A DNA stretch of 64,000 nt from Raja brachyura (Eukaryota): positions 7,316,001 to 7,380,000 of the forward strand of contig OY740812.1 in NCBI GenBank assembly GCA_963514005.1, in the 5' to 3' direction. The position numbers and the translations under genes are program-made. The notes under the pieces were generated by a model, which was not told where the DNA came from, ran no database searches, and saw only the letters and a program-made list of their open reading frames with translations. Positions within the stretch are counted from its first letter, which is position 1, and each line of letters opens with the position of its first letter. This document shows, in pieces, positions 1-64,000 of this stretch.

Positions 1-263
1 CGGGGCCGTACATCGCCCGGCGCTACCTCAAGGGCCGTGGAACTTAACACCGCCCGCCTGCAGCTTCGACCTCGGGAGTGAGATGGTGCGGGGGAGAGAG
101 AAGACTTTGCCTTCCATCACAGTGAGGATGAGATTCACTGTGATGGATGTTTGTGTGAATTGAATTGTCTGTGTATTTTTTTTATGATTTATGTATGGCA
201 TGTAGAAACGGAGTTTCGTTCGAGCCTCTCTGAGGTTCGAATGACAAATAATCAAATCAAATC
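1..263 (+). mobile_element. 3' part of a GC-rich SINE-like retroelement with a stem-loop and a Rex/RTE-type tail (in TOP2A last intron)
   Basis: CpG-rich body, hairpin TCCATCACAGTGA..TCACTGTGATGGA, ends ATGACAAATAA + (AATCA)n; shares TTTGCCTTCCATCACAGTGAGG with the copy at 25540-25920. Confidence 0.6.
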
Positions 264-1508
264 AGTCTTGCTTATGTAAAGCAGACCAGATTGGGAGCAC
301 TGAATACAATAGATGCGCCATCTGTCCTCTCATCGTTTTGGCTGGGTTCAAGATCAACAATGTGAAATTCATTTTTTTTTCTGCATATAAAAGTGTTGAA
401 TTTGCTGAACTTGATGGGTCTTCCTTGATTGGTAGATTGTAATCTTTACTTTCATTGTGGTTGATTATCAACGTCCAAATCTAATTGGGTAATGGGGCGA
501 GGGAGAGGGGGGCTTTACATTTCGAGAAGGGAGACCCAAGGGTATTAGTATAATTTGGTCAATGAGGCCTGCAGGGATTGACATAGTTGCTTCATTTAGG
601 TACCATTTTATTTATTTTCCCTGGTCAGTATTGTTCACTAGAAACTACTGGCTGGGTATGGCTGAGGGGACATTTTAGGCACCTGCAGCAATTTTAATAT
701 AAATTAGTGGGCAAACAAATTAATTTAAATCTACTTGATGTATATTTCCTTAATGTTATCATTCAGCATTAAAGTTTGAATCTTGGAATGCTGGTGTTAA
801 TTTATTAACAAAAAGTTTTTGTCTGTCATTGAAGAGCTGTATTTTAATTCTATAAATGATTGGAATAGCTATGTTACAATCAACAAGCAGAGAACATGAT
901 ATAATAAAATCAAGTACAACATCTATTTTCATCAAATGCGCATAGGTTTTAGGTCATTTACATACCATTTGCATGTAAATACTGATTATTTTCTCGGTCA
1001 TTGATTATTTCAGAAGAAAAGCAATTCTATTGCAAGCACAACTTGAGAATTATGATCTACTTTGGGCTGGGTTGGCTGAATTCAACTAAAACTGTATCAA
1101 GATCCTGTAATTAATTTAAATGCTCCAGATTGAAGAGCTCAAAATTACTCTGGATTCCTGGTCCTCATAATCAATGTAGCAATACCTGGAGCAAATGTAT
1201 ACATGTAAACATTGCGAAGAACCTGGTGTTCAGCGATTATTGTGCAATCATTCCATCTTACTGTGATGTCGTTGGTACTTTCATAATTGCCTTTTGATTG
1301 TAATATTAGTAGATAATGAGTATAGATATCTCATTTACATAATTAATGGTTTTCTGTTCAGTTTGGAAAATGCGTGTTAACTGCTGATTTTTAATTTATT
1401 TTTCATTTTTGAATGCTTGATCATTGAGCAATGCAAAAGCAAAGTATTCATTTGATAAAGCTTATCCAAGGTCTTATTATTTATTTTAAATCTTTATTTT
1501 TACTTTAG

Positions 1509-1652
1509 AAATCCAAGATACGGGACGATGATAGTTTCCATATTGATAATGCTGAAGACTCCAACTTCACCAATTTCAACATTGCACCCAGAGCAGGCCG
1601 TGCAAAAAAGCCTGTCCAATACCTGGAGGATTCGGATGATGATATGTTTTAA
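1509..1652 (+). CDS. TOP2A: DNA topoisomerase II alpha, last coding exon (KSKIRDDDSFHIDNAEDSNFTNFNIAPRAGRAKKPVQYLEDSDDDMF*)
   Basis: T-rich tract and TTTAG acceptor ending at 1508, phase-0 exon, TAA at 1650-1652. The translation matches the vertebrate TOP2A C-terminus (KSK...RAKKPIKYLEESDEDDLF). Too short for the ORF track. Confidence 0.93.
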   Translation, partial: KSKIRDDDSFHIDNAEDSNFTNFNIAPRAGRAKKPVQYLEDSDDDMF

Positions 1653-2090
1653 CATATCTGGATTTAATATATCTAGACACTGCTAACTTAATTTAAAAAC
1701 TTTGTAACCCATGAGCTCAGATTCAGTAATGTCACCAATGTCTTGGTTGGTGGGTGGGTGGGCACAATTTCCTACTCTTGAGCACTGCTGAAGGGGAAAG
1801 TGCATGTGGTAAAGTTTGGATTGTTTTAAATGACTGAAAATAAGCATGAAATCATATCAGCATTAGTTGCCCCCTTCAGAAGAATGGGGCTAACCATTGT
1901 TGAGAGGTTATTGAGTAATTTTAATTTGTCCGGTGTAAATATTTGCTGATTACTTACTCTTACACTCTAACCTGTCTTCTGGCACTTTTTAAAAAGTTTC
2001 CTAAATAAAATTTGAAATATGTTGTTCATTCTTTCAGTAGAAATGTACTTTTAGCACAAAATAAACACAATTCTCTTAATTTGTTCTGTT
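1653..2090 (+). other. TOP2A: TOP2A 3' UTR (proximal form)
   Basis: AT-rich, repeat-free sequence after the stop; AATAAA at 2004-2009 and 2060-2065 followed by T/GT-rich sequence. Confidence 0.6.
2004..2065 (+). terminator. Tandem polyadenylation signals (a further AATAAA at 2451-2456)
   Basis: Canonical hexamers downstream of the TOP2A stop. Confidence 0.55.
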
Positions 2091-2865
2091 TATTATGCAT
2101 TGTATTACTTTATGTGCACTTCCTAATGGAATATACTAAGAGTACTTAACGTAATACATCTATTACTTGAGAAATCAACATAAAGTACTCGAGGGAATAA
2201 GTGAAGATGAAATAACCAGGCTAATTTGCAATTTAACCTGAGTATAATTTTAAATTGGAACATCGTTGTTTACGGAACTTGCTCTATCCTCAAAAACCTG
2301 TTGAAATAGATAAACTGAAAAGCAACAGAATGTTTGGGTAAGGAATGTTGAAGGATAAGGGTCCAGGATTGGGAAATTATTTATGTTTATGCTCAGCTGC
2401 GATCCAACTAAATGATGGAAAGTCTCTGGGGAACTTTGTTAGAAAGGATGAATAAAAGTTTTGAATTATGTCTGCAACATTGATCCACTATTACAAAATT
2501 TTGACTAGATCCAAAAAAGACGTGCTGGTATAACTCAGCAGATGAACCAGCATCTCTGGAGAAAAAGACTAAAGATTAAATGCCAAAGACAGGTAGCATC
2601 CCTGGGAAACAAGGATTGGTAACCTTTTAGGTTAGGGTGCTTTTTCAGACTAGACATCTGCAGTTCTTTATTTCGCCATCTGGGAAAACATGGATAGGTG
2701 ATATTTTGTGTCCGACCCTTCTAGATCAGCATATATAATTACTTGTGTCTATGCGTTAACACTAAATTGAGATTCCCTTCATTTGTTCTGTCATTGCTGC
2801 ATGGGACTTGAAGCTCTGGAATATTTAATTCGACCCTTCTGCCAAGCCTTAAATCACACATTTCG

Positions 2866-2980
2866 TTGTAGGAAGGAAGATAGACACAAAATGCTGGAGT
2901 AACTCAGCGGGACAGGCAGCATCTCTGGAGAGAAGGAATGGGTGACGTTTCGGGTCGAGACCCTTCTTCAGATTTCAGAC
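2866..2980 (-). mobile_element. Penelope-like (Neptune) 3'-end unit, subfamily A, with hammerhead-like core
   Basis: Minus strand CTGAAGAAGGGTCTCGACCCGAAACGTC; flanked by direct repeat ACATTTCGT. Confidence 0.75.
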
Positions 2981-3049
2981 ATTTCGTAATATGCCAGGGT
3001 GCACTTCAGGTCTTTCACCAACACTAAAGGCCACATACAATTGCAATTT

Positions 3050-4070
3050 AGAAACGGCCAATTTCGATATCAACACACTCCCGAAAAATAAAAGCACTCA
3101 TCTTGCCGACTGCTTATCAATTTACATAGAAATATTTTTGGAGGGGCTGATTATGAAGCGTTACTGAGCCCATGTGAAAGTGGCAGGGTGTAAGCAAGCA
3201 TGGCTTGTTGATATCGTCATTCGACTTACTAATGCAGCTATCGCACACAGGACTTGGTATTCTTAAAAGATCCCCACGCTATCGTCTGCACGCCTTCCAA
3301 ATTAGACGAGATGGTTTGACTCATAAACGAAACCATGACTACATTTTCGTTAAAGATTACTTCGGTGGAAAACTTAGCACCGTCTGATGTTTAGCTCTTA
3401 AGGGTTTACCAAAAGAAAATATTTTGAAACGAAGGTTTTTGTACCGCACTTGACATCTGCAAAAAAAAAATTGTTGACTTTTGCGGCAAGGGGAAGTGAA
3501 TGTAGCGAGATGCACTGAAGGACGAGAGGCACTTTCCGAACTTGGCTCTGGGGTTTTCTGAATCGTCCATTACCCTCAACGGCAGTCGGATTGAGAACAT
3601 GTAAGGGGGATAGATAGAAGGAAAAAAAGGAAGCGTGATCCTACAAGCAGCCAGAAGGAGTGCCAAGACATTACAAGGTGGGTTCCGCGATGGAAAGTTT
3701 TGCCTTGCATTCAAAACTGAAGCCAGTTTCTCCTTCACTTTCTCTGCCCCTTTTGCTTCGTGTCTCCACTGAGCATTTCAATGCATGCGGTAATCACCGA
3801 TGATACACAGGCTCTAATTGACACATTATAACTTCGTTCGATGTATCAAATTTTATCTTGGGGTTACCTTGACACGCCTACGAAATGTAAACTTGTAACA
3901 AGACGAGCTGGCTAGAGTCTTGCTTGGCGTTACTGGAAAAACAAATCCAGAAACTTTAAAGTTTAATTTAACGGGGAAAACCCAACGCCAAAGTTAAAGT
4001 GAAAACTTTTCTGCTTACTACCTGTCGGCGGGAGAGGTCAAATAAATTTAGTTTTGTACATCGTATCGAT
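3050..4070. promoter_or_regulatory. Repeat-free, relatively CpG-retaining segment; possible promoter/first exon
   Basis: Visibly more CpG than the flanks, ETS-like GGAAGTGA near 3492, donor-like CAT|GTAAGG at 3601; no convincing ORF. Confidence 0.3.
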
Positions 4071-5324
4071 ACAGCTTTTCACTGTACACATGGCAATAGA
4101 CTAATACTAAACTAACTTTAGAAAACTGTATGTTTTCTGTAGCACTCGGCAATTCTGTAATACTCAGCAACGGATTCGAGGGATGTGGGGAGAAAGCAGA
4201 AACGTGGTACTGATTTTGGATGATCAGCCGTGATTATATTGAATGTCGGAGCTGGTTCGAGGGGCCGAATGGCTTACTCCCACACCTATTTTCTATGTTT
4301 TTTTACTTATTGTTTTGCTAATAATTTAACTTGGCAGCTCATTGACACCTCTTAAAGTGACCACGCCACGTGTTACGTTCCGTTTGGACACAAGGAACTG
4401 CAGATGCTGGTCTCTGATACAGTGCTAGAATAACTCAACGGGTCAAGCAAGTAGCATCTGCTGGGGTAATAGGCAGACAACGTTATGTTCTGTATGGGTG
4501 CTAGATCATGGGGTAAGGTAATCTGTTTGGATTGCATAAATATGATAAAATGGGGACCGATTAAGATTCTAGTGATCCCAAATGAACCAATATTAAAATA
4601 GCTACTACCTCCTTTCCCAGATACTGGGCATCCTTTATCTTCAAAGTGGTCAGTCAGTGTTTGTGCTTGTTAATAGACGCATCCATTTAGTGGGAGTTGT
4701 TAGAATGAGAGTAAAGGCATCTCTACTTTAAATGGAGTCACAAGAAACTGCAGAGGTTGGAATATTGAGCAAAGTACAAAGTGCTGCAGTGATTCAGCCA
4801 ATTGGCCAGCATCTATAGAGGGTGCAGGTTCAGACTCCTGCGTGTTGTGATTTTATCACACCTTTAAACTTGTCTTAGCCAAAGGTTAAGTACATTAATA
4901 ATATATATTTTAAAACAGGCTGAAATTCTCTCAGATTATCTGCAGAGGGCACTGAAGGGGAATAACTGTGGTAATCGCTAATGTTGGGTACCTCAGTACG
5001 AAATCCAGGGTTTTTGTTGTTTGCAGGCTCAACCTGATAGCCAATATAGGTGAGCCATAGACAGACAAGATACAAAATGCTGGAGTAACTCAGCAGGTCA
5101 GGTATCATCTGTGGTGAACATGGATAGACACGTTTCAGGTCGAAACCCTTCAGATTCTGAGTGTGAAGAAGGATCCGAACCAAAAATGTTGCTCATCCAC
5201 GTTCTCCAGAGGTGACCAGCTGAGTTACTCCAGCACTTTCCGTGCAGGAAATTGACAGTCAAAAAGGAAATTTACTTCCAAATAAATCAAAAGGCAGACT
5301 TTTAGTGTTGAAATTCTATCTTTA

Positions 5325-5810
5325 CTTTAGTCTTTAAAGATACAGCACAGTAATAGGCCCTTCGGCCCACAGAGTTCATGCCGACCAGCGATCACCCTGT
5401 ACACAAACACTATCCGACACATTAGGGACAATTTACAATTTTACTAAAGCCAATTAACCCACAAACCAGTACATCTTTGGAGTGTGGAAGGAAACCGGAG
5501 CACCCGGAGAAAACACATGCGGTCACAGAGAGAATACGTGATAGGGGCAGAATTAGGCCATTTGACCCATCAAGTCTATTCCACCAATCAATCATGGCTG
5601 ATCTATCTCTCCCTCCTAACCCCATTCTCCTGCCTTCTCCCCATAACCCCTGACAGCCGTACTAACCAAGAATCCATCTATCTGTGCCTTATTAATATCC
5701 GTTGACTTGTCCTCCACAGCCTTCTGTGAAGAATGTACTAACTCCATGCAGACAGCACCCATAGTCGTGATCAAACTCTGGTCCCTGGCGCTGTAAGGCA
5801 GCATCTCTAA
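5325..5810 (-). mobile_element. HE1/V-SINE interrupted by a CR1 3' fragment (about 5537-5728)
   Basis: SINE tail and V-domain at left, tRNA-like head at right, CR1 3' UTR in between. Confidence 0.75.
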
Positions 5811-7509
5811 TGTTAAATGTCTGTGCAACCATTAAATCTGGAAAACAGTTGAAACTTTCCAAATCCCTATCTCTGCAGGTCATGCCTCTTTGAATATACT
5901 TGTAAGCACTTTTAAAATGTGATGAAGGCTTCACCCCTCAACCATTTTTTTCACGCAGTGAGTTCAAGGTATTTACCGCTCTCTCGATAAAACAAATTTT
6001 CCAAAGCTCTAATCCTTCTGCCAATTACTTTGGATGTGTGTTGCCTGATTTAGGATGCCCCTGCTAATGGAAGTAATTTTCTAAATTGTATGCTTAAATG
6101 TCCATTTAAATGTCCTCTTAGTCACCTCTGCATCAAGGAAAGTATCTCGCAGCCTGTTCAATCTTCTTGTATTAAAATCAGGATAGAAAAAGTCTGGCCC
6201 ATTTAGTCTGAAAGCTTCACCCCTTTTGAATGGCTAGCCATTGTTGACATTAACAGAAAATATGTTAATTCAACCCTCATATAATCTCTTCGCTCATCAA
6301 CTCTCCAAAGATCTGATGATTGCTTTCCAGATCCAAGGAAAAAAATGCAGTGGAATCTCATTTGTTGACCAAAAGTCCCAATGCATCCCAAGGTCTCACG
6401 GTTGCTCCACACCTATCGATATCTTCCCATTTATTGGATATTGTACATCCTTGTCACATACCAAATGTATTACTTCAACCTTCTCTGGATTGGAATCCAC
6501 TTTCCACTTTTTTTCCTAAATTCCTAGTGATCTACGTCCAGCAGTCTAAAGCTTTTCTCTTCCGCACGGATTTGCATCATCTCCGGAAATCCTTTCCATG
6601 CCCTCTATGCCAAAATCACGAATGTACATCACAGAAACCTTCGTGTGCTTTGGAACGCTGCTGTTTCCTATTGAATTGACGACGGAATTCAACTGTCAAG
6701 ACCACTGAATCTGACATTTCTTCTGACTCTCTATTTCCGTAATCAAATAACATTGTGGTCAATTGTAATCCTACACGTACTGTCCAGATAACATCAGCTA
6801 TGATTGCACCAAGCTGTAAAATTGATCTGAGAATTCCAACGCATTATCATTGAGTTTCAGAGCCAAATAGTTTATTAAACTCTGGAAGGAAGGTAAGACC
6901 AGTAGAATAACTTAATTGAGAAGAGGTCACAGATACAGCGAGATATTGATCTCCTCTGTATGTTACAGGTATGAGCTGAAAGTAAAGGAGTAGAGGCTTT
7001 GATAATCTGTTTGTGGATTTGGCAAGTGATATCCAACAAATTAATTGCTGCAACCGGTCGACATTTGATAAGGTGAGTTAATAAGACAATAATCTCATTG
7101 TTTAACGAACAAGGCCTTGTTTTGTGCATTTGTTATTCCTGTAATGATGTACACTTGAATTGCCATGAGAAGGAAGGGGCTATTTCAGTAGAATGGTATC
7201 TGATTTGCGTAATGAATAGAATAGAATACAGCAGTTTTAAGACTTGTACATTGTCTGTGAAAGATTTGGAGTGTATTGGTTCAAACCACGCTCTAGAGAA
7301 AAGTACGTATAGCAGAGGAATGCTGCTATGTCAAGGCTGTGCTATATTCATGAGTCAAAGCACCAATGACCAAGGAAGCTCTATTTAAAGTGCAAGCGTG
7401 TTGCCAACAATGTCCTGATCATTAGTTTTCTTCCAAACAATATCATCAAAACAGATAATCCGCAAATTGTTTGTCTTGACACCAAACTCTTTAATATTAT
7501 GTCACAATT

Positions 7510-7855
7510 ATCTCATGGAGTGATACAGCGTGGAAACAGGCCCTTTGGCCCAACTTGCCCACACCGGCCAACATGTCCCAGCTACACTAGTCCCACCTGC
7601 CCACATTTGGTCCCTATCTCTCCAAACCTGTCCTATCCATGTACCTGCCTGACTATTTCTTAAACATTAGGATAGTCCCAGCCTCAACAACCTCCTCCGG
7701 CAGCTTGTTCCATACACCCACACCCTTTGTGTGAAAAAGTTACCCCTCAGATTCCTATTAAATCCTTTCCCCTTCACCTTAAACCTATGTCCTCTGGTCC
7801 TCGATTCACTTACTCTGGGTAAGAGACTTTGTGCACCCACCCGAATTATTCATCT
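7510..7855 (-). mobile_element. CR1 LINE 3' end
   Basis: Tail GGGCCAAAGGGCCTGTTTCC and ORF2 C-terminal remnant; same family as 40760-41190. Confidence 0.75.
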
Positions 7856-8076
7856 CAGGAGTTGTGAAGTTGATGAGTTATGTGAATGGGCAAAGATCTG
7901 GGAAATGGAGTATAATATGGGAAAACATTCAAATATTTATGTTGGCAGTAGATATAATAAAAAGAAGCATGTTATCTAAGCGGTAAGCGTTTGCAGGGCT
8001 CCAAGAAATGATTTCCAAATGGCTAGTACGCAAGTAAATCAAGAATTGGGGAAGGTAATTGTAAAAGGTATGTTAT

Positions 8077-8450
8077 GAGAATGAGAATGAATAAGTTTTA
8101 TCGGCCAAGTATTCACATACAAGGAATTTGCCTTGATGCTCCGCCCGCAAGTAACAACACGACATACAGTGACAGTTAGGAATGACACATAATACATTAA
8201 ACATTAATAATAAAACTTTATCAGTTAAACATGTGAATTAAATTAAAAAACAGAGCAAAAGGAGGCAACAAACTTTTGGTTATTGAGTAGAGCTACTACT
8301 CGTGGAAAAAAACAGTTTTTATGTCTGTCTGTGGCAGCTTTGACAGTCCGGAGTCGCCTGGGGGGAAATTATTCAAATAGTTTGTGGCCATGGTGCCAGG
8401 GGTCAGAGATGATCTTACCCGCTCGCTCCCTGACCCTGCAGTGTACAGTT
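8077..8450 (-). mobile_element. Rex1/Babar-type LINE 3' end
   Basis: Minus-strand CAAGGCAAATTCCTTGTATGTGAATACTTGGCCGATAAA + (ATTCTC)n tail; same family at 42395-42540. Confidence 0.55.
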
Positions 8451-9639
8451 ATTGCACATCGCTACGGTAAATGATCACAAAATTAGGGAGGATGTGTTTT
8501 CGGGGATAGGGAGGGCTTTTGCGAGACCACGAGGGAATGGTTTCTTTTGTGGAATAATCTAGAAGAGAAGTTCACTGCTTTCATGTCAGCAGCTCTCGAT
8601 TTAAGGTAGGACTGTAATTGACTTTATTCTCTGAGGGCTTTCAAAGTATTTCTTCAAAGGTCGATGAATATTTCTAAAGCAAGGTTGATAGATTCGTGAC
8701 AGGAATGGGGGATGTAAGGTTACCGCAGGTGAGCTTACATCAGTCACCATCTTATCTAATAAAAATACCTCAGGACCTTCTACTGCTCCTAACTTGCGTT
8801 CACATACTCCGTGGTTATTCAGCATGAACTAACTAAGTTCATAAGTTCATAATCTATAATGCAAATCTCCATTGACTTGGCCTCCACAGCCTACTGTGGC
8901 AATGAATTCCACATTTTCATCACCCTCTGACTACAGAAATGTATCTGTTGAGCAATGTTGGGCAAATGTAATATATGGGGTGCTGATTTTCATTGTAAGA
9001 AGCACTTTGAATCAGAACCAAGGGTTCTAGCACTGTTTTTATATTGCTAAGCTACATTTTCTGTGATTTATTGTGTTTAGTAAACAAGAGTAGACCACAA
9101 GGATGAAGCCAGTCTGGCTTATGCTTGGCAGCAGAATGCTGGGACTTAGTAGTGTGAGGCAACTTATTAAATTACATCTACCATTCTTCAGTCATTTTTC
9201 CAACAGCATTTCCCCTCTTCGCTCCAGAATGTAACAGTACTAACGTTGCAGAAACGTATTCAAAAGTCACCCTTGTGGGGTTTTAGGTATTGATCACAGA
9301 TATGATGGTGATTGTGTAGGAGGGAACTGCTGAAGCTAGTTTACACCGAAGATAGACACAAAATGCTGGATTAACTCAGCGGGACAAGCAGCATCGCACA
9401 CAGAGAGTGGTGAGTCTGTGGAATTCTCTGCCTCAGAGGGCGGTGGAGGACGGTCTCTGGATACTTTCAAGAGAGAGCTAGATAGGGCTCTTAACGATAG
9501 CAGAGTCAGGGGACATGGGGAGAAGGCAGGAACGGGGTACTGATTGGGGATGATCAGCCATGATCACATTGATTGGCAGTGCTGGCTCGAAGAGCTGAAT
9601 GGCCTACTCCTGCACCTATTGCCTATTGTCTTTTGTCAT

Positions 9640-10366
9640 CCCTGGATAGAAGGAATGGGTGACGTTTCGGGTCGAGACCCTTCTTCAGACTCGGGGGAGA
9701 GGGAGGCACAGAGATGTGGAAGGGTAAGGTGTGAAAAGGAGAGATCACAGGGGACGAAGCTCAAGGAAAATATAAAAATCGATCACTGTCAGCGAGGGGA
9801 AGGTGACAATGAGGTAAACAAAGATTAAAAAATTCAGGAGGACAGTCAGACTAGTCAGAGAACTAGTATGGGGGAGGGATGGAGACAGAGGGTAAGCAAG
9901 GGTTAGGTCATAAGGTCATAAGTGATAGGAGTAGAAATAGGCCATTTGGCCCATCAAGTCTACTCTGCCATCATGGCTGATCTATCTCTCCTTCCTAACC
10001 CCATTCTCCTGCCTTTTCCGCATAACCTCTGACACCCGTACTAACCAAGAATCTATCTATCTGTGCCTTATAAATATACATTGACTTGGCCTCTGCAGCC
10101 TTCTGTGTAGAATGTACTAACTCCATGCAGACAGCACCCACAGTCAGGATCAAACTCTGGTCCCTGGTGTTGTAAGGCAACATCTCTACTGTTAGATGTC
10201 TGTGCAACCATTAAATCTGGAGAACAGTTGAAACTTTCCAAATCCCTATCTCAGCCTTAAAAAGATCCGCTGACTTGGCCTCTACAGTCTTCTGTTATTT
10301 ACTGAAGTTAGAGAAGTCAATGTTCATACCGCTGGGTTGTAAGCTGCCCAAGCGAAATATGAGGTG
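9640..10366 (-). mobile_element. Neptune PLE 3' fragment (endonuclease C-terminus, 3' UTR and hammerhead-like core) split by a CR1 composite at 9906-10295
   Basis: 10298-10366 minus translates HLIFRLGSLQPSGMNIDFSNFSK, matching the end of the endonuclease at 63508-63855; UTR collinear with 54795-55140. Confidence 0.8.
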
Positions 10367-12686
10367 AAGCAGGTTTGATCTTTGAACGCTGCTTGAGGTG
10401 TCCATGGTAGCCGTCAACTATTTGGTACAGTGATGACTGATCACTCTGCATGTACTGAGTCTCGTTAAATTCATTTTACTGCCTACATTTCTGATCCAAG
10501 AATAAATGTGATACAGCTGATGCAATTTGGAGCCATATCTGGAGATTCTCAAGATAGACACAAAATTCTGGAGTAATTCAGCGCCACTGGAGAGAAGGAA
10601 TAGGTGACGTTTCGGGTTGGAACCCTTCTTCAGACTGGAGATTCTGAATTGTGTTATCTTAGTTGTGGGATAGAGAGTTAATTGTGAAGTTTGCAATTAT
10701 AGACAACCACAGCAAACAGGAAAATGTATCCCTATGCAGGAAAGGAGGTGCACGGAACTGCAGATGCTGGTTTGCCAAAAAAAACACAGAATGCTGGAGT
10801 ATCTCAGCAGGTCAGGCAGCATCTCTGGAGAAAGTGGACGGGTGACGTTTCGGATTGGGACCCTTTCTTAGACTGAAGGGTCTGGATCCTACTGACCCAA
10901 AACATCCCCAACCCATGTTCTCCAGTGATGCTGCGTGATCTACTGACTTACTCCAGCATTTTGTGTCTTTTTTCCGCAATGGAGGAAATCCTATTGGCCG
11001 AGTGAACTGTGTCAATCATTTTGCATTGAACAGATTGTCAACATAATGGAGATGGAATGGCTTTTTACTTCATAGTCTTGTAACTTTTGTCATGTATGTT
11101 ATGCAGCTGAAGATCAAAGGTGGTTGCTTCTTGGTCATCCTGCTATATTTAACCACATCTGTGGTTCCAACCAAAGCTGCTATGGCACTGGTAGTAGATC
11201 TGTCACTGACTGTCCATTTTTTCTATTGTTCAGCACTGAGACAAATAAGATAAGATTGAGATCAGGGCGTATATGACTTGGATGAATGATTAAGTATGCA
11301 GATGACACAAAATTTGATGGAGTCATCGAAAATGAGGAAGGTTGTTTAAAGGTTGTTTAAAGATACAGGTGGAAGATCGATCAGCCATAAATTTGGGTGG
11401 AGCTGTGGAAGATGGAATTTAATTTAGATACGTCTGAAATGATGCACTTTAGAAGGTCATATAGAGATAAATGACAAGGACCTGAGGAATGTTGATAAAC
11501 AGGATGCAAGCATCTCTGTCCTCATTTTTTTTTTCAACCTCTCAGTTCACCCCTGAGCCTCTTACACTTCAGGGAACGCATTTCCAGCCTATCCTGTGCA
11601 GGAAGGAACTGCAGATACTGGTTTAAACCGAACATAGACACAAAATGCTGGAGTAACTCAGCGGGACAGGCAGCATCTCTGGAGAGAAGGGATAGGCGAC
11701 GGGTCTCGAAACATCAGCCTTCCCTTCTCTCCAGAGATGCTGCCCCTCCCGCTGAGTTACACCAGCATCTTGTGTCCATCTCCAGCCTATCCTATCTCTC
11801 CTCATAACGCAAGTCACAGCAACATCCTTGTGAATCTTATCTTCCCCACCTCTTTCATATTGTATGGCGACCCAAACTACACACAACATTCTCAGCAACA
11901 TCCTACACTGCCTTAACAGGAGGAGAGAGGCTAGCATGCATCTATGTCACAACTGAACAATATAAGAGCTTAGTATTTTGAAAATGAATAATTCCATAAA
12001 TCTATTAATTTAAGGTGTGTTAACTGATTTAATTCTTGTCTTTCACCATTAACATATTATGAATCTATTGCCCTCTCCTTCTCGTTGAGATAAATATTCC
12101 TTTCATATCTGCAAAGCACTGGTTACTCAGGAAATTTGCCAGGGCGTTACAGGGGTTGAGTAGTTATGTCTATTTCAATCTCCCCTTGTAATTGTTTCTT
12201 CCAGGGACCAAATATTTCCAGGCAGTCAGCCATCCGACAATAAAACGCTAAAAATAAAATCAACTGATTGCTGGAAGACTCTTCACCATGTTCTTCATGA
12301 ACCCTGATTAACTTAAAGGGATGTTCTCCAGGGGAGAGTGGCTTTGCCCGAGTATAGACAATAGACAATAGGTGCAGGAGTAGGCCATTCAGCCCTTTCA
12401 GCCGGCACCACCATTCAATGTGATCATGGCTGATAATTGCACTCCCGTCTCCGAGTCAGAAACTGAAGGGTTAACATCGCACTACACCCACTCCGTGGTT
12501 GGAGATCAGATTATGGCTTCCCAAATATTACGATGTCATCCAGGGGGAGACTTGGATCTGGATGGAAGCTGTATCACCTTGGTGGTAGCTATTCTATCTT
12601 CTAGGCAGAATATATGAAATTGGGCTCTAACATACTCTCCAGAGCTCTCAATATTAGTTTGTTGGCCAGTGGGGCTGCATGAATCT

Positions 12687-12945
12687 TAGTTTAGTTTAGA
12701 CCAGGTCCCCGCACATTAACAGTATCCTACACACACTGGGGGCAATTTTTACATTTACTCCAAGCCAATTAACCTACAAACCTGTACATCTTTGTAGTGT
12801 GGGAGGAAACCGAAGATATCGGAGAAAACCCACGCAGGTCACGGGGAGAACCTACAATGTCTGTGCAGACAGCAACCGTAGTCAGGATCGAACCTGGTCT
12901 CCTGCGCTGTAAGGCAGCCACTCTACCGCTGCGCCACCGTGACAC
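12687..12945 (-). mobile_element. HE1/V-SINE
   Basis: A box TGGCGCAGCGG, B box GGTTCGATCC, V-domain, (AAACT)n tail. Confidence 0.85.
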
Positions 12946-15105
12946 CATAGTTAGTTCTGCTAGGTAGTTAAAAGACATAGGGAGAGGTGCGTGGATAGGA
13001 CAGGTTTTGAGGGAGGTGGGGCTAGCGTAGATGGAGCATCTTGGTTGGCATGTACACATTGGGCCAAAGGACATGTTTCTGTGCTGTATGACTCTATGGT
13101 CCTGATGGTCCATAATTTAGATCTAGTGATGATCTAGGAGTAGCAATGATGTCTGACCTGGAGATGAACCTGTACTTCCCACATGCCTCATGTTTATGTC
13201 TTCCTCAGTCTCAATGGTGAGAGAAGCTGGAGCAGGAGCCTTTTTTGGTCAGTTGCTTTGCTGCAGAGACTACTGACTTGCCAGAAATCAAGGAATTATG
13301 ATATTTTGCCAAGTCAGAAGATTTTATGACTTGGAACGGAAGTTGGGTTTTTGAAGGTTTGTTTTGGAACTCTCTCTTATCATTTCTAACCTTCCACTGA
13401 AATAACGTCACGCTGTGGACTGGCCCCTTGTGCCGAGAGTTCTTCATGCCAGCGTGTGTCAGAGGAGGAGATCTGTAAAAGTCCAATAATCTGGGACTCC
13501 CTGGACTACGTGGACAGGTGGGGTTTGTGGACTATTGGAATTTACTCTTATTAATACCCCACGCACGTTTAAAGTTTTTTTTTTGCATGGTAGCTAGCAA
13601 TATCAAAAACTTTCCAGTTTAGAGGGAGTGCAGGAAACTGTGCCTCCATAACTGTAGAGGGGGCAGGGAAACACGATCTCTGTGAGTTTAGAGAGGGGCA
13701 GGGAAACAGCACCAAGTGCCAAACCATCAGGGTTTACTAGCATGGAGACACGAGGAGCTACAGATGATGGAATCCTGCGTAAAACACAAAGTGCAGGAAT
13801 AACAATGGGTCAGGCAGCATCTCTGGAGGACATGGTTAGGCGGTGTTTCAGGTCAGAGCCCTTCTTCAGATTGGCGAAGGGTCCCGACCCGAAACAACTC
13901 CTACCCACGTCCTCCAGCGATGCTGCCTGACCGGTTACTCCAGCAGTTTGTGTTCTACACATGATTTACTAACAGCTGGAGAGTGAATGATTTAGAGTTT
14001 TATTCTAGTTTGTTGGTAATGTAGCAATTAGCAGGGCAAGTTACCAAGGTGTACTGAGCTGCTAGAGTGTATTTACGATGATCTCACCTGCCTTGGAGTA
14101 TTTTAGTAAGGCAGAGCTTCCAGTTCCACGTAGCATCTTAAGGGCGTGCTACAGGGATGTCATGGTACATTCTGCACGTATGCTGTGAGGTTGTAAGCAT
14201 ACCGTATGCATCTGACAATAAATGTAATTTGAACTTGAACTTGTTATGTGAGGGCCCGCTGGAGCAGCAAAAGCAGAATCAGTTTATATGCACCATTTCA
14301 TGAGAGGTAATTTGAGATATGATATCTTCTTGGTAGATTGCCTCGTTTGAATCAGCATTTATTGGTGCAGCAATTATTGCCTCATAGCTCCAACGAACCA
14401 GGGTCAATTCTGACTTTGGATGTTGTGATGCACAAGGTTCCATAAATTATGCCATTGTCATTTCTACACAGTAATGACATGGGCCACTATCTGATGCTTC
14501 CTGTCTATAATCTGGAAACTGGAGGACCTCAATGAGTCAGGCAGCATTGTGGAGGAAATGGACATTCCTGGTTAGGACACTTGGAGTTGTTGAGAGAAAT
14601 CTGGAAAAAAGAGTTAGATGGATCACTTTCAGAGCTTTGCCCCACCGCATCTCACTTTTCCGACTTTGTTAACCCCACCAGTCTGGGGAAGTGACCTGAT
14701 CCGAAAGGACATCTGTCCATTCCCTCCACAGATGCTGCGTGACCCGCTGAGTTCCTCCAGCCTTTTGTGTTTTCCTCAAGATTCCAGCATCTGCACTTCC
14801 TCTTGTATTGATAATCTGGAAACACAACAGCACACCTCCCTAGGCAGAGGCAGGGGGGTGTATCATCCATCAGGCAGGGCGAAACCACTGTGTAGGAAGG
14901 AACCACAGATGGTGGTTAAAACGGTTCGGGTCACGATCCTTCGTTTCTCCAGAGATGCTGCCTGTCCCACTGAGTTCCTCCAGCATTTTGTGTCCATCCA
15001 GGGCTATACCATCATTTGCCTGTTGATTTAGTGTTGGCCCTTTGCAATGGAATTCCCATAATCTAGCTCTTTATCTTTCCAGACCCGTTCCGCATGTTCG
15101 TCTAA

Positions 15106-15447
15106 TGGGCCTGTCCCACTTACGCAACTTGCTCGGTGACTGCCGGCACCCGTCATAGGTGGTTGCAGGTCGCCGAAAATTTACGACATGTTGAAAATCC
15201 AGCGGCAACCAGAACAAAGTACGACTCTTTGGGCGACTACTCACGACCATACAGGCTTCACCCCGTGACATGTCGTCAGGGTGTCGCCTGTTTGGTCGTG
15301 AGTAAATCCCCTCAGTCGCCCAAGGAGTCGTAGCGTCTTTCTGATCGCCGCTGGATTTTCAACATGTTGAACATTTTCGGCGACCTGCAATGACCTATGA
15401 CGGGTGCCGGCAGTCACCGAGCAAGTTGCGTAAGTGGGACAGGCCCA
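15106..15447. mobile_element. PIF/Harbinger-type MITE, almost entirely self-complementary
   Basis: About 55-bp perfect TIR (TGGGCCTGTCCCACTTACGCAACTTGCTCGG...) extending imperfectly inward; TAA on the left flank, right TSD not preserved. Confidence 0.8.
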
Positions 15448-15543
15448 CGACATCCACGGCAGAGAATATGCTAGGAATTTGTAATGATAAATGTAGTAAC
15501 AGAACACCTAGTAAAGAATAACAGGATTGGGGACAAACACTGA

Positions 15544-15687
15544 ACGGCCTGTCCCACTTACGCAATTTATTTTGGTGACTGCCGCCACCCGTCATAGTCG
15601 CAGCAGGTGGCTGAAAATTTTCAACGTTGAAAATCCAGCGGCGACCAGAAAAATCGCCGAAAAAATCGCTTAAGTGGGACAACCCTT
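15544..15687. mobile_element. Internally deleted derivative of the same MITE family
   Basis: GGCCTGTCCCACTTACGCAA ... TAAGTGGGACAACCCT termini and shared internal blocks. Confidence 0.7.
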
Positions 15688-17119
15688 AAGAATTTATGAA
15701 AGGGAAATCATGTTTGTTTAATCGCTTTTCAACTACTGGGTGTCTAAAATAAACTAGAAATGCTGGAAATACTCGGTGGTCAGGCTGCATCTGTGTGAGT
15801 TAATGATTCAGATCAAAGGCAAAGGTCTGTGTTGCCAGTATTTTCTGTGTTTGGTCATGTTTGTCAAATCTACTGGAGATTAATTGAGGAGGTGACGTGT
15901 GGAGTAGATTAGAAGGAAATAGCGAATATGTGCAATTAGATTTTTTTTAAGTCAAGTCCACTTTATTATCATATGTATATGTACACTGGGGTGCAGGTAC
16001 AATTAAATCTTGCTTGCAGCAGCATCACAAGCTCAAAGATACAGACAGGACGCTGTTATAAACATAAATTATAAGGACATAAGTGATAGGAGCAGAATTA
16101 GGCCATTCGGCCCATCAAGTCTACTCCGCCATTCAATCATGGTTGATCTCTCCCTCCTAACCCCATTCTCCTGCCTTCTCCCCATAACCTCTGACACAAC
16201 CCATACTAATCAAGAATCTATCTATCTCTGCCTTAGAAATATCCACTGACTTGGCCTCCACAGCTTTCTGTGGCAAAGAGTTCTACAGATTCACCACCCT
16301 CTGACTAAATAAATTCTTCCTCATCTCCTTCCGACAGGAACGTCTTTTAATTCTGAGCCTAATTATACACATATTACTCAAATTTTCAAAAAGACTTTAA
16401 ACAAAAAAGACAATTAGAAAAAAGTTCATGACAGAGCAAAAGGAGTTCTGTTGCCAAGATAGGATTAGGGTTGTGCGGGTTATTTCATGATGATCATGAT
16501 AATCGTAGCAAAGTAGTTGTTACTCAGTTTGATAGTGTGGGACGTCAGGCTTCTGTACCTGTGGCCTGATAATTTTCAGAAGATTTTTGATAAGATCCCA
16601 CACAGGAGGTAGATCAACGTGAATATGGATTAAACTAGCGTGGTTGGGAATCTTGGTCAGCACGGACAAGTTGGGCCGAAGGGCCTGTTTCTGTGTTGTA
16701 TGATTGTTTGACTGTAACAAGGTTAGAGTGCAAACCATTGGAGCAATACAATGAAGATAGACACACAATGCTGGAGTAACTCAGCGGGACAGGCAGCATA
16801 TCTGGAGGGAAGGAAGGGGTGACTTTTCGAGACCCGAGACTAGTCTAGGGAGAGGGAAATGAGAGATATAGACGATGATGTATATAATATAATGGTACAG
16901 ATTAAGAATTGATCAATAGACAGGAAACAAAAAGTAGGAATGTGGGTCTCTCAAGTTGACTGGCTGCAAAACCGCAGATTTATGATGCTTATCCCACAGC
17001 TATTCTTAATTTGTGCCAACATCTTTGGCTGAGGAACCATTGATCACTTCAAAAAGTTAGCTGACGGTACAAAGGTAAGTGGGGTTTATGAGATGGGAGG
17101 AAGTTGGAAAAAAAAAGCT

Positions 17120-17710
17120 TCAAGGTTTAAGGAGTTTTATTTATTGGTTTATTGTAGCCTGGAATGCGATACAATGAAAACTTTGTTCAGCAAGCTATCC
17201 AGGTATAAAACCCCCGTACACGATTACAATCAAAATATACATGAGTAGCACAGGTCGTGCACAAGAGCGAGGAAACCCAGTGCAGAATATAGTGTTACAG
17301 CAGCAGAGAAAGTGCAGATTCAAAAAAAGTACAAAGGCTACATCGAGATAGATTGATCAGTGAGAGGCCTGTTCAAGAATCCGATAACAGCGGGAAATAA
17401 GCTGTCCTTCAATCTGCTGGTACGTATGTGCTTTCAAATGTTTGTATCCTCGACTTGGGAGAAGAGTGAGTTGTCCTTGATTATATTGGTTGCTTTCCCA
17501 AGCCTGCCATTGAAGTGTGGATAGAGCTGATGGGGTGGAGGTGGGCAGGGTAAGGAAACCGGTGTGCGTGATGTCCTTGGTTGCGCCCCAAATTCTCTTC
17601 AATTTGTCGCTTTCTTGTGTGGAGCTGCGGCCAGAACAAGCTACGATGCATCGTGAAAGGATGGTTTCTGCGGTGTATCTAGAGAAATTGGCAAGAGTCA
17701 TTTGAGACAT
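17120..17710 (-). mobile_element. Degenerate Rex1/Babar LINE 3' fragment
   Basis: ORF 17357-17710 (TLANFSRYTAETILSRCIVAC...LPSRGYKHLKAHT) aligns by eye with the Rex1 ORF at 60347-60772. Confidence 0.7.
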
Positions 17711-17892
17711 ACTTGTAGCTTAGAGATCCAATGCGGAAACAGGCCCTTCGGACCACCGACTACGCGCTGACCATCGACCCTCGTACACTAACAGTATCCG
17801 ACACACTAGGGACAATTGCTTTCCATTTTACGTCAGTATCAACATTGGAAGATGAATGGCCTAAACATTGGGTTGGAAAATAATGGTCGTCA

Positions 17893-18178
17893 CAGCGGCA
17901 CAGAGATAGAGTTGGTGCCTGACAGCGCCAGGCACCCTGGATCGTTCCTGACAACGGGTGCTGCCTGCAAGGAGTTTGTCCGTTCTCCCTGTGGCCCCAT
18001 TGGTTTTCTCCGGGTGCTCCGGTTTTCTCCCACATTCCAAAGACGTGCAGGTTTGTAGGCTAATTGACGTGTAAATTGTCCCTAGTGCGTAGGATAGAAC
18101 TAGTGTACGGGTGATTGTTGGCCGGCCTGGACTTGGTGGGCCAAAGTGCCCGTTTCCACGCTGCGTCTCTGAAACTAA
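17893..18178 (+). mobile_element. HE1/V-SINE (diverged), with an inverted SINE tail fragment at 17718-17812
   Basis: V-domain TTTCTCCCACATTCCAAAGACGTGCAGGTT and CR1-like tail. Confidence 0.75.
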
Positions 18179-20022
18179 CAGGCATTGTACCAACAATGAT
18201 CGCCCTCCATTCAGTTGCCCAGAGGTCAGATGTCCCTTTGTAAAGCAGGGTCACAGATAACATCTAGTGTCAAGAGTTAAATATATGCATTGGACGAGAG
18301 GCGAGTGCTGTAGCTTTACCGGCACAATTAGGATGTTCCAGTGTGATCTAGTACCATAACCAGAATGGAAAATGCAAGGAGGATTGAAAGGAGAAACGTG
18401 CCAAGTTCAGCTAGATGTCAGGCACATTTCCCCACAAATATTTGAATTATTTCAAGTATTTCATTAGATCGAGAGCATGCGACAAGGAAACTTATCAGAC
18501 AATGTCAAGAATATTGATAAGATACTTTGTGAGTATTTCACGTTGGCTTTTTACCAATCCATCTACAGATGGCCAGGTCACATTTTGTGTCATGGCATTC
18601 ATTTATCAGTCTTTAAGATCCTAATCGATTAAAATGTCTGCCTTTGGAGCGGGTCTTCAGCTTACCCAAGGTCAAGTTTAAATGGTGTTTGTATCGTGTC
18701 CAAAATGGACGGGAAGTTATAGAGTTATAGAATCTTATAGTGTGGAAACAGGCCCTTCAGCCCAACTTACCCACACTTGCCAACATGTCCCATCTACACT
18801 AGTCCCACCTGCCTGCATTTGGCCCATATCCCTCTAAACCTGTCTAAACGTTTCTTAAACGTTGCGATAGTACCTGCCTCAACTACCCTCCTCCGGCTGC
18901 TCGTTCCATACACCTACCACCCTTTGCGTGAAAACGGTACCCCTCAGGTTCCTATTCAATCTTTCCCCCTTCGCCTTAGAGTCTCTGTGCATCTACTCAT
19001 CATTTTGTACACCTCTATAAGGTCGCCCCTCACCCTCCTGGGTTCCAAGTAATTGAGTCCTTGCTTGCTCAATCTTTCCCCATACTCAGGCCCTGTAGTC
19101 CTGGCAACATCCTCGTAAATCTTCTCTGTACCCTTTCCAGTTTGAAAGTTGCCGAAGGCTTCTAGAATTGGGCTGGTACAGAATATTATTGATGTTAAAA
19201 CAATAAGGTACAGCAGAGTAAGGAACTGATTGCTTCTGATGCCTCAATTGGCGACCCCACGCTTCATAACCACCCTCATCAATGAGGCTTTTCTCCTAAC
19301 CTAGACCTCTAGTTATTTGTTGTCACCCCAGAAACACAGAAAATAGGTGCAGGAGTAGGCCATTCAGCCCTTCGAGCCCTTCGAGCCAGCACCACCATTC
19401 AATATGATCATGGCTGATCATCCAAAATCTGTACCCCGTTCCTGCTTTTCTCCTTGATTCCGTTACCCCTAAGAGCTAAATCTAACTCTCGCTTGAAAAC
19501 ATCCAGTGAATTGGCCTCCACTGCCTACTGTGGCGGAGAATTCCACAGATTCACAACCCTCTGTGTAAAAAAGTGTTTCCTCATCTCCATTCTAAATGCC
19601 TTACCCCTTACTCTTATACTGTGGCCCTGGTTCTGGACTCCCCCTAGGGACCACATATCCTAATTAACCCACAAATAACCCCACATCTTTGGGTTGTAGG
19701 AGGGAACCTGAGGAGACCCACGCAGTCATAGGGAGAACGTGCAAACTCCACGCAGACAGCAACTGAGGTCGGGCTCGATCCCGGGGTCCCTGGCGTTGTC
19801 AGCCAGCAGTTCTACCCGCTGTGCCACTGTGCTGCTCTCAGGGTGAAAACGTTTTTCTTCATCTCAGTCCTAAATGGACTACCCCTTATTCTTAAACTGT
19901 GACCCCTGGTTCTGGACTCCCCCGACATAGGGAACATTTTTCCTTAAGAATTTTTTTTTTTTTTAAGTGGCGCAGCGGCAGAGGGGTGCGGATGGCAATT
20001 AACAAGCACAATAAGATGCTTG

Positions 20023-20159
20023 TGTTAAAGAAGGAACTGCAGATGCTGGAGAATCGAGGGTTACACAAAAAGCTGGAGAAACTCAGCGGGTGCAGCAGCA
20101 TCTAAGGAGCAAAGGAGATAGGCGACGTTTCGGGTCGAGACCCTTCTTCAGACTGCTTG
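20023..20159 (-). mobile_element. Neptune 3'-end unit, young subfamily B, solo copy with 15-bp TSD
   Basis: ACAATAAGATGCTTG at 20008-20022 and 20160-20174; about 2 mismatches versus 63152-63283. Confidence 0.85.
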
Positions 20160-20346
20160 ACAATAAGATGCTTGACTTGGGGATAGTCAGCCAACAATGA
20201 GTCATTGCTTGTGGAATAGGCTTTAGTAGATTGCGAATTAGAGCTCAAACATCGCATGGAAGTTGATGATTTGGTGAGTGTATGGCCATTTTGGTGAACA
20301 GGGTGCTGTTAAAGGAAAAAGGTGACATTAAAAATAGATTGCTGGA

Positions 20347-21045
20347 GTGCTGGCCTTTATAAATCAGAGCATTGAGTATAGAAGTTGGGATGTAATGTTA
20401 AAATTGTACAAGGCATTGGTGAAGCCAATTCTCAAGTATGGTGTACAAGTATGGTGTACAAATTATAGGAAATATGTCAACAAAATAGAGAGAGTACAGA
20501 GGAGATTTACTAGAATGTTGCCTGGGTTCCAGCACCTAAGTTACAGAGAAAGGTTGAACAAGATAGGTCTTTATTCTTTGGAGCACAGAGGTTTAAGGGG
20601 GGACTTGATAGCGGTCTTTAAAATTATGAGAGGGATAGACAGAGTTGACGTGGATAAGCTTTTCCATTGAGAGTAGGGAAGATTCAAACAAGAGGACATG
20701 ATTTGAGAATTAAGGGACAGAAGTTTAGGTTTAACATGAGGGGGAACCTCTTTACTCAGAGAGTGGTGGCTGTGTGGAATGAGCTTCCAGTGGAAGTGGT
20801 GGAGGCAGGTTCGACTTTATAATTTAAAAATAAATTGGATAGGTACATGGACGGGAAAGGAATAGAGGGGTATGGTCTGAGTGCAGGTAGATGGGACAAG
20901 GTGAGAGTAAGTGTTCGGCACGGACTAGAAGGGCCGAGATGGCCTGTTCCGTGCTGTTTACGACACTGCATTTCGTTGTCTCTGTATTGGACACTGCACA
21001 ATGGCAATTAAAGATTGAATTGTTATATGGTTATATGGTTATATA
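20347..21045 (+). mobile_element. CR1 LINE ORF2 C-terminus and 3' UTR
   Basis: ORF with LKLYKALVKPILKYGVQVW...IERVQRRFTRMLPG...LRGDLI; (TTATATGG)n tail. Confidence 0.9.
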
Positions 21046-21332
21046 GATAGAAGTTTGTAATTCCAGGTACAATGGGGCTTTGTGGCCAGTTGCAGCTCGG
21101 ACTGTGGAGATGGTGCCAAAACTCTGCCGATTTGCATACAGACTCAGTGGTCTGTTCCTGTGCATGATGTACTTAATCGGGGTTTGTACTTGGGTATGGT
21201 AATAATCTTACTGGACCGTATGCAAAAAAATTATTGGTAGCGGGCGGGGTCGAGAGAAACACTTCTGCCAAAGACGAGATGGAACCTCGAGCAACTCTTG
21301 ATGGAGATAGAAACAGAAAGGACTCTCAGAAG

Positions 21333-21551
21333 AATAGACACAAAATGCTGGAGTAATTCAGCGGGACAGGCAGCATCTCTGGAGAGAAGGAATGGGTGAC
21401 GTTTCTGGTCGAGACCCTTCTTCAGTCCGGGTCTGAAGAAGGGTCTCAACCCATTCCTTCTCTCTAGAGACGCTGCCTGTCCCACTGAGTTACTCCAGAT
21501 TTTTGTGCCTATCTTCTGTTTAAACCAGCATCTGCAGTTCCTTCCTGCACA
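21333..21551. mobile_element. Inverted dimer of Neptune subfamily-A units
   Basis: Two opposed arms meeting at CTTCAG-TCCGGGT-CTGAAG; flanking repeat GAC(T/C)CTCAGAAG. Confidence 0.8.
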
Positions 21552-22720
21552 GACCCTCAGAAGGTACCTGTATTGTCCCTTGAAGGGCCAAATCCTATAA
21601 GGATGTAGTTTGAGATCCAAGATTACTCTAAATGGGATTAATCTGAAATCCACATTTGGCTGGCATCGATTCGATGGGCTGAAGAGCCTCCTGTGCAGCC
21701 AGTTTTGTGGCTTATAAGAACTGTAAGCCTGTGGGGTGGGTGGTGTCTGCCTTCTGGGTTTTCAGGCAACTGATTTTCTAAGTTTGGGAGTGGGTAAACC
21801 TGTGGATTATTGTGCTGAGCAACTGTGTGGGTAATTGGGATGTTTAACATTCTAGTTCAACTGGTCTGAAGACCCACATTTGTGTTTAGGTCCCTCCTCA
21901 GGTTTTTTTTGTTCCCACAAGGAGGTTCATAAATCCCATAAAGAGAGGAATATAAACGCGCAGGTTCAAAGGTATTCTGGGTCATTAGGCTTTCAATAGT
22001 TTTCATTTGGAATGATTACGGAGCCATAAATTTCAGACAACCAGCGTTAAAAAAATCCCATAAAGAAACATTCCACACATCCTACTAAACTGTCACTGCC
22101 TGACTAAACAAAATAAATCTTGCAAGTGATTGCAATCTGTGCCTCTAACTCACCGGACAGACCGGACAGAAGGGGAAATTATTCACAATGAAAAAAAATC
22201 TGTATTTCCCTGCGTTTCTCAGCGTCCATGGATCTGTGTTCCAAAGACATACGACATAGGCCTTAGAGCGGTACAGAACAGGAATAGGCCCTTCGGCCCA
22301 CCATGTCCATACTGAACATGATGCCATCTCCTTTAGACTGCATGTGATCCATGTCCCTCTATTTCTGTATATCTGTGTGTCTATGTACAAGCGATTTACA
22401 TTCCATTATCGTAACTGCCCCCACCACCACATCTGGCTGATACTTCAATCTTTCCCTCTCAACTCCATTCTCCTGTCCTCGCCCCATAACCCCTGGCACC
22501 CTTACTAATGAAGAATCTGTCAATCTCCGTCTTATAAATATCCATTGACTTTGTCCCCACAGCCGTCTGTAGCAATGTACCCACGATCCATTTCCCTCCA
22601 CTTCCATGTCCCTAACTAAAAGCCTCTTAAACGTCACTGTCGTATCGGCCTGCAGCACCAGCTCTGGCAATGTGTTTCAGCCTCCACCATGACTCTGTGC
22701 AAAAAAAAAACACTTGCTCC

Positions 22721-23106
22721 GAGGTGTTAGGGTGGATTCCCTATATGGAGGACGCTTGTGAGGTCTTTGTTTAACGTGGGGAGAGCCAGGCAGCCACCGC
22801 ACGGTCCTTGACAGATCAGGGTCAGGATCCAGTGGCATGGAGTCCAAGATGACTGGAGACCCTCTTCTGCTGAAGCCTTCATCCGCCTTCCCAGCCGTTG
22901 TGACGCTCCACTAAGGTCAGCCATCGCCCTCCGCCTGTTCCACCGTTGAGGTCTTGGTTGGATCGCTCTTTGTCAGAAACCCCTCCCCCTCGACCTTACC
23001 ACCATGGGTGGCCCTACCAGGAGCATCGCTCCAGACGGCATCGCTCTCAGGATCTCAGGGCCACACAAGTTCTCCACCACAACAAGGTGACAATCCACGG
23101 AGAATC
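22721..23106 (-). mobile_element. Non-autonomous element resembling an RTE-clade (BovB/Expander-like) 5' UTR, inserted in a CR1 fragment
   Basis: 10-bp TSD CACTTGCTCC (22711-22720, 23107-23116); motifs CACCTTGTTGTGGTG, AGGGCCACCCA and TCTGACAAA recalled from RTE 5' UTRs. Confidence 0.7.
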
Positions 23107-25539
23107 CACTTGCTCCACACATCGCCATTAAACTTACCCCCTCTCGCCTAATATCTATGCCCTCTAGTGTTGGGCGTTTCCACATTGGGAAAAACGGGTC
23201 AGTCTGAAGAAGGGTCTCGACCCGAAACATCACACATTCCTTCCCCCCAGAGATGCTGCCTGTCCCGCTGAGTTACTCCAGCATTGTGTGTCTATCTTTT
23301 ATGGGAAGGAACTGCAGGTGCTGGTTTACACCGAAGATAGTTCTGACTGTCGACCCTGTTGTGGTTAGAGAGAGGAAATTAGGTTGCATAAAAGAGTGAA
23401 TTAGCGGTGGCATTAGCGGCTTTGACATTTTTCTATTTGGATGGATGTTTTATATCTTGCGTGCGTGTGCTGTTGGCAGCTTGGGAACGTACTGTTATGT
23501 ACTGGTTGAACAGGACTGACAACCCAGAAACCTTCCAAGGGTTAATCAGTCGTTGAATTGCTGTGAGCTCCACACCTGCGATTCCAGTCTCACAGTCCAT
23601 GGCAGACGATCAGATTTACCATCAGGTGCCACGGGACCACCTTCCACGGGCAACTGTGCATGGCATGGGCAGTAAATCCAGAAAATATTTGAAGACTTGT
23701 GCAAAGGAGGAGGAATTTTCCAGGTCAATATCTCTAAAACCGCATTGACAGTCTGTGCTTGGATATTTGGGTAAGTAGAGTTAAGATCAAAGGTAGACAA
23801 AAATGCTGGCGAAACTCAGTGGGTGAGGCAGCAACTATGGAGCGAAGGAATGGGTGATGTTTCGGGTCGAGACCCTTCTTCAGACTGATGTGGGGTTGGG
23901 GGGGGGGTGACGGGAAGAGGAAAGGAAGAGGCGGAGAGCTGGGAAGGGGCTGGGAAGGATGGAGAAAGAAAGGGAAAGCAAGATCAAGATCAGAGATGAT
24001 CAAAGTCAGTGGTAATGTGTAGGAAGGAACTGGTCTAAATCGAAGATAGACACAAAAAGGTGAAGTAACTCGGCGGGTCAGGCAACATCTCTGGAGAAAA
24101 GGAATTGGTGGCATTTCGGGTCAGACAGTCTGAAGTAAGATGGGTCTCGGCCCAAAATGTCACCTATTGCTTATCTCCAGAGATGTTGCCTCACCCTCCG
24201 AGTTACTCCAGCTTTTTGTGTCAAATCTTCAAATTAAATAATAGAACAGGCTCAATGGGCTGAATGGCTGACCACTGTGTTTGTGTTGTCAAAACCACGT
24301 AGCAATGCTGCACCTATTTAGTGGAGAGGTTTTCTCGTCCAATTCTCTACCGTGTTTTTGTACAAGTTTTCTTGTGAAATGGTGCTTTTGACAAGCAACA
24401 GCTCCACATTTAAAACTTGCACAAAGGATTTTGGTTGGAATGGGTGTGATTCTAAAGCAGGTTCCCCCACTTTTCATTCCACTCTTCTGCAATGTGAAAG
24501 GGAGGTCCAAGGAGTTCCCCTCCATTTATCAGTTCGGTTGCAAGTGGCGGAAATCTAGTTCAGAATCTCACGCACCATTGCTGCAGAATGAAAAGTACAG
24601 TCAATTATCTTGTGTAGACTGAGTTTTGTTTGACGGTTGTTATGGTTTGTTTTTTTCCCCACCCAGTATGAATGGACTTTGTATAACTTTCTCCAAAAAC
24701 TCAGCATTAGGTTTCTCGTGTATTTATCTGAAGACTTGCATGAAACGCACCACTAACTCTTTTCCTGCCAACGCACTGTCAGAGCATACAAAAATATTTA
24801 TCGAACTTTAATCAAATCATTAGCAGGAATAATTGCGGTGGCAGGAAAGATACGGTCACGAAAGGTGGACGCTTTTTTTCTAATGAATGCCCATTCCGCC
24901 CTTACTTAACACACGCCTGATGTTCGCTTAGTATCAAAGGTCATGGGGAGAAGGCAGGAGAATGGGGTTGAGGGGGAAAAGATCAGTCGTGATAGAATGG
25001 CGGAGTAAACTCGTTGGGCTGAATGTCCTAATTCTGCCCCTAGAAGTTATGAACTTATGAACCAATGTGGTAACTTTCCGGGGCATCGACATGTATCTCT
25101 TCAAGGCTACTGCAGCAATATCTTCCACAAAGAGCTGAGGGCAATGGACGTGCCGAGACCGATCATGGGCAATGGAGGGGACTGGGACACAAAATGCTGG
25201 AGTAACTCAGCGGGACAGGCAGGAGAGAAGGAATGGGTGACGTTTCAGGTCGAGATTCTTCTTCAGGAGGGGATCGGGAGCCGCTCCTGTAGAACAAACA
25301 CGCGGTAATCCGGACTTTATGAAAGGGTGCCAAATATGGCAGAACTGGCATTATATGCAAAATGCATTTCGCTGTGTAATTTAATTGCATAAGTGACGAT
25401 AAATATATATTGAGCCATTGGGAATACCAGACCCTACAGGTTCCCCTCTGAGTTGCATATGGTCCTGAATTGGAAAAATGTTCCAGCGTTGATCTAAATC
25501 CAGGTACAGTTGGAGCTTTTTTTCTTTGGAACTGGTAGA

Positions 25540-25920
25540 AATTAGATTAGATTAGATTAGATTAGATTAGATTCAACTTTATTGTTATTGCACATTTACA
25601 GACAACAAAATGTGAACCCTGCAGGTCATAACACAGAACAAAACAACGAAACACACACTCGACACAGTTCAACATCCACCACAGTGAGTCCACCAGGCAC
25701 CTCCTCACTGTGATGGAAGGCAAATGTCTCAAAGTCCTTGTCTCTTCCCTCCTTGTTCTCCCTCTGCGCTGAGGCGAACCAGGCCTCCGATGTTGTGACC
25801 CTGCCGGGTGATGGCAAGTCAGTCAGTCCCCGCAGCTGAATCCGAGCTCCGCAAACGGGCCGGTTCAAACTCCGCGGCCCGGGGCAATCGAAGCTGCCGA
25901 ATAAGCTGCCGAAAAAGAAA
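25540..25920 (-). mobile_element. GC-rich SINE-like element with stem-loop and (AATCT)n tail
   Basis: Same core hairpin as 1-263; ends ATAACAATAAAGTTG(AATCT)n. Confidence 0.6.
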
Positions 25921-25944
25921 AATGTAGGAAAACATAAGAATAGA

Positions 25945-26418
25945 TAATAGACAATAAACAATAGGTGCAGGAGTAGGCCATTCGGCCCTTCGTGCCGGCA
26001 CCGCCATTCAATGTGATCATGGCTGATCATCCCCAATCAGTACCCCGTTCCTGCTTTCTCCCCGTATTCCCTGACTCCACTATCTTTAAGAGCCCTATCT
26101 AGCTCTCTCTTGAAAGTGTCCAGAGAACCTCTGCGGGGTAGGCCATTTAGGACTACGGTGAGGAAGAACCTTTTCAGTCAGAGAGTTGTGAATCTGTGGG
26201 ATTCTCTGCCACAGAAGGCAGTGGAGACAAATTCACTGGATGTATTCAAGAGAGAGTTAGATATAGCTCTTAGGGCTAACGGAATCAAGTGATATGGGGA
26301 AAAAGCAGGAACAGGGTACTGATTCTAGATGATCAGCCATGATCATATTGAATGGCGGTGCTGGCTCAAAGGGCCGAATGGCCTACCTCCTGCACCTATT
26401 GTCTATATTTCTATGTTT
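25945..26418. mobile_element. Two CR1 3' ends abutting in opposite orientation
   Basis: Minus-strand copy to about 26130, plus-strand copy from about 26131, both with intact 3' tails. Confidence 0.8.
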
Positions 26419-26739
26419 CTCCAACGTAGTTGAGGCAATGGCTGAGCATTGTAATGAAAGAAAAAAGTTGGAAAAGATGAGGAAGTGTTTAGTCTTCCAC
26501 GGAAAATGCAGCACCAGATTTGTTACTCGGACAGCAGATACCTCAAATATTTGTGTGTTGAGGGTGGTATAATTCTGATCAAGGGTGCTCTGAAACCTTG
26601 CAAAATGATTTAGGAGAAAAACCAGTGGAATTTTCCATTGGAAGTACCTCAACCAAAAGCAGTGTACTGATGGATGGAGGTACATCATATTAGAGTTCTC
26701 GTAAATCCTGGTCCATGACATGGCCAAATATAAATTGCC

Positions 26740-27950
26740 ACTTATGAATATCTGAAGACTTAATAATCCTTTTATTGATAACTACCTGCCGTTTGATCTT
26801 TTGGGTGTCTCGGCGGCCAAGAAAATCTACCAGCTTTGCCAAATTGAGGTGAGGCCAACTCTGACGATACCAGACAGGAACTTGCAAAAGTTGATTGGAA
26901 TAGGTTGTTTGAGGGCAAAGGAAGATGCAGAACATGAGATGCTTCTACACGTGTGATCATGAGAGGTCAAGGTATGTGTATTCCTGTTGGAGTGAAGGGC
27001 AAGGCAGGTCAGAGTAAAAGAACCCTGGATGACAAGGCTCTGGTCAGGAAAAAGTGGGGATGGGTCAGGATTCGGTAGCTGGTATCAAGCATATCCCAGG
27101 AGGAACAGAGGGGGTCGAGGAGCATACTCAACAAGGGAATCAGGAGGACCAAGAGGGGGCATAATTTAACTCTGGCAGATAAGATGAAGAAAAATCCCAA
27201 GAGATGTTATTAATATGTTAAGGGTAAATAAGGTAACTAAAGAGCAAATAGTGTCCCTCAGAAACCAAAGTGTAGAGCTGCAGGTGAAGGCATGATCCAG
27301 AATGCCTTCTTATGTTTTTAACGTGGAGAAAGACTTGAAGAGTAGGGAATTTGGGAAAGTTAAGTTTAGTTTTTAGTTTAGAAATACAGCGTGGAAACAG
27401 GTCCTTCGGCCCACCGGGTCCGCGCCGACCAGCGATCCCCGCACATTAACACTATCCGACACCCACTACATTTATATCAAGCCAATTAACCTACGAACAT
27501 GCACGTCTTTGGAGTGTGGGAGGAAACCAAAGATCTCGGAGAAAACCCACGCAGGTCATGGGGAGAACATACAAACTCCAGACAGACGGCACTCGTACCC
27601 GGGTCTCCGGCGCTACATTCGCTGTAAGGCAGCAACTCTACCGCTGCGCCACCGTAATGGAGATGTCTTGAGAATAGTCTGTGTTACAGTCGAGGAGGTG
27701 TCATACGTCCAAAACCAATTAAGGTAGATAAATCTCCTGGGCCTGATCAGATTATATCCATGGACACTGTGGGAAGCTGGAGAAGAATTTGCAGGAGTCC
27801 TGACTGAGATGTACGAATCATCGTTAGTCACTGGTGAGACGCTGGAAGTCTGGACGCTGATTAATATGCCTCTATTTAGGAAAGGCTGCAAAGAAAAACC
27901 TGGGAACTATAGACTAGTCAGCCTAACATCTGTGGTGGGAAAGTTGAAGG
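26740..27950 (+). pseudogene. Degraded internal CR1 ORF2 segment, interrupted by an HE1/V-SINE (27362-27655, -)
   Basis: Remnant NMPLFRKGCKEKPGNYRLVSLTSVVGK, the pre-RT motif of CR1. Confidence 0.8.
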
Positions 27951-28489
27951 GTGAATGCACTGTGTCTTCTTCCAAGGGTTGGGGAATCAAAAATCATGAG
28001 TTGAGAACCGGACGGCACGGGTTTAAGTGGAAGGGGGAATGATTTTATAGGAATCTGAGAGGTAACCTTTTCACGCAAAGGGTGTTGGGTGTGTGGAACG
28101 AGATGCCGGAAGAGGATGTTGAGGCAGGGACTATCGCAACGTTTAAGAAGCAATCAGACAGGTACATGGGTAGGACAGGTTTAGAGGGATATGAGCCAAA
28201 GGCAGGCAGTGGGACTAGTGTGGGTGGGACATAGGTGGGAGAGGGCAACGGTTTAAGGAGAGAGGGGGGTGGGAGGGGGCTTGTGGGGGGGGGGGGGGGT
28301 CAAGAGTCAAGAGTGTTTTGTTGAAATATGTCCCAGATCGGACAATTAAATTCTTGCTTGCTTGGCTGTGGGGAAGAAGCTGTTCCTGAACCTGGACGTT
28401 ACAGTTTTCAGGCTCTTGTACCTTCTTCCTGATGGCAATGGTGAAATGAGTGTGGGACTTTGATGTTGGCTGCCTTTTTGAGGCAGTGG

Positions 28490-28640
28490 GAGGTGTGAAT
28501 AACCCGTAGGGGGGGGGGGGGGGGGGGGAAGGGGATGGGGGTGAATAACCCGGGGTGGGGGGGGGGGGGTGGGGGGGATGAGGCAGGTGATGTGAATAAC
28601 CCGGTTGGGGGGGCTGTGGCAGGAGGGCTGGGGCAGGGGA
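28490..28640 (+). repeat. G-run minisatellite with three GTGAATAACCCG cores
   Basis: Cores at 28495, 28541 and 28592, separated by long poly-G tracts. Confidence 0.8.
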
Positions 28641-29321
28641 TGTGGCACTCGGCAGCTTAAGTGCCCATTGTGATTGGTGCACTGAGAATGGCATTGTGAC
28701 ACCATCATTAGAATCTGCTGGAAAAAGGCTGTCTGTGAGAAGCGGGTTTTGGCTTTTTTTTTACTTTAATGGTGAATAACGTGAAATATAGCATGAAATG
28801 CGAAGGGAACCTGTTTATTGCATTGACCGGGTTAATGTGAGTAATAATCTGTCAAAAATTTAACTGTAGCGCGTAGTGTTTTGATGAATGTAGAAAAACA
28901 CTTACGGAAACAGGCACATAAGCACACGCACACACATACATACAAGATGAGACCTTTATAAGTACATAGATGAGTCAAACATGAGCAAATGGGATTAGCT
29001 TACTTGGGGCATGGGCGAGCTGGTCAAAAGAGCCTGTTTCCATGCTGGATTACTCCATGATTCTATAAAGGATAATATCTCAGGTGGAATTACTAAGATT
29101 GTAGAAGGCACTGAACACCAATCGATTGAGAGTGTGAAAACGGTTCCGGTTCTTATTGTTTGCACAGGCCCTTCCAATGAAGGGCCTTTTATGATGATTT
29201 ACATTGGTGAGGTCTGCAATGAATCATCATTGCACATCTGGCAAACATCTTTGATCACTTCAATTAGTTTCTGTAGGAAGGATGTCCAGTTACTCAAAGG
29301 GGCAGAAAAGATGACAGTTTT

Positions 29322-29632
29322 TAGATTAGTTTAGTTTAAAGATACAGCGTGGAACTAGGCCATTCGGCCCACCGAGTCCACGCCGACCAGCAATCCCCGC
29401 ATACTATCACGGTCCTATGCACCAGGGATAAGTTACAATTTTACCAAACCAATTAACCTACGAACCTGTACCTTTTTGGAGGGTGGGACGGAACCGGAAC
29501 TCCCAGTGAAAACCCACGCAGGTCACGGGGAGAACGTACAAACTCCACACGGACAGCAGATGCAATCAGGATTGAACCCGGGTCTCTGGGGCTGTAAGGC
29601 AGCAACTCCACCACTACACCACCATGCCACCC
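29322..29632 (-). mobile_element. HE1/V-SINE, full length
   Basis: tRNA-like head, V-domain, CR1-like tail and (AAACT)n. Confidence 0.85.
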
Positions 29633-31212
29633 AAAATGTGGCAGGTTAAAACAAAATGTGGATAGAAGGAGTCAGGCCCAGTTAGTCTGATAGATTTTCC
29701 CTGTTGAGGGAGTAGCTATTGCTGACAAGAAATATGTTAAAATTCAATGGTTGCTATCATTAAGCTCACCACCATCTGCATCCTGGGAGTCAACATTGAC
29801 CAGAAACACAACTGAAAAGCCACATAAATACCGTGATGCAAGAACGGTTCAGAGATGCACCGCAATTACTTGTCCAGGCCACTCCAACAGCAATTCCCAG
29901 TCCCATGACTTCTATTATTCTATTAAGAAGGCCAAAGGGTTTGGGTTCATGGGAAAGTTCCCCTCTTTGTCATCCACCATGTAGATTTGGAATTCTACCA
30001 CTGGTCTGTCATATGACGAAACCAAACTCCTGGGGCTCCTGGGCGGTGTGGGACTGCTTCATTAGAAAGACTGTAGTGGTTCAAGGTAGGAGTTTTGTTT
30101 AGAGTTACTGCCTTGACACAGGCCCTGTGGCCCACCGAGTTCATGCCCGCTCACATAAGTCCTGTTATCTAACTTTATAATCCACTCCCTACATACCAGA
30201 GATAGACACAAATTCCTGGAGTAACTCAGCAGGACAGACAGCATCTCTGGAGAGAAGAAAAATGCGTAACGTTTTGGGTTGAGACCCTTCTTCAGGCTGA
30301 GAGTCAAGGGAGGGGGAGACTAGAGATATGGAAGGTCAAGGTGTCGAAAAGAATAGATCAAAGCAGACAACGCTAAGAAAATGTAGAATGGTTCATCCTG
30401 CTCGGTTGTAAGTTCTGTGCCTATCTTCGGTGTAAACCAGCATCTGCAGTTCCTTCCCACACATCAAGGCCATTTCACAGAAGCCTATTAACCTACAAAT
30501 CCCCACGTCTTTGAGAAGTGGGAGGGAATCCATGGGGTCACAGGGCGCGTGTGCAAACTCCACACCCAGGTCTCTGGCGCTGCGAGGCAGCAGCTCTACC
30601 AGCTGTACCACCGTGCCGTCCCACAGGTCACCACCTTTCATCTTTTCACAGGCAATTGCAGATGGGTAACAAATGCTGTTCTTGGTGGCAGTGCCCATGA
30701 ACAAAGATGGGAATAAAAACAGGACACTTGGGCTAAGTTCTAGTTTGCCTAGCTTTTACTGTGATCTTTTCGGATAGGAGCAGAATTAGGCCATTCGGCC
30801 CATCGAGTCTATTCCGTCATTCAGTCGTGACTTGATCACCCACTCCTAACCCCATTTTCCTGCCTTCTCCCCATAACCTCTGACACTCGTACGAATCAAG
30901 ACACTGAACTGTAGCTTCGATGGAAATGAAATGTCCAGCTACATGCCCTGTTGGTGACCTCTGTCAACACTCTCTCCCACTGGCAGATTAAAGTACGTGA
31001 GCGAGAGGGCTTTCAGTGACAGTCTGCATACACAGCTTCCTCTGTAATGCCACAACTGAAATGTAGCAGCCATTCTGTCAGAGTTAGAGATCATAAACGG
31101 CCCACCAATGCTGCCCCATTCTTAATTACATTCTCTGACACGCTGTTTCCCCCCCCCCCCCCCCCCCCCGATTCCAAACCCCTTCCCTCGGCCCTGCTCC
31201 AATGCTTAGTTT

Positions 31213-31500
31213 TAGACAATAGACAATAGGTGCAGGAGTAGGCCATTTGGCCCTTCGAGCCAGCACCGCCATTTAATGTGATCATGGCTGATCATCCCCT
31301 ATCAGTACCCCGTTCCTGCCTTCTCACCATCTCCCCTGACTCCGCTATCTTTAAGAGCTGTATCTAACTCTCACTTGAAAGCATCCAGAGAATTGGCCTC
31401 CACTGCATTTCTGAGGCAGCGAATTCCACAGATTCACAAGGCTCTGGGTGAAAAGGTTTTCCCTCATCTCCGTTCTAAATGGCCTACCCCTTATTCTTAA
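31213..31500 (-). mobile_element. CR1 LINE 3' end
   Basis: LRIRGRPFRTEMRENLFTQ remnant and conserved 3' stem GGCTCGAAGGGCC. Confidence 0.85.
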
Positions 31501-31887
31501 GGTTTTGTGGGAATGAAAACATGAATTCACAGAACATTTAGTTGTCTGGAACTTGCTCTCATGTGCCTGGAATGCATTTGTTTTCATTTCGAAGTTGGGT
31601 AAATAGCTTTTGCTAAATAAGGGAGAGAAAAAAAAAATTCTCGTGAAAGCTGCTCGCAACTGATGCATGTGAACCAGATTCTGCTCAACGGATATGTTGT
31701 GAGTTCTCCTAACGTTATGCTCAGGGATACATCTCTGGGGAATTTGACTGCAAGTCAAAACAACTCATGCTAACATTATACAGGCCGGTGGTGAGGCAAC
31801 TCATAAAATGCTAGTGGAGGAGGAGCGGGAACGATTAGCTTGGATAACGTCACAACTTGCGGGGAGATTTGGGGGAGGTGAGACTTA

Positions 31888-32203
31888 TAGTTTAGTTTAG
31901 TTTAGAAATACAGCACCGAAACTGCCCTTTTGGCCCACCGAGTCCGCACCGCCCAGCGATCCCCGCACATTAACACTACCCCACACACACCAGGGACAAT
32001 TCACATTTATACCAAGGCAATTAACCTACAAACCTGTGCGTCTTTGGAGTGTGGGAGGAAACCAAAGATCTCGGGGAAAGTCCACGCAGGTCACAGGGAG
32101 AACGTACTAACTCTGTACAGACAGCACCCGTGTTCGGGATCGAACCAGACTCTTTGGCGCTGTAAGGCAGCAACTCTACCGCTGCGCCACCGTGCCGCCC
32201 CCT
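31888..32203 (-). mobile_element. HE1/V-SINE, full length
   Basis: Minus strand starts GGGGGCGGCACGGTGGCGCAGCGG; B box and V-domain present. Confidence 0.85.
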
Positions 32204-33508
32204 AAAGTTCTAACGACATGACAACTTCCTTTCACTGGTGAAACTATGACTAAGGTTTAAGGGGTTGAGGAAAATGAAGAGTAACTGTTGAGAAAGTTAA
32301 TGTCTTTTTGTCTTGTTTCACGTTTAACTTTTACTCTGGGGAACTGAGTACACACATGTAGACTGGCAGTCCACCGTCAAGGGTAGACACAACATGCTGG
32401 AGTCAAAACGTCCCCTAGCCTGACCCGCTGAGTTACTCCAGCACTTGTGTCTATCTATCTTTGGTACAAACCAGCGTCAACAGTTCGTCTCTGTCACCAC
32501 TGTTAAGGGTCTTGTTTTTCAGACGAGAGGCTAAAATGCTGCCCTATCTGATCTCTCGGGCAGATTTAAGTAACAAATTTCCCCATGCACCCTTTTGAAG
32601 AAGAACCCTGTGCCTTGGATAATATTTGTCATTCTTTACCACTAAAAACAGATTCTTTAGTCATTGTGACTGTTTTTTGTGGGGACCTGCTGTGTTCAGA
32701 TTGGCTGCTGGTACTGCACTTAAAACTATAACATTATTTCAGCTGTAATGCCCAATGGAGTATTTTGGGAAGGATATGAAAGTTGGTATATTAATGCAGA
32801 TATTTACGGGTTGGAACCAGAAAGAACCATGCAAGAAGTACCCAGCACTTTGGGTGGTTTCAATGTGCGGGGATCGCTGGTCGGCGCGGACTCAATGGGC
32901 TGAAGGGTCTGTTTCCGCGCCAGACTAAACTAAGATACCGTACCTACACACGTCCACCTATCCCCTGCTCCCTGTCAAAGCAGGCAAGGCAAACATACTG
33001 CACATTGGACAGGAGCAGACAAACTACTCCAACTAATCATTCCTGCCTTTGTTTATACTTTCAAGTGCTGAATCCTATTCTTAAATTAACCATTTTCCAA
33101 CACACCCTACTGGAGTTACCTAGTAACAGAACTACTTCTGCTCAAAGGCTGAACTCCAGAATGAGCTCATGTCTAATGTTCCCAGCTAGCTCCGCGGTGC
33201 CTCCAAATACTGACCATGTCACAGTCACGTCCAACGTCACGGCTGTGTTGATTAACGGAGGGGGTGGGGGAGAGGGGGTTTATTTGCAGTCAGCCACTTG
33301 ATTAGTCAAATATGCACAGACCCACTGAAAGTGACACTCAGACTGGAGCAGCATGCAATCTGACTTTCACCAACCCATCAAACAACAGAGTCCCACCCTG
33401 CCGGGTGTCATGGTGTTACATGAAACATAGAACAGTACAACGCAGAAAGGCAACAGGCCATTCGGCCCACAACGCCTGTGCTGACCGCGGAACCAAATTA
33501 AACTTAGT

Positions 33509-33825
33509 CGGTCACGGTGGCGGGGCGGTAGAGTTGCTGCCTTACAGCGAATACAGCGCCGGAGACCCGGGTTCCATCCTGTGTCTCAGGTGCTGTCTGT
33601 ACAGAGTTAGTACTTTCTCTCTGTTACTTGTGTAGGTTTTCTCCGGGATCTTCGGTTTCCTCCCACACTCCAAAGACGTACAGGTTTGTAGGTTAATCGG
33701 CTTGGTATAAGTGTAAAAATTGTCCCTAGTGGCTGTAGGATAATGTTAATATGCGGGGATCGTTGGTCGGCGCGGACCTGATGGGCCGAAGGGCCTGTTT
33801 CCGTGCTGTAACTCTACACTAAACT
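33509..33825 (+). mobile_element. HE1/V-SINE, full length
   Basis: Head, V-domain and tail GGGCCGAAGGGCCTGTTTCC. Confidence 0.85.
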
Positions 33826-35097
33826 ATTTGCCTACATGTGATCCATATCCTTCCATTCCCAGCCTGTTCATGCGCCTGTCCAAATGACCCTTTAATTTCA
33901 CTATCGTATCTGCTTCTACCACTTCCCCTGGCAGCCACCATTCTGTGTGCAAAGAGAAAGAGCTCCTCACCTAAGTCTCCTTTAAACTCTGTGGAATTCT
34001 CTGCCACAGAAGGCAGTGTGTGACTGATTCACTGGATGTTTTCAAGAGAGAGTTAGATTTAGCTCTTTGGGCTAACGGAATCAAGGGATTTGGGGGAAAA
34101 AACAAGAACGCGGTACTGATTTTGGAAGATGAGCCATGATCACATTGAATGGCGGTGCTGGCTCGAAGGGCCGAATGGCCTATTCCTGCACCTATTGTCT
34201 ATGTTTCCAAACCGAATTCCCTGTAGTATTTACATAGGAACTGGAGGATGGAGCATCCGTATGACGATAGTCTTCCTGAGCTGACGTTTAACACCGTACC
34301 TTGGTACATGTGATAATAAAGAAACTATTGACCATTGATGCCGTCTGGGAGTTAGATAGGGCGAACGCACACAGTCGGTTCCCCAGCGATGGGGAATCGA
34401 GAATGAAAGGGCACAGGTTTAGGTGCGAGGGAAAATATTTAATAAATACCTGAGGGGCAACATTTTTACATAGGGTGGCTGGGAGATGGAACGAGCTACC
34501 AGACAAACTGGTTTAGGCAGGCACTATAACAAAGTTTGAAAGGTGTTTGGACTCTTTAGTCAGAGGGTGATGAATCTGTGGAAGTCTTTGCCACAGAAAG
34601 CCGTGAAGCGTGGAGGCCGTGAAGGGTGGAGGCCAAGTCAGTGGATATTTTTAAGGCAGAGATAGATAGATTCTTGATTATTACAGGTGTCAGAGGTTAT
34701 GGGGAGAAAGCAGGAGAATGGGGTCAGGAGGGAGTGATAGATCAGCCATGATTGAATGGCAGAATAGACATGATGGACCGAATGGCCTAATTCTACTCCT
34801 CTCACTTATGACAACTAACTGGATAGGAAATGTTTGGAGGGATATGGGTCAAATGGGACAGTGTAGATGGGCATCTTGGTCGGCATGGATGTGTTGGGCT
34901 GAAGGGCCTGTTTGTGTGCTTTATATACCAGATGTGTTGTATAAACTTCTATCAAGAGGTTTATTCCATGGACAGAGAGTTGCATTTGAAGAGATTCTCA
35001 AAGCATCCAAGAGTCTATTTTGATAAATAAAATAATAAAATAAATAAAATAAAATAAAGATTTTGTGGCTATCTTCGGTTTCAACCAGCATCTGCAA

Positions 35098-35398
35098 TTT
35101 AGTTTAGTTTAGTTTAGAAACAGGCCCTTCGGCCCACCGAGTCTGTGCCGACCAGCGATCCCAGCACACTAACACACACTAGGGACAATTTACACTTAGA
35201 CCAAGCTAATTAACCTACAAACCTGTACGTTTTTGGAGTGTGGGAGGAAACAGAAGATCTCGGAGAAAACCCGCGCGGGTCATGGGGAGGACGTACAAAC
35301 TCCGTACAGACAGCACCCGTAGTCGGGATCGAACCCTGATCTCTGGCGCTGCAAGCGCTGTAAGGCAGCAACTCTACCGCTGCGCCACCGTGCCACCA
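35098..35398 (-). mobile_element. HE1/V-SINE inserted into a Neptune unit
   Basis: PLE sequence CCAGCATCTGCA before and CAGTTCCTTCCTACAC after the SINE. Confidence 0.8.
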
Positions 35399-35478
35399 GT
35401 TCCTTCCTACACGTACTGTAAGTAAATGAATATTGCTTCTACCCCACAATATAGCAGGGACATGTGATGCAAGTCTAA

Positions 35479-36066
35479 AGGGCCTGTCCCACCAGCATGC
35501 AACTCGATGCGATTAGCGCGACCTAACGTGTTCGCTTGAGCCGTCCGGCGTCGCCGGGCCGGTCCCACTTCGATCGCCGGAGCCGTGCGGAATTGTGCGG
35601 AGTTTGTCCCGAGTTCGTCCCGATGCCGCGCGGGGCTCCGAAAAACCGACAATGTCCAAAAATCCCGCGCGGCAACGGTTTGTCGGCTCGCAGTCGCCGC
35701 AACATTTACACACCGCCCGGACATCGTGCCTCCGTGAAACTATTTGTAAGTGCCTCCGTGACCCTCTATGTGTGTGGCTCCGTGGCCCTGTATGTGTGTG
35801 TGTCTCGGTGCCCCTCTCTGTGTGCCCCTCTAAGTCCTGGCGAACTTACCTTGGACTTGCTTCAAGTTCGCCTCGCATTGCGCCGCGTTGCGCCACTCAC
35901 CCAACCTCCGCGCGGCCCCTACTGCCGGTTTAGTTGCGCTTGCCGCATGCAGGCGCATGCTGGTGGGACCGGCCCTGTACAGGGGATCACCCGACCTCCG
36001 CGCGGCCCCCGCTGCCGGTTTGATCGCGTTCATCGCATATAGTTGCGTGCTGGTGGGACAGGCCCT
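35479..36066. mobile_element. Young CpG-rich PIF/Harbinger non-autonomous transposon
   Basis: 26-bp TIR AGGGCCTGTCCCACCAGCA(T/C)GCAACT with 1 mismatch; TAA TSD at 35476-35478 and 36067-36069. Confidence 0.88.
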
Positions 36067-36321
36067 TAAATCGCAGGTGTTGTAGAGAGAATGACTTTGC
36101 ATCCTCATGTTTTCTAGTGCTCAGGTGGATTGGGGTCCTTGAGGGTCCGGTTGGTGTCAGTGGGGGAGGTTTTAGTTGTGGAAACTAGATCAGGTCAATG
36201 GGTGCCTGCACTGAGGTAAGGCCTGTCAGGGGACCAGCTCATTGATGCCCGGCCTTGAAATTAACTCATAGAAACAACAAACCACCGTTACTCATTCATA
36301 CACCAAAGGACACGAGGCATG

Positions 36322-36617
36322 GGGTGGTGCCGTGGTAGAGTTCCACAGCGCCAGAGACCTGGGTTCGATCCTGACTGCGGGTGCTGTCTGTACGGAGTTT
36401 GTACGCTCGCCCCGTGACCTGCGTGGGCTTTTTCCGGGTGCTCCAGATTCCTCCCACACTCCAAAGATGTACAGGTCTGTAGGTAGATTTTGCTTCAATA
36501 AATACTATAAATTGTCCCGAGTGTGTGGGATAGTACTAGTGTATGGTAATTACTTTCAGTGTAGACACGGTGGGCTGAAGGGCCTGTTTCCGAGCTGTAT
36601 CTTGCTAAACTAAACTA
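36322..36617 (+). mobile_element. HE1/V-SINE, full length
   Basis: B box GGTTCGATCC, V-domain, (AAACT)n tail. Confidence 0.85.
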
Positions 36618-36921
36618 ATGACACAAAGTGCTGGTGTAACTCAGCAGATCAGGCAGCATCTCTGGAGAACATGGATAGGTGACGTTTTGGGCCGAGATCT
36701 ATCGGAAGTCCCAATATTAGGTTTTAAAATTGTACTCAATCTTATATAACATGATCACTTACACTTTTGTTTAATTCCAAACCCCTCCTTCGTAAAAAGC
36801 TGGAGTTTAGAAATAAATTGGATAAAAACAAACAAAATTTTGATTGATGAAAGATACAGCATGGAAACAGGCCCTTCGGCCCGCCGAGACCATGCTAAAG
36901 ATCAATCACCAGTTCACACTA

Positions 36922-37873
36922 ATTCAATGTGGATAAATGTGAGGTTCTCCACTTTGGTGGCAAAAACAGGAAAGCAGACTATTATCTAAATGGTGGCCGA
37001 TTAGGAAAAGGGGAGATGCAGCGAGACCTGGGTGTCATGGTACATCAGTCATTGAAAGTAGGCATGCAAGTGCAGCAGGCAGTGAAGGAAGCGAATGGTA
37101 TGTTAGCTTTCATAGCAAAAGGATTTGAGTATAGGAGCAGGGAGGTTCTACTTTAGTTGTACAGGGTCTTGGTGAGACCACACCTGGAATATTGCGTACA
37201 GTTTTGGTCTCCTAATCTGAGGAAATACATTCTTGCCATAGAGGGAGTACAGAGAAGATTCACTAGACTGATTCCTGAGATGTCAGTTCTACTTCAGTTG
37301 TACAGGGTTTTGGTGAGACCACACCTGGAGTATTGCATACAGTTTTGGTCCTCAAATCTGAGGAAGGACATTATTGCCATAGAGGGAGTGCAGAGTTCAC
37401 CAGACTGATTCCTGGGATGTCAGGACTGTCTTATGAAGAAAGACTGGATTCGGTTTATACTCTTGAATTTAGGAGATTGAGAGGGGATCTTATAGAAACT
37501 TACAAAATTCTTAAGGGGTTGGACAGGCTAGATGCAGGAAGATTGTTCCCGATGTTGGGGAAGTCCAGGACAAGGGGTCACATCTTAAGGATAAGGGGGA
37601 AATCCTTTAAGACTGAGATGAGAAATACTTTTTTCACACAGAGAATGGTGGGTCTCTGGAACTCTCTACACAGAGGGTAGTTGAGGCCAGTTCATTGGCT
37701 ATATTTAAGAGGGAGTTAGATGTGGCCCTTGTGGCAAAGGGGATCAGAGGGTATGGAGAGAAGGCAGGTACGGGATACTGAGTTGTATGATCAGCCATGA
37801 TCACATTGAATGGCGGTGCAGGCTCGAAGGGCCGAATGGCCTACTCCTGCACCTAATTTCTATGTTTCTATGT
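36922..37873 (+). mobile_element. CR1 LINE ORF2 3' portion and 3' UTR, with internal 141-bp tandem duplication
   Basis: [48 protein letters not shown]; (TTTCTATG)n tail. Confidence 0.92.
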
Positions 37874-38761
37874 TATCCCACTTTCACATCTACTCCTTAC
37901 ACTAGAGGGGCAATTTACAGAAGTCAATGAACCTACAAAGCTGCACGTCTTTGGGATGTGGGAGGAAACTGGAGGACCCAGAGCAAACCCACATGGTCAC
38001 AGGGAGAACGTGCAAACTCCACACAGGCAGCACCTGAGGTTAGGACCAAACATGTCTCTCTCTCTGTCTGTCAGTCTGTCTGTTCATCTCCCTCTCCCCT
38101 CTCCCTCTCCCTCTCCCCCTCCCCTTCCCACACACACACTACTGTGACTCCAGGCACTCAGCTACAACTTGTTGCTCTGCTTCCGTCTGGATGAGTTCCA
38201 CATAAACGTTGGTTTTACTGCCGTCTTCTCACAATTACTTGATTTATTTTGAATATTTCCAGAAAAACAATAGATCTGAGCTTTCAAAGTCCAGGAGCCA
38301 GAACAATCATCTCTACCTGAACTGACACTCGGGTTAAAGGAAAAATAAAAGTTTGAATGATGAAACCAATCCACTTTTCAGAGCAGGAAAGGAATTCAGT
38401 GGGAGGAAGCAATGAAGCAAAACTACCCTTTAGAATTTGTGACAATAGAACTGCCCATTTATTTTCAATAAAGTGAGTGCTGATGGTGAAATAGTCCTTT
38501 CCTGCCACGACTGGTGAGTTGCTAACTAATTACACTCAGTCTGAAGAAGGGTTTCGGCCCGAAACGTTGCCCATTTCCTTCGCTCCATAGATGCTGCCTC
38601 ACCCGCTGAGTTTCTCCAGCATTTTTGTCTACCTACAGTTTCTCAGTAGCTGGTTGAAATCACGGTGCTTCAGCCAAGATAGGAGGGAGAATTATTTGAG
38701 CACAATTTCACCGTCCATGTCTTCAGATCCACTGAAGCAATGCCCAGGACTCGGAGTGAAC

Positions 38762-39022
38762 GGGGCGGCTCGTTGGCGCTGCGGTAGAGTTGCTGCCTTA
38801 CAGCGCCAGAGACCCGTGTTTGATCCTGACTATGGGGGCTGTCCGTACGGAATTTGAACGTTCTCCCCGTGGGTTTGCTCCGAGATCTTCGGTTTCCTCC
38901 CACATTCCAATGACATACAGGTTTGTAGGTTAATTGGCTCGGTACAAATGTAAAATTGTTCCTTATGTGTGTCGGATAGTGTTAATGTGCGGGGATCGCT
39001 GGTTGGCCTGGACTCGGTGGGA
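38762..39022 (+). mobile_element. HE1/V-SINE
   Basis: Head and V-domain. Confidence 0.8.
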
Positions 39023-39253
39023 AGGATAATTAGTAGGATAAAGTAGAAGGATAATTGGTCAGTCAGACAAGCGGATGAAACGTAGAGGGCACAGGACTTA
39101 ACCAGAAAAATTCTGTGGAACTCATTGCCGCAGAGGGTCAAGTCAGTGGATATTTTTAAGGAAGAGATAGACAAATTATTGATTAAATTATTGGTGTCAA
39201 GGGTTATGGGGAGAAGGCAGGAAAATGGGATTCGGAGGCAGAGGTCGGCCATG

Positions 39254-39385
39254 GTCTGAAGAAGGGTCTCGACCCGAAACGTCGCCTATCTCCTTCACTC
39301 CTTAGATGCTGCTGCACCCGCTGAGTTTCTCCAGCTTTTTGTGTAACCCTCGATTCTCCAGCATCTGCAGTTCCTTCTTTAACAC
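39254..39385 (+). mobile_element. Neptune subfamily-B unit inserted in a CR1 3' UTR; hammerhead-like core at 39256-39283
   Basis: CTGAAGA-A-GGGT-CTCG-ACCC-GAAA-C-GTC. Confidence 0.82.
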
Positions 39386-39753
39386 GGCAGAGTAGGCTCG
39401 ATGGGCCGAACGGCCTAATTCTACTCCCATAGCTTGTGAACTGGTGAACTCCAAATTCTTTTTCTTCATTAGCCTGGGGTCAAAACACAAGCAGATTTTC
39501 TTCGCTGCCGCTTTTTACAAGTCGTCAGGTTAATCATTCATTGCAAGAACCAGTTACGAGTGGTGATTATCACTCAACTAAATCAGTTGGAAGTAAGTCA
39601 AACCGTAGTAATGAGGTTGGTCAGGAGAAGTGAAAAAGAGCCTTTGGCAAAACTAAGGGAGTAAGTCTTATTTTAAAATGCGGAATCTTATTAAAGAAAT
39701 ATCAATCAGAGCTAAACGCTGGCACAGGTGAGGTGCTGTGCAGGTAAAAAGGA

Positions 39754-39961
39754 TGTTCACGAAGGAACTGCAGATGCTGGAAAAGCGAAGGTAGACAAAA
39801 ATGCTGGAGAAACTCAGCGGGTGCGGCAGCATCTATGAAACGAAGGAAATAGGCAACGTTTCGGCCCGAAACCCTGAAGGAAATAGGCAACGTTGCCTAT
39901 TTCCTTCGCTCCATAGATGCTGCCGCACCCGCTGAGTTTCTCCAGCATTTTTGTCTACCTT
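39754..39961. mobile_element. Inverted dimer of Neptune subfamily-C units
   Basis: Opposed arms; flanking repeat AGGTAAA(A/G)AGGA at 39742-39753 and 39962-39973. Confidence 0.8.
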
Positions 39962-39971
39962 AGGTAAAGAG

Positions 39972-40446
39972 GAAACATAGAAACATAGAAAAATAGGTGC
40001 AGGAGTAGGCCATTCGGCCCTTCGAGCCTGCACCGCCATTCAATGTGATCATGGCTGATCATCCAACTCAGTATCCCGTACCTGCCATCTCTCCATACCC
40101 CCTGATCCCTTTAGCCACAAGTGCCACATCTAACGCCCTCTTAAATATAACCAATGAACTGGCCTCAACTACCTTCTGTGGCAGAGAATTCCAGAGACTC
40201 ACCACTCTCTGTGTAAAGAATGTTTTTCTCATCTCAGTCCTAAAGGAATTCCCCCTTATCCTTAGACTGTGACCCCTTGTTCTGGACTCCCCCAACATCG
40301 GGAACAATCTTCCAGCATCTAGCCTGTCCAACCCCTTAAGAATTTTGTAAGTTTCTATAAGATCCCCCCTCAATCTTCTAAATTCCAGCGAGTATAAGCC
40401 GGGTCTATCCAGTCTTTCCTCATATGAAAGTCCTGGCATCCCAGGA
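39972..40446 (-). mobile_element. CR1 LINE 3' end (young family, same as 36922-37873)
   Basis: ORF 40068-40439 PGLSYEERL..LRGDLIETYKILKGLDRLDAGRLF. Confidence 0.92.
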
Positions 40447-40759
40447 GCTGGCTACCAAGGAATAAAAAGGTGGTACAGTGCCGCAGCGGGTAGAGCTGCT
40501 GCCTCTCTCTTCCAAGGGTTCCATCCTGACCTCGAGTGCTGCTTGTGTGGAGTTCGCACGCTGTCCCCGTGACCGCATGGCTTTCCTCCCACATTTGAAA
40601 GATGAGCAGGTTTGTAAACCAAGTGGTATCTGTAAATTGCCCCTCATGAGTGGATGAGAAAGTGGGAGAACATAGAGCTGGTGTGGACAGGTGATCGATG
40701 GTCAGCATGGATTCAATGGATCGAAAACCCTATTTCCATGCTAGAGGTTCTGATATATC

Positions 40760-41190
40760 GGCAGAGGTTGAGTAGGCTGTGATTCTATTCCTTGGAGCGC
40801 AGGAGGATGAGGCGTGATCTTATAGAGGTGTACAAGTTCATGAAAGGAATAGATCAGGTAGACACACAGAGTATCTTGCCCAAAGTAGGTGAATCGAGGA
40901 CCAGAGGACATCGGTTTAAGGTGAAGGGGAAAAGATTTAATAGGAATCTGAGGGGTAACTAATTCGCACCAAGGGTGGTGGTTGTGTGGAACAAACTGCC
41001 AGAGGAGGTAGTTGAGGCAGGGACTATCCCAACATTTAAGAAACAGATAGACATGTACATGGATAGAACAGGTTTGGAGGGATATGGGACAAACGCAGGC
41101 AGGTGGGACGAATGTAGCTGGGATATGTTGACCAGTGTGGGCTAGTTGGGCCGAAGGGCCCGTTTCCACGATGTATCACTCTATGACTCT
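40760..41190 (+). mobile_element. CR1 LINE 3' end (second family; tail resembles the V-SINE tail)
   Basis: RLSRL*FYSLERRRMRRDLIEVYK remnant; ends GGGCCGAAGGGCCCGTTTCC. Confidence 0.85.
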
Positions 41191-41765
41191 CAACCCACTG
41201 ATACAGAGGCAAGTGTAATCACCAATTGTAGCCAGGTACTTGGCAGAGTTGTGGGCAGACAGAGGTGAACTCCTTTGTAACATTCAAAGAATTGTAACTT
41301 TCCACTGATTTTGTTTATGGAAATAAACTTTGTGTAGTTAAAAACTGTCGATAGACATTCTATTTTAGATCCTTAATAGTTGCCATAAAATTCTCCAAGT
41401 AATAAATGACATATAGTCATAAAGCACGAAAATAGGCCCCACAGCCCAACTTGTCCATGCTGAGAGTGAGATGGAGCTCTCAAAGGTAGTGGAGTCAGGG
41501 GATATGGGGAGAAGGCAGGAACGGGGTACTGATTGGGGATGATCACCCATGATCGCATTGAATGGCGGTGCTGGCTCGAAGGGTCCTTTCCTGCACCAAT
41601 CCCATTTGCTCCCATTTGGCCCATATCGCTCCAAACTGTTCTTATTCATGTACCTGTCCAAGTGTCACTTAAATGTTGTTATAGCACCTGTCTCAATTAC
41701 CTCCTCTGGTAGCTCGTTCCATATACCCACCACCCTTTTTGTAAAAAGGTTGCCCCTCAGTAACT

Positions 41766-42158
41766 ATAGAAACATAGAAACATAGAAAATAGGTGCAGGA
41801 GTAGGCCATTCTGCCATTCAATATGATCATGGCAGACCATCCAACTCAGTATCCTGTACCTGCCTTCTCTCCATACCCCCTGATCCCTTTAGCCACAAGG
41901 GCCACATCTAACTCCCTCTTAAATATAGCCAATGAACTGGCCTCAACTACCGTCTGTGGCAGAGAATTTCACAAATTCACCACTCTCTGTGTGAAAAATG
42001 ATTTTCTCATCTCGGTCCTAAAAGACTTCCCCCTTATCCTTAAATTGTGACCCCTTGTTCTGGACTTCCCCAACATCGGGAACAATCTTCCAGCATCTAG
42101 CCTCTCCAACCCCTTAAGAATTTTGTAAGTCTCTATAAGATCTCCCCTCAATCTTCTA
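41766..42158 (-). mobile_element. CR1 LINE 3' end nested in another CR1 fragment
   Basis: ORF 41969-42151; (CATAGAAA)n tail at left. Confidence 0.88.
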
Positions 42159-44362
42159 TTGCCTCAACCACCTTAAAACAATGTCCTCTGATTTGTGATT
42201 CCCCTGCTCTGGGTAAAAGACTGCACATTTACTCTGTCTATTCCTCCTATGGTGTTTTAAACCTCTATAAGAACACCCCTGTTCACCCTATCTATTCCCC
42301 ACATCATTTATACACCTCTTGATTTGGAAAGGCCAAGAGTTAAGACAGTGGCCAGATCTGTGAGAACACCACACCTCGATCAATGGTGTTTTATCATTAA
42401 TGTTTTATTATTATTAATGTTTAGTGTTTTCTGAGTCATTCGTAACTGTCACTGTATGTCATGTTGTTACTTGTGGGCGGAGCACCAAGGCAAATTCCTT
42501 GTATGTGAATACTTGGCCAATAAACGTACTTACTTACTCATCTTTTCTTCCCCAAACTCCCAATCCCCTCCCCTCCCTCCCCCTACCCTCTCCTCCCCAC
42601 CCCCGCCCCTCCTCCACTCCCTACCCATTCCCCACCCCCTCCCCACCCCTCCCCTCCCCCACACCTGGATGTCACCTCTCTGGGGCCACTGCCTGACCCA
42701 CCAAGTTACTCCAGCATTTTATGTCCGCCATCAAGAAACTAATCTCTTCTGTCCCTTTACGTACACAAGTTAACTATTCTGTTGGCTCCGATGATTCTTC
42801 CTTCACTTATCCAGTTGTGGTCGTGCAGCTGTTGCTGCCACAGTAACTGGAATGCCTCGCTGCTTAATCCAGCCACCAGCTGCTCGAAGGACCAGGTCTA
42901 AAATCAGAGCACAGGGTGTGTCACCAGCTTCACTTACACTTGGTGACTGAACATCACAACTGAATGGAAATCAACCTGCATTCCGTCCTTGCTCCCTTAC
43001 CCCTTCCCACTACCTCCCTGTGCCCTGACGGCAGGTTTAATTAAGGGCTGCTGCGCTTCCCGTTAGATGGATCGAACGACACATACTCCAGGGCCATGTA
43101 AGGATTTGCTCCCCCCTCCCCCCACACACACAGAAGTTCACTCAAACAACCAGCTTGTAGGTGATAAATAGTTTGCAAAACAGGGAAAAGGGCACTGCCA
43201 GTGAAGCTGATAGGGTGATGCTTTCACCCAAAGGAGGTAGTGGTGGGTGTAGGACATACAATGCAGATGACTAGGATTCTTGCCCATCCGCGTCACAACA
43301 GAGACCCAACTGGTTGCAGCATTTAAACCGCAGCACTGACGTTTGTTTAGAGCCATTAACTGTCTAAAATGGAAAGTGATCTTGGTGACTGTGGAAACTG
43401 GATCCAGGGGGTGTGTATGTGTTGGGGAGGGAGAGGAGGAGAGGGGGGGGAGGGGGGGGGGGGTGTTGGGTTGGTGTCTGGTGATGCTTTTGACCAGTGG
43501 CATCAGAATGCCATTCTCTTCATTCTCTTTGTTTTGGACGCCTCACTCTTTGGACAAGAAGGGAAACTAGGAACCACCGCTGCTCAAGGAGAGAGTAAAA
43601 GGTTGGTTCAAAGAAAAGGGGGTTTACAAAAAAGAGTTTGAATTACAGATTAGTTTATTGTCACGTGTACCGAGGTACAGTGAAAAGCTTTTGTCGCGTG
43701 CTATTCGGTCAGTGGAAAGACATTACATGATTACAATCGAGCCATTTACAGTGTATAGGTACATGATAAGGGAATAACGTTTAGTGCAAGGTAAAGCCAG
43801 CAGAGTTCGATCAAGGACAGTCCGAGGGTCACCAACGAGGTAGATAGTAGTTCAGGGCTGCTCTCTGGTTGTGAGAGATGGTGAGTAGAAACTTAGTCAT
43901 TCCAAGTTCAATGTTGGCGGGTGGACGCAGCCAAGATCAGAGGTATGTGTAGGACGGAACTGCAGATGCTGTTTTAAACCGAAGATAGACACAAAATGCT
44001 GGAGTAACCAAGCGGGTCAGGCAGCATCTCTGGAGAGAAGAAGTAGGTGACGTTTCGTGTTGGAACCCTTGTACAGACTGAAGTCAGAGGTATGTGTCTG
44101 AAGGAACTGCAGGTGCTGGTTTAGACACAAAATGCTGGAGTAACTCAGCGGGACAGGCAGCATCTCAACCCGAAACGTCACCAATTCCTCTCCAGAGGTA
44201 TGTCAGATTAAGGGGCGAGATATGGATATTATGTTATGGATATAGATATTACCGGATAGAGAGGTGTGGAGAGAATCCAACAAGGAACAAAAATCTTTTT
44301 TTAATTCCTTTGTAGCTTCTAGACTGCTTTGGATCAGGTGGTTTGGGTAATACTGTTCCCAT

Positions 44363-44868
44363 TATGGTTGCCAACCGTCTTAGCCGTTTTAGCCGGGACA
44401 TCCCGTATATTGGGCTTAATTGGTTTGTCCCATACGGGATCGCCCTTGTCCCGTATTCGACTGCTACTACTCGGGTCGAGGGGGCTGTCGGGTCGGAGCG
44501 CCCCGTCCAAACATAGTGCAGCCCATGGAGTGCAGCAGCAGCAGCAGCAGCAGCAGAGCTTCGCCCGTGGCCCCGTCGGTCGGTCGGTCGGCAGCCCGGC
44601 CAGCTGTCCGACCTTCGGACCTGACACCACCACCCCTCCTTCTCATGGCCGATCATCGGTTCATGAGTTGGATGGGGTGCTGGACTTTGTGCGTTGGCCA
44701 AAACTCCTCAGCTGGCCCGCCGGCTGGGCTTTGTGTGCAGTCGCGCACCCGGGCCAACTTATCATTCACCCAGCCACGTCCAAGTCGGTCAACGAATTGC
44801 CGTCGGGAATCTGTCCCGTATTTTGACCTTATGTCCCTTATTTAGGAGTGAGAAAGTTGGTAACCCTG
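44363..44868. mobile_element. hAT-type non-autonomous DNA transposon with internal (CAG)n and (GGTC)n
   Basis: Imperfect TIR TATGGTTGCCAAC / GTTGGTAACCCTG and perfect 8-bp TSD GTTCCCAT (44355-44362, 44869-44876). Confidence 0.88.
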
Positions 44869-46240
44869 GTTCCCATCAGCAGATGATTTGAGGAACCAGG
44901 GCCACTTGACGAGCAATAGGCACTGGTGGGATGTGAAATGTTTTTATTTTCTTCAGTACATGATGATAGTGTGGAGCTCAATGCCTGCAATTGTGGTGGC
45001 TTAGTGCAATAGCGGTGACAAGGTGTCAGGCTTTTCAAAAGGGCAATGCATCGGCACACAAGGGGAAATTATTTACCACAGTAAAGGGAAGTGGATCCAA
45101 AGATGTTGGGTGTGCAGGGAGCTGCCATGGATTAGATGGGATGAATGGCCTCCATCTGTCCAGAGTCAAGGGTGTTTTATTGTCATATGTCCCAGACAGA
45201 ATGATGACATTCTTATTTGCAGCAGCACAACAGAATATGTAAACATAGTACTCTGTAAACAATGCACTAAACAAAAAAATGTTCAGTGTACATACCTACA
45301 CACACACAATAATAGTGTGTAGTTTGGAGATACATCAAGGAAACAGGCCCTTTGGCCCACCGGGTTCGCGTTGACCAGTGATCCCCGCACATTACCAACA
45401 CACACTGGGGACAATTTAAGATTATACCAAGCCAATTAACCCGTACGTTTTTGGACATCCCGGAAAAAACCCTGCAGGTCACGGGGAGAATGTACAAACT
45501 CTGTACAGACAGCACCCGTAGTCAGGATCGAACCCAGATCTGTGGCGCTGTGAGGCGGCAACTCTCCTGCTGCGCCGTTATTGCAAATAGACAAAACCAA
45601 TGCCCCTCCAGCTTTTTGTGTAACCCTTGATTCTCCAGCATCTGCAGTTCCTTCTTTAACACTTTGTCTACTCCCCTCAGTCTATGTAGTTCAGAGCTTA
45701 TTTGGAGGTTGTGGGGTATAATGGCCTGATGGCTGCAGGGAAGAAGCTGTTCCTGAACCTGGACATTACAGTTTTCAGGCTCCTGTATCTTCTTCCCGAA
45801 GACAGGAGTGAAGTGAGAGTGTGGCCAGGGTGGTGTGGGTCTCTGGTGACGCCGGCTGCAACAGTTGCATTCTGAGCAATAATGATTCCATGATTGTAAT
45901 TGTGTTCTTTTGGCAGCTGGACGACAAAATCTGATTGTGCTTACAGCACTAATGAAAACTCTACTGCCTTCAGTGGGAAACATTTTTGACTGTCTGCAGA
46001 ACCTGTTGTACATTTAAACATTACAAAGTGAATAGAGTTGAAGCAGACTTGCCTCCCTGTTGTAGGACTTGTCTCCAGACTTGTTCCAGACTCGTCTCCC
46101 TGTCGTTCAATCCCATTGTCGTCTGTGTTTCCTCGCAAAAGTGTTTCGTTGTCTGATTTTCCCCAAGGGGCCCCTTGGAGTGAACCTTACGGCCATTTTA
46201 CCCCCTCACTAGAATCTCTTTCTGAAGCCTCCGTGATTAT

Positions 46241-46655
46241 AGTTTTCGAGATACAGAGCGGAAACAGGCCCTTCGAGTCCGCACCAACCCGCGATCCCCG
46301 CACACTACTAACACTATCCTGCAAGAGGGACAATTTTTACATTTATACCAAGCCAATTTACCTACAGACCTGTTAAAGAAGGAACCGCAGATGCTGGAGA
46401 ATCGAGGGTACACAAAAGGCTGGAGAAACTCAGCGGGTGCGGCAGCATCTAAGGAGCGAAGGAGATAGGTGACGTTTCGGGTCGAGACCCTTCTTCAGAC
46501 AAACCTGTAGGTCTCGGAGAAAACCCACGCAGGTCATGGGGAGAATGTACAAACTCCGTACAGACAAGCGCCCTTAGCCAGGATCGAACCCGGGTCTCTG
46601 GCGCTGTAAGTGCTGTAAGGCAGCAACTCTACCGCTGCGTCACCGTGCTGCCCAA
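46241..46655 (-). mobile_element. HE1/V-SINE interrupted by a Neptune subfamily-B unit (46372-46500)
   Basis: SINE halves collinear; ACA(G/A)ACCTGT duplicated around the insert. Confidence 0.82.
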
Positions 46656-48472
46656 ATTTTATTTTGGGCACTTTCACCTAACGTTTGTTCAGAGGTCCTC
46701 TTGGGTGTGACTCAGCCCTACCCCACCACACCTTCTCAATGCCGTTGGATCTGTTCTAAACATAATAAAAGTAGATTGGTATCCAGAGTTCAAGACTATT
46801 GATTCGTCAGATATACCTGGACCAGAACGATTACATTATTTTTACTCCAGCTTTACAGGCCCATTAAATTCACTGATTATTCTAGATACGTTCCAGTATG
46901 GATAGTACACGTATGCATTGCGACCTTGGTAGTGGAAAGTCCACAGTATTTTGCTGAGATACTTGGGATTAGGGCTGCACAGGGTAGTTCAAGAACCACC
47001 CTCTGAAGAAGGGCCCTGACCCGAAACATCACCTATTCATGGCCTCCAGAGATGCTTCCCAACCTGCTGAGTTGCTCCAGCAAGTTTATCCCCTTTTTCT
47101 TGCCGACCAGCGTCTGCAGTTCCTTGTGTCTCCGGTTCTAGAACCTGATGGTTGATGGGAAGAAGCTGAAGATAACGAGATGGGAAGAAGCTAGTCTTGA
47201 AGCTGAAGATAACGACACTCGGGTCCCTGCACCTTCTTCCTGATGGTAGCAGGGAGGTGAGGCGACCAACATGCTCCCATCCACACTAGTCCCACCTGCC
47301 CACGTTTGGCCCATGTCCTCCTCAACCTATCCAAGCCACGTGCAAAGTGAACGGGGCAAGTTCCACAAAGACGGTACTTTACAGTACGGTGGCGGTAGAG
47401 TTGCTGCCATACAGAGCCAGAGACACAGGTTCGATCCTGACACTGGGAGCTTTCTGACACAGGGAGTTTGTACGTTCTCCCTGTGACCACGTGTGTTTTC
47501 CCTGAGTGGTTTCCTCCAAAGACATACAGGTTTGCAAGTGAATTGGCTTCGGTAAAAATTGCCAATTGTCCCTGGTGTGTAGGATCGCTGGTTGGCACGG
47601 ACTCAGCAGTGGAACCTCCGTCACTGGAAATATGATGCAAGAAAACTACTTGAGTCAGCATCTTTAGGGGGGTGTGGACAGTCTAAGTAAGATGCCGCGG
47701 ACAAGGACCATTCAGCATAATGTCATTCATCCAGACTCATAATGATAGAGATAAGAAGTTTAACTGCATTCCTGTCCACTGCTATCTCATCCTTATTTTG
47801 TACATACCTATTATGTTGGTTTCTCCAATGACAGGCTTAAGTTACTGAGAACCACCTATTATAGAGGGTTATGTTTGTTTGACAGGACTGCTATTGGCGC
47901 TCCTTAGCAACAGTTCAGAAGCTATTTGAAAGATCGTGTCGGCAGAAAGTTAACAAAAGTTTCCTGGCAACATGACATTTGGTGCAGTTTTGGTCGAAGT
48001 GTACGAGTGACTGGCGCTGCATGTGCAGGAAGGAACTGTGGATGCTGGTTTAAACCGAAGATGGACACAAAAAACTGGAGTAACTCAGCGGGTCAGGCAG
48101 CATCTCTGGAGAAGAGGAATAGGTGACGTTTTGGGTCGAGACCCTTCTTCAGACTGAGACTCAGGGGAAGTCTGGTGTACCCTGCTTTCACTGACAGCTG
48201 TCTGAATCCAGTCCAAACAGCCACAATGGACCCCTTATATGGACCGGTAATTTCAGCATAAGTTTCACCAAGGTCCTTGCATAAGGTCCAACGTATTAAT
48301 TCTGTGTTGATGGGGGTGGAGATGGTAACTGCATTTTGAGTTCAATTCTCTCAGGCAAAACCACAATTTTGTTTTCTAGTCCAGTGAATGAGACTTGGAA
48401 TAGAGTTTTTGTTGATTTAGTTCCAAACTTTTTAAAATGTATCTGTTCACAGGATTTAAATACTGCTGAAGG

Positions 48473-48757
48473 GAGCACTGTGGTAGCGGTAGAGTTGCTG
48501 CCTTACAGCGCCAGAGACACGGGTTCAATCCTGACCGCAGTAGTTTGTACGTTCTCCCCGTGACCGCGTGGGTTTTCTCCGGGAGCTCCAGTTTCCTCCC
48601 ACCTTCTAAAGATTTGTAGGTTAATTGGCTTTGGTTAAAAAAAAAAAAGTTCATTGTCCCGTGTGTAGGATAGTGCTAATGTACGTAGTGATCACTGGTC
48701 GGCGCGGACTCGGTCTTGCTTCCTGTTTCCGCGCTGTATCTCTGAACAAAACTAAAC
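48473..48757 (+). mobile_element. HE1/V-SINE
   Basis: Head, V-domain and tail. Confidence 0.8.
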
Positions 48758-49236
48758 AGCAATTCTGAATCACTGCAATAGTGAGGGTGGTTGAAGTCAA
48801 ACAGGTTGGGGAACCTGGAGTTGTAGAGGAAGGATGAAACACCCCCTTCCCTGAAGGTTGTTGGTAAACTAGGTGGGTATTTAAAGCAATCCAGAAAGTC
48901 TGTGTTAAAATACCTGCACTGGTTTGAACTTGCACTTCCAGTCCGCAGTCCATTAACTCGTCTTCTCTTTTTCCCAGTTCTGATAAAAGGTCTTCAACCT
49001 GAAACTTTAACTTTCTACAAGAGTCAGGAGTGTGATTAATTGATCTCTATACCGACATCAGATCAATGGAAATCTCACGTGTATTTTCCACAGATGCTAC
49101 CTGACCTGCTCAGTGTTTCCAACATTTCCCATTTTAATTTCAGATTTCCAGCATCTGCAATTTTTGATTTTCAATGATCCTGTTGTCCTCAGTAATTATC
49201 AGCAAATATAATAATGTTGTTCAGATTTGTTCAAAG

Positions 49237-49528
49237 GGTGACACGATTGGCGCAGCGGTAGAGTTGCTACCTCACAGCGCCAGAGACCCGGGTTCAATCC
49301 CGGCTACGGGTGCTGTCCGTATTGAGTCTGTACGTCCTCCCCCTGACTGCGTGGGTTTTCTCCGGGATCTCCGGTTTCCTCCCATACTTCAAAGACGTAG
49401 AGGTTTGCAGGCTAATTGTCCCTTGTGCATATACAGGATAGTGTAATTTTGTGTGCAGGGATCGCTGGTCGGCACGGGCTCGGTGGGCCGAAGGGCCTGT
49501 TTCCTCGCTGTTTCTATAAGCTCAACTA
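49237..49528 (+). mobile_element. HE1/V-SINE just upstream of the connexin coding exon
   Basis: A box TGGCGCAGCGG, B box GGTTCAATCC. Confidence 0.85.
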
Positions 49529-49659
49529 AAAATGATGAATGACGAGTGACTCCAGATTCTCACCAGGGTTCTTTGCCCTGAATCGTTGCCTCTGTTTCTC
49601 TTTCCGCAGATGCTGCCTGACCTGCTTTCAGCTCGGACACCGGGCAGGTTTCCAAGATT

Positions 49660-49703
49660 TTCAGTTTTTCCTTCAATTTTTTTTTCTTCGTATTTTTCCG
49701 CAG
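49660..49703 (+). promoter_or_regulatory. Splice acceptor of the connexin coding exon
   Basis: Long T-rich tract ending CCGCAG at 49703, 55 nt before the ATG; usual connexin layout of UTR exon plus one coding exon. Confidence 0.7.
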
Positions 49704-49758
49704 ATTGTGAAGAAATAGCATCGCCAAAAAGGAGGCAAGCGCGGGCGGCAGAGATACA

Positions 49759-50616
49759 ATGGGAGAATGGAGTTTCCTGAGCGAATGGCTGGACTCGATC
49801 AAGGAGCACGCCCCCATGCTGGGGCGTGTGTGGCTGCTTCTCATGATGATATTCCGCATTCTTGTCCTGGCCACCGTGGGGAGCGACATCTTCGAAGACG
49901 AGCAGGAAGAGTTTGCCTGCAACACACTCCAGCCCGGTTGCAAGCAGGTGTGCTACAACAACGCCTTCCCCATCTCGCCCTACAGGTTCTGGGTCTTCCA
50001 CATAGTATTTCTCTCAGTGCCGTCCTTGCTGTTTGTCGTCTATGCCGTCCACCTGTCCTCAAAGGACGAGGAGACACAAGAGAAGATTGGCATCATCAAA
50101 AGGAAGGAACCGGCCGGCAATGGCGTGCCAAGGATACAACAGTGTTACATTGTCCATGTCATCCTGCGGCTTCTGGCTGAAGTTGGCCTGGTTGTTTCCC
50201 AGTATTTGATTTTTGGCTTCACGATCGAGCCGCAGTTTATCTGCACGGGTTTCCCCTGCCCGCATATCGTGGACTGTTTTGTCTCCCGCCCAATGGAGAA
50301 GACCGTGTTTTTGATGTTTTATTTTGTGGTCAGCATCCTCTCCGCCCTGATCAGCTTCGTGGAGTTGGTGCACATAGTTAGGAAGATATGCAGCCGACAG
50401 CAACTAAAGACCTTTGAGCAGCAGAACCGGTCAAACAGTGACTACGAGAAGGGTCGAGAGCCACACTCGGTCCAGTTACTGGACAAGATGGTCATGGTGA
50501 ACCTTAGCTCCAACCACTCTGACATGGATTCTACTCACAAGACCAAGTCTTTGGGCAGTAGTAACAGTCGAAGATCTTCTCTATCGAGTGCAAAGAAACC
50601 TCCCCTCAACATCTAA
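49759..50616 (+). CDS. GJD3: Gap junction delta-3 protein (connexin 31.9 orthologue), 285 aa
   Basis: MGEW start in strong Kozak context (ACAATGG), 4 TM segments, E1 C-x6-C-x3-C and E2 C-x4-C-x5-C. GJD3-like strings FRILVLATVG, FEDEQEEF and YRFWVFHI. Lies downstream of TOP2A on the same strand, as in human. Confidence 0.9.
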   Translation: MGEWSFLSEWLDSIKEHAPMLGRVWLLLMMIFRILVLATVGSDIFEDEQEEFACNTLQPGCKQVCYNNAFPISPYRFWVFHIVFLSVPSLLFVVYAVHLSSKDEETQEKIGIIKRKEPAGNGVPRIQQCYIVHVILRLLAEVGLVVSQYLIFGFTIEPQFICTGFPCPHIVDCFVSRPMEKTVFLMFYFVVSILSALISFVELVHIVRKICSRQQLKTFEQQNRSNSDYEKGREPHSVQLLDKMVMVNLSSNHSDMDSTHKTKSLGSSNSRRSSLSSAKKPPLNI

Positions 50617-52929
50617 AAACTGCAACAGAACTGTGGTGCGGCAATGACAAGGAACTGCAAACATTTCAGGTGCAAAAAGTCACTTGTTCAAATCCTTATG
50701 CATATTGAGTGCAAAACAGAATCACTTCCAATTACATTGAGCTTGTATATTTGGTTAATTGCTTACCCGTTAATTGATTGCTCGTTAACAAACAATGGAG
50801 GTTGGTAAGATGTTCTGGAAGCTGAATTGGGGATTAGAGGCAACGGTGACACAGCTGGTGAAGATGCCCCTTCAAGGCTCCTACGCCCTCTGTTCGTGTG
50901 GAGTTTGCACGTTCTCCCTGTGCCCGCAATGGGGTTTCTCCTCCAGGTGCCCGGGTTTCCTCCCACATGCCGAAGACGTGCGTGCGGGTTGATGGGCTAG
51001 TTGGCCACGGTAAATCGGCCGCTGGTGTGTGGCCGAGTGGTGCAACCTGGGAAGGGTTTGTGACAGTAAATCAGTGATCAGTGCGGGAATAGTGCGCTCG
51101 TTGGTTGGCGTGGCCCCAGAGGGCCAAAGGGCTTGTTTCTATGGGCCTTGCTGATGATGAGAGGTGTGGGTTCAGTGGGCTGCCGGGGTCCGTGACAGAG
51201 CAGAAAGTATCTTGAGGCCAAGGTAGAGGCCAAGTATCTGCCTGAAACAGCGGCCACAACCCGTTCAGTCCCTCATGGGAGTGGAAAGTGAGTTATTAAA
51301 CCATCTGGAAACGTTCCATTTTATTCATGTTGACCTTTTCCTTCTAATTGTCCTTCACTTCAGTTTAGTTTATTGTCACATGTACCGAGGTACAGTGAAA
51401 AGCTTCTGTTGCGTGCTACCCAGCCATAGGTGATTACAATCGAGCCGTTCACAGTGTACAGATACATGAGAGGGGAATAACGTTTAGCGCAAGGTAACGC
51501 CAGTAAATTCCGATCAAAGATAGTGCGAGGGTCCCCAATGAGGTAGAGAGTGGTTCAGGACTGCGGTCTGATTGTGGTAGGATGATTCAGTTGCCCAATA
51601 ACAGCTGGGAAGAAACTGCCCCTGAATCTGTTTGTTTATTTATTTGTTCAGATGAGGATCGCACTGTCAATGCTTATCCCCAATTACCCATGAGTCAGAG
51701 GACCAAGTTAAGAACCATAGTTAAGAATTGTTAACATCCAGTTTTGTTCCGGCCTTTTCTCACCTCCTGTCCCCCCCCCCCCCCCCCATATCTTTCAATA
51801 TGAAGATGGTTCCCACCCGAAACGTCACCTATTCCCTTTCTCCAGAGATGCTGCCTGACCCGCTGAGTCACTCCAGCATTTTGTGTCCATCTTGGTTAAG
51901 AATCGACCACATTAGATTGGACAATTTGCTAATCAGGGATGTGCTTTGGTACGGCAATACTCTACTGGAGTGTTTGTGAGGAAAGAATTTCACTGCGGGC
52001 TTGCACTTTGCACACGTGACAATAAAAAGCATCATCGACACAATGGTTTGTTTGACTAGAGATACAAGGAATTACAGGTGCTGGAATCTTGAGCCGGAAC
52101 ACAAAGCGCTGGAGTTACGCAGCAGGTCAGGCAGCATCTGCGGAAGGGGTGACTGTATGGGCGGCGTTTCAGGTCGTAAGCCATCTTCAGACTGATGGAC
52201 AATGTTTTGGAACGGGACCCGACACCAGTCTGAAGAAGACCATGAAATATCACCTCGTCAGTGGAGGCCAAATCACTGGAAGGATTTAAGAGAGAGTTAG
52301 ATAGAGCTCTAGGGGCTAGTGGAATCAAGGGATATGGGGAGAAGGCAGGCACGGGTTATTGATTGGGGACGATCAGCCATGATCGCAATGAATGGCGGTG
52401 CTGGCTCGAAGGGCCGAATGGCCTCCTCCTGCTATTTTCTATGCTTCTATCCCCTCCACAAATGCTGCCTGACCCACTGAGTTGCTCCAGCACTTGTTGA
52501 CCAGGTATTTGGGACAGGAACTAGGAAGGATCAACCGCATGTATAGAGGAGACAATTTAAAGCAATCATTGCTTTGGCGACCAGGGCAATCCGCTGCAAT
52601 AACTTAAAAAAATCTATATCTATAAGACTGGCTGGTACCAGTCTTGCACTAGAATGACATTACTGTATAAGAATTACAGTCAGTATTTGTTGTGGACTTT
52701 CTTACTACTGTATATGGAGCTTTTGAATTTACACTCTTTGATTAAAATGAGTTTTTAAATTGAAGTGGCGGTGCAGCATTTTTGAACTTCAAGTTGTGTC
52801 ACAAAGACTTTGAAGGGCCACACATACACATTTCCCTCACATTATGCGTTAGTTCACTCCTGTGCTTCGGGGGCAAGTGTTGAGGGGAACTCAGGGAGAA
52901 AGAACTACACGAGGTTAAATGGTTACTCA

Positions 52930-53272
52930 AAGAACTTACCGAATCGTCAAAGGCCTGGATAGAGTGGATGTGGAGGGAATGTTTCCACCAGTGGGAGACT
53001 CCAGGACCAGAATTAAAGGACGCGCCTTTAGGAAGGAGATGAGGAGGAATTTCTTTAGTCAGAGGGTGGTGAATCTGTGCAATCCATTGCTGCAGAAGGC
53101 TGTGGAGGCTATTTTTAAGGCAGAGATGGATAGATTATTGATTACTGCAGGTGCCTGGGGTAATGGGGAGAAGGCAGGTGAAGGGGTTAAGCGGGAGAGA
53201 TAGATCAGCCACGATTGAATGACGGAGGAGACTTGATGGGCCGAGTGGCCTAATTCTGCTCCTATCACTTAT
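52930..53272 (+). mobile_element. CR1 LINE 3' end
   Basis: TYRIVKGLDRVDVEGMFP..EMRRNFFSQRVVNL. Confidence 0.85.
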
Positions 53273-54794
53273 GAGAACAACCCCCTTCCCAAACCCTGTG
53301 ACCTTTGCCATCCATTGGCCATTGGGAGTGACCCCATTTGAAGGTTCCCCGCTGAGGCACACACCTTCCTGAGATAGCTCTGGAGGTTCCTCATATGACC
53401 CAATGGCTTGGTTTCTTACCAATCAGCCCTTTGGAAGCACCTTCGTCAGGAAGACCACAGGAGAGACGTTCTCCGCCTTCTTAGGGTCGGTTGGAGACGG
53501 TCAACAAGCACTGGCCTTTATCCAATAAAAAGGGGTGCACGGATTCACTTGTTTATGAAATCTTCTGGCTCGTTCTGTGAATATTGGGACAGAATGAAGA
53601 GGTCGTTTCACCAAGAAAGTACATACTTCCCTAGTTTCAGAAACTAAATATTTACAACTATTCCTGCAATAACACAGCACTTAGACAGCATATATCTTAA
53701 ATGATGGTCGAGGTTTAAACTCATTCCTCATTTTAATGTCTATAGTCAGAAGATAAACAGAACTAACTCCACACTATGACTAGAAGTGCAAGTCAGACTG
53801 GTAGTTCAGGTAGAGTCCTTCACTGTGGGAAGGTACCTTGGAGTTTAAGTGTGTTTGTTCTTTGGGACATTAAAGATTTCCAGGTACCTTGATCAACTTT
53901 GTTCATTTACCCATTTGCTTCCACGGTTAACTGATTCAATTCAGAGCAATCTAATATCTGCCCTCTTATCTTTACCTACTGGAGAATGTTTTCAATGCAA
54001 AAATCACTTCATTTGTTTCTTGAAAGAAAAGAAGCAAAGAGGCTTGGCACTCCACCACTCTGTGTCTTATTTTGTAAGTTATTCCAGCACTTCGTGTCTT
54101 TTCTTGCACTGTAGAGATGCTGCCTGACCTGTTGAGTTACTCCAGCACTTTGTGTCTATTTTTGTAAACCAATACCTGCAGTTCCTCGTTTCGTTATTTG
54201 TTCCTTGCATGTGACCAAATGCTGTCCAATTGCAACCTTGATCTTAATGTATAACGATATATTTTTTATCGACCTAGCGGTTTAGATATTTGTTCAGTTG
54301 TGAGGGATTGCCAACACTCTAGGACCATCCTGGAGTCTTTCAAAGATTCAAAGCTCCCACACACTCTTGTGAGAAGCCCAGGACCAAAATCAGAAGGTAT
54401 TAAAAAACTTGTTCCTACAAGATCACTTCAAACACTTTCTGCCTCAGTCATTATTGGGCAAAACAGGAGATAAAAGTACAAAACCTCCAAGAATTAGAAT
54501 TGGCAACTCTAGTTGATGGATTGTTGACATTGCCTGTTTGCAATGACTAATTTCACCATGGATTAGAAGGGCCGAGATGGCCTGTTTCCGTGCTGTAATT
54601 GTTAATTGGCTCTACTTTATCCTCTGCCACCTCTATGACCTACAGTTGCTCCTGGTCTTGGTTCCAATGGCACATTAACCTTTTTGAAAATCAATTGTCT
54701 CAATTTCAATTAAATAAAAACGTTGCCTTCGTGTTAAATTCCAATTGGCACTCATTTCTCTCTTTGAGGGAGCAACAGAGTAAAAACGACTTGC

Positions 54795-55332
54795 TAGACA
54801 CAAAATGCTGGAGTAACTCAGCGAGACAGGCAGCATCTCTGGAGAGAAGGAATGGGTGATGTTTTGGGTCGAGATTCTTCTTCAGTCTCTGAGAGTCAGG
54901 GGAGAGGGAGATAGAGGTGAAGGTGTGAAAATGGGGGAAAAGGGAATTGAGATCAAGGAAAATATATAATGGATCACTGTCAGCTGGGAGAAGGTGACAA
55001 GAAAGCAAACAGAGATAAAATGTAGTCGGAGACAGTCAGACTAGTTGGAGAACTGGGAAGGGAGAGGAATGGAGAGAGAGGGAAAGCAAGGGTTACTTGA
55101 AGTTAGAGAACTCAATGTTCACACTGCTGGGGTGTAAGCATTCCCTTTGCCCTATTTTCACACCATCACACTTATATCCCCCCCACCCCCCTAATGTCAG
55201 TCTAAAGAAGGGCCTCGATCCAAAACGTCACCCGTTCCTTCTCTCCAGAGATGCAGCCTGTCCCGCTGAGTTACGACAGCGTTTTGTGTCTATCTTTGGT
55301 TTAAACGGGCATCTGCAGTTCCTTCCTGCCCA
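54795..55332. mobile_element. Neptune PLE: long minus-strand 3' fragment followed by an inverted plus-strand unit
   Basis: About 55092-55138 minus reads LHPSSVNIEFSNFK*; second arm 55140-55332 in opposite orientation. Confidence 0.8.
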
Positions 55333-56893
55333 AACTACTTGCTCCTATTTTAGAAGAAAGCCATTTTATAATCTGGGGAAGAATGCGATGACTCAGCAAT
55401 CTCTGAGGAATTCGCAGGAAGTTACTGCAAACGTCCAAATATGGAAAGGACTTGCATGTGAAATAGGGAAAGACTTAGTTGTTCCCTTTAAAGTTCAATG
55501 CATCAGCCTTGCTTCAGGTTAGCGAAAGACCATCATCAATTTCAGGATTAAGCACTGCGCAACTGGAAAATCTCCACTTTGGACTCAGATGTTGACAGAG
55601 TGATGTAATGTTCTCCCAGGAAACGGACTATTGTTCTGTGATATCGATCTGCCCTTCATTTATCCCGCTCTGTGACAAGGAACCAGTTCAATCAAGAGCT
55701 CGGTCCCTTGTATCTGGATTTCAGCATTTTCCATTGTGTGAAGGGATATTGAAACAGTATTTCTCCCTGACATTTCAGCTCACATCCCCTGTCTCTTCCT
55801 CGGCCACTCGACTGCCCTGGAATATAAAAAAGCAAAACAGAACCGCAGATGTAAATCTGAATTAAAAATTAAAAAGTTTCTTGAATTGAAACATGTACTC
55901 TGTCCCTCCTTAAATGCTGCCTAACTTGTTCAACTTTAACTTGTTTCAACTTTGCCGGTGTGAACTTGGTGGGCCGAAGAGCCTGTTTCTCTACAAAACA
56001 AACAAAAAGTCAGTTTGAGATCTTCTTTCCCTTAGGCAACTCAGTCAGTGTGATGAACACGCCCAGTGTTCAAACCTAGCTTTTGGGCTCGGTCACAAGT
56101 GTTGCCCTCAGGATCTGCTTCCTGCAAATTGGCTGTGAAAATATAGAACCGGTGTGAATGGGTGATCAATGGTTGGCATGGGCTCAGCGGGCCGAGGGGC
56201 CTGTTTCAATGTTGTATCTCTAAACTAAACTTTTCACGTCCAATCCCAGGAAACTGACAGGAACTGCGACACTGAATGAGATCTTTATTATTGCCCATAA
56301 GACATAGAAGCAGAATTAAGTCGTTCTGCTCATCGAGTCTGCTCTGCCATTCAATCATGTCTGATCTATCTTTCCCCCTCAACTCCATTCTCCTGTCTTC
56401 TCCCCGTAACCTTTGACATCCTTACTATTCGAGAACCTATCAATCTCCACTTTAAAAATACCGAATGACTTGGCCTCCACTGCCGTCTGTGGCAATGAAT
56501 TCCACAGATTCGCCACCCTCTGGCTGAAGAAATTCCTCCTCATCTCCATTCTAAAGGCACGTCCTTTTATTCTGAAACTGTATCCATAATCACAATAACT
56601 GTTTCAACGTCCCAACATAACTTTGAGTGTGTAATGGTGATGCATATTTTAATGGTTTTATACATGTTATATGTATTTTTATACAGAGAGTAATGTTTAT
56701 ATGAATTCCTTACACTAAAGTTGTCTGCCTTTAAAATTAAACTGATATTTGATCAATTATATTTCTTTCATTGAGGTTAACGACCTGACACTTGTTTAAA
56801 GTATTTAAACAAATTGAATATAGTTCCAATATTACCACAAATTCATTATTAAAAGATAGATAATTTAAAGGAAACAATATTAGAACTAATTAG

Positions 56894-57115
56894 TTAAAGA
56901 AGGAACTGCAGATGCTGGAGAATCGAGAATTACACAAAAAGCTGGAGAAACTCAGCGGGTGCAGCAGCATCTAAGGAGCGAAGGAGATAGGCGACGTTTC
57001 GGGTCGAGACCCTTCTTCAGTCTGAAGAAGGGTCTTGACCCGAAACGTCGCCTATCTCCTTCGCTCCTTAGATGCTGCTGTACCCGCTGAGTTTCTCCAG
57101 CTTTTTGTGTAACCC
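56894..57115. mobile_element. Near-perfect palindromic dimer of Neptune subfamily-B units, 14-bp TSD
   Basis: Axis at 57021 (CTTCAG-T-CTGAAG); TTAGAACTAATTAG at 56880-56893 and 57116-57129. Confidence 0.9.
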
Positions 57116-57230
57116 TTAGAACTAATTAGGATCATCTGCCATTAGCATTTCCACTTCCACCAGTTCTACCTTCCCACTCTTGAGACCACCAAGTCTCCAC
57201 CCGGGGCCGAGAGTTATCGACGATCTACTG

Positions 57231-57446
57231 GTTAAGAGCTTAAGAAGGAACTGCAGATGCTGGAAAATTGAAGGTAGACAAAAATGCTGGAGAAACTCAG
57301 CGGGCGAGGCAGCATCTATGGAGTGAAGGAAATAGGCAACGTTTCGGGTCGAGAAGAAGGGTCTCGACCCGAAACGTCGCCTATTTCCTTCGCTCCATAG
57401 ATGCTGCCTCGCCCGCTGAGTTTCTCCAGCAATCTTGTCTACCAAT
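57231..57446. mobile_element. Palindromic dimer of Neptune subfamily-C units
   Basis: Opposed arms; GATCTACTG at 57222-57230 and 57447-57455. Confidence 0.85.
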
Positions 57447-57805
57447 GATCTACTGATGATGATTATTTACTGTGTAGGAAGGAACTGCAGATGCTGGTTT
57501 AAACCGAAGATAGACACAAAAAGCTGGAGCAGCTCAGCGTCTGAAGAAGTGTCTCGGCCCAAAACGTCACCCAGTCCATCTCTCCAGATGCTGCCTGTCC
57601 CGCTGAGTTACTCCAGCATTTTGTGTCTATCTTGTTTATTTACTGTCAGCTGTCAGTCAGGGCAGGACTCTTGTTTCAAGCAGCTGCAACTTCAGCTGAC
57701 AAGACCCAAATCTCTGGAGTTCCCTCAAAAGCCTCTAAAGGAGGGAAGTCTTCCTTTACGAGTTGCCTTGAAACATACGTCAAGTGCTTGGTCTGCTGTA
57801 CTTCC

Positions 57806-58144
57806 ATATATATTTTATATTTTATATATTTAGTTTAATTAGCTTCAGGAGCTAATTAACCCACGATTTGTATATATATATATATAAATATGGTTTAATT
57901 AGTTCCTCATTTATATATAATATATAATATTTTCTATATAAACAAATACATTTATATATATTATTATATATATTATAATAATATTATTATATTTACATAT
58001 ATTTATACATTTACACACATAGAATATAGAATATATATACTTTTTTCATAAATGAAATACATATTTTTTACATTTTATTTTTATCTATAATATAAATATA
58101 TAAATAATATATATATATACATTATGGGATAATTAGCTCCTTAA
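57806..58144. repeat. (TA)-rich low-complexity tract bracketed by an inverted repeat
   Basis: AGGAGCTAATTAACCCACGAT near 57847 versus ATTATGGGATAATTAGCTCCT at 58121-58141. Confidence 0.7.
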
Positions 58145-60051
58145 GTGACTTTGTATCAATCCCCTGGAAGGTATCTTTGGATGTGTGACCATGTTAAAGG
58201 TGCTGTATAGATGTTGCCTCTGTACTGACTGAATATTGGAGCGCCACGTTCTGCATGAGTGCTCCTTCGTGCCAAAACTAAGCACCTGTTTGTTCTTCAG
58301 GTGCATTAAAACAATCCCACAAAGACGAACAGGATATTTCTGGGTAATAGTTACTGTCTAATATCTGTAAAATCTCTGATCTTAGTTAGAGTCATTCAGC
58401 ATGGAAACAGGCCCTTCGGCCCAATTTGCCCACACTGACCAGCATGTCCCATCTACACTAGTCCCACCTGCCTGCATTTGGCCCATATCCCTCTAAACAT
58501 CTGTGCAGAAGTCTGTGGAATTCTCTGCCTCAGAGGGCGGTGGAGGCAGGTTCTCTGGATGCTTTCAAGAGAGAGCTCGTAAAAATAGTGGAGTCAGGGG
58601 ATATGGGGAGAAGGCAGGAATGCGGTACTGATTGGGGATGGTCAGCCTTGATCACATTGAATGGCGGTGCTGGCTCGAAGGGCCAAATGGCCTACTCCTG
58701 CACCTATTGTCTATTGTCTAACATGTCCTATCCATGTCTGTTCAAATGTTAATTTAAACGTTGTTCATAAGTTCTGACCTTATAGGAGCAGAATTAGACC
58801 ATTCGGCCCATCAGGTCTTCTCCGCCGTTCTCCTGCCTTCTCCCCATAACCCCTGACACCCGTACTAATCGTGAATCTGTCAAATTGTGCCTTAAAAATA
58901 CCTAATGACTTGGCCTCCACAGCCGTCTGTGGCAATGAATTCCACCCATTCACCACCCTCTGACTAATGAAAAGTTCTTCCTCATCTCCTTTCTAAAGTT
59001 CTTTGTGATCGTACCTGCCTCAGCTACCTCCTCTGGCACATCGTTCAATACACCCATCACCCTTCATGTAAAAAACCCTGAGGTTCCTTAATTCTCTGGT
59101 TCTTGTTTCCCTGACTCTGGGTAAAAGACTGTGCATTTACGCTCTCTGTTCCGCTCATGATCTTGTGCATGTTTACTTTGCTGCTGTTGTGGGAGCTGAC
59201 AGATTCCTGAGTCAGTCACTCTATTTGGGGGCACCGTTACGTGAGGGGATTACCATGCAGAGAGACAGGGAAAGATTCAAGGGTATCCTCAAAACCTCCT
59301 TGAGGAAATTCAATACCTCCATTTACTCTGGGAATCTCTGGCTCATGACCTTTCACTTACAGACTTGCTCGTGCGTGGAAGGAGACCAGTTGGTTCATCC
59401 TGACCTTTCTGTCTCTGCTGAATTATTTTTTCCATTAGCCCCATCCGTCCTTTCCCCATTTTATTCTGATTTATTCTCTTTTGATTATGAATTTTTGATT
59501 CTATTAGTGATCAACTATTTGAGAAAGGTTATCAACTATTTGAAAAAAGATATCAACTTTTGATTCTTTTTGCCATGAACCTACAATGTTCGTGCCAAAC
59601 AAGATATCAAGATAAACTAATCTCATCTGCCTGCATATGATCCATATGCCACCATTGCCATTATATCCATGTGCCTATCCAAAATGTCTTGTAAAAGCCA
59701 CAATCACACCTGCTTTTTCCATCACTGGCTGCATGTTCCAAGTGCCTCCCATACTCAGTATTTTAAAAAAACATGCCCCTCTGGTTTTCTTTATACCTTG
59801 CCCCATTCACCTTAAAGCTGTGCCCTCTAGTCCATGATATTTCCACCATGGGAATAAGGTTCTGACTGTCTTTCCAATCTACGCCTCTCAGAATTTTATC
59901 TATCAGGGACCAGATAACCTACCTCACATCGCAAGAGATGTGAAATTAAACTCCAGCACCCGAAGAAAAGTCTCACATGGTCATGAGGAGAACATGAGGG
60001 GAGAAGGCAGGAGAATGGAGTCGTGAGGGAAAGATAGATCAGCCATGATTG

Positions 60052-60900
60052 TTGGGGATGAGTCGGAGTACAGAAGAGAGATCGAGCGACTGTCCATATG
60101 GTGCCAACACAACAACCTGGCCCTCAACACCAGCAAAACCAATGAACTGATTGTGGACTTTGGAAGGAGTAGGATGGGGACCCACAGTCTCTTTATATCA
60201 ACAGGTCTATGGTTGAAAGGGTCAAGAGCTTCAAATTCTTGGGCGTGCACATCTCTGAAGATCTCTCCTGGTCCGAGAACACTGATGCAATTATCAAGAA
60301 AGCTCACTAGTGCCTCTACTTCCTGAGAAGATTACGGAGAGTCGGTTTGTCAAGGAGGACTCTCTCTAACTTCTACAGGTGCACAGTAGAGAGCTTGCTG
60401 ACCGGTTGCATCGTGGCTTGGTTCAGCAACTTGAGCACCCTGGAGAGGAAAAGACTACAAAAAGTAGTAAACACTGCCCAGTCCATCATCGGCTCTGACC
60501 TTCCTTCCATCGAGGGGATTTACCGCAGTCGCTGCCTCAAAACAGCTGGCAGTATCATCAAGGACCCACACCATCCTGGCCACACACTCATCTCCCTGCT
60601 ACCTTCAGGTAGAAGGTACAGGAGCTTGAAGACTGCAACGACCAGGTTCAGGAATAGCTACTTCCCCACAGCCATCAGACTATTAAACCTGGCTCGGACA
60701 AAACTAATAACCCATTATCTGTTATTTGCACTTTATCAGTATATTTATTCATGTGCGTATATATTTATATAATAGTATATGGACACACTGATCTGTTTTG
60801 TAGTCAATGCCTACTATGTTCTGTTGTGCTGAAACAAAGCAAGAATTTCATTGCCCTATCAGGGACACATGAAAATTAACATACTTGAACTTGAATCTTG
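60052..60900 (+). mobile_element. Rex1/Babar LINE 3' fragment (RT C-terminus, frameshifted) nested in a CR1 3' UTR
   Basis: DESEYRREIERLSIWCQHNNLALNTSKTNELIVDF; FYRCTVESLLTGCIVAWF; LLPSGRRYRSLKTATTRFRNSYFP; (CTTGAA)n tail; CR1 resumes after 60900. Confidence 0.9.
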
Positions 60901-61109
60901 AAAAGGCGGAATGGACTCGATGGGCCAAATGGCCTAATTCTGCTCCTATGACTTATGAACTTATTCCAACTCCAACAGCCAGCACCGAAGGTCAAGGTTA
61001 AAGCTATAACTCTTGCCTAACTAGCTCATAGCACAGGGATTAAACCAGAGAGAACAATGATTGAAGGTCCTGATTTGTACTCTATTGACGCTCTTCCTAA
61101 ATTCTCTTT

Positions 61110-61378
61110 GCAGGACTTCAGCACTCATCCTTTACCATTGCTACCAATATAGATAGACATGACCACTGTCAGCTCACCCTGCCCTTTCAGAATGTCCTGT
61201 GCCGCCCAGAGACACTGTGGCCAGAGAAACAACCCGCTGGCCGTACCCCTGACTATGGAGTCCCCTATTACACTCACCCACATAGAATGAGTGCTACCCT
61301 GCTGTTCAACATTACTGTTCAGGCTGCTACTGTTAGTTGCTCCTGGGAAGCCATCTCCGCCAACATTATCCAAATGGA
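61110..61378 (-). pseudogene. Degraded CR1 ORF1 SGNH-esterase region
   Basis: VSVIGDSIVRG (GDS block) and IYIGSN (GxND-like block) in ORF 61125-61373. Confidence 0.7.
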
Positions 61379-61379
61379 T

Positions 61380-61700
61380 TGTTTAATTTAATTTAGTTCA
61401 ATTTAGAGATACAATGCGGAAACAGGCCCTTCGGCCCGCCAGGTCCTCACCGACCAGCGATTCCCGCACATTAACACTATCCGACACACACTTGGGACAA
61501 TTGACATTTTATTTTACCAAGCCAATTAACCTCCAAACCTGCACGTCTTTGGAGTGTGGGTGGAAACCGAAGATCTCAGAGAAAACCCACGTGCTCACGG
61601 GGAGAACGTACAAACTCCGTACAGACAGCACCCGTAGTCGGGATCGAACCGGGTCTCTGGCCCTGCGAGGCAGCAACTCTACCGCTGCGCCACTGTGCCG
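61380..61700 (-). mobile_element. HE1/V-SINE, full length
   Basis: A box, B box, V-domain, tail. Confidence 0.85.
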
Positions 61701-62294
61701 CAAACACACGGGGAAACAACCACAGGGAGTTACTGCACCACCTCTCCTGGTGGTCACCTGCCCACCTAGCGCGGCCACACCACTGAAACCACTCGACGGC
61801 CCTCTCTGCCTCCTGTCCACTCCTCTCTGTGTCCAGCTGCTGTTCAGATGTATTCAAGAGAGAGTTAGATTTAGCTCTTCGGGCTAACGGAATCAAGGGA
61901 TATGGGGATAAAGCAGGAACGGGGTACTGATTCTGGATGATCAGCCATGATCATAATGAATGGCGGTGCTGGCTCAAAGGGCTAAATGGCCTACTCCTGC
62001 ACCTCTTGTCTATGTTTCCGACCGACCCCTGCGGTCTGGGAGGAGCTGCGGCTGAACGCATTTCCCGCACAGATAGTTCGTAGGGATTCCAGGCTGCTCC
62101 CTTCTCTCGCACATCAGACACCACTCCGCCGACCGCCATAACGACCCCTTCAATACACAAAATACATCAAGCAAAAATCAATCTTAAACACCTTACTGTG
62201 CCCTTAACTTGATTCTTTCTACGTACCCTCCTCACCGAAGTTTGATTATTCACCAAAACCCACACTTTGTCCGACCTCAAAGTAGGCCCACTCA

Positions 62295-62502
62295 AAATGG
62301 CCGCTCCAAAGTAGCTGCTCCAACTTGACCTCACCAACATGGCTTATCCAACATGACCTTTCCAATGTGGCCACTCCGACATGGCCTATCCAATGTGACC
62401 ATGCCTTAAATGGCCTTTCCAACATGGCCACTCCTACATGACCTCTCCAATGTGGCCATACCAACATGACCTTTCCAACATGGCCATACCAACATGACTG
62501 CT
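62295..62502. repeat. 14-bp minisatellite, consensus about TCCAACATG(G/A)CCNN, roughly 14 units
   Basis: tccaacttgacctc/accaacatggctta/tccaacatgacctt/tccaatgtggccac/tccgacatggccta... Confidence 0.85.
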
Positions 62503-63151
62503 CTCTTTAACTTGCCACTGAGGCAGTCGGTCTTGAAAAGCAACAAGTCCTTACCTGTGCACAAACCTTTAAACTGCTCTGGTGGCTCCTCGCTGCTGCT
62601 AAGACGATCAGGCCTGAAAAACCCGGACAATTTTAACCCATCAAGTGAGGGTTAAAATAATACTGACTAAAATTTGAAAGATGACAGTCAAAGATGAAAC
62701 AACATATTCCTGTAGAAACAAGAGACTGCAGATGCTGGTTTACAAAATAGGACACAAAATATTAACTCAGTATATCAGGCAGCATCAGGTAGACTGAGGA
62801 AGGGTCTCGACCTGAACCGTTACCTATCCATGTTCTCTGGAGAAGCTGCCTGACCTGCTGAGTTACCGCAGCACTGTGATATATATTTCTGTACGTATAT
62901 CACCTGATTCCAGACACAAACCAATCCTTGAATCACTACTGCTCCCTACTGCAAGAGAAAAGGGATTACAATTTTCATCGTGGAAAACAGTGAATGGTAG
63001 TGGCACCCAAACGATATTATGGAACTTAAAACAGCGTGTCTTTCTACACAAGAGACCGCAGAGGCTGGTGCTGAAGCCAAAAAGCAAACTGCTGCAGAAA
63101 CTCAGCGGGTGAAACAGCATTCCAGTTCAGTAAAAACAAATAACTGCAAAT

Positions 63152-63857
63152 TGTTAAAGAAGGAACTGCAGATGCTGGAGAATCGAGGGTTACACAAAAA
63201 GCTGGAGAAACTCAGCGTGTGCAGCAGCATCTAAGGAGCGAAGGAGATAGGCGACGTTTCGGGTCGAGACCCTTCTTCAGACTGGTCAGGGATCAGGGAA
63301 GCGAGAGATATAAACAGTGATGTGGAGAGATAAGGAACAATGAGTGAAAGATATGCAAAAAAGTATTGGTGATAAAGGAAGCAGGCCATTGTAAGCTGTT
63401 TGTGGTGTGAAAATGAGAAGCTAGTGCGACTGGGGGGGGGAGGGGAGATGGAGAAGGAATGTCAGGGCCAGAGGGCTGAGGGAGAGGTGGGGGGGAGGCA
63501 GTCTGGGTTAACAGAATTGAGAAAATTCAATGTTTAAGCCCAGAGGATGCAGACTCCCCAAGCGGAATATGAGGTGCTGTTCCTCCAACTTGCGGTGTTG
63601 ATCACTCTGGCCGTGGAGGAGGCCCAGGACCGAGAGGTCGGATACGCAGTGGGAGGGGGAGTTGAAGTGCTGAGCCACCGGGAGGTCGGGTTGGTTATTG
63701 CGGACCGAGCGGAGGTGTTCGGCGAAACGATCGCCCAGCCTCCGCTTGGTCTCACCGATGTAGATCAGCTGGCATCTGGAGCAACGGATGCAGTAGATGA
63801 GGTTGGAGGAGGTGCAGGTGAACCTCTGTCGGACTTGGAATGACTGCTGGGGTCCAA
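63152..63857 (-). mobile_element. 5'-truncated Neptune-clade Penelope-like element (GIY-YIG endonuclease, 3' UTR, subfamily-B end)
   Basis: Contiguous endonuclease frame, pyrimidine-rich UTR and hammerhead-like core at 63253-63280. Confidence 0.9.
63508..63855 (-). CDS. GIY-YIG endonuclease domain of the PLE, 115 uninterrupted codons, no start codon (5'-truncated)
   Basis: GPQQSFQVRQRFTCTSSNLIYCIRCSRCQLIYIGETKRRLGDRFAEH...VAQHF...RKLEEQHLIFRLGSLHPLGLNIEFSQFC*; LIY-CxxC-YIG with Arg, His and Glu of the PLE endonuclease. Confidence 0.85.
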   Translation of the reverse strand, partial: GPQQSFQVRQRFTCTSSNLIYCIRCSRCQLIYIGETKRRLGDRFAEHLRSVRNNQPDLPVAQHFNSPSHCVSDLSVLGLLHGQSDQHRKLEEQHLIFRLGSLHPLGLNIEFSQFC

Positions 63858-64000
63858 CTGCAAATGTTGGTTTATACCAAAGTCAGATGTCAGTGGAGGT
63901 CAGGATCAAACCGCTGGTGCTGTGAGGCAGCAGCTCTACCCGCTGCACCACTGCAAAGAGGAAGGCAATCTTTCGGATAATAATCCTACAACAGGACGTC

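What the first reader, a model, noticed from the sequence alone, without database searches (positions are those of the whole stretch)
39254..39385. More than 30 short Neptune-derived units carry a minimal hammerhead-ribozyme-like core
Seen: a roughly 130-bp unit recurs about every 2 kb (e.g. 2866, 10553, 20023, 23199, 38537, 39254, 46372, 47003, 48022, 63152), and its 5' edge very often falls just before CTGAAGA-A-[stem II]-GAAA-C-GT(C/T). Stem II varies but keeps its pairing: GGGTC-TC-GACCC, GGGTT-CC-AACCC (compensatory, near 10610), GGGT-TTCG-GCCC (near 38549), GGGTC-CC-GACCC (near 13879). Known: CUGANGA/GAAA/NUH is the hammerhead core, PLEs carry minimal hammerheads with palindromic short stem III that cleave as dimers, and an extra A between A9 and G10.1 occurs in the CChMVd hammerhead. 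Inference: ribozyme-bearing mini-elements have amplified heavily here. Caveat: helix I is only 2-3 bp in these copies, so activity is unproven.
Basis: partly seen in the sequence, partly recalled or inferred. Interest (0 to 1): 0.75.

Follow-up and report, generated by a model that had tools for sequence, protein, structure and literature searches.

The report
Hammerhead-tipped jumping-gene stubs in skate
These repeats are short, mostly decayed end-pieces of a Penelope-type jumping gene, likely from a skate, that carry a known tiny self-cutting-RNA motif, and they tend to begin right in front of that motif, likely because the element's RNA starts there rather than because it is cut there.

Summary
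The repeat is real: 61 arms in 64 kb. It is the pseudo-LTR plus tail of a Neptune-type Penelope-like element. A 98% identical copy runs 5' into a GIY-YIG endonuclease frame, and 19 of 25 insertions tested have target-site duplications. The motif is the minimal hammerhead described in Penelope pseudo-LTRs in 2014. Distant relatives carry it at the same place, with covarying helices.

Only 10 of 61 arms keep an intact core, and core CpG sites decay freely. The 'compensatory' stem II change is not a true pair. The fold is disfavoured and helix I is 2 bp.

The clustered 5' edge is also real: 23 of 61 arms start within 6 nt before CUGA and none at the cleavage site. Loose ends in four sequencing runs agree. 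So cutting does not make the edge. The best explanation is inferred: reverse transcriptase runs off the 5' end of an RNA that starts at a TATA/Initiator-like site just before the hammerhead.

The scan found the same hammerhead kind earlier in a shark element. Known kind, with one testable twist.

The parts
39254..39384 (+). Solo pseudo-LTR plus tail of a young Neptune subfamily, 5' edge at -2 from C3. It sits inside another repeat (a CR1-like tail; label recalled) and has no adjacent target-site duplication.
39254..39285 (+). Minimal type-I hammerhead motif. Helix I GU/GC (2 bp within the element), CUGAAGA 39256-39262, extra A 39263, stem II 39264-39267 with 39272-39275 (4-nt loop), GAAA 39276-39279, palindromic ACGU, predicted cut after C17 at 39283.
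39351..39384 (+). Optional ~34-nt tail: absent from one arm of most inverted pairs; likely the span between two RT start sites.
   Evidence: PMC11167929, PMC3846280
63152..63855 (-). Long 5'-truncated copy of the same subfamily (98.5% to the 39254 unit), with a 10-bp target-site duplication. It links the unit to the PLE ORF.
63511..63852 (-). Open C-terminal GIY-YIG endonuclease frame, 114 aa (P0001). Best homologues are from skates; 69 of 94 homologues have the CX2-5CxxC linker.
63279..63314 (-). Candidate core promoter (inferred): TATA-like TTTATAT at -34 to -28 and Initiator-like CCAGTCT with A at -3 from C3. The same stretch also reads as a polypyrimidine tract plus CAG.
   Evidence: consensus motifs recalled
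56893..57117 (.). Head-to-head inverted pair joined at the CAG-(A/T)-CTG quasi-palindrome (57021), tail on one arm only, 14-bp target-site duplication.
20024..20155 (-). Solo unit with intact core and a 15-bp target-site duplication.
38535..38634 (+). Tail-less solo unit of another subfamily (UUCG loop, GUU cut triplet), intact core, 715 nt upstream of the 39254 copy on the same strand.
9637..10387 (-). Second-subfamily copy with the endonuclease C-terminus and 3' UTR, interrupted by an insertion of other repeats.
54793..55330 (.). Inverted pair with longer arms (-255 and -62), tail on one arm, 12-bp target-site duplication with one mismatch.

Best explanation
The units are target-site-duplicated, mostly decayed 3'-end copies (pseudo-LTR plus optional tail) of Neptune-type Penelope-like retrotransposons that carry the known minimal hammerhead motif, and their sharp 5' edge likely arises when the element's reverse transcriptase runs off the 5' end of an RNA predicted to start just before that motif. 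Shown: the link to a GIY-YIG frame, the duplications, two alternative 3' ends, a tail on one arm of inverted pairs, the edge cluster at -6 to 0, and no edge at the cut site. From literature on one other PLE: the protein nicks and extends both DNA strands and starts reverse transcription at two internal sites just downstream of the hammerhead; the ribozyme needs protein and is dispensable for insertion in vitro. Inferred: transcription from a TATA/Initiator-like site puts the hammerhead at the 5' tip of the mRNA. RT starting at about +93 or +128 in this 5' copy yields a 95-135 nt run-off cDNA that is inserted alone (solo unit) or joined to a second cDNA through the CAG-(A/T)-CTG microhomology (inverted pair). 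RT starting in the 3' pseudo-LTR gives the rarer long, randomly truncated copies. The hammerhead is under selection in master elements, likely cutting the leader off or processing tandem transcripts with protein help or as a dimer. Inserted copies are passengers.
For: PLE link: GIY-YIG PF01541 at 23.4 bits, cut-off 22.6; homologues up to E 5e-49 from skates; linker in 69 of 94. Duplications: score 8 or more in 19 of 25 insertions against 6 of 300 random pairs. Tail on exactly one arm in 10 of 12 inverted pairs, on both arms in none. Edge hazard 14% per nt at -6 to 0 against about 1% per nt at +1 to +50 and 0.6% per nt further upstream. Four runs show loose ends piled at -2 (63282: 472, 79 and 48 contigs in X1, X15, X17; agreement 0.31-0.36, median length 107-255) and at -4 (63284: 745, 748, 175, 104). 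Joints from five upstream sites land on 63280-63284. An AT-rich TATAT-like island lies near -30 in four long copies (63280, 55202, 30295, 16848; TCTAT and ACAT in two others). In a distant family TATAAA lies about 5 nt further upstream, and three short copies start at -6, -9 and -10. Sense-strand hammerheads follow the endonuclease in 21 of 59 distant loci, antisense in 0; helix I and II covary.
Against: No transcription start was observed; the runs are contigs and their RNA status is a guess. Edges spread over -6 to 0 rather than one base, and several solo copies keep bases upstream of the predicted A(-3). In the distant family only 3 of about 15 non-endonuclease-side copies start near the predicted site (those loci were chosen for having the endonuclease). 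Other distant families show no TATA before the hammerhead. In D. virilis the start site is about 126 nt upstream of C3, with an intron ending just before the hammerhead (PMC2377424, PMC4209133). Loose ends at -4 are partly other subfamilies' upstream sequence. Edges were read by eye and paired arms are not independent.
Confidence: 0.55

Rival explanations
1. Same elements, but the edge comes from the cDNA snapping back or self-priming at the CAG-(A/T)-CTG quasi-palindrome. The hairpin is either copied through (inverted pair) or opened (solo edge at -6 to 0), whatever the transcription start.
For: Inverted junctions centre on -1 (57021, 10871). A 6-nt inverted stub sits inside the duplication at 44076. 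Arms of a pair are usually the same subfamily, and 24137/24134 share private variants. Palindromes at PLE inverted junctions were read as self-priming in PMC3846280.
Against: The stem is only 3-4 bp with a 1-3 nt loop and needs the cDNA end already free of the RNA. It does not explain joints from upstream sites landing on the same edge. At least five pairs join inside the core instead (11725, 24137, 39882, 57365, 44212).
Confidence: 0.2
2. The polypyrimidine tract plus CAG just before CUGA is a 3' splice site, as for the D. virilis intron that ends at helix I. Bound splicing factors or a splicing intermediate stop the RT there.
For: A long pyrimidine tract and CAG at -4 to -2 in the long copies. 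D. virilis precedent. In the Takifugu, Tetraodon and cichlid rows of Fig. S3 an AG lies 2 nt before CUGA.
Against: Many short copies keep the CAG, so they are not spliced products. Loose ends are heterogeneous, not one shared exon. None of the 15 joints shown is GT-AG, and the 63284-63557 joint follows an AGTCTG microhomology and occurs in DNA runs too (350 rows were hidden). The distant Neptune loci lack the AG.
Confidence: 0.12
3. The units are non-autonomous, ribozyme-processed mini-elements (non-LTR retrozymes) amplified from tandem or circular RNAs by hammerhead cleavage.
For: Head-to-tail joins with a period of about 160-170 nt appear in run X17 (table 5c). Such tandem derivatives of PLE pseudo-LTRs are described, including in one chondrichthyan (bioRxiv 2026.07.22.740005).
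Against: Cleavage would put the edge at +28; 0 of 61 arms start at +28 to +31. No tandem of two intact cores exists in the window. The dimer fold is 15-20 kcal/mol above the cofold minimum, and stem II is almost never formed in the full unit. Long copies of the same subfamilies exist with the ORF end. In the preprint 8 of 9 tested dimers did not cleave.
Confidence: 0.1
4. The hammerhead likeness is a dead relic or chance match in skates, with no activity even in master elements.
For: Helix I is 2 bp in all 3 skate variants against 3-6 bp in 8 of 9 distant ones, and the core is predicted to be paired away by a downstream pyrimidine run. No Rfam hit.
Against: All core positions are kept in the majority sequence of the window's subfamilies. 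The 2 bp of helix I are kept as GU/AC or GU/GC. The same core sits at the same place in distant relatives with covariation. D. virilis also has a 2-bp helix I.
Confidence: 0.1

Closest known systems
Minimal hammerheads (min-HHR) in pseudo-LTRs of metazoan Penelope-like elements (Cervera and De la Pena 2014, PMC4209133)
   Same: CUGANGA, an extra nucleotide, G10.1-C11.1 stem II, GAAA, palindromic 15.2-16.2, NUH; located after the endonuclease; mostly solo and genome-wide; reported in Neptune elements of fishes.
   Different: Helix I is 2 bp, at the short end of the published range (usually 3-5 bp; 2 bp in D. virilis). No cartilaginous fish appears in Table S1 or Fig. S3 as read. No clustering of 5' ends at the motif was seen in the parts read.
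Poseidon element PAc of Anolis carolinensis (Frangieh et al. 2024, PMC11167929)
   Same: Hammerhead followed about 100-130 nt later by two alternative 3' ends 30-40 nt apart (the tail); uncleaved RNA as the insertion substrate; both DNA strands extended.
   Different: Different clade (no CX2-5CxxC linker). In PAc the ORF starts at stem II; the ORF start here was not located. No run-off edge before the hammerhead is described in the main text (supplement not read).
Penelope pseudo-LTR architecture in Adineta vaga and D. virilis (PMC3846280, PMC2377424, PMC8557442)
   Same: Inverted head-to-head pseudo-LTRs with palindromic junctions, optional tail on one arm, 8-15 bp duplications, solo pseudo-LTRs, TATA/Inr-like motifs in the pseudo-LTR.
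   Different: Here short solo and inverted units outnumber long copies and carry their own duplications, so they are insertions rather than recombination remnants. The D. virilis start site is further upstream.
Non-LTR retrozymes (bioRxiv 10.64898/2026.07.22.740005)
   Same: Non-coding, hammerhead-bearing, derived from PLE pseudo-LTRs; monomers dispersed.
   Different: Defined by tandem units each with a complete hammerhead; none in this window, though tandem joins appear in run X17.

Membership tests
Penelope-like element (EN+) | C-terminal GIY-YIG endonuclease with CCHH motif upstream of the repeat | tested here: met
   P0001 hits PF01541 above cut-off; C24, C27, H62, H68 conserved in alignment A1.
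Penelope-like element (EN+) | Telomerase-like RT in the same ORF | tested here: inconclusive
   No RT is left in the window. Homologues P0057 and P0074 (about 890 aa) carry PF00078 with this endonuclease at the C-terminus.
Penelope-like element (EN+) | Pseudo-LTR with optional 30-40 nt tail, inverted 5'-truncated copy, target-site duplication | tested here: met
   Tail on one arm in 10 of 12 pairs; duplications in 19 of 25 insertions.
Neptune clade | CX2-5CxxC linker before a C-terminal endonuclease (shared with Nematis, absent in Penelope/Poseidon) | tested here: inconclusive
   The window copy is cut just after the linker. 69 of 94 homologues have it, including the skate proteins P0002 and P0004. 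Only Neptune and Poseidon were found in vertebrates in the 2026 preprint. No RT tree was built.
Minimal type-I hammerhead (min-HHR) | Core CUGANGA(H), GAAA, NUH with stem II and palindromic 15.2-16.2 | tested here: met
   10 of 61 arms intact; shuffles give 0.02.
Minimal type-I hammerhead (min-HHR) | Helix I and II supported by covariation | tested here: met
   14 sequences: 94.9% of cells paired, 26 double-sided changes, 0 of 500 shuffles as high, slid controls 17-45%. Stem II pairing was required when picking the distant loci; helix I was not. Within the window alone there is no true compensatory change.
Minimal type-I hammerhead (min-HHR) | Self-cleavage after H17 (as dimer or protein-assisted) | not testable with these tools
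   Needs an assay; predicted folding is unfavourable.
Rfam hammerhead families | Score above gathering threshold | tested here: not met
   0 matches in the window; not rerun at E-value threshold.
Non-LTR retrozyme | Tandem repeat with a complete hammerhead in two or more consecutive units | tested here: not met
   The closest same-strand intact cores are 715 and 945 nt apart in separate insertions.
Non-LTR retrozyme | Copies bounded by the cleavage site, circular RNA | tested here: not met
   0 of 61 arms start at +28 to +31; circular RNA not testable.

The most novel reading that the evidence does not exclude
Skate Neptune mRNA starts at the first base of the hammerhead, and the element's internally initiating RT turns that 5' tip into a strong-stop-like cDNA that is inserted directly. 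This would make a SINE-sized repeat family, here nearly 9% of the window, out of an autonomous element's own leader with no non-autonomous master. It would explain PLE inverted pseudo-LTRs as two run-off cDNAs joined end to end, and it would place the hammerhead where a cut removes the cap-bearing leader.
Probability: 0.4. Interest if true: 0.6.

Novelty: new member of a known kind. Interest (0 to 1): 0.3.

Why it matters
The hammerhead itself is known and most copies are dead, so as a ribozyme discovery it is ordinary. What remains is a very large natural record of PLE insertion products. The PLE cycle is still unresolved: how inverted pseudo-LTRs form and what the hammerhead does. The sharp edge 1-6 nt before the core, and the absence of an edge at the cut site, make the run-off, fold-back and splice models directly testable with one genome tally and one 5'-end experiment. 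For annotation, such 130-bp units in skate genomes should be labelled Neptune pseudo-LTRs rather than SINEs or host ribozymes.

Tried and rejected
No whole genome was available, so no genome-wide histogram or covariance model was built. Rfam gathering search: 0 hits. Exact-pattern scans for the skate motif found nothing in metagenome, viral or prokaryote genome contigs. The viral scan with the endonuclease alignment gave 2 weak unrelated loci, not used. The first automated 5'-edge measure (minimum over references) was noisy and was replaced by anchored extension and a curated table.

In-window covariation was rejected as evidence. A splice joint was looked for and not seen among 15 of 365 joints shown. 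An ATG frame at +48/+49 is open in some subfamilies and closed by TAA in others, and no homologue contains a similar peptide, so the ORF start is unplaced; one search was translated one base off. Folding z-scores of seven units were -2.1 to +0.5, not significant overall. L080 did not fit the parser and was left out of alignment A2. Contig depth is not copy number and is used only as a hint.

Lunse et al. (PLE hammerheads cleaving as dimers) was not available and is known here only by its title and the review's summary. The scan's sequence look-up found nothing.

Full report
1. Observation. At 39254 the sequence reads GT-CUGAAGA-A-GGGU-CUCG-ACCC-GAAA-CG-UC-GC. An iterated nhmmer profile finds 61 arms on both strands, 8.6% of the window. 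Twelve head-to-head pairs bring this to at most 49 insertions; one hit (49573) is weak. A full minimal-hammerhead descriptor finds 10 intact cores against 0.02 in 50 shuffles; 8 have helix I of 2 bp or more. So the repeat and the motif are real, but most copies are damaged. Among 27 ungapped arms, G12 reads A in 6, position 16.2 reads A in 5 and 11.1 reads T in 4, all CpG sites. Stem II is 4 bp with a 4-nt loop (CUCG, CCCG, UUCG, UCCA); the resemblance to YNMG tetraloops is recalled, not tested. Rfam found nothing at gathering score.

2. What it is. The copy ending at 63152 on the minus strand is 98.5% identical to the 39254 unit. It continues through a 230-nt pyrimidine-rich stretch into an open 114-residue frame that matches GIY-YIG above Pfam's cut-off. 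Its best homologues are proteins named from Leucoraja erinacea and Rhinoraja longicauda, so the host is likely a skate. 69 of 94 homologues carry the CX2-5CxxC linker just before the matched region. This linker marks Neptune and Nematis and is absent from Penelope/Poseidon (PMC8557442, passages). A second subfamily shows the same endonuclease end at 9637-10387 and 54793-55139. Target-site duplications score 8 or more in 19 of 25 insertions tested, against 6 of 300 random pairs; 39254 itself has none. Copies end either near +93 or near +128. In 10 of 12 inverted pairs exactly one arm has the extra ~35 nt, and in none do both. This is the published PLE pattern of pseudo-LTR, optional tail and inverted 5' copy with a palindromic junction (PMC3846280, passages; PMC8557442).

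3. Is the hammerhead real? As a conserved motif, yes. Cervera and De la Pena 2014 (PMC4209133; main text parts 1-2 of 4 and supplement parts 1-2 of 3) describe this consensus in PLE pseudo-LTRs, including Neptune of fishes. They found it mostly as solo copies, inactive as monomers and weak as dimers. I saw no cartilaginous fish in their Table S1 or Fig. S3. In 80 metagenome loci with a related endonuclease (the best 80 of 510), 59 had at least 350 nt downstream; 21 of these have a sense-strand minimal hammerhead about 95-160 nt after the match, and none an antisense one. In an alignment of 4 window variants and 10 distant ones, 94.9% of cells pair and 26 cells change on both sides; 0 of 500 shuffles reach this and slid controls give 17-45%. 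Stem II was required when picking the distant loci, helix I was not, and its two inner pairs hold in 14 of 14. Against activity: the skate helix I is 2 bp, the dimer fold lies 15-20 kcal/mol above the cofold minimum, and in five full units stem II has a probability of 0.01 or less. For the Anolis element PAc the hammerhead cleaved only with protein present, core mutants still inserted, and no RNA-seq reads began at the cut site (PMC11167929, parts 1-2 of 4 and passages; supplement not read). In a 2026 preprint 1 of 9 Xenopus dimers cleaved (bioRxiv 10.64898/2026.07.22.740005, parts 1-3 of 5; supplements closed).

4. The 5' edge. With edges read by eye, 23 of 61 arms start at -6 to 0 relative to C3, 9 further upstream, 14 at +1 to +27, none at +28 to +31 and 15 later. 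The loss rate is 14% per base in that 7-nt window against about 1% per base before it and 0.6% after it. Paired arms are not independent and old copies blur the downstream edges. Contigs of four public runs laid on 63130-63880 agree. Loose ends pile at 63282 (-2) in three runs and at 63284 (-4) in all four, with long, heterogeneous overhangs; those at -4 partly reflect other subfamilies. Summed depth drops 3.5- to 10-fold just upstream of the core, but only 1.4- to 2.7-fold against the subfamily-specific tail, and it is not a copy number. Joints from 63370, 63385, 63557, 63566 and 63738 all land on 63280-63284, also in DNA runs; none of the 15 shown is GT-AG, and 350 were hidden. Cleavage after C17 would give an edge at +28, so the ribozyme does not make this edge.

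5. Mechanism. The simplest reason for a free cDNA end at one place is the end of the RNA. Long copies have an AT-rich TATAT-like island near -30 in an otherwise pyrimidine stretch and a YYAGTCT Initiator-like motif with A at -3 (both consensus motifs and the 30-nt spacing are recalled). In one distant family TATAAA lies about 5 nt further upstream, and three short copies start at -6, -9 and -10, but about 12 others do not. PAc shows that a PLE protein extends both target strands and starts RT internally at two sites bounding the tail. Putting these together (inference): an mRNA starting at about -3 has RT start sites only 95-130 nt from its 5' end. Run-off cDNAs from there give solo units. Two of them, primed from opposite strands at the two start sites, can anneal through AG-(A)-CT and give the inverted pair with one tail. 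Initiation in the 3' pseudo-LTR gives the long copies. I put about 0.95 on the PLE identity and about 0.55 on this account of the edge. Fold-back at the palindrome (0.2), a block at a 3' splice site (0.12), retrozyme-type amplification (0.1) and a dead relic (0.1) are the rivals, and they are not all exclusive. In D. virilis the start site lies about 126 nt upstream, with an intron ending before helix I (PMC2377424, passages), so the skate arrangement would differ from it.

6. Novelty. The element class, the motif and the tail and inverted architecture are known. An earlier report of this scan reached the same view for a shark element (e1-7857333). I found no paper describing clustering of PLE 5' ends at the hammerhead or a run-off origin for solo pseudo-LTRs. 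Lunse et al. was not available, the review PMC6765202 was read in passages, and unread supplements may bear on this. Verdict: new member of a known kind, interest 0.30; the run-off reading has probability 0.4 and interest 0.6 if true.

Noticed in passing
window 49759-50616 (+): Single-exon connexin coding frame (PF00029, E 3e-74) with a splice-acceptor-like site near 49703. A weak, old Neptune-like hit at 49573-49626 contains a second similar acceptor-like site near 49609.
   Followed up: partly
window 39303-39368 (+) and other copies: Downstream of the hammerhead, AGAUGCUG can pair with CAGCAUCU in the tail, enclosing the short 3' end in its loop. Pyrimidine runs at about +35 to +50 and at the tail end can pair with the CUGAAGAAG core and may hold the ribozyme off.
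   Followed up: partly
window unit positions +48 to +128: The spacing between two CCAGC blocks is mostly 21 or 24 nt across subfamilies, keeping an ATG frame that is open in some subfamilies and closed by TAA in others.
   Followed up: partly
window 56893-57650: Three separate inverted pairs within 760 bp, each with its own target-site duplication: a local insertion hot spot.
   Followed up: no
run X17 contigs on window 63153-63284: Head-to-tail joins with 26-36 pyrimidine-rich letters between units, period about 160-170 nt, suggest tandem retrozyme-like arrays in a related organism (table 5c).
   Followed up: no
L011-family loci (e.g. L011 3951-4100, L019, L030): Distant Neptune family with two 3' ends near +90 and +145, so a tail of about 55 nt, longer than the 30-40 nt usually cited.
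   Followed up: partly
window 23299-23345: A tail-less copy is followed directly by an inverted piece of tail sequence.
   Followed up: no
window 38760-39020 and about 25 other places: Abundant SINE-like and CR1/L2-like repeats (labels recalled; copies seen); several Neptune units sit inside them or are interrupted by them.
   Followed up: no

Follow-up and report, generated by a model that had tools for sequence, protein, structure and literature searches.

What kind of event leaves a near-perfect hairpin of transposon sequence in a skate genome? The question is raised by an insert of 222 bases at 56894-57115 of the 64-kb window, the whole stretch of DNA analysed here and the one to which every family tally below refers. 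An earlier note on this DNA had described the insert as a near-perfect inverted repeat with a 1-nt spacer inside a single 14-bp target-site duplication, and this description was borne out. The arms (56930-57020 and 57022-57112) are 91 nt each and 98% complementary, and 90 of 94 columns are identical when they are aligned in full. Folded as single-stranded DNA, the hairpin reaches -121 kcal/mol (z = -25.8), which none of 200 shuffled sequences equalled. The left end carries 33 nt that have no counterpart on the right. With the C of CTGAAG taken as element position +1, the locus is made up as follows.

56880-56893, + strand: left target-site duplication, 14 bp, with an exact copy at 57116-57129.
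56894-56926, - strand: tail of 33 nt, on one arm only, delimited by alignment of the arms and of single copies.
56894-57020, - strand: tailed arm, element +1 to +127, of the youngest subfamily and 97.6% identical to copies 20025, 39256 and 63154.
57018-57024: junction CAG-T-CTG, whose centre T at 57021 is the base of the element sense strand along the tail-less arm.
57022-57049, + strand: minimal hammerhead-like core (CUGAAGA, bulged A, helix II, GAAAC-GUC), a pattern match to the descriptor available from PMC4209133; its mirror copy lies at 56993-57020 on the - strand.
57022-57115, + strand: tail-less arm, +1 to +94, from the arm alignment.
57116-57129, + strand: right target-site duplication, 14 bp, an exact match to 56880-56893.

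The focal pair differs from the other young copies at four positions, all C-to-T on the element sense strand; two are adjacent in the left arm and two lie in the right.

The nature of the repeat is indicated by a longer copy of the same young subfamily.

63152-63855, - strand: longer 5'-truncated young-subfamily copy with the end of the endonuclease, a pyrimidine-rich 3' region, the hammerhead-like core and the tail.
63508-63882, - strand: reading frame encoding a GIY-YIG endonuclease fragment, P0001 (Pfam PF01541, E = 8.9e-5, above the curated cut-off).

This copy is 97.6% identical to the focal arm over 127 nt and has its own 10-bp duplication (63142-63151 and 63856-63865). P0001, of which about nine first residues derive from the flank, has a GIY-YIG endonuclease with a pair of cysteines between GIY and YIG. 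Proteins of the skates Leucoraja and Rhinoraja head the list of its 82 longer homologues, which makes a skate the probable host. The full-length homologues include a reverse transcriptase domain; in P0053 and P0064 (about 890 aa) and in P0038 this domain (PF00078) lies upstream of the part matched by the 5'-truncated window copy. Because the young copy runs into a GIY-YIG frame with reverse transcriptase-bearing homologues, the repeat arms are evidently 5'-truncated 3' ends (pLTR and tail) of an endonuclease-bearing Penelope-like element (PLE).

The family had previously been named as Neptune. The PLE part of that name is upheld by the PF01541 match, the homologues and the continuous frame. 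According to the available text of PMC8557442, a CX2-5CxxC linker before the endonuclease marks the Neptune and Nematis clades. A CX4CxxC linker is present in the relatives P0002 and P0005 (75% and 64% identity), and the window copy is cut just downstream of it. The skate family resembles both clades in its C-terminal GIY-YIG domain, in the two cysteines between GIY and YIG and in the linker of its relatives, and it differs from them in that its duplicated targets are not (TA)n microsatellites. The Neptune part of the name stands as probable, the linker being seen in close relatives and common to Nematis. The family is very abundant: the long copy was matched by about 96,000-130,000 contigs in each of three public runs and by 8,000 in a fourth, figures that are not copy numbers, and the differences of these contigs from the long copy are mostly G>A on the + strand. 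The partial-tandem pLTR organisation of PLEs is absent from the window; one joint in public run X6, from 63630 to 63159, fits a truncated copy followed by the next copy's tail. The long young copy has itself landed within the tail of an older family member (63142-63885), and a second small fragment of the endonuclease C-terminus is found at 10301-10366 on the - strand (tblastn E = 3e-6).

In shape and size the hairpin resembles a MITE (a non-autonomous DNA transposon), and these two traits are what such a reading has to offer. Its ends, however, are not inverted repeats, since 33 nt on the left have no partner; duplications around pairs and single copies range from 7 to 15 bp and are not of a constant short length; and the sequence runs without a break into a PLE endonuclease frame. 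We regard a MITE origin as extremely unlikely. The earlier note had likewise taken the hairpins for MITE-looking products of retrotransposition and had named constant short duplications and excision footprints as observations that would speak against this; neither constant short duplications nor inverted repeats at both termini were found. Two long inverted repeats unrelated to the family, at 15106-15447 (109 nt at 94%) and 25973-26386 (155 nt at 83%), are possibly true MITEs.

Two properties of the element bear on how it is copied, namely the hammerhead-like core and the position of its 3' ends. Positions +1 to +28 fit a minimal type I hammerhead descriptor (core, bulged base, helix II and palindromic GAAAC-GUC), the pattern has 12 matches in the window, and self-cleavage is predicted after 57049. 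A search against Rfam at the gathering score gave no match; helix II is 85.5% paired with no covariation, and helix I has only about 2 bp. The 3' ends of the family fall into two groups: short ends cluster at about +89 to +96, long ends at about +127 to +130. Single copies with duplications of their own are found with the long end (20023, 15 bp; 43949, 14 bp) and with the short end (10555, 11 bp; 25183, 8 bp). The short end appears to behave as a start site, because the tail-less ends of the pairs coincide to the same few bases with the 3' ends of single tail-less copies, two of which (10555 and 25183) have their own duplications. The tail that separates the two ends is 33 nt in the focal pair and up to 36 in young single copies. 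An 8-bp stem between body and tail is 95% paired and conserved in 16 copies with no compensatory change, and is suggestive at most. Pairing of the element's 5' start with the end of the tail, as in the fold of the young copy (z only -1.2), was also considered; at 74.8% paired and with no covariation in 16 copies, it is unsupported as a general feature.

The focal hairpin is one of many. BLAST with one focal arm returned 55 matches in the window and a profile search 61. Among the 47 strong matches, nine head-to-head neighbours lie within 60 nt of each other, where 5000 random placements gave 0.53 on average and never more than 5; of all ten adjacent copies at this distance, nine are head-to-head, one is tandem and none is tail-to-tail. 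Curation by eye raised the number of head-to-head pairs to 17, comprising the ten of the earlier note and those at 14889, 24017, 30200, 32383, 44096, 52062 and 54796. Besides the focal pair, they are as follows.

54796-55331: long-armed pair; upstream extension of 257 nt in the tail-less arm, which enters the endonuclease stop codon, and of 59 nt in the tailed arm; 12-bp duplication with 1 mismatch.
11596-11780: pair, tailed then tail-less; 13-bp exact duplication.
21333-21551: pair, tail-less then tailed; duplication 8 bp exact, 12 with 1 mismatch.
39754-39961 (39749): pair, complex junction with an extra antisense block; duplication 7 bp exact, 12 with 1 mismatch.
57231-57446: pair, arms mutual nearest neighbours in the window; 9-bp duplication.
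57474-57634: pair, tailed arm stopping at +63; 11-bp duplication.
10748-10974: decayed pair; 10-bp duplication with 1 mismatch.
13746-13962 (13745): decayed pair; duplication 7 bp exact, 10 with 1 mismatch.
62712-62884: decayed pair, tailed arm stopping at +49; 11-bp duplication with 1 mismatch.
44096-44196: additional pair, second arm stopping early at about +50; 11-bp duplication.
14889-14999: additional pair, left side mostly tail, right side a tail-less arm; 13-bp duplication with 2 mismatches.
32383-32497: additional pair; 14-bp duplication with 2 mismatches.
24017-24229: additional pair; no duplication found on search.
30200-30462: additional pair; no duplication found on search.
52062-52500: probable pair, right arm broken by another repeat; weak 8-bp duplication.
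5058-5250 (5060): decayed pair, tail state ambiguous; no duplication found on search.

A flanking duplication of 9-14 bp with 0-2 mismatches accompanies 13 of the 17 pairs, the others being 5060, 24017, 30200 and 52062; the score threshold used was reached by 3.75% of 400 random position pairs. Of the nine further loci for which the same layout with its own duplication had been claimed, eight exceed the chance level and 5060 does not. In line with the claim that one arm usually has the full 3' end while the other stops about 35 nt short, 16 of the 17 pairs, as judged by eye, combine a tailed with a tail-less arm, 5060 being the ambiguous exception, and no pair has two tails (p = 5e-4 for 15 of 16 at p = 0.5).

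Several other arrangements of the family were noted in the window. At 43937-44203, a tailed single copy and the small pair beside it are set apart by three copies of one 11-12 bp target, the outcome either of successive insertions at the same site or of a single multi-cycle event. At 23200-23340, the sequence after a tail-less copy is an inverted piece made up of tail alone, which stands tail-to-tail with the copy and stops at the short start site, and at 2867-2975 a tail end is joined directly to a short end. Copies are interrupted by another repeat family at 9400-9637 and 52256-52440.

Whether such a pair is one insertion or two can be judged from its duplication and its arms. The arms of a pair resemble each other more than they resemble those of other pairs, with an identity of 0.82 compared with 0.74 for mismatched arms, a difference reached in none of 20000 shuffles; the test covers 13 pairs and omits 44097, whose arms do not overlap, and 14889, 32383 and 52062, in which a single arm could be aligned. 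That the pairs are single insertion events, as originally proposed, is well supported by the sequences: one duplication of variable length lies outside the pair and none inside, the junction has no room for another, the arms are alike and of the same subfamily, and a tailed arm is matched with a tail-less one. A pair might instead arise if an independent second insertion struck the 5' end of an earlier one, in keeping with the habit of the family of inserting into its own copies (63152 lies within an old tail, and 44096 shares a target with its neighbour 43949). Such a history is very unlikely, however, given the one duplication round the pair, the 1-nt junction that leaves no room for a second, and the invariable head-to-head orientation with same-subfamily arms and strict pairing of tailed with tail-less.

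A palindromic non-autonomous element, in which a hairpin master replicates as a unit by means of the PLE machinery, might be suspected from the density of the pairs (17 in 64 kb) and from the reuse of one axis region. We consider it highly improbable: the junctions of all 17 pairs differ, the pairs are distributed over several subfamilies, each of which also has single copies, and long-armed pairs grade into coding copies. We propose that the hairpin is a by-product of insertion and not a unit that replicates as a palindrome.

The axis itself had been read as a stereotyped fold at the ribozyme-like motif. This was not upheld, given that junctions vary between pairs and that single copies stop at the same place. 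The commonest axis lies 1-4 nt 5' of the hammerhead-like core. Many single copies identified by the profile search end at -1 to -4, and in the four public runs loose ends that lead into unlike sequence are most numerous at 63282-63284 (-2 to -4); in run X1 these three positions account for 463, 403 and 704 contigs, the set at 63284 including upstream sequence of other subfamilies. The common axis is the commonest 5' stop of the family and is common to single copies. In six of the 17 pairs, as judged by eye, neither arm ends more than about 6 nt from +1, and in four this holds for one arm; in five, both arms end inside the core region or beyond, and in two the axis is far upstream. A clean 1-nt spacer occurs at 56894 and, in decayed form, at 10748 only, and at 57474 and 62711 one arm is missing 50-60 nt.

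Two functional readings of the axis were examined. It does not correspond to the ribozyme cleavage site, because the predicted cleavage is 28 nt further in and the core is intact in both arms. A splice acceptor was also considered, as a pyrimidine-rich stretch, CAG and the core follow one another here and, in the available part of PMC4209133, an intron of D. virilis ends at helix I. No CT..AC skip was present among the best 15 of 502 joints, in a check that treats run X15 as RNA by guesswork, and this reading is unsupported. The same 15 joints include no change of strand, which is uninformative either way since short contigs break at hairpins. In all four runs, joints lead from 63284 back 39 nt to 63246 and duplicate the hammerhead-like core, and run X15 has a head-to-tail joint from 63284 to 63156 with 36 nt between; both are possibly retrozyme-like tandem units of the PLE family.

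For the joining of the arms, the earlier note had offered a stereotyped fold-back or twin priming. Twin priming fits the evidence better, and a stereotyped simple fold-back fits it poorly. With moderate confidence, we favour the view that the focal hairpin represents two head-to-head PLE 3' ends within one 14-bp duplication, made in one insertion by twin priming. The PLE protein would make a staggered cut at the target. One target 3' end would prime at the distal start site and so yield the tail, and the other would prime some 35 nt further in, at the proximal start site, and yield the tail-less arm. Both cDNAs would tend to stop just 5' of the hammerhead-like core, their 3' ends would pair by microhomology (in the focal pair, the CAG/CTG of a natural near-palindrome), and fill-in would complete the hairpin. 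At the focal locus, the tail-less arm would have been copied from RNA to -4, its last three bases pairing with the last three of the tailed cDNA. Failure of one cDNA would leave a single copy, and cDNAs that ran further would leave a long-armed pair such as that at 54795.

The main competing explanation is also a single insertion, in which a cDNA folds back and primes itself at a short palindrome and the asymmetry of the tails arises by early termination or endonuclease trimming. Self-priming has been put forward for PLE inverted junctions (PMC3846280) and the tail has been attributed to endonuclease-mediated resolution (PMC8557442), each in the portion of text available. In the window, natural near-palindromes are found at common turning points (CAG-N-CTG, and AACGTT at 39749), and tail-only or tail-then-jump pieces occur (14889, 23305, 2867, and public-run joints from 63178 to 63253-63257). 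Rare variants are common to both arms at 57231, 24020 and 13745, a pattern that is no less likely if one RNA was read twice or if gene conversion took place. With endonuclease trimming of one arm, fold-back predicts many of the products of twin priming.

Without trimming, fold-back can yield neither the centre base of the focal junction nor the extra 5' sequence of the tail-less arms. It fits poorly at 57021 because it predicts an A; a T is observed, as expected from an RNA-templated cDNA of the tail-less arm. The reference for this comparison is the sequence upstream of the 63154 copy, in which the element sense strand reads CAG-T-CTGAAG, so that the argument concerns a single base of a single locus, read against the one young copy that has upstream sequence; the pair at 10748 carries the opposite centre base. 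Simple fold-back fits poorly also because the tail-less arms of nine pairs hold 5' sequence that the tailed arms lack, so that neither arm contains all of the other; at 54796 the excess is about 200 nt, the largest of the nine, and includes the endonuclease stop. The tailed arm extends further in up to six pairs, two of which are tied or ambiguous, and the bias is not significant (9 vs 6, p = 0.61). Hairpin centres are prone to later deletion, which can also yield unequal arms. Fold-back further requires that the copying end at just the place where tail-less single copies start, and a 1-nt loop is not known to form. The pair at 39749, with a perfect palindromic turn (AACGTT) and an extra block, does look like fold-back with template switching. 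A mixed route is also possible: the second nick would supply a cDNA of tail alone, to be met by the proximal cDNA after its fold-back. For the pairs as a whole, fold-back is a possible account of which we remain doubtful.

Twin priming, the preferred reading, has precedents. In LINE-1 elements, both target strands can prime reverse transcription, which results in an inversion inside one duplication; the two LINE-1 cDNAs cover different parts of the RNA, whereas in the skate pairs the same part is covered twice, with the tail as the difference. As reported in the accessible text of PMC11167929, the PLE protein of the anole in vitro nicks each of the two strands, extends both, and begins synthesis at two neighbouring internal sites that are one tail length apart; it is a predicted dimer, and ribozyme cleavage is dispensable. 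Inverted copies are not a subject of that text. This support comes from a Poseidon-clade element (PAc of Anolis carolinensis) and not from the skate PLE family, which is of another clade and is known here from its sequence. Both elements have a hammerhead motif with two 3' ends downstream of it, spaced by about 35 nt, and both show a conserved body-tail pairing and insertion into their own repeat (PMC11167929). A more tentative suggestion, plausible in our view but held with reserve, is that a dimeric reverse transcriptase-endonuclease primes both nicks, one subunit per start site of one RNA, so that every inverted insertion receives exactly one tail.

The layout of the pairs is already known for PLEs and is seen here in miniature. 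It is not new because an inverted truncated copy, a one-sided tail and a single duplication have been described: an inverted pLTR with a tail of 30-40 nt and one target-site duplication makes up the published layout (PMC8557442, PMC3846280, as far as available). In Pen2a_Av / Pen2 of Adineta vaga, the copies are likewise head-to-head, inverted and 5'-truncated, with a 30-40 nt tail at one end and palindromes at the junction, and one 8-10 bp duplication surrounds the unit, as the single outer duplication does here (both from the same portions of PMC3846280 and PMC8557442). The skate units differ in that they have mostly shrunk to the last 95-130 nt, which makes them near-perfect hairpins, and in that there are 17 of them in 64 kb. 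Non-LTR retrozymes are also short non-coding derivatives of PLE pLTRs with a type I hammerhead motif, and they form head-to-tail tandem arrays, whereas the skate copies are head-to-head pairs or singles with their own duplications (bioRxiv 10.64898/2026.07.22.740005, in part). Head-to-tail hammerhead units, by which retrozymes are recognised, are not the arrangement of the adjacent copies in the window, nine of ten of which are head-to-head. Our literature search found nothing on such hairpins in skates or on twin priming in PLEs; it mostly excluded subscription papers, including the original papers on PLE structure, which may already say so. How the inverted layout forms is stated as open in the available text of PMC8557442 and PMC3846280.

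No host function of the hairpin is indicated, and the seeding of dsRNA and cruciform substrates suggested in the earlier note stands as a conjecture. An intact-looking connexin reading frame (49711-50616, + strand; Pfam PF00029, E = 3e-74) lies about 6 kb upstream of it, and a Pfam match to ALKBH8_N (E = 1e-4) is found at 60311-60400 on the + strand; this domain occurs in LINE 3' regions. Hairpins of this kind are liable to be mislabelled as MITEs or as microRNA-like stems and can break assemblies. The rule that a tailed arm is paired with a tail-less one (16 of 17), together with a tail-less arm that appears to be independently templated, ties the start sites seen in vitro to the inverted copy. 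Twin priming and fold-back can be tested against each other by counting pairs in an assembled skate genome. If the dimer reading is true, these miniature pairs record a missing step of the Penelope cycle, and the skate genome would hold thousands of such events, whose centre bases and arm extents could settle the mechanism.
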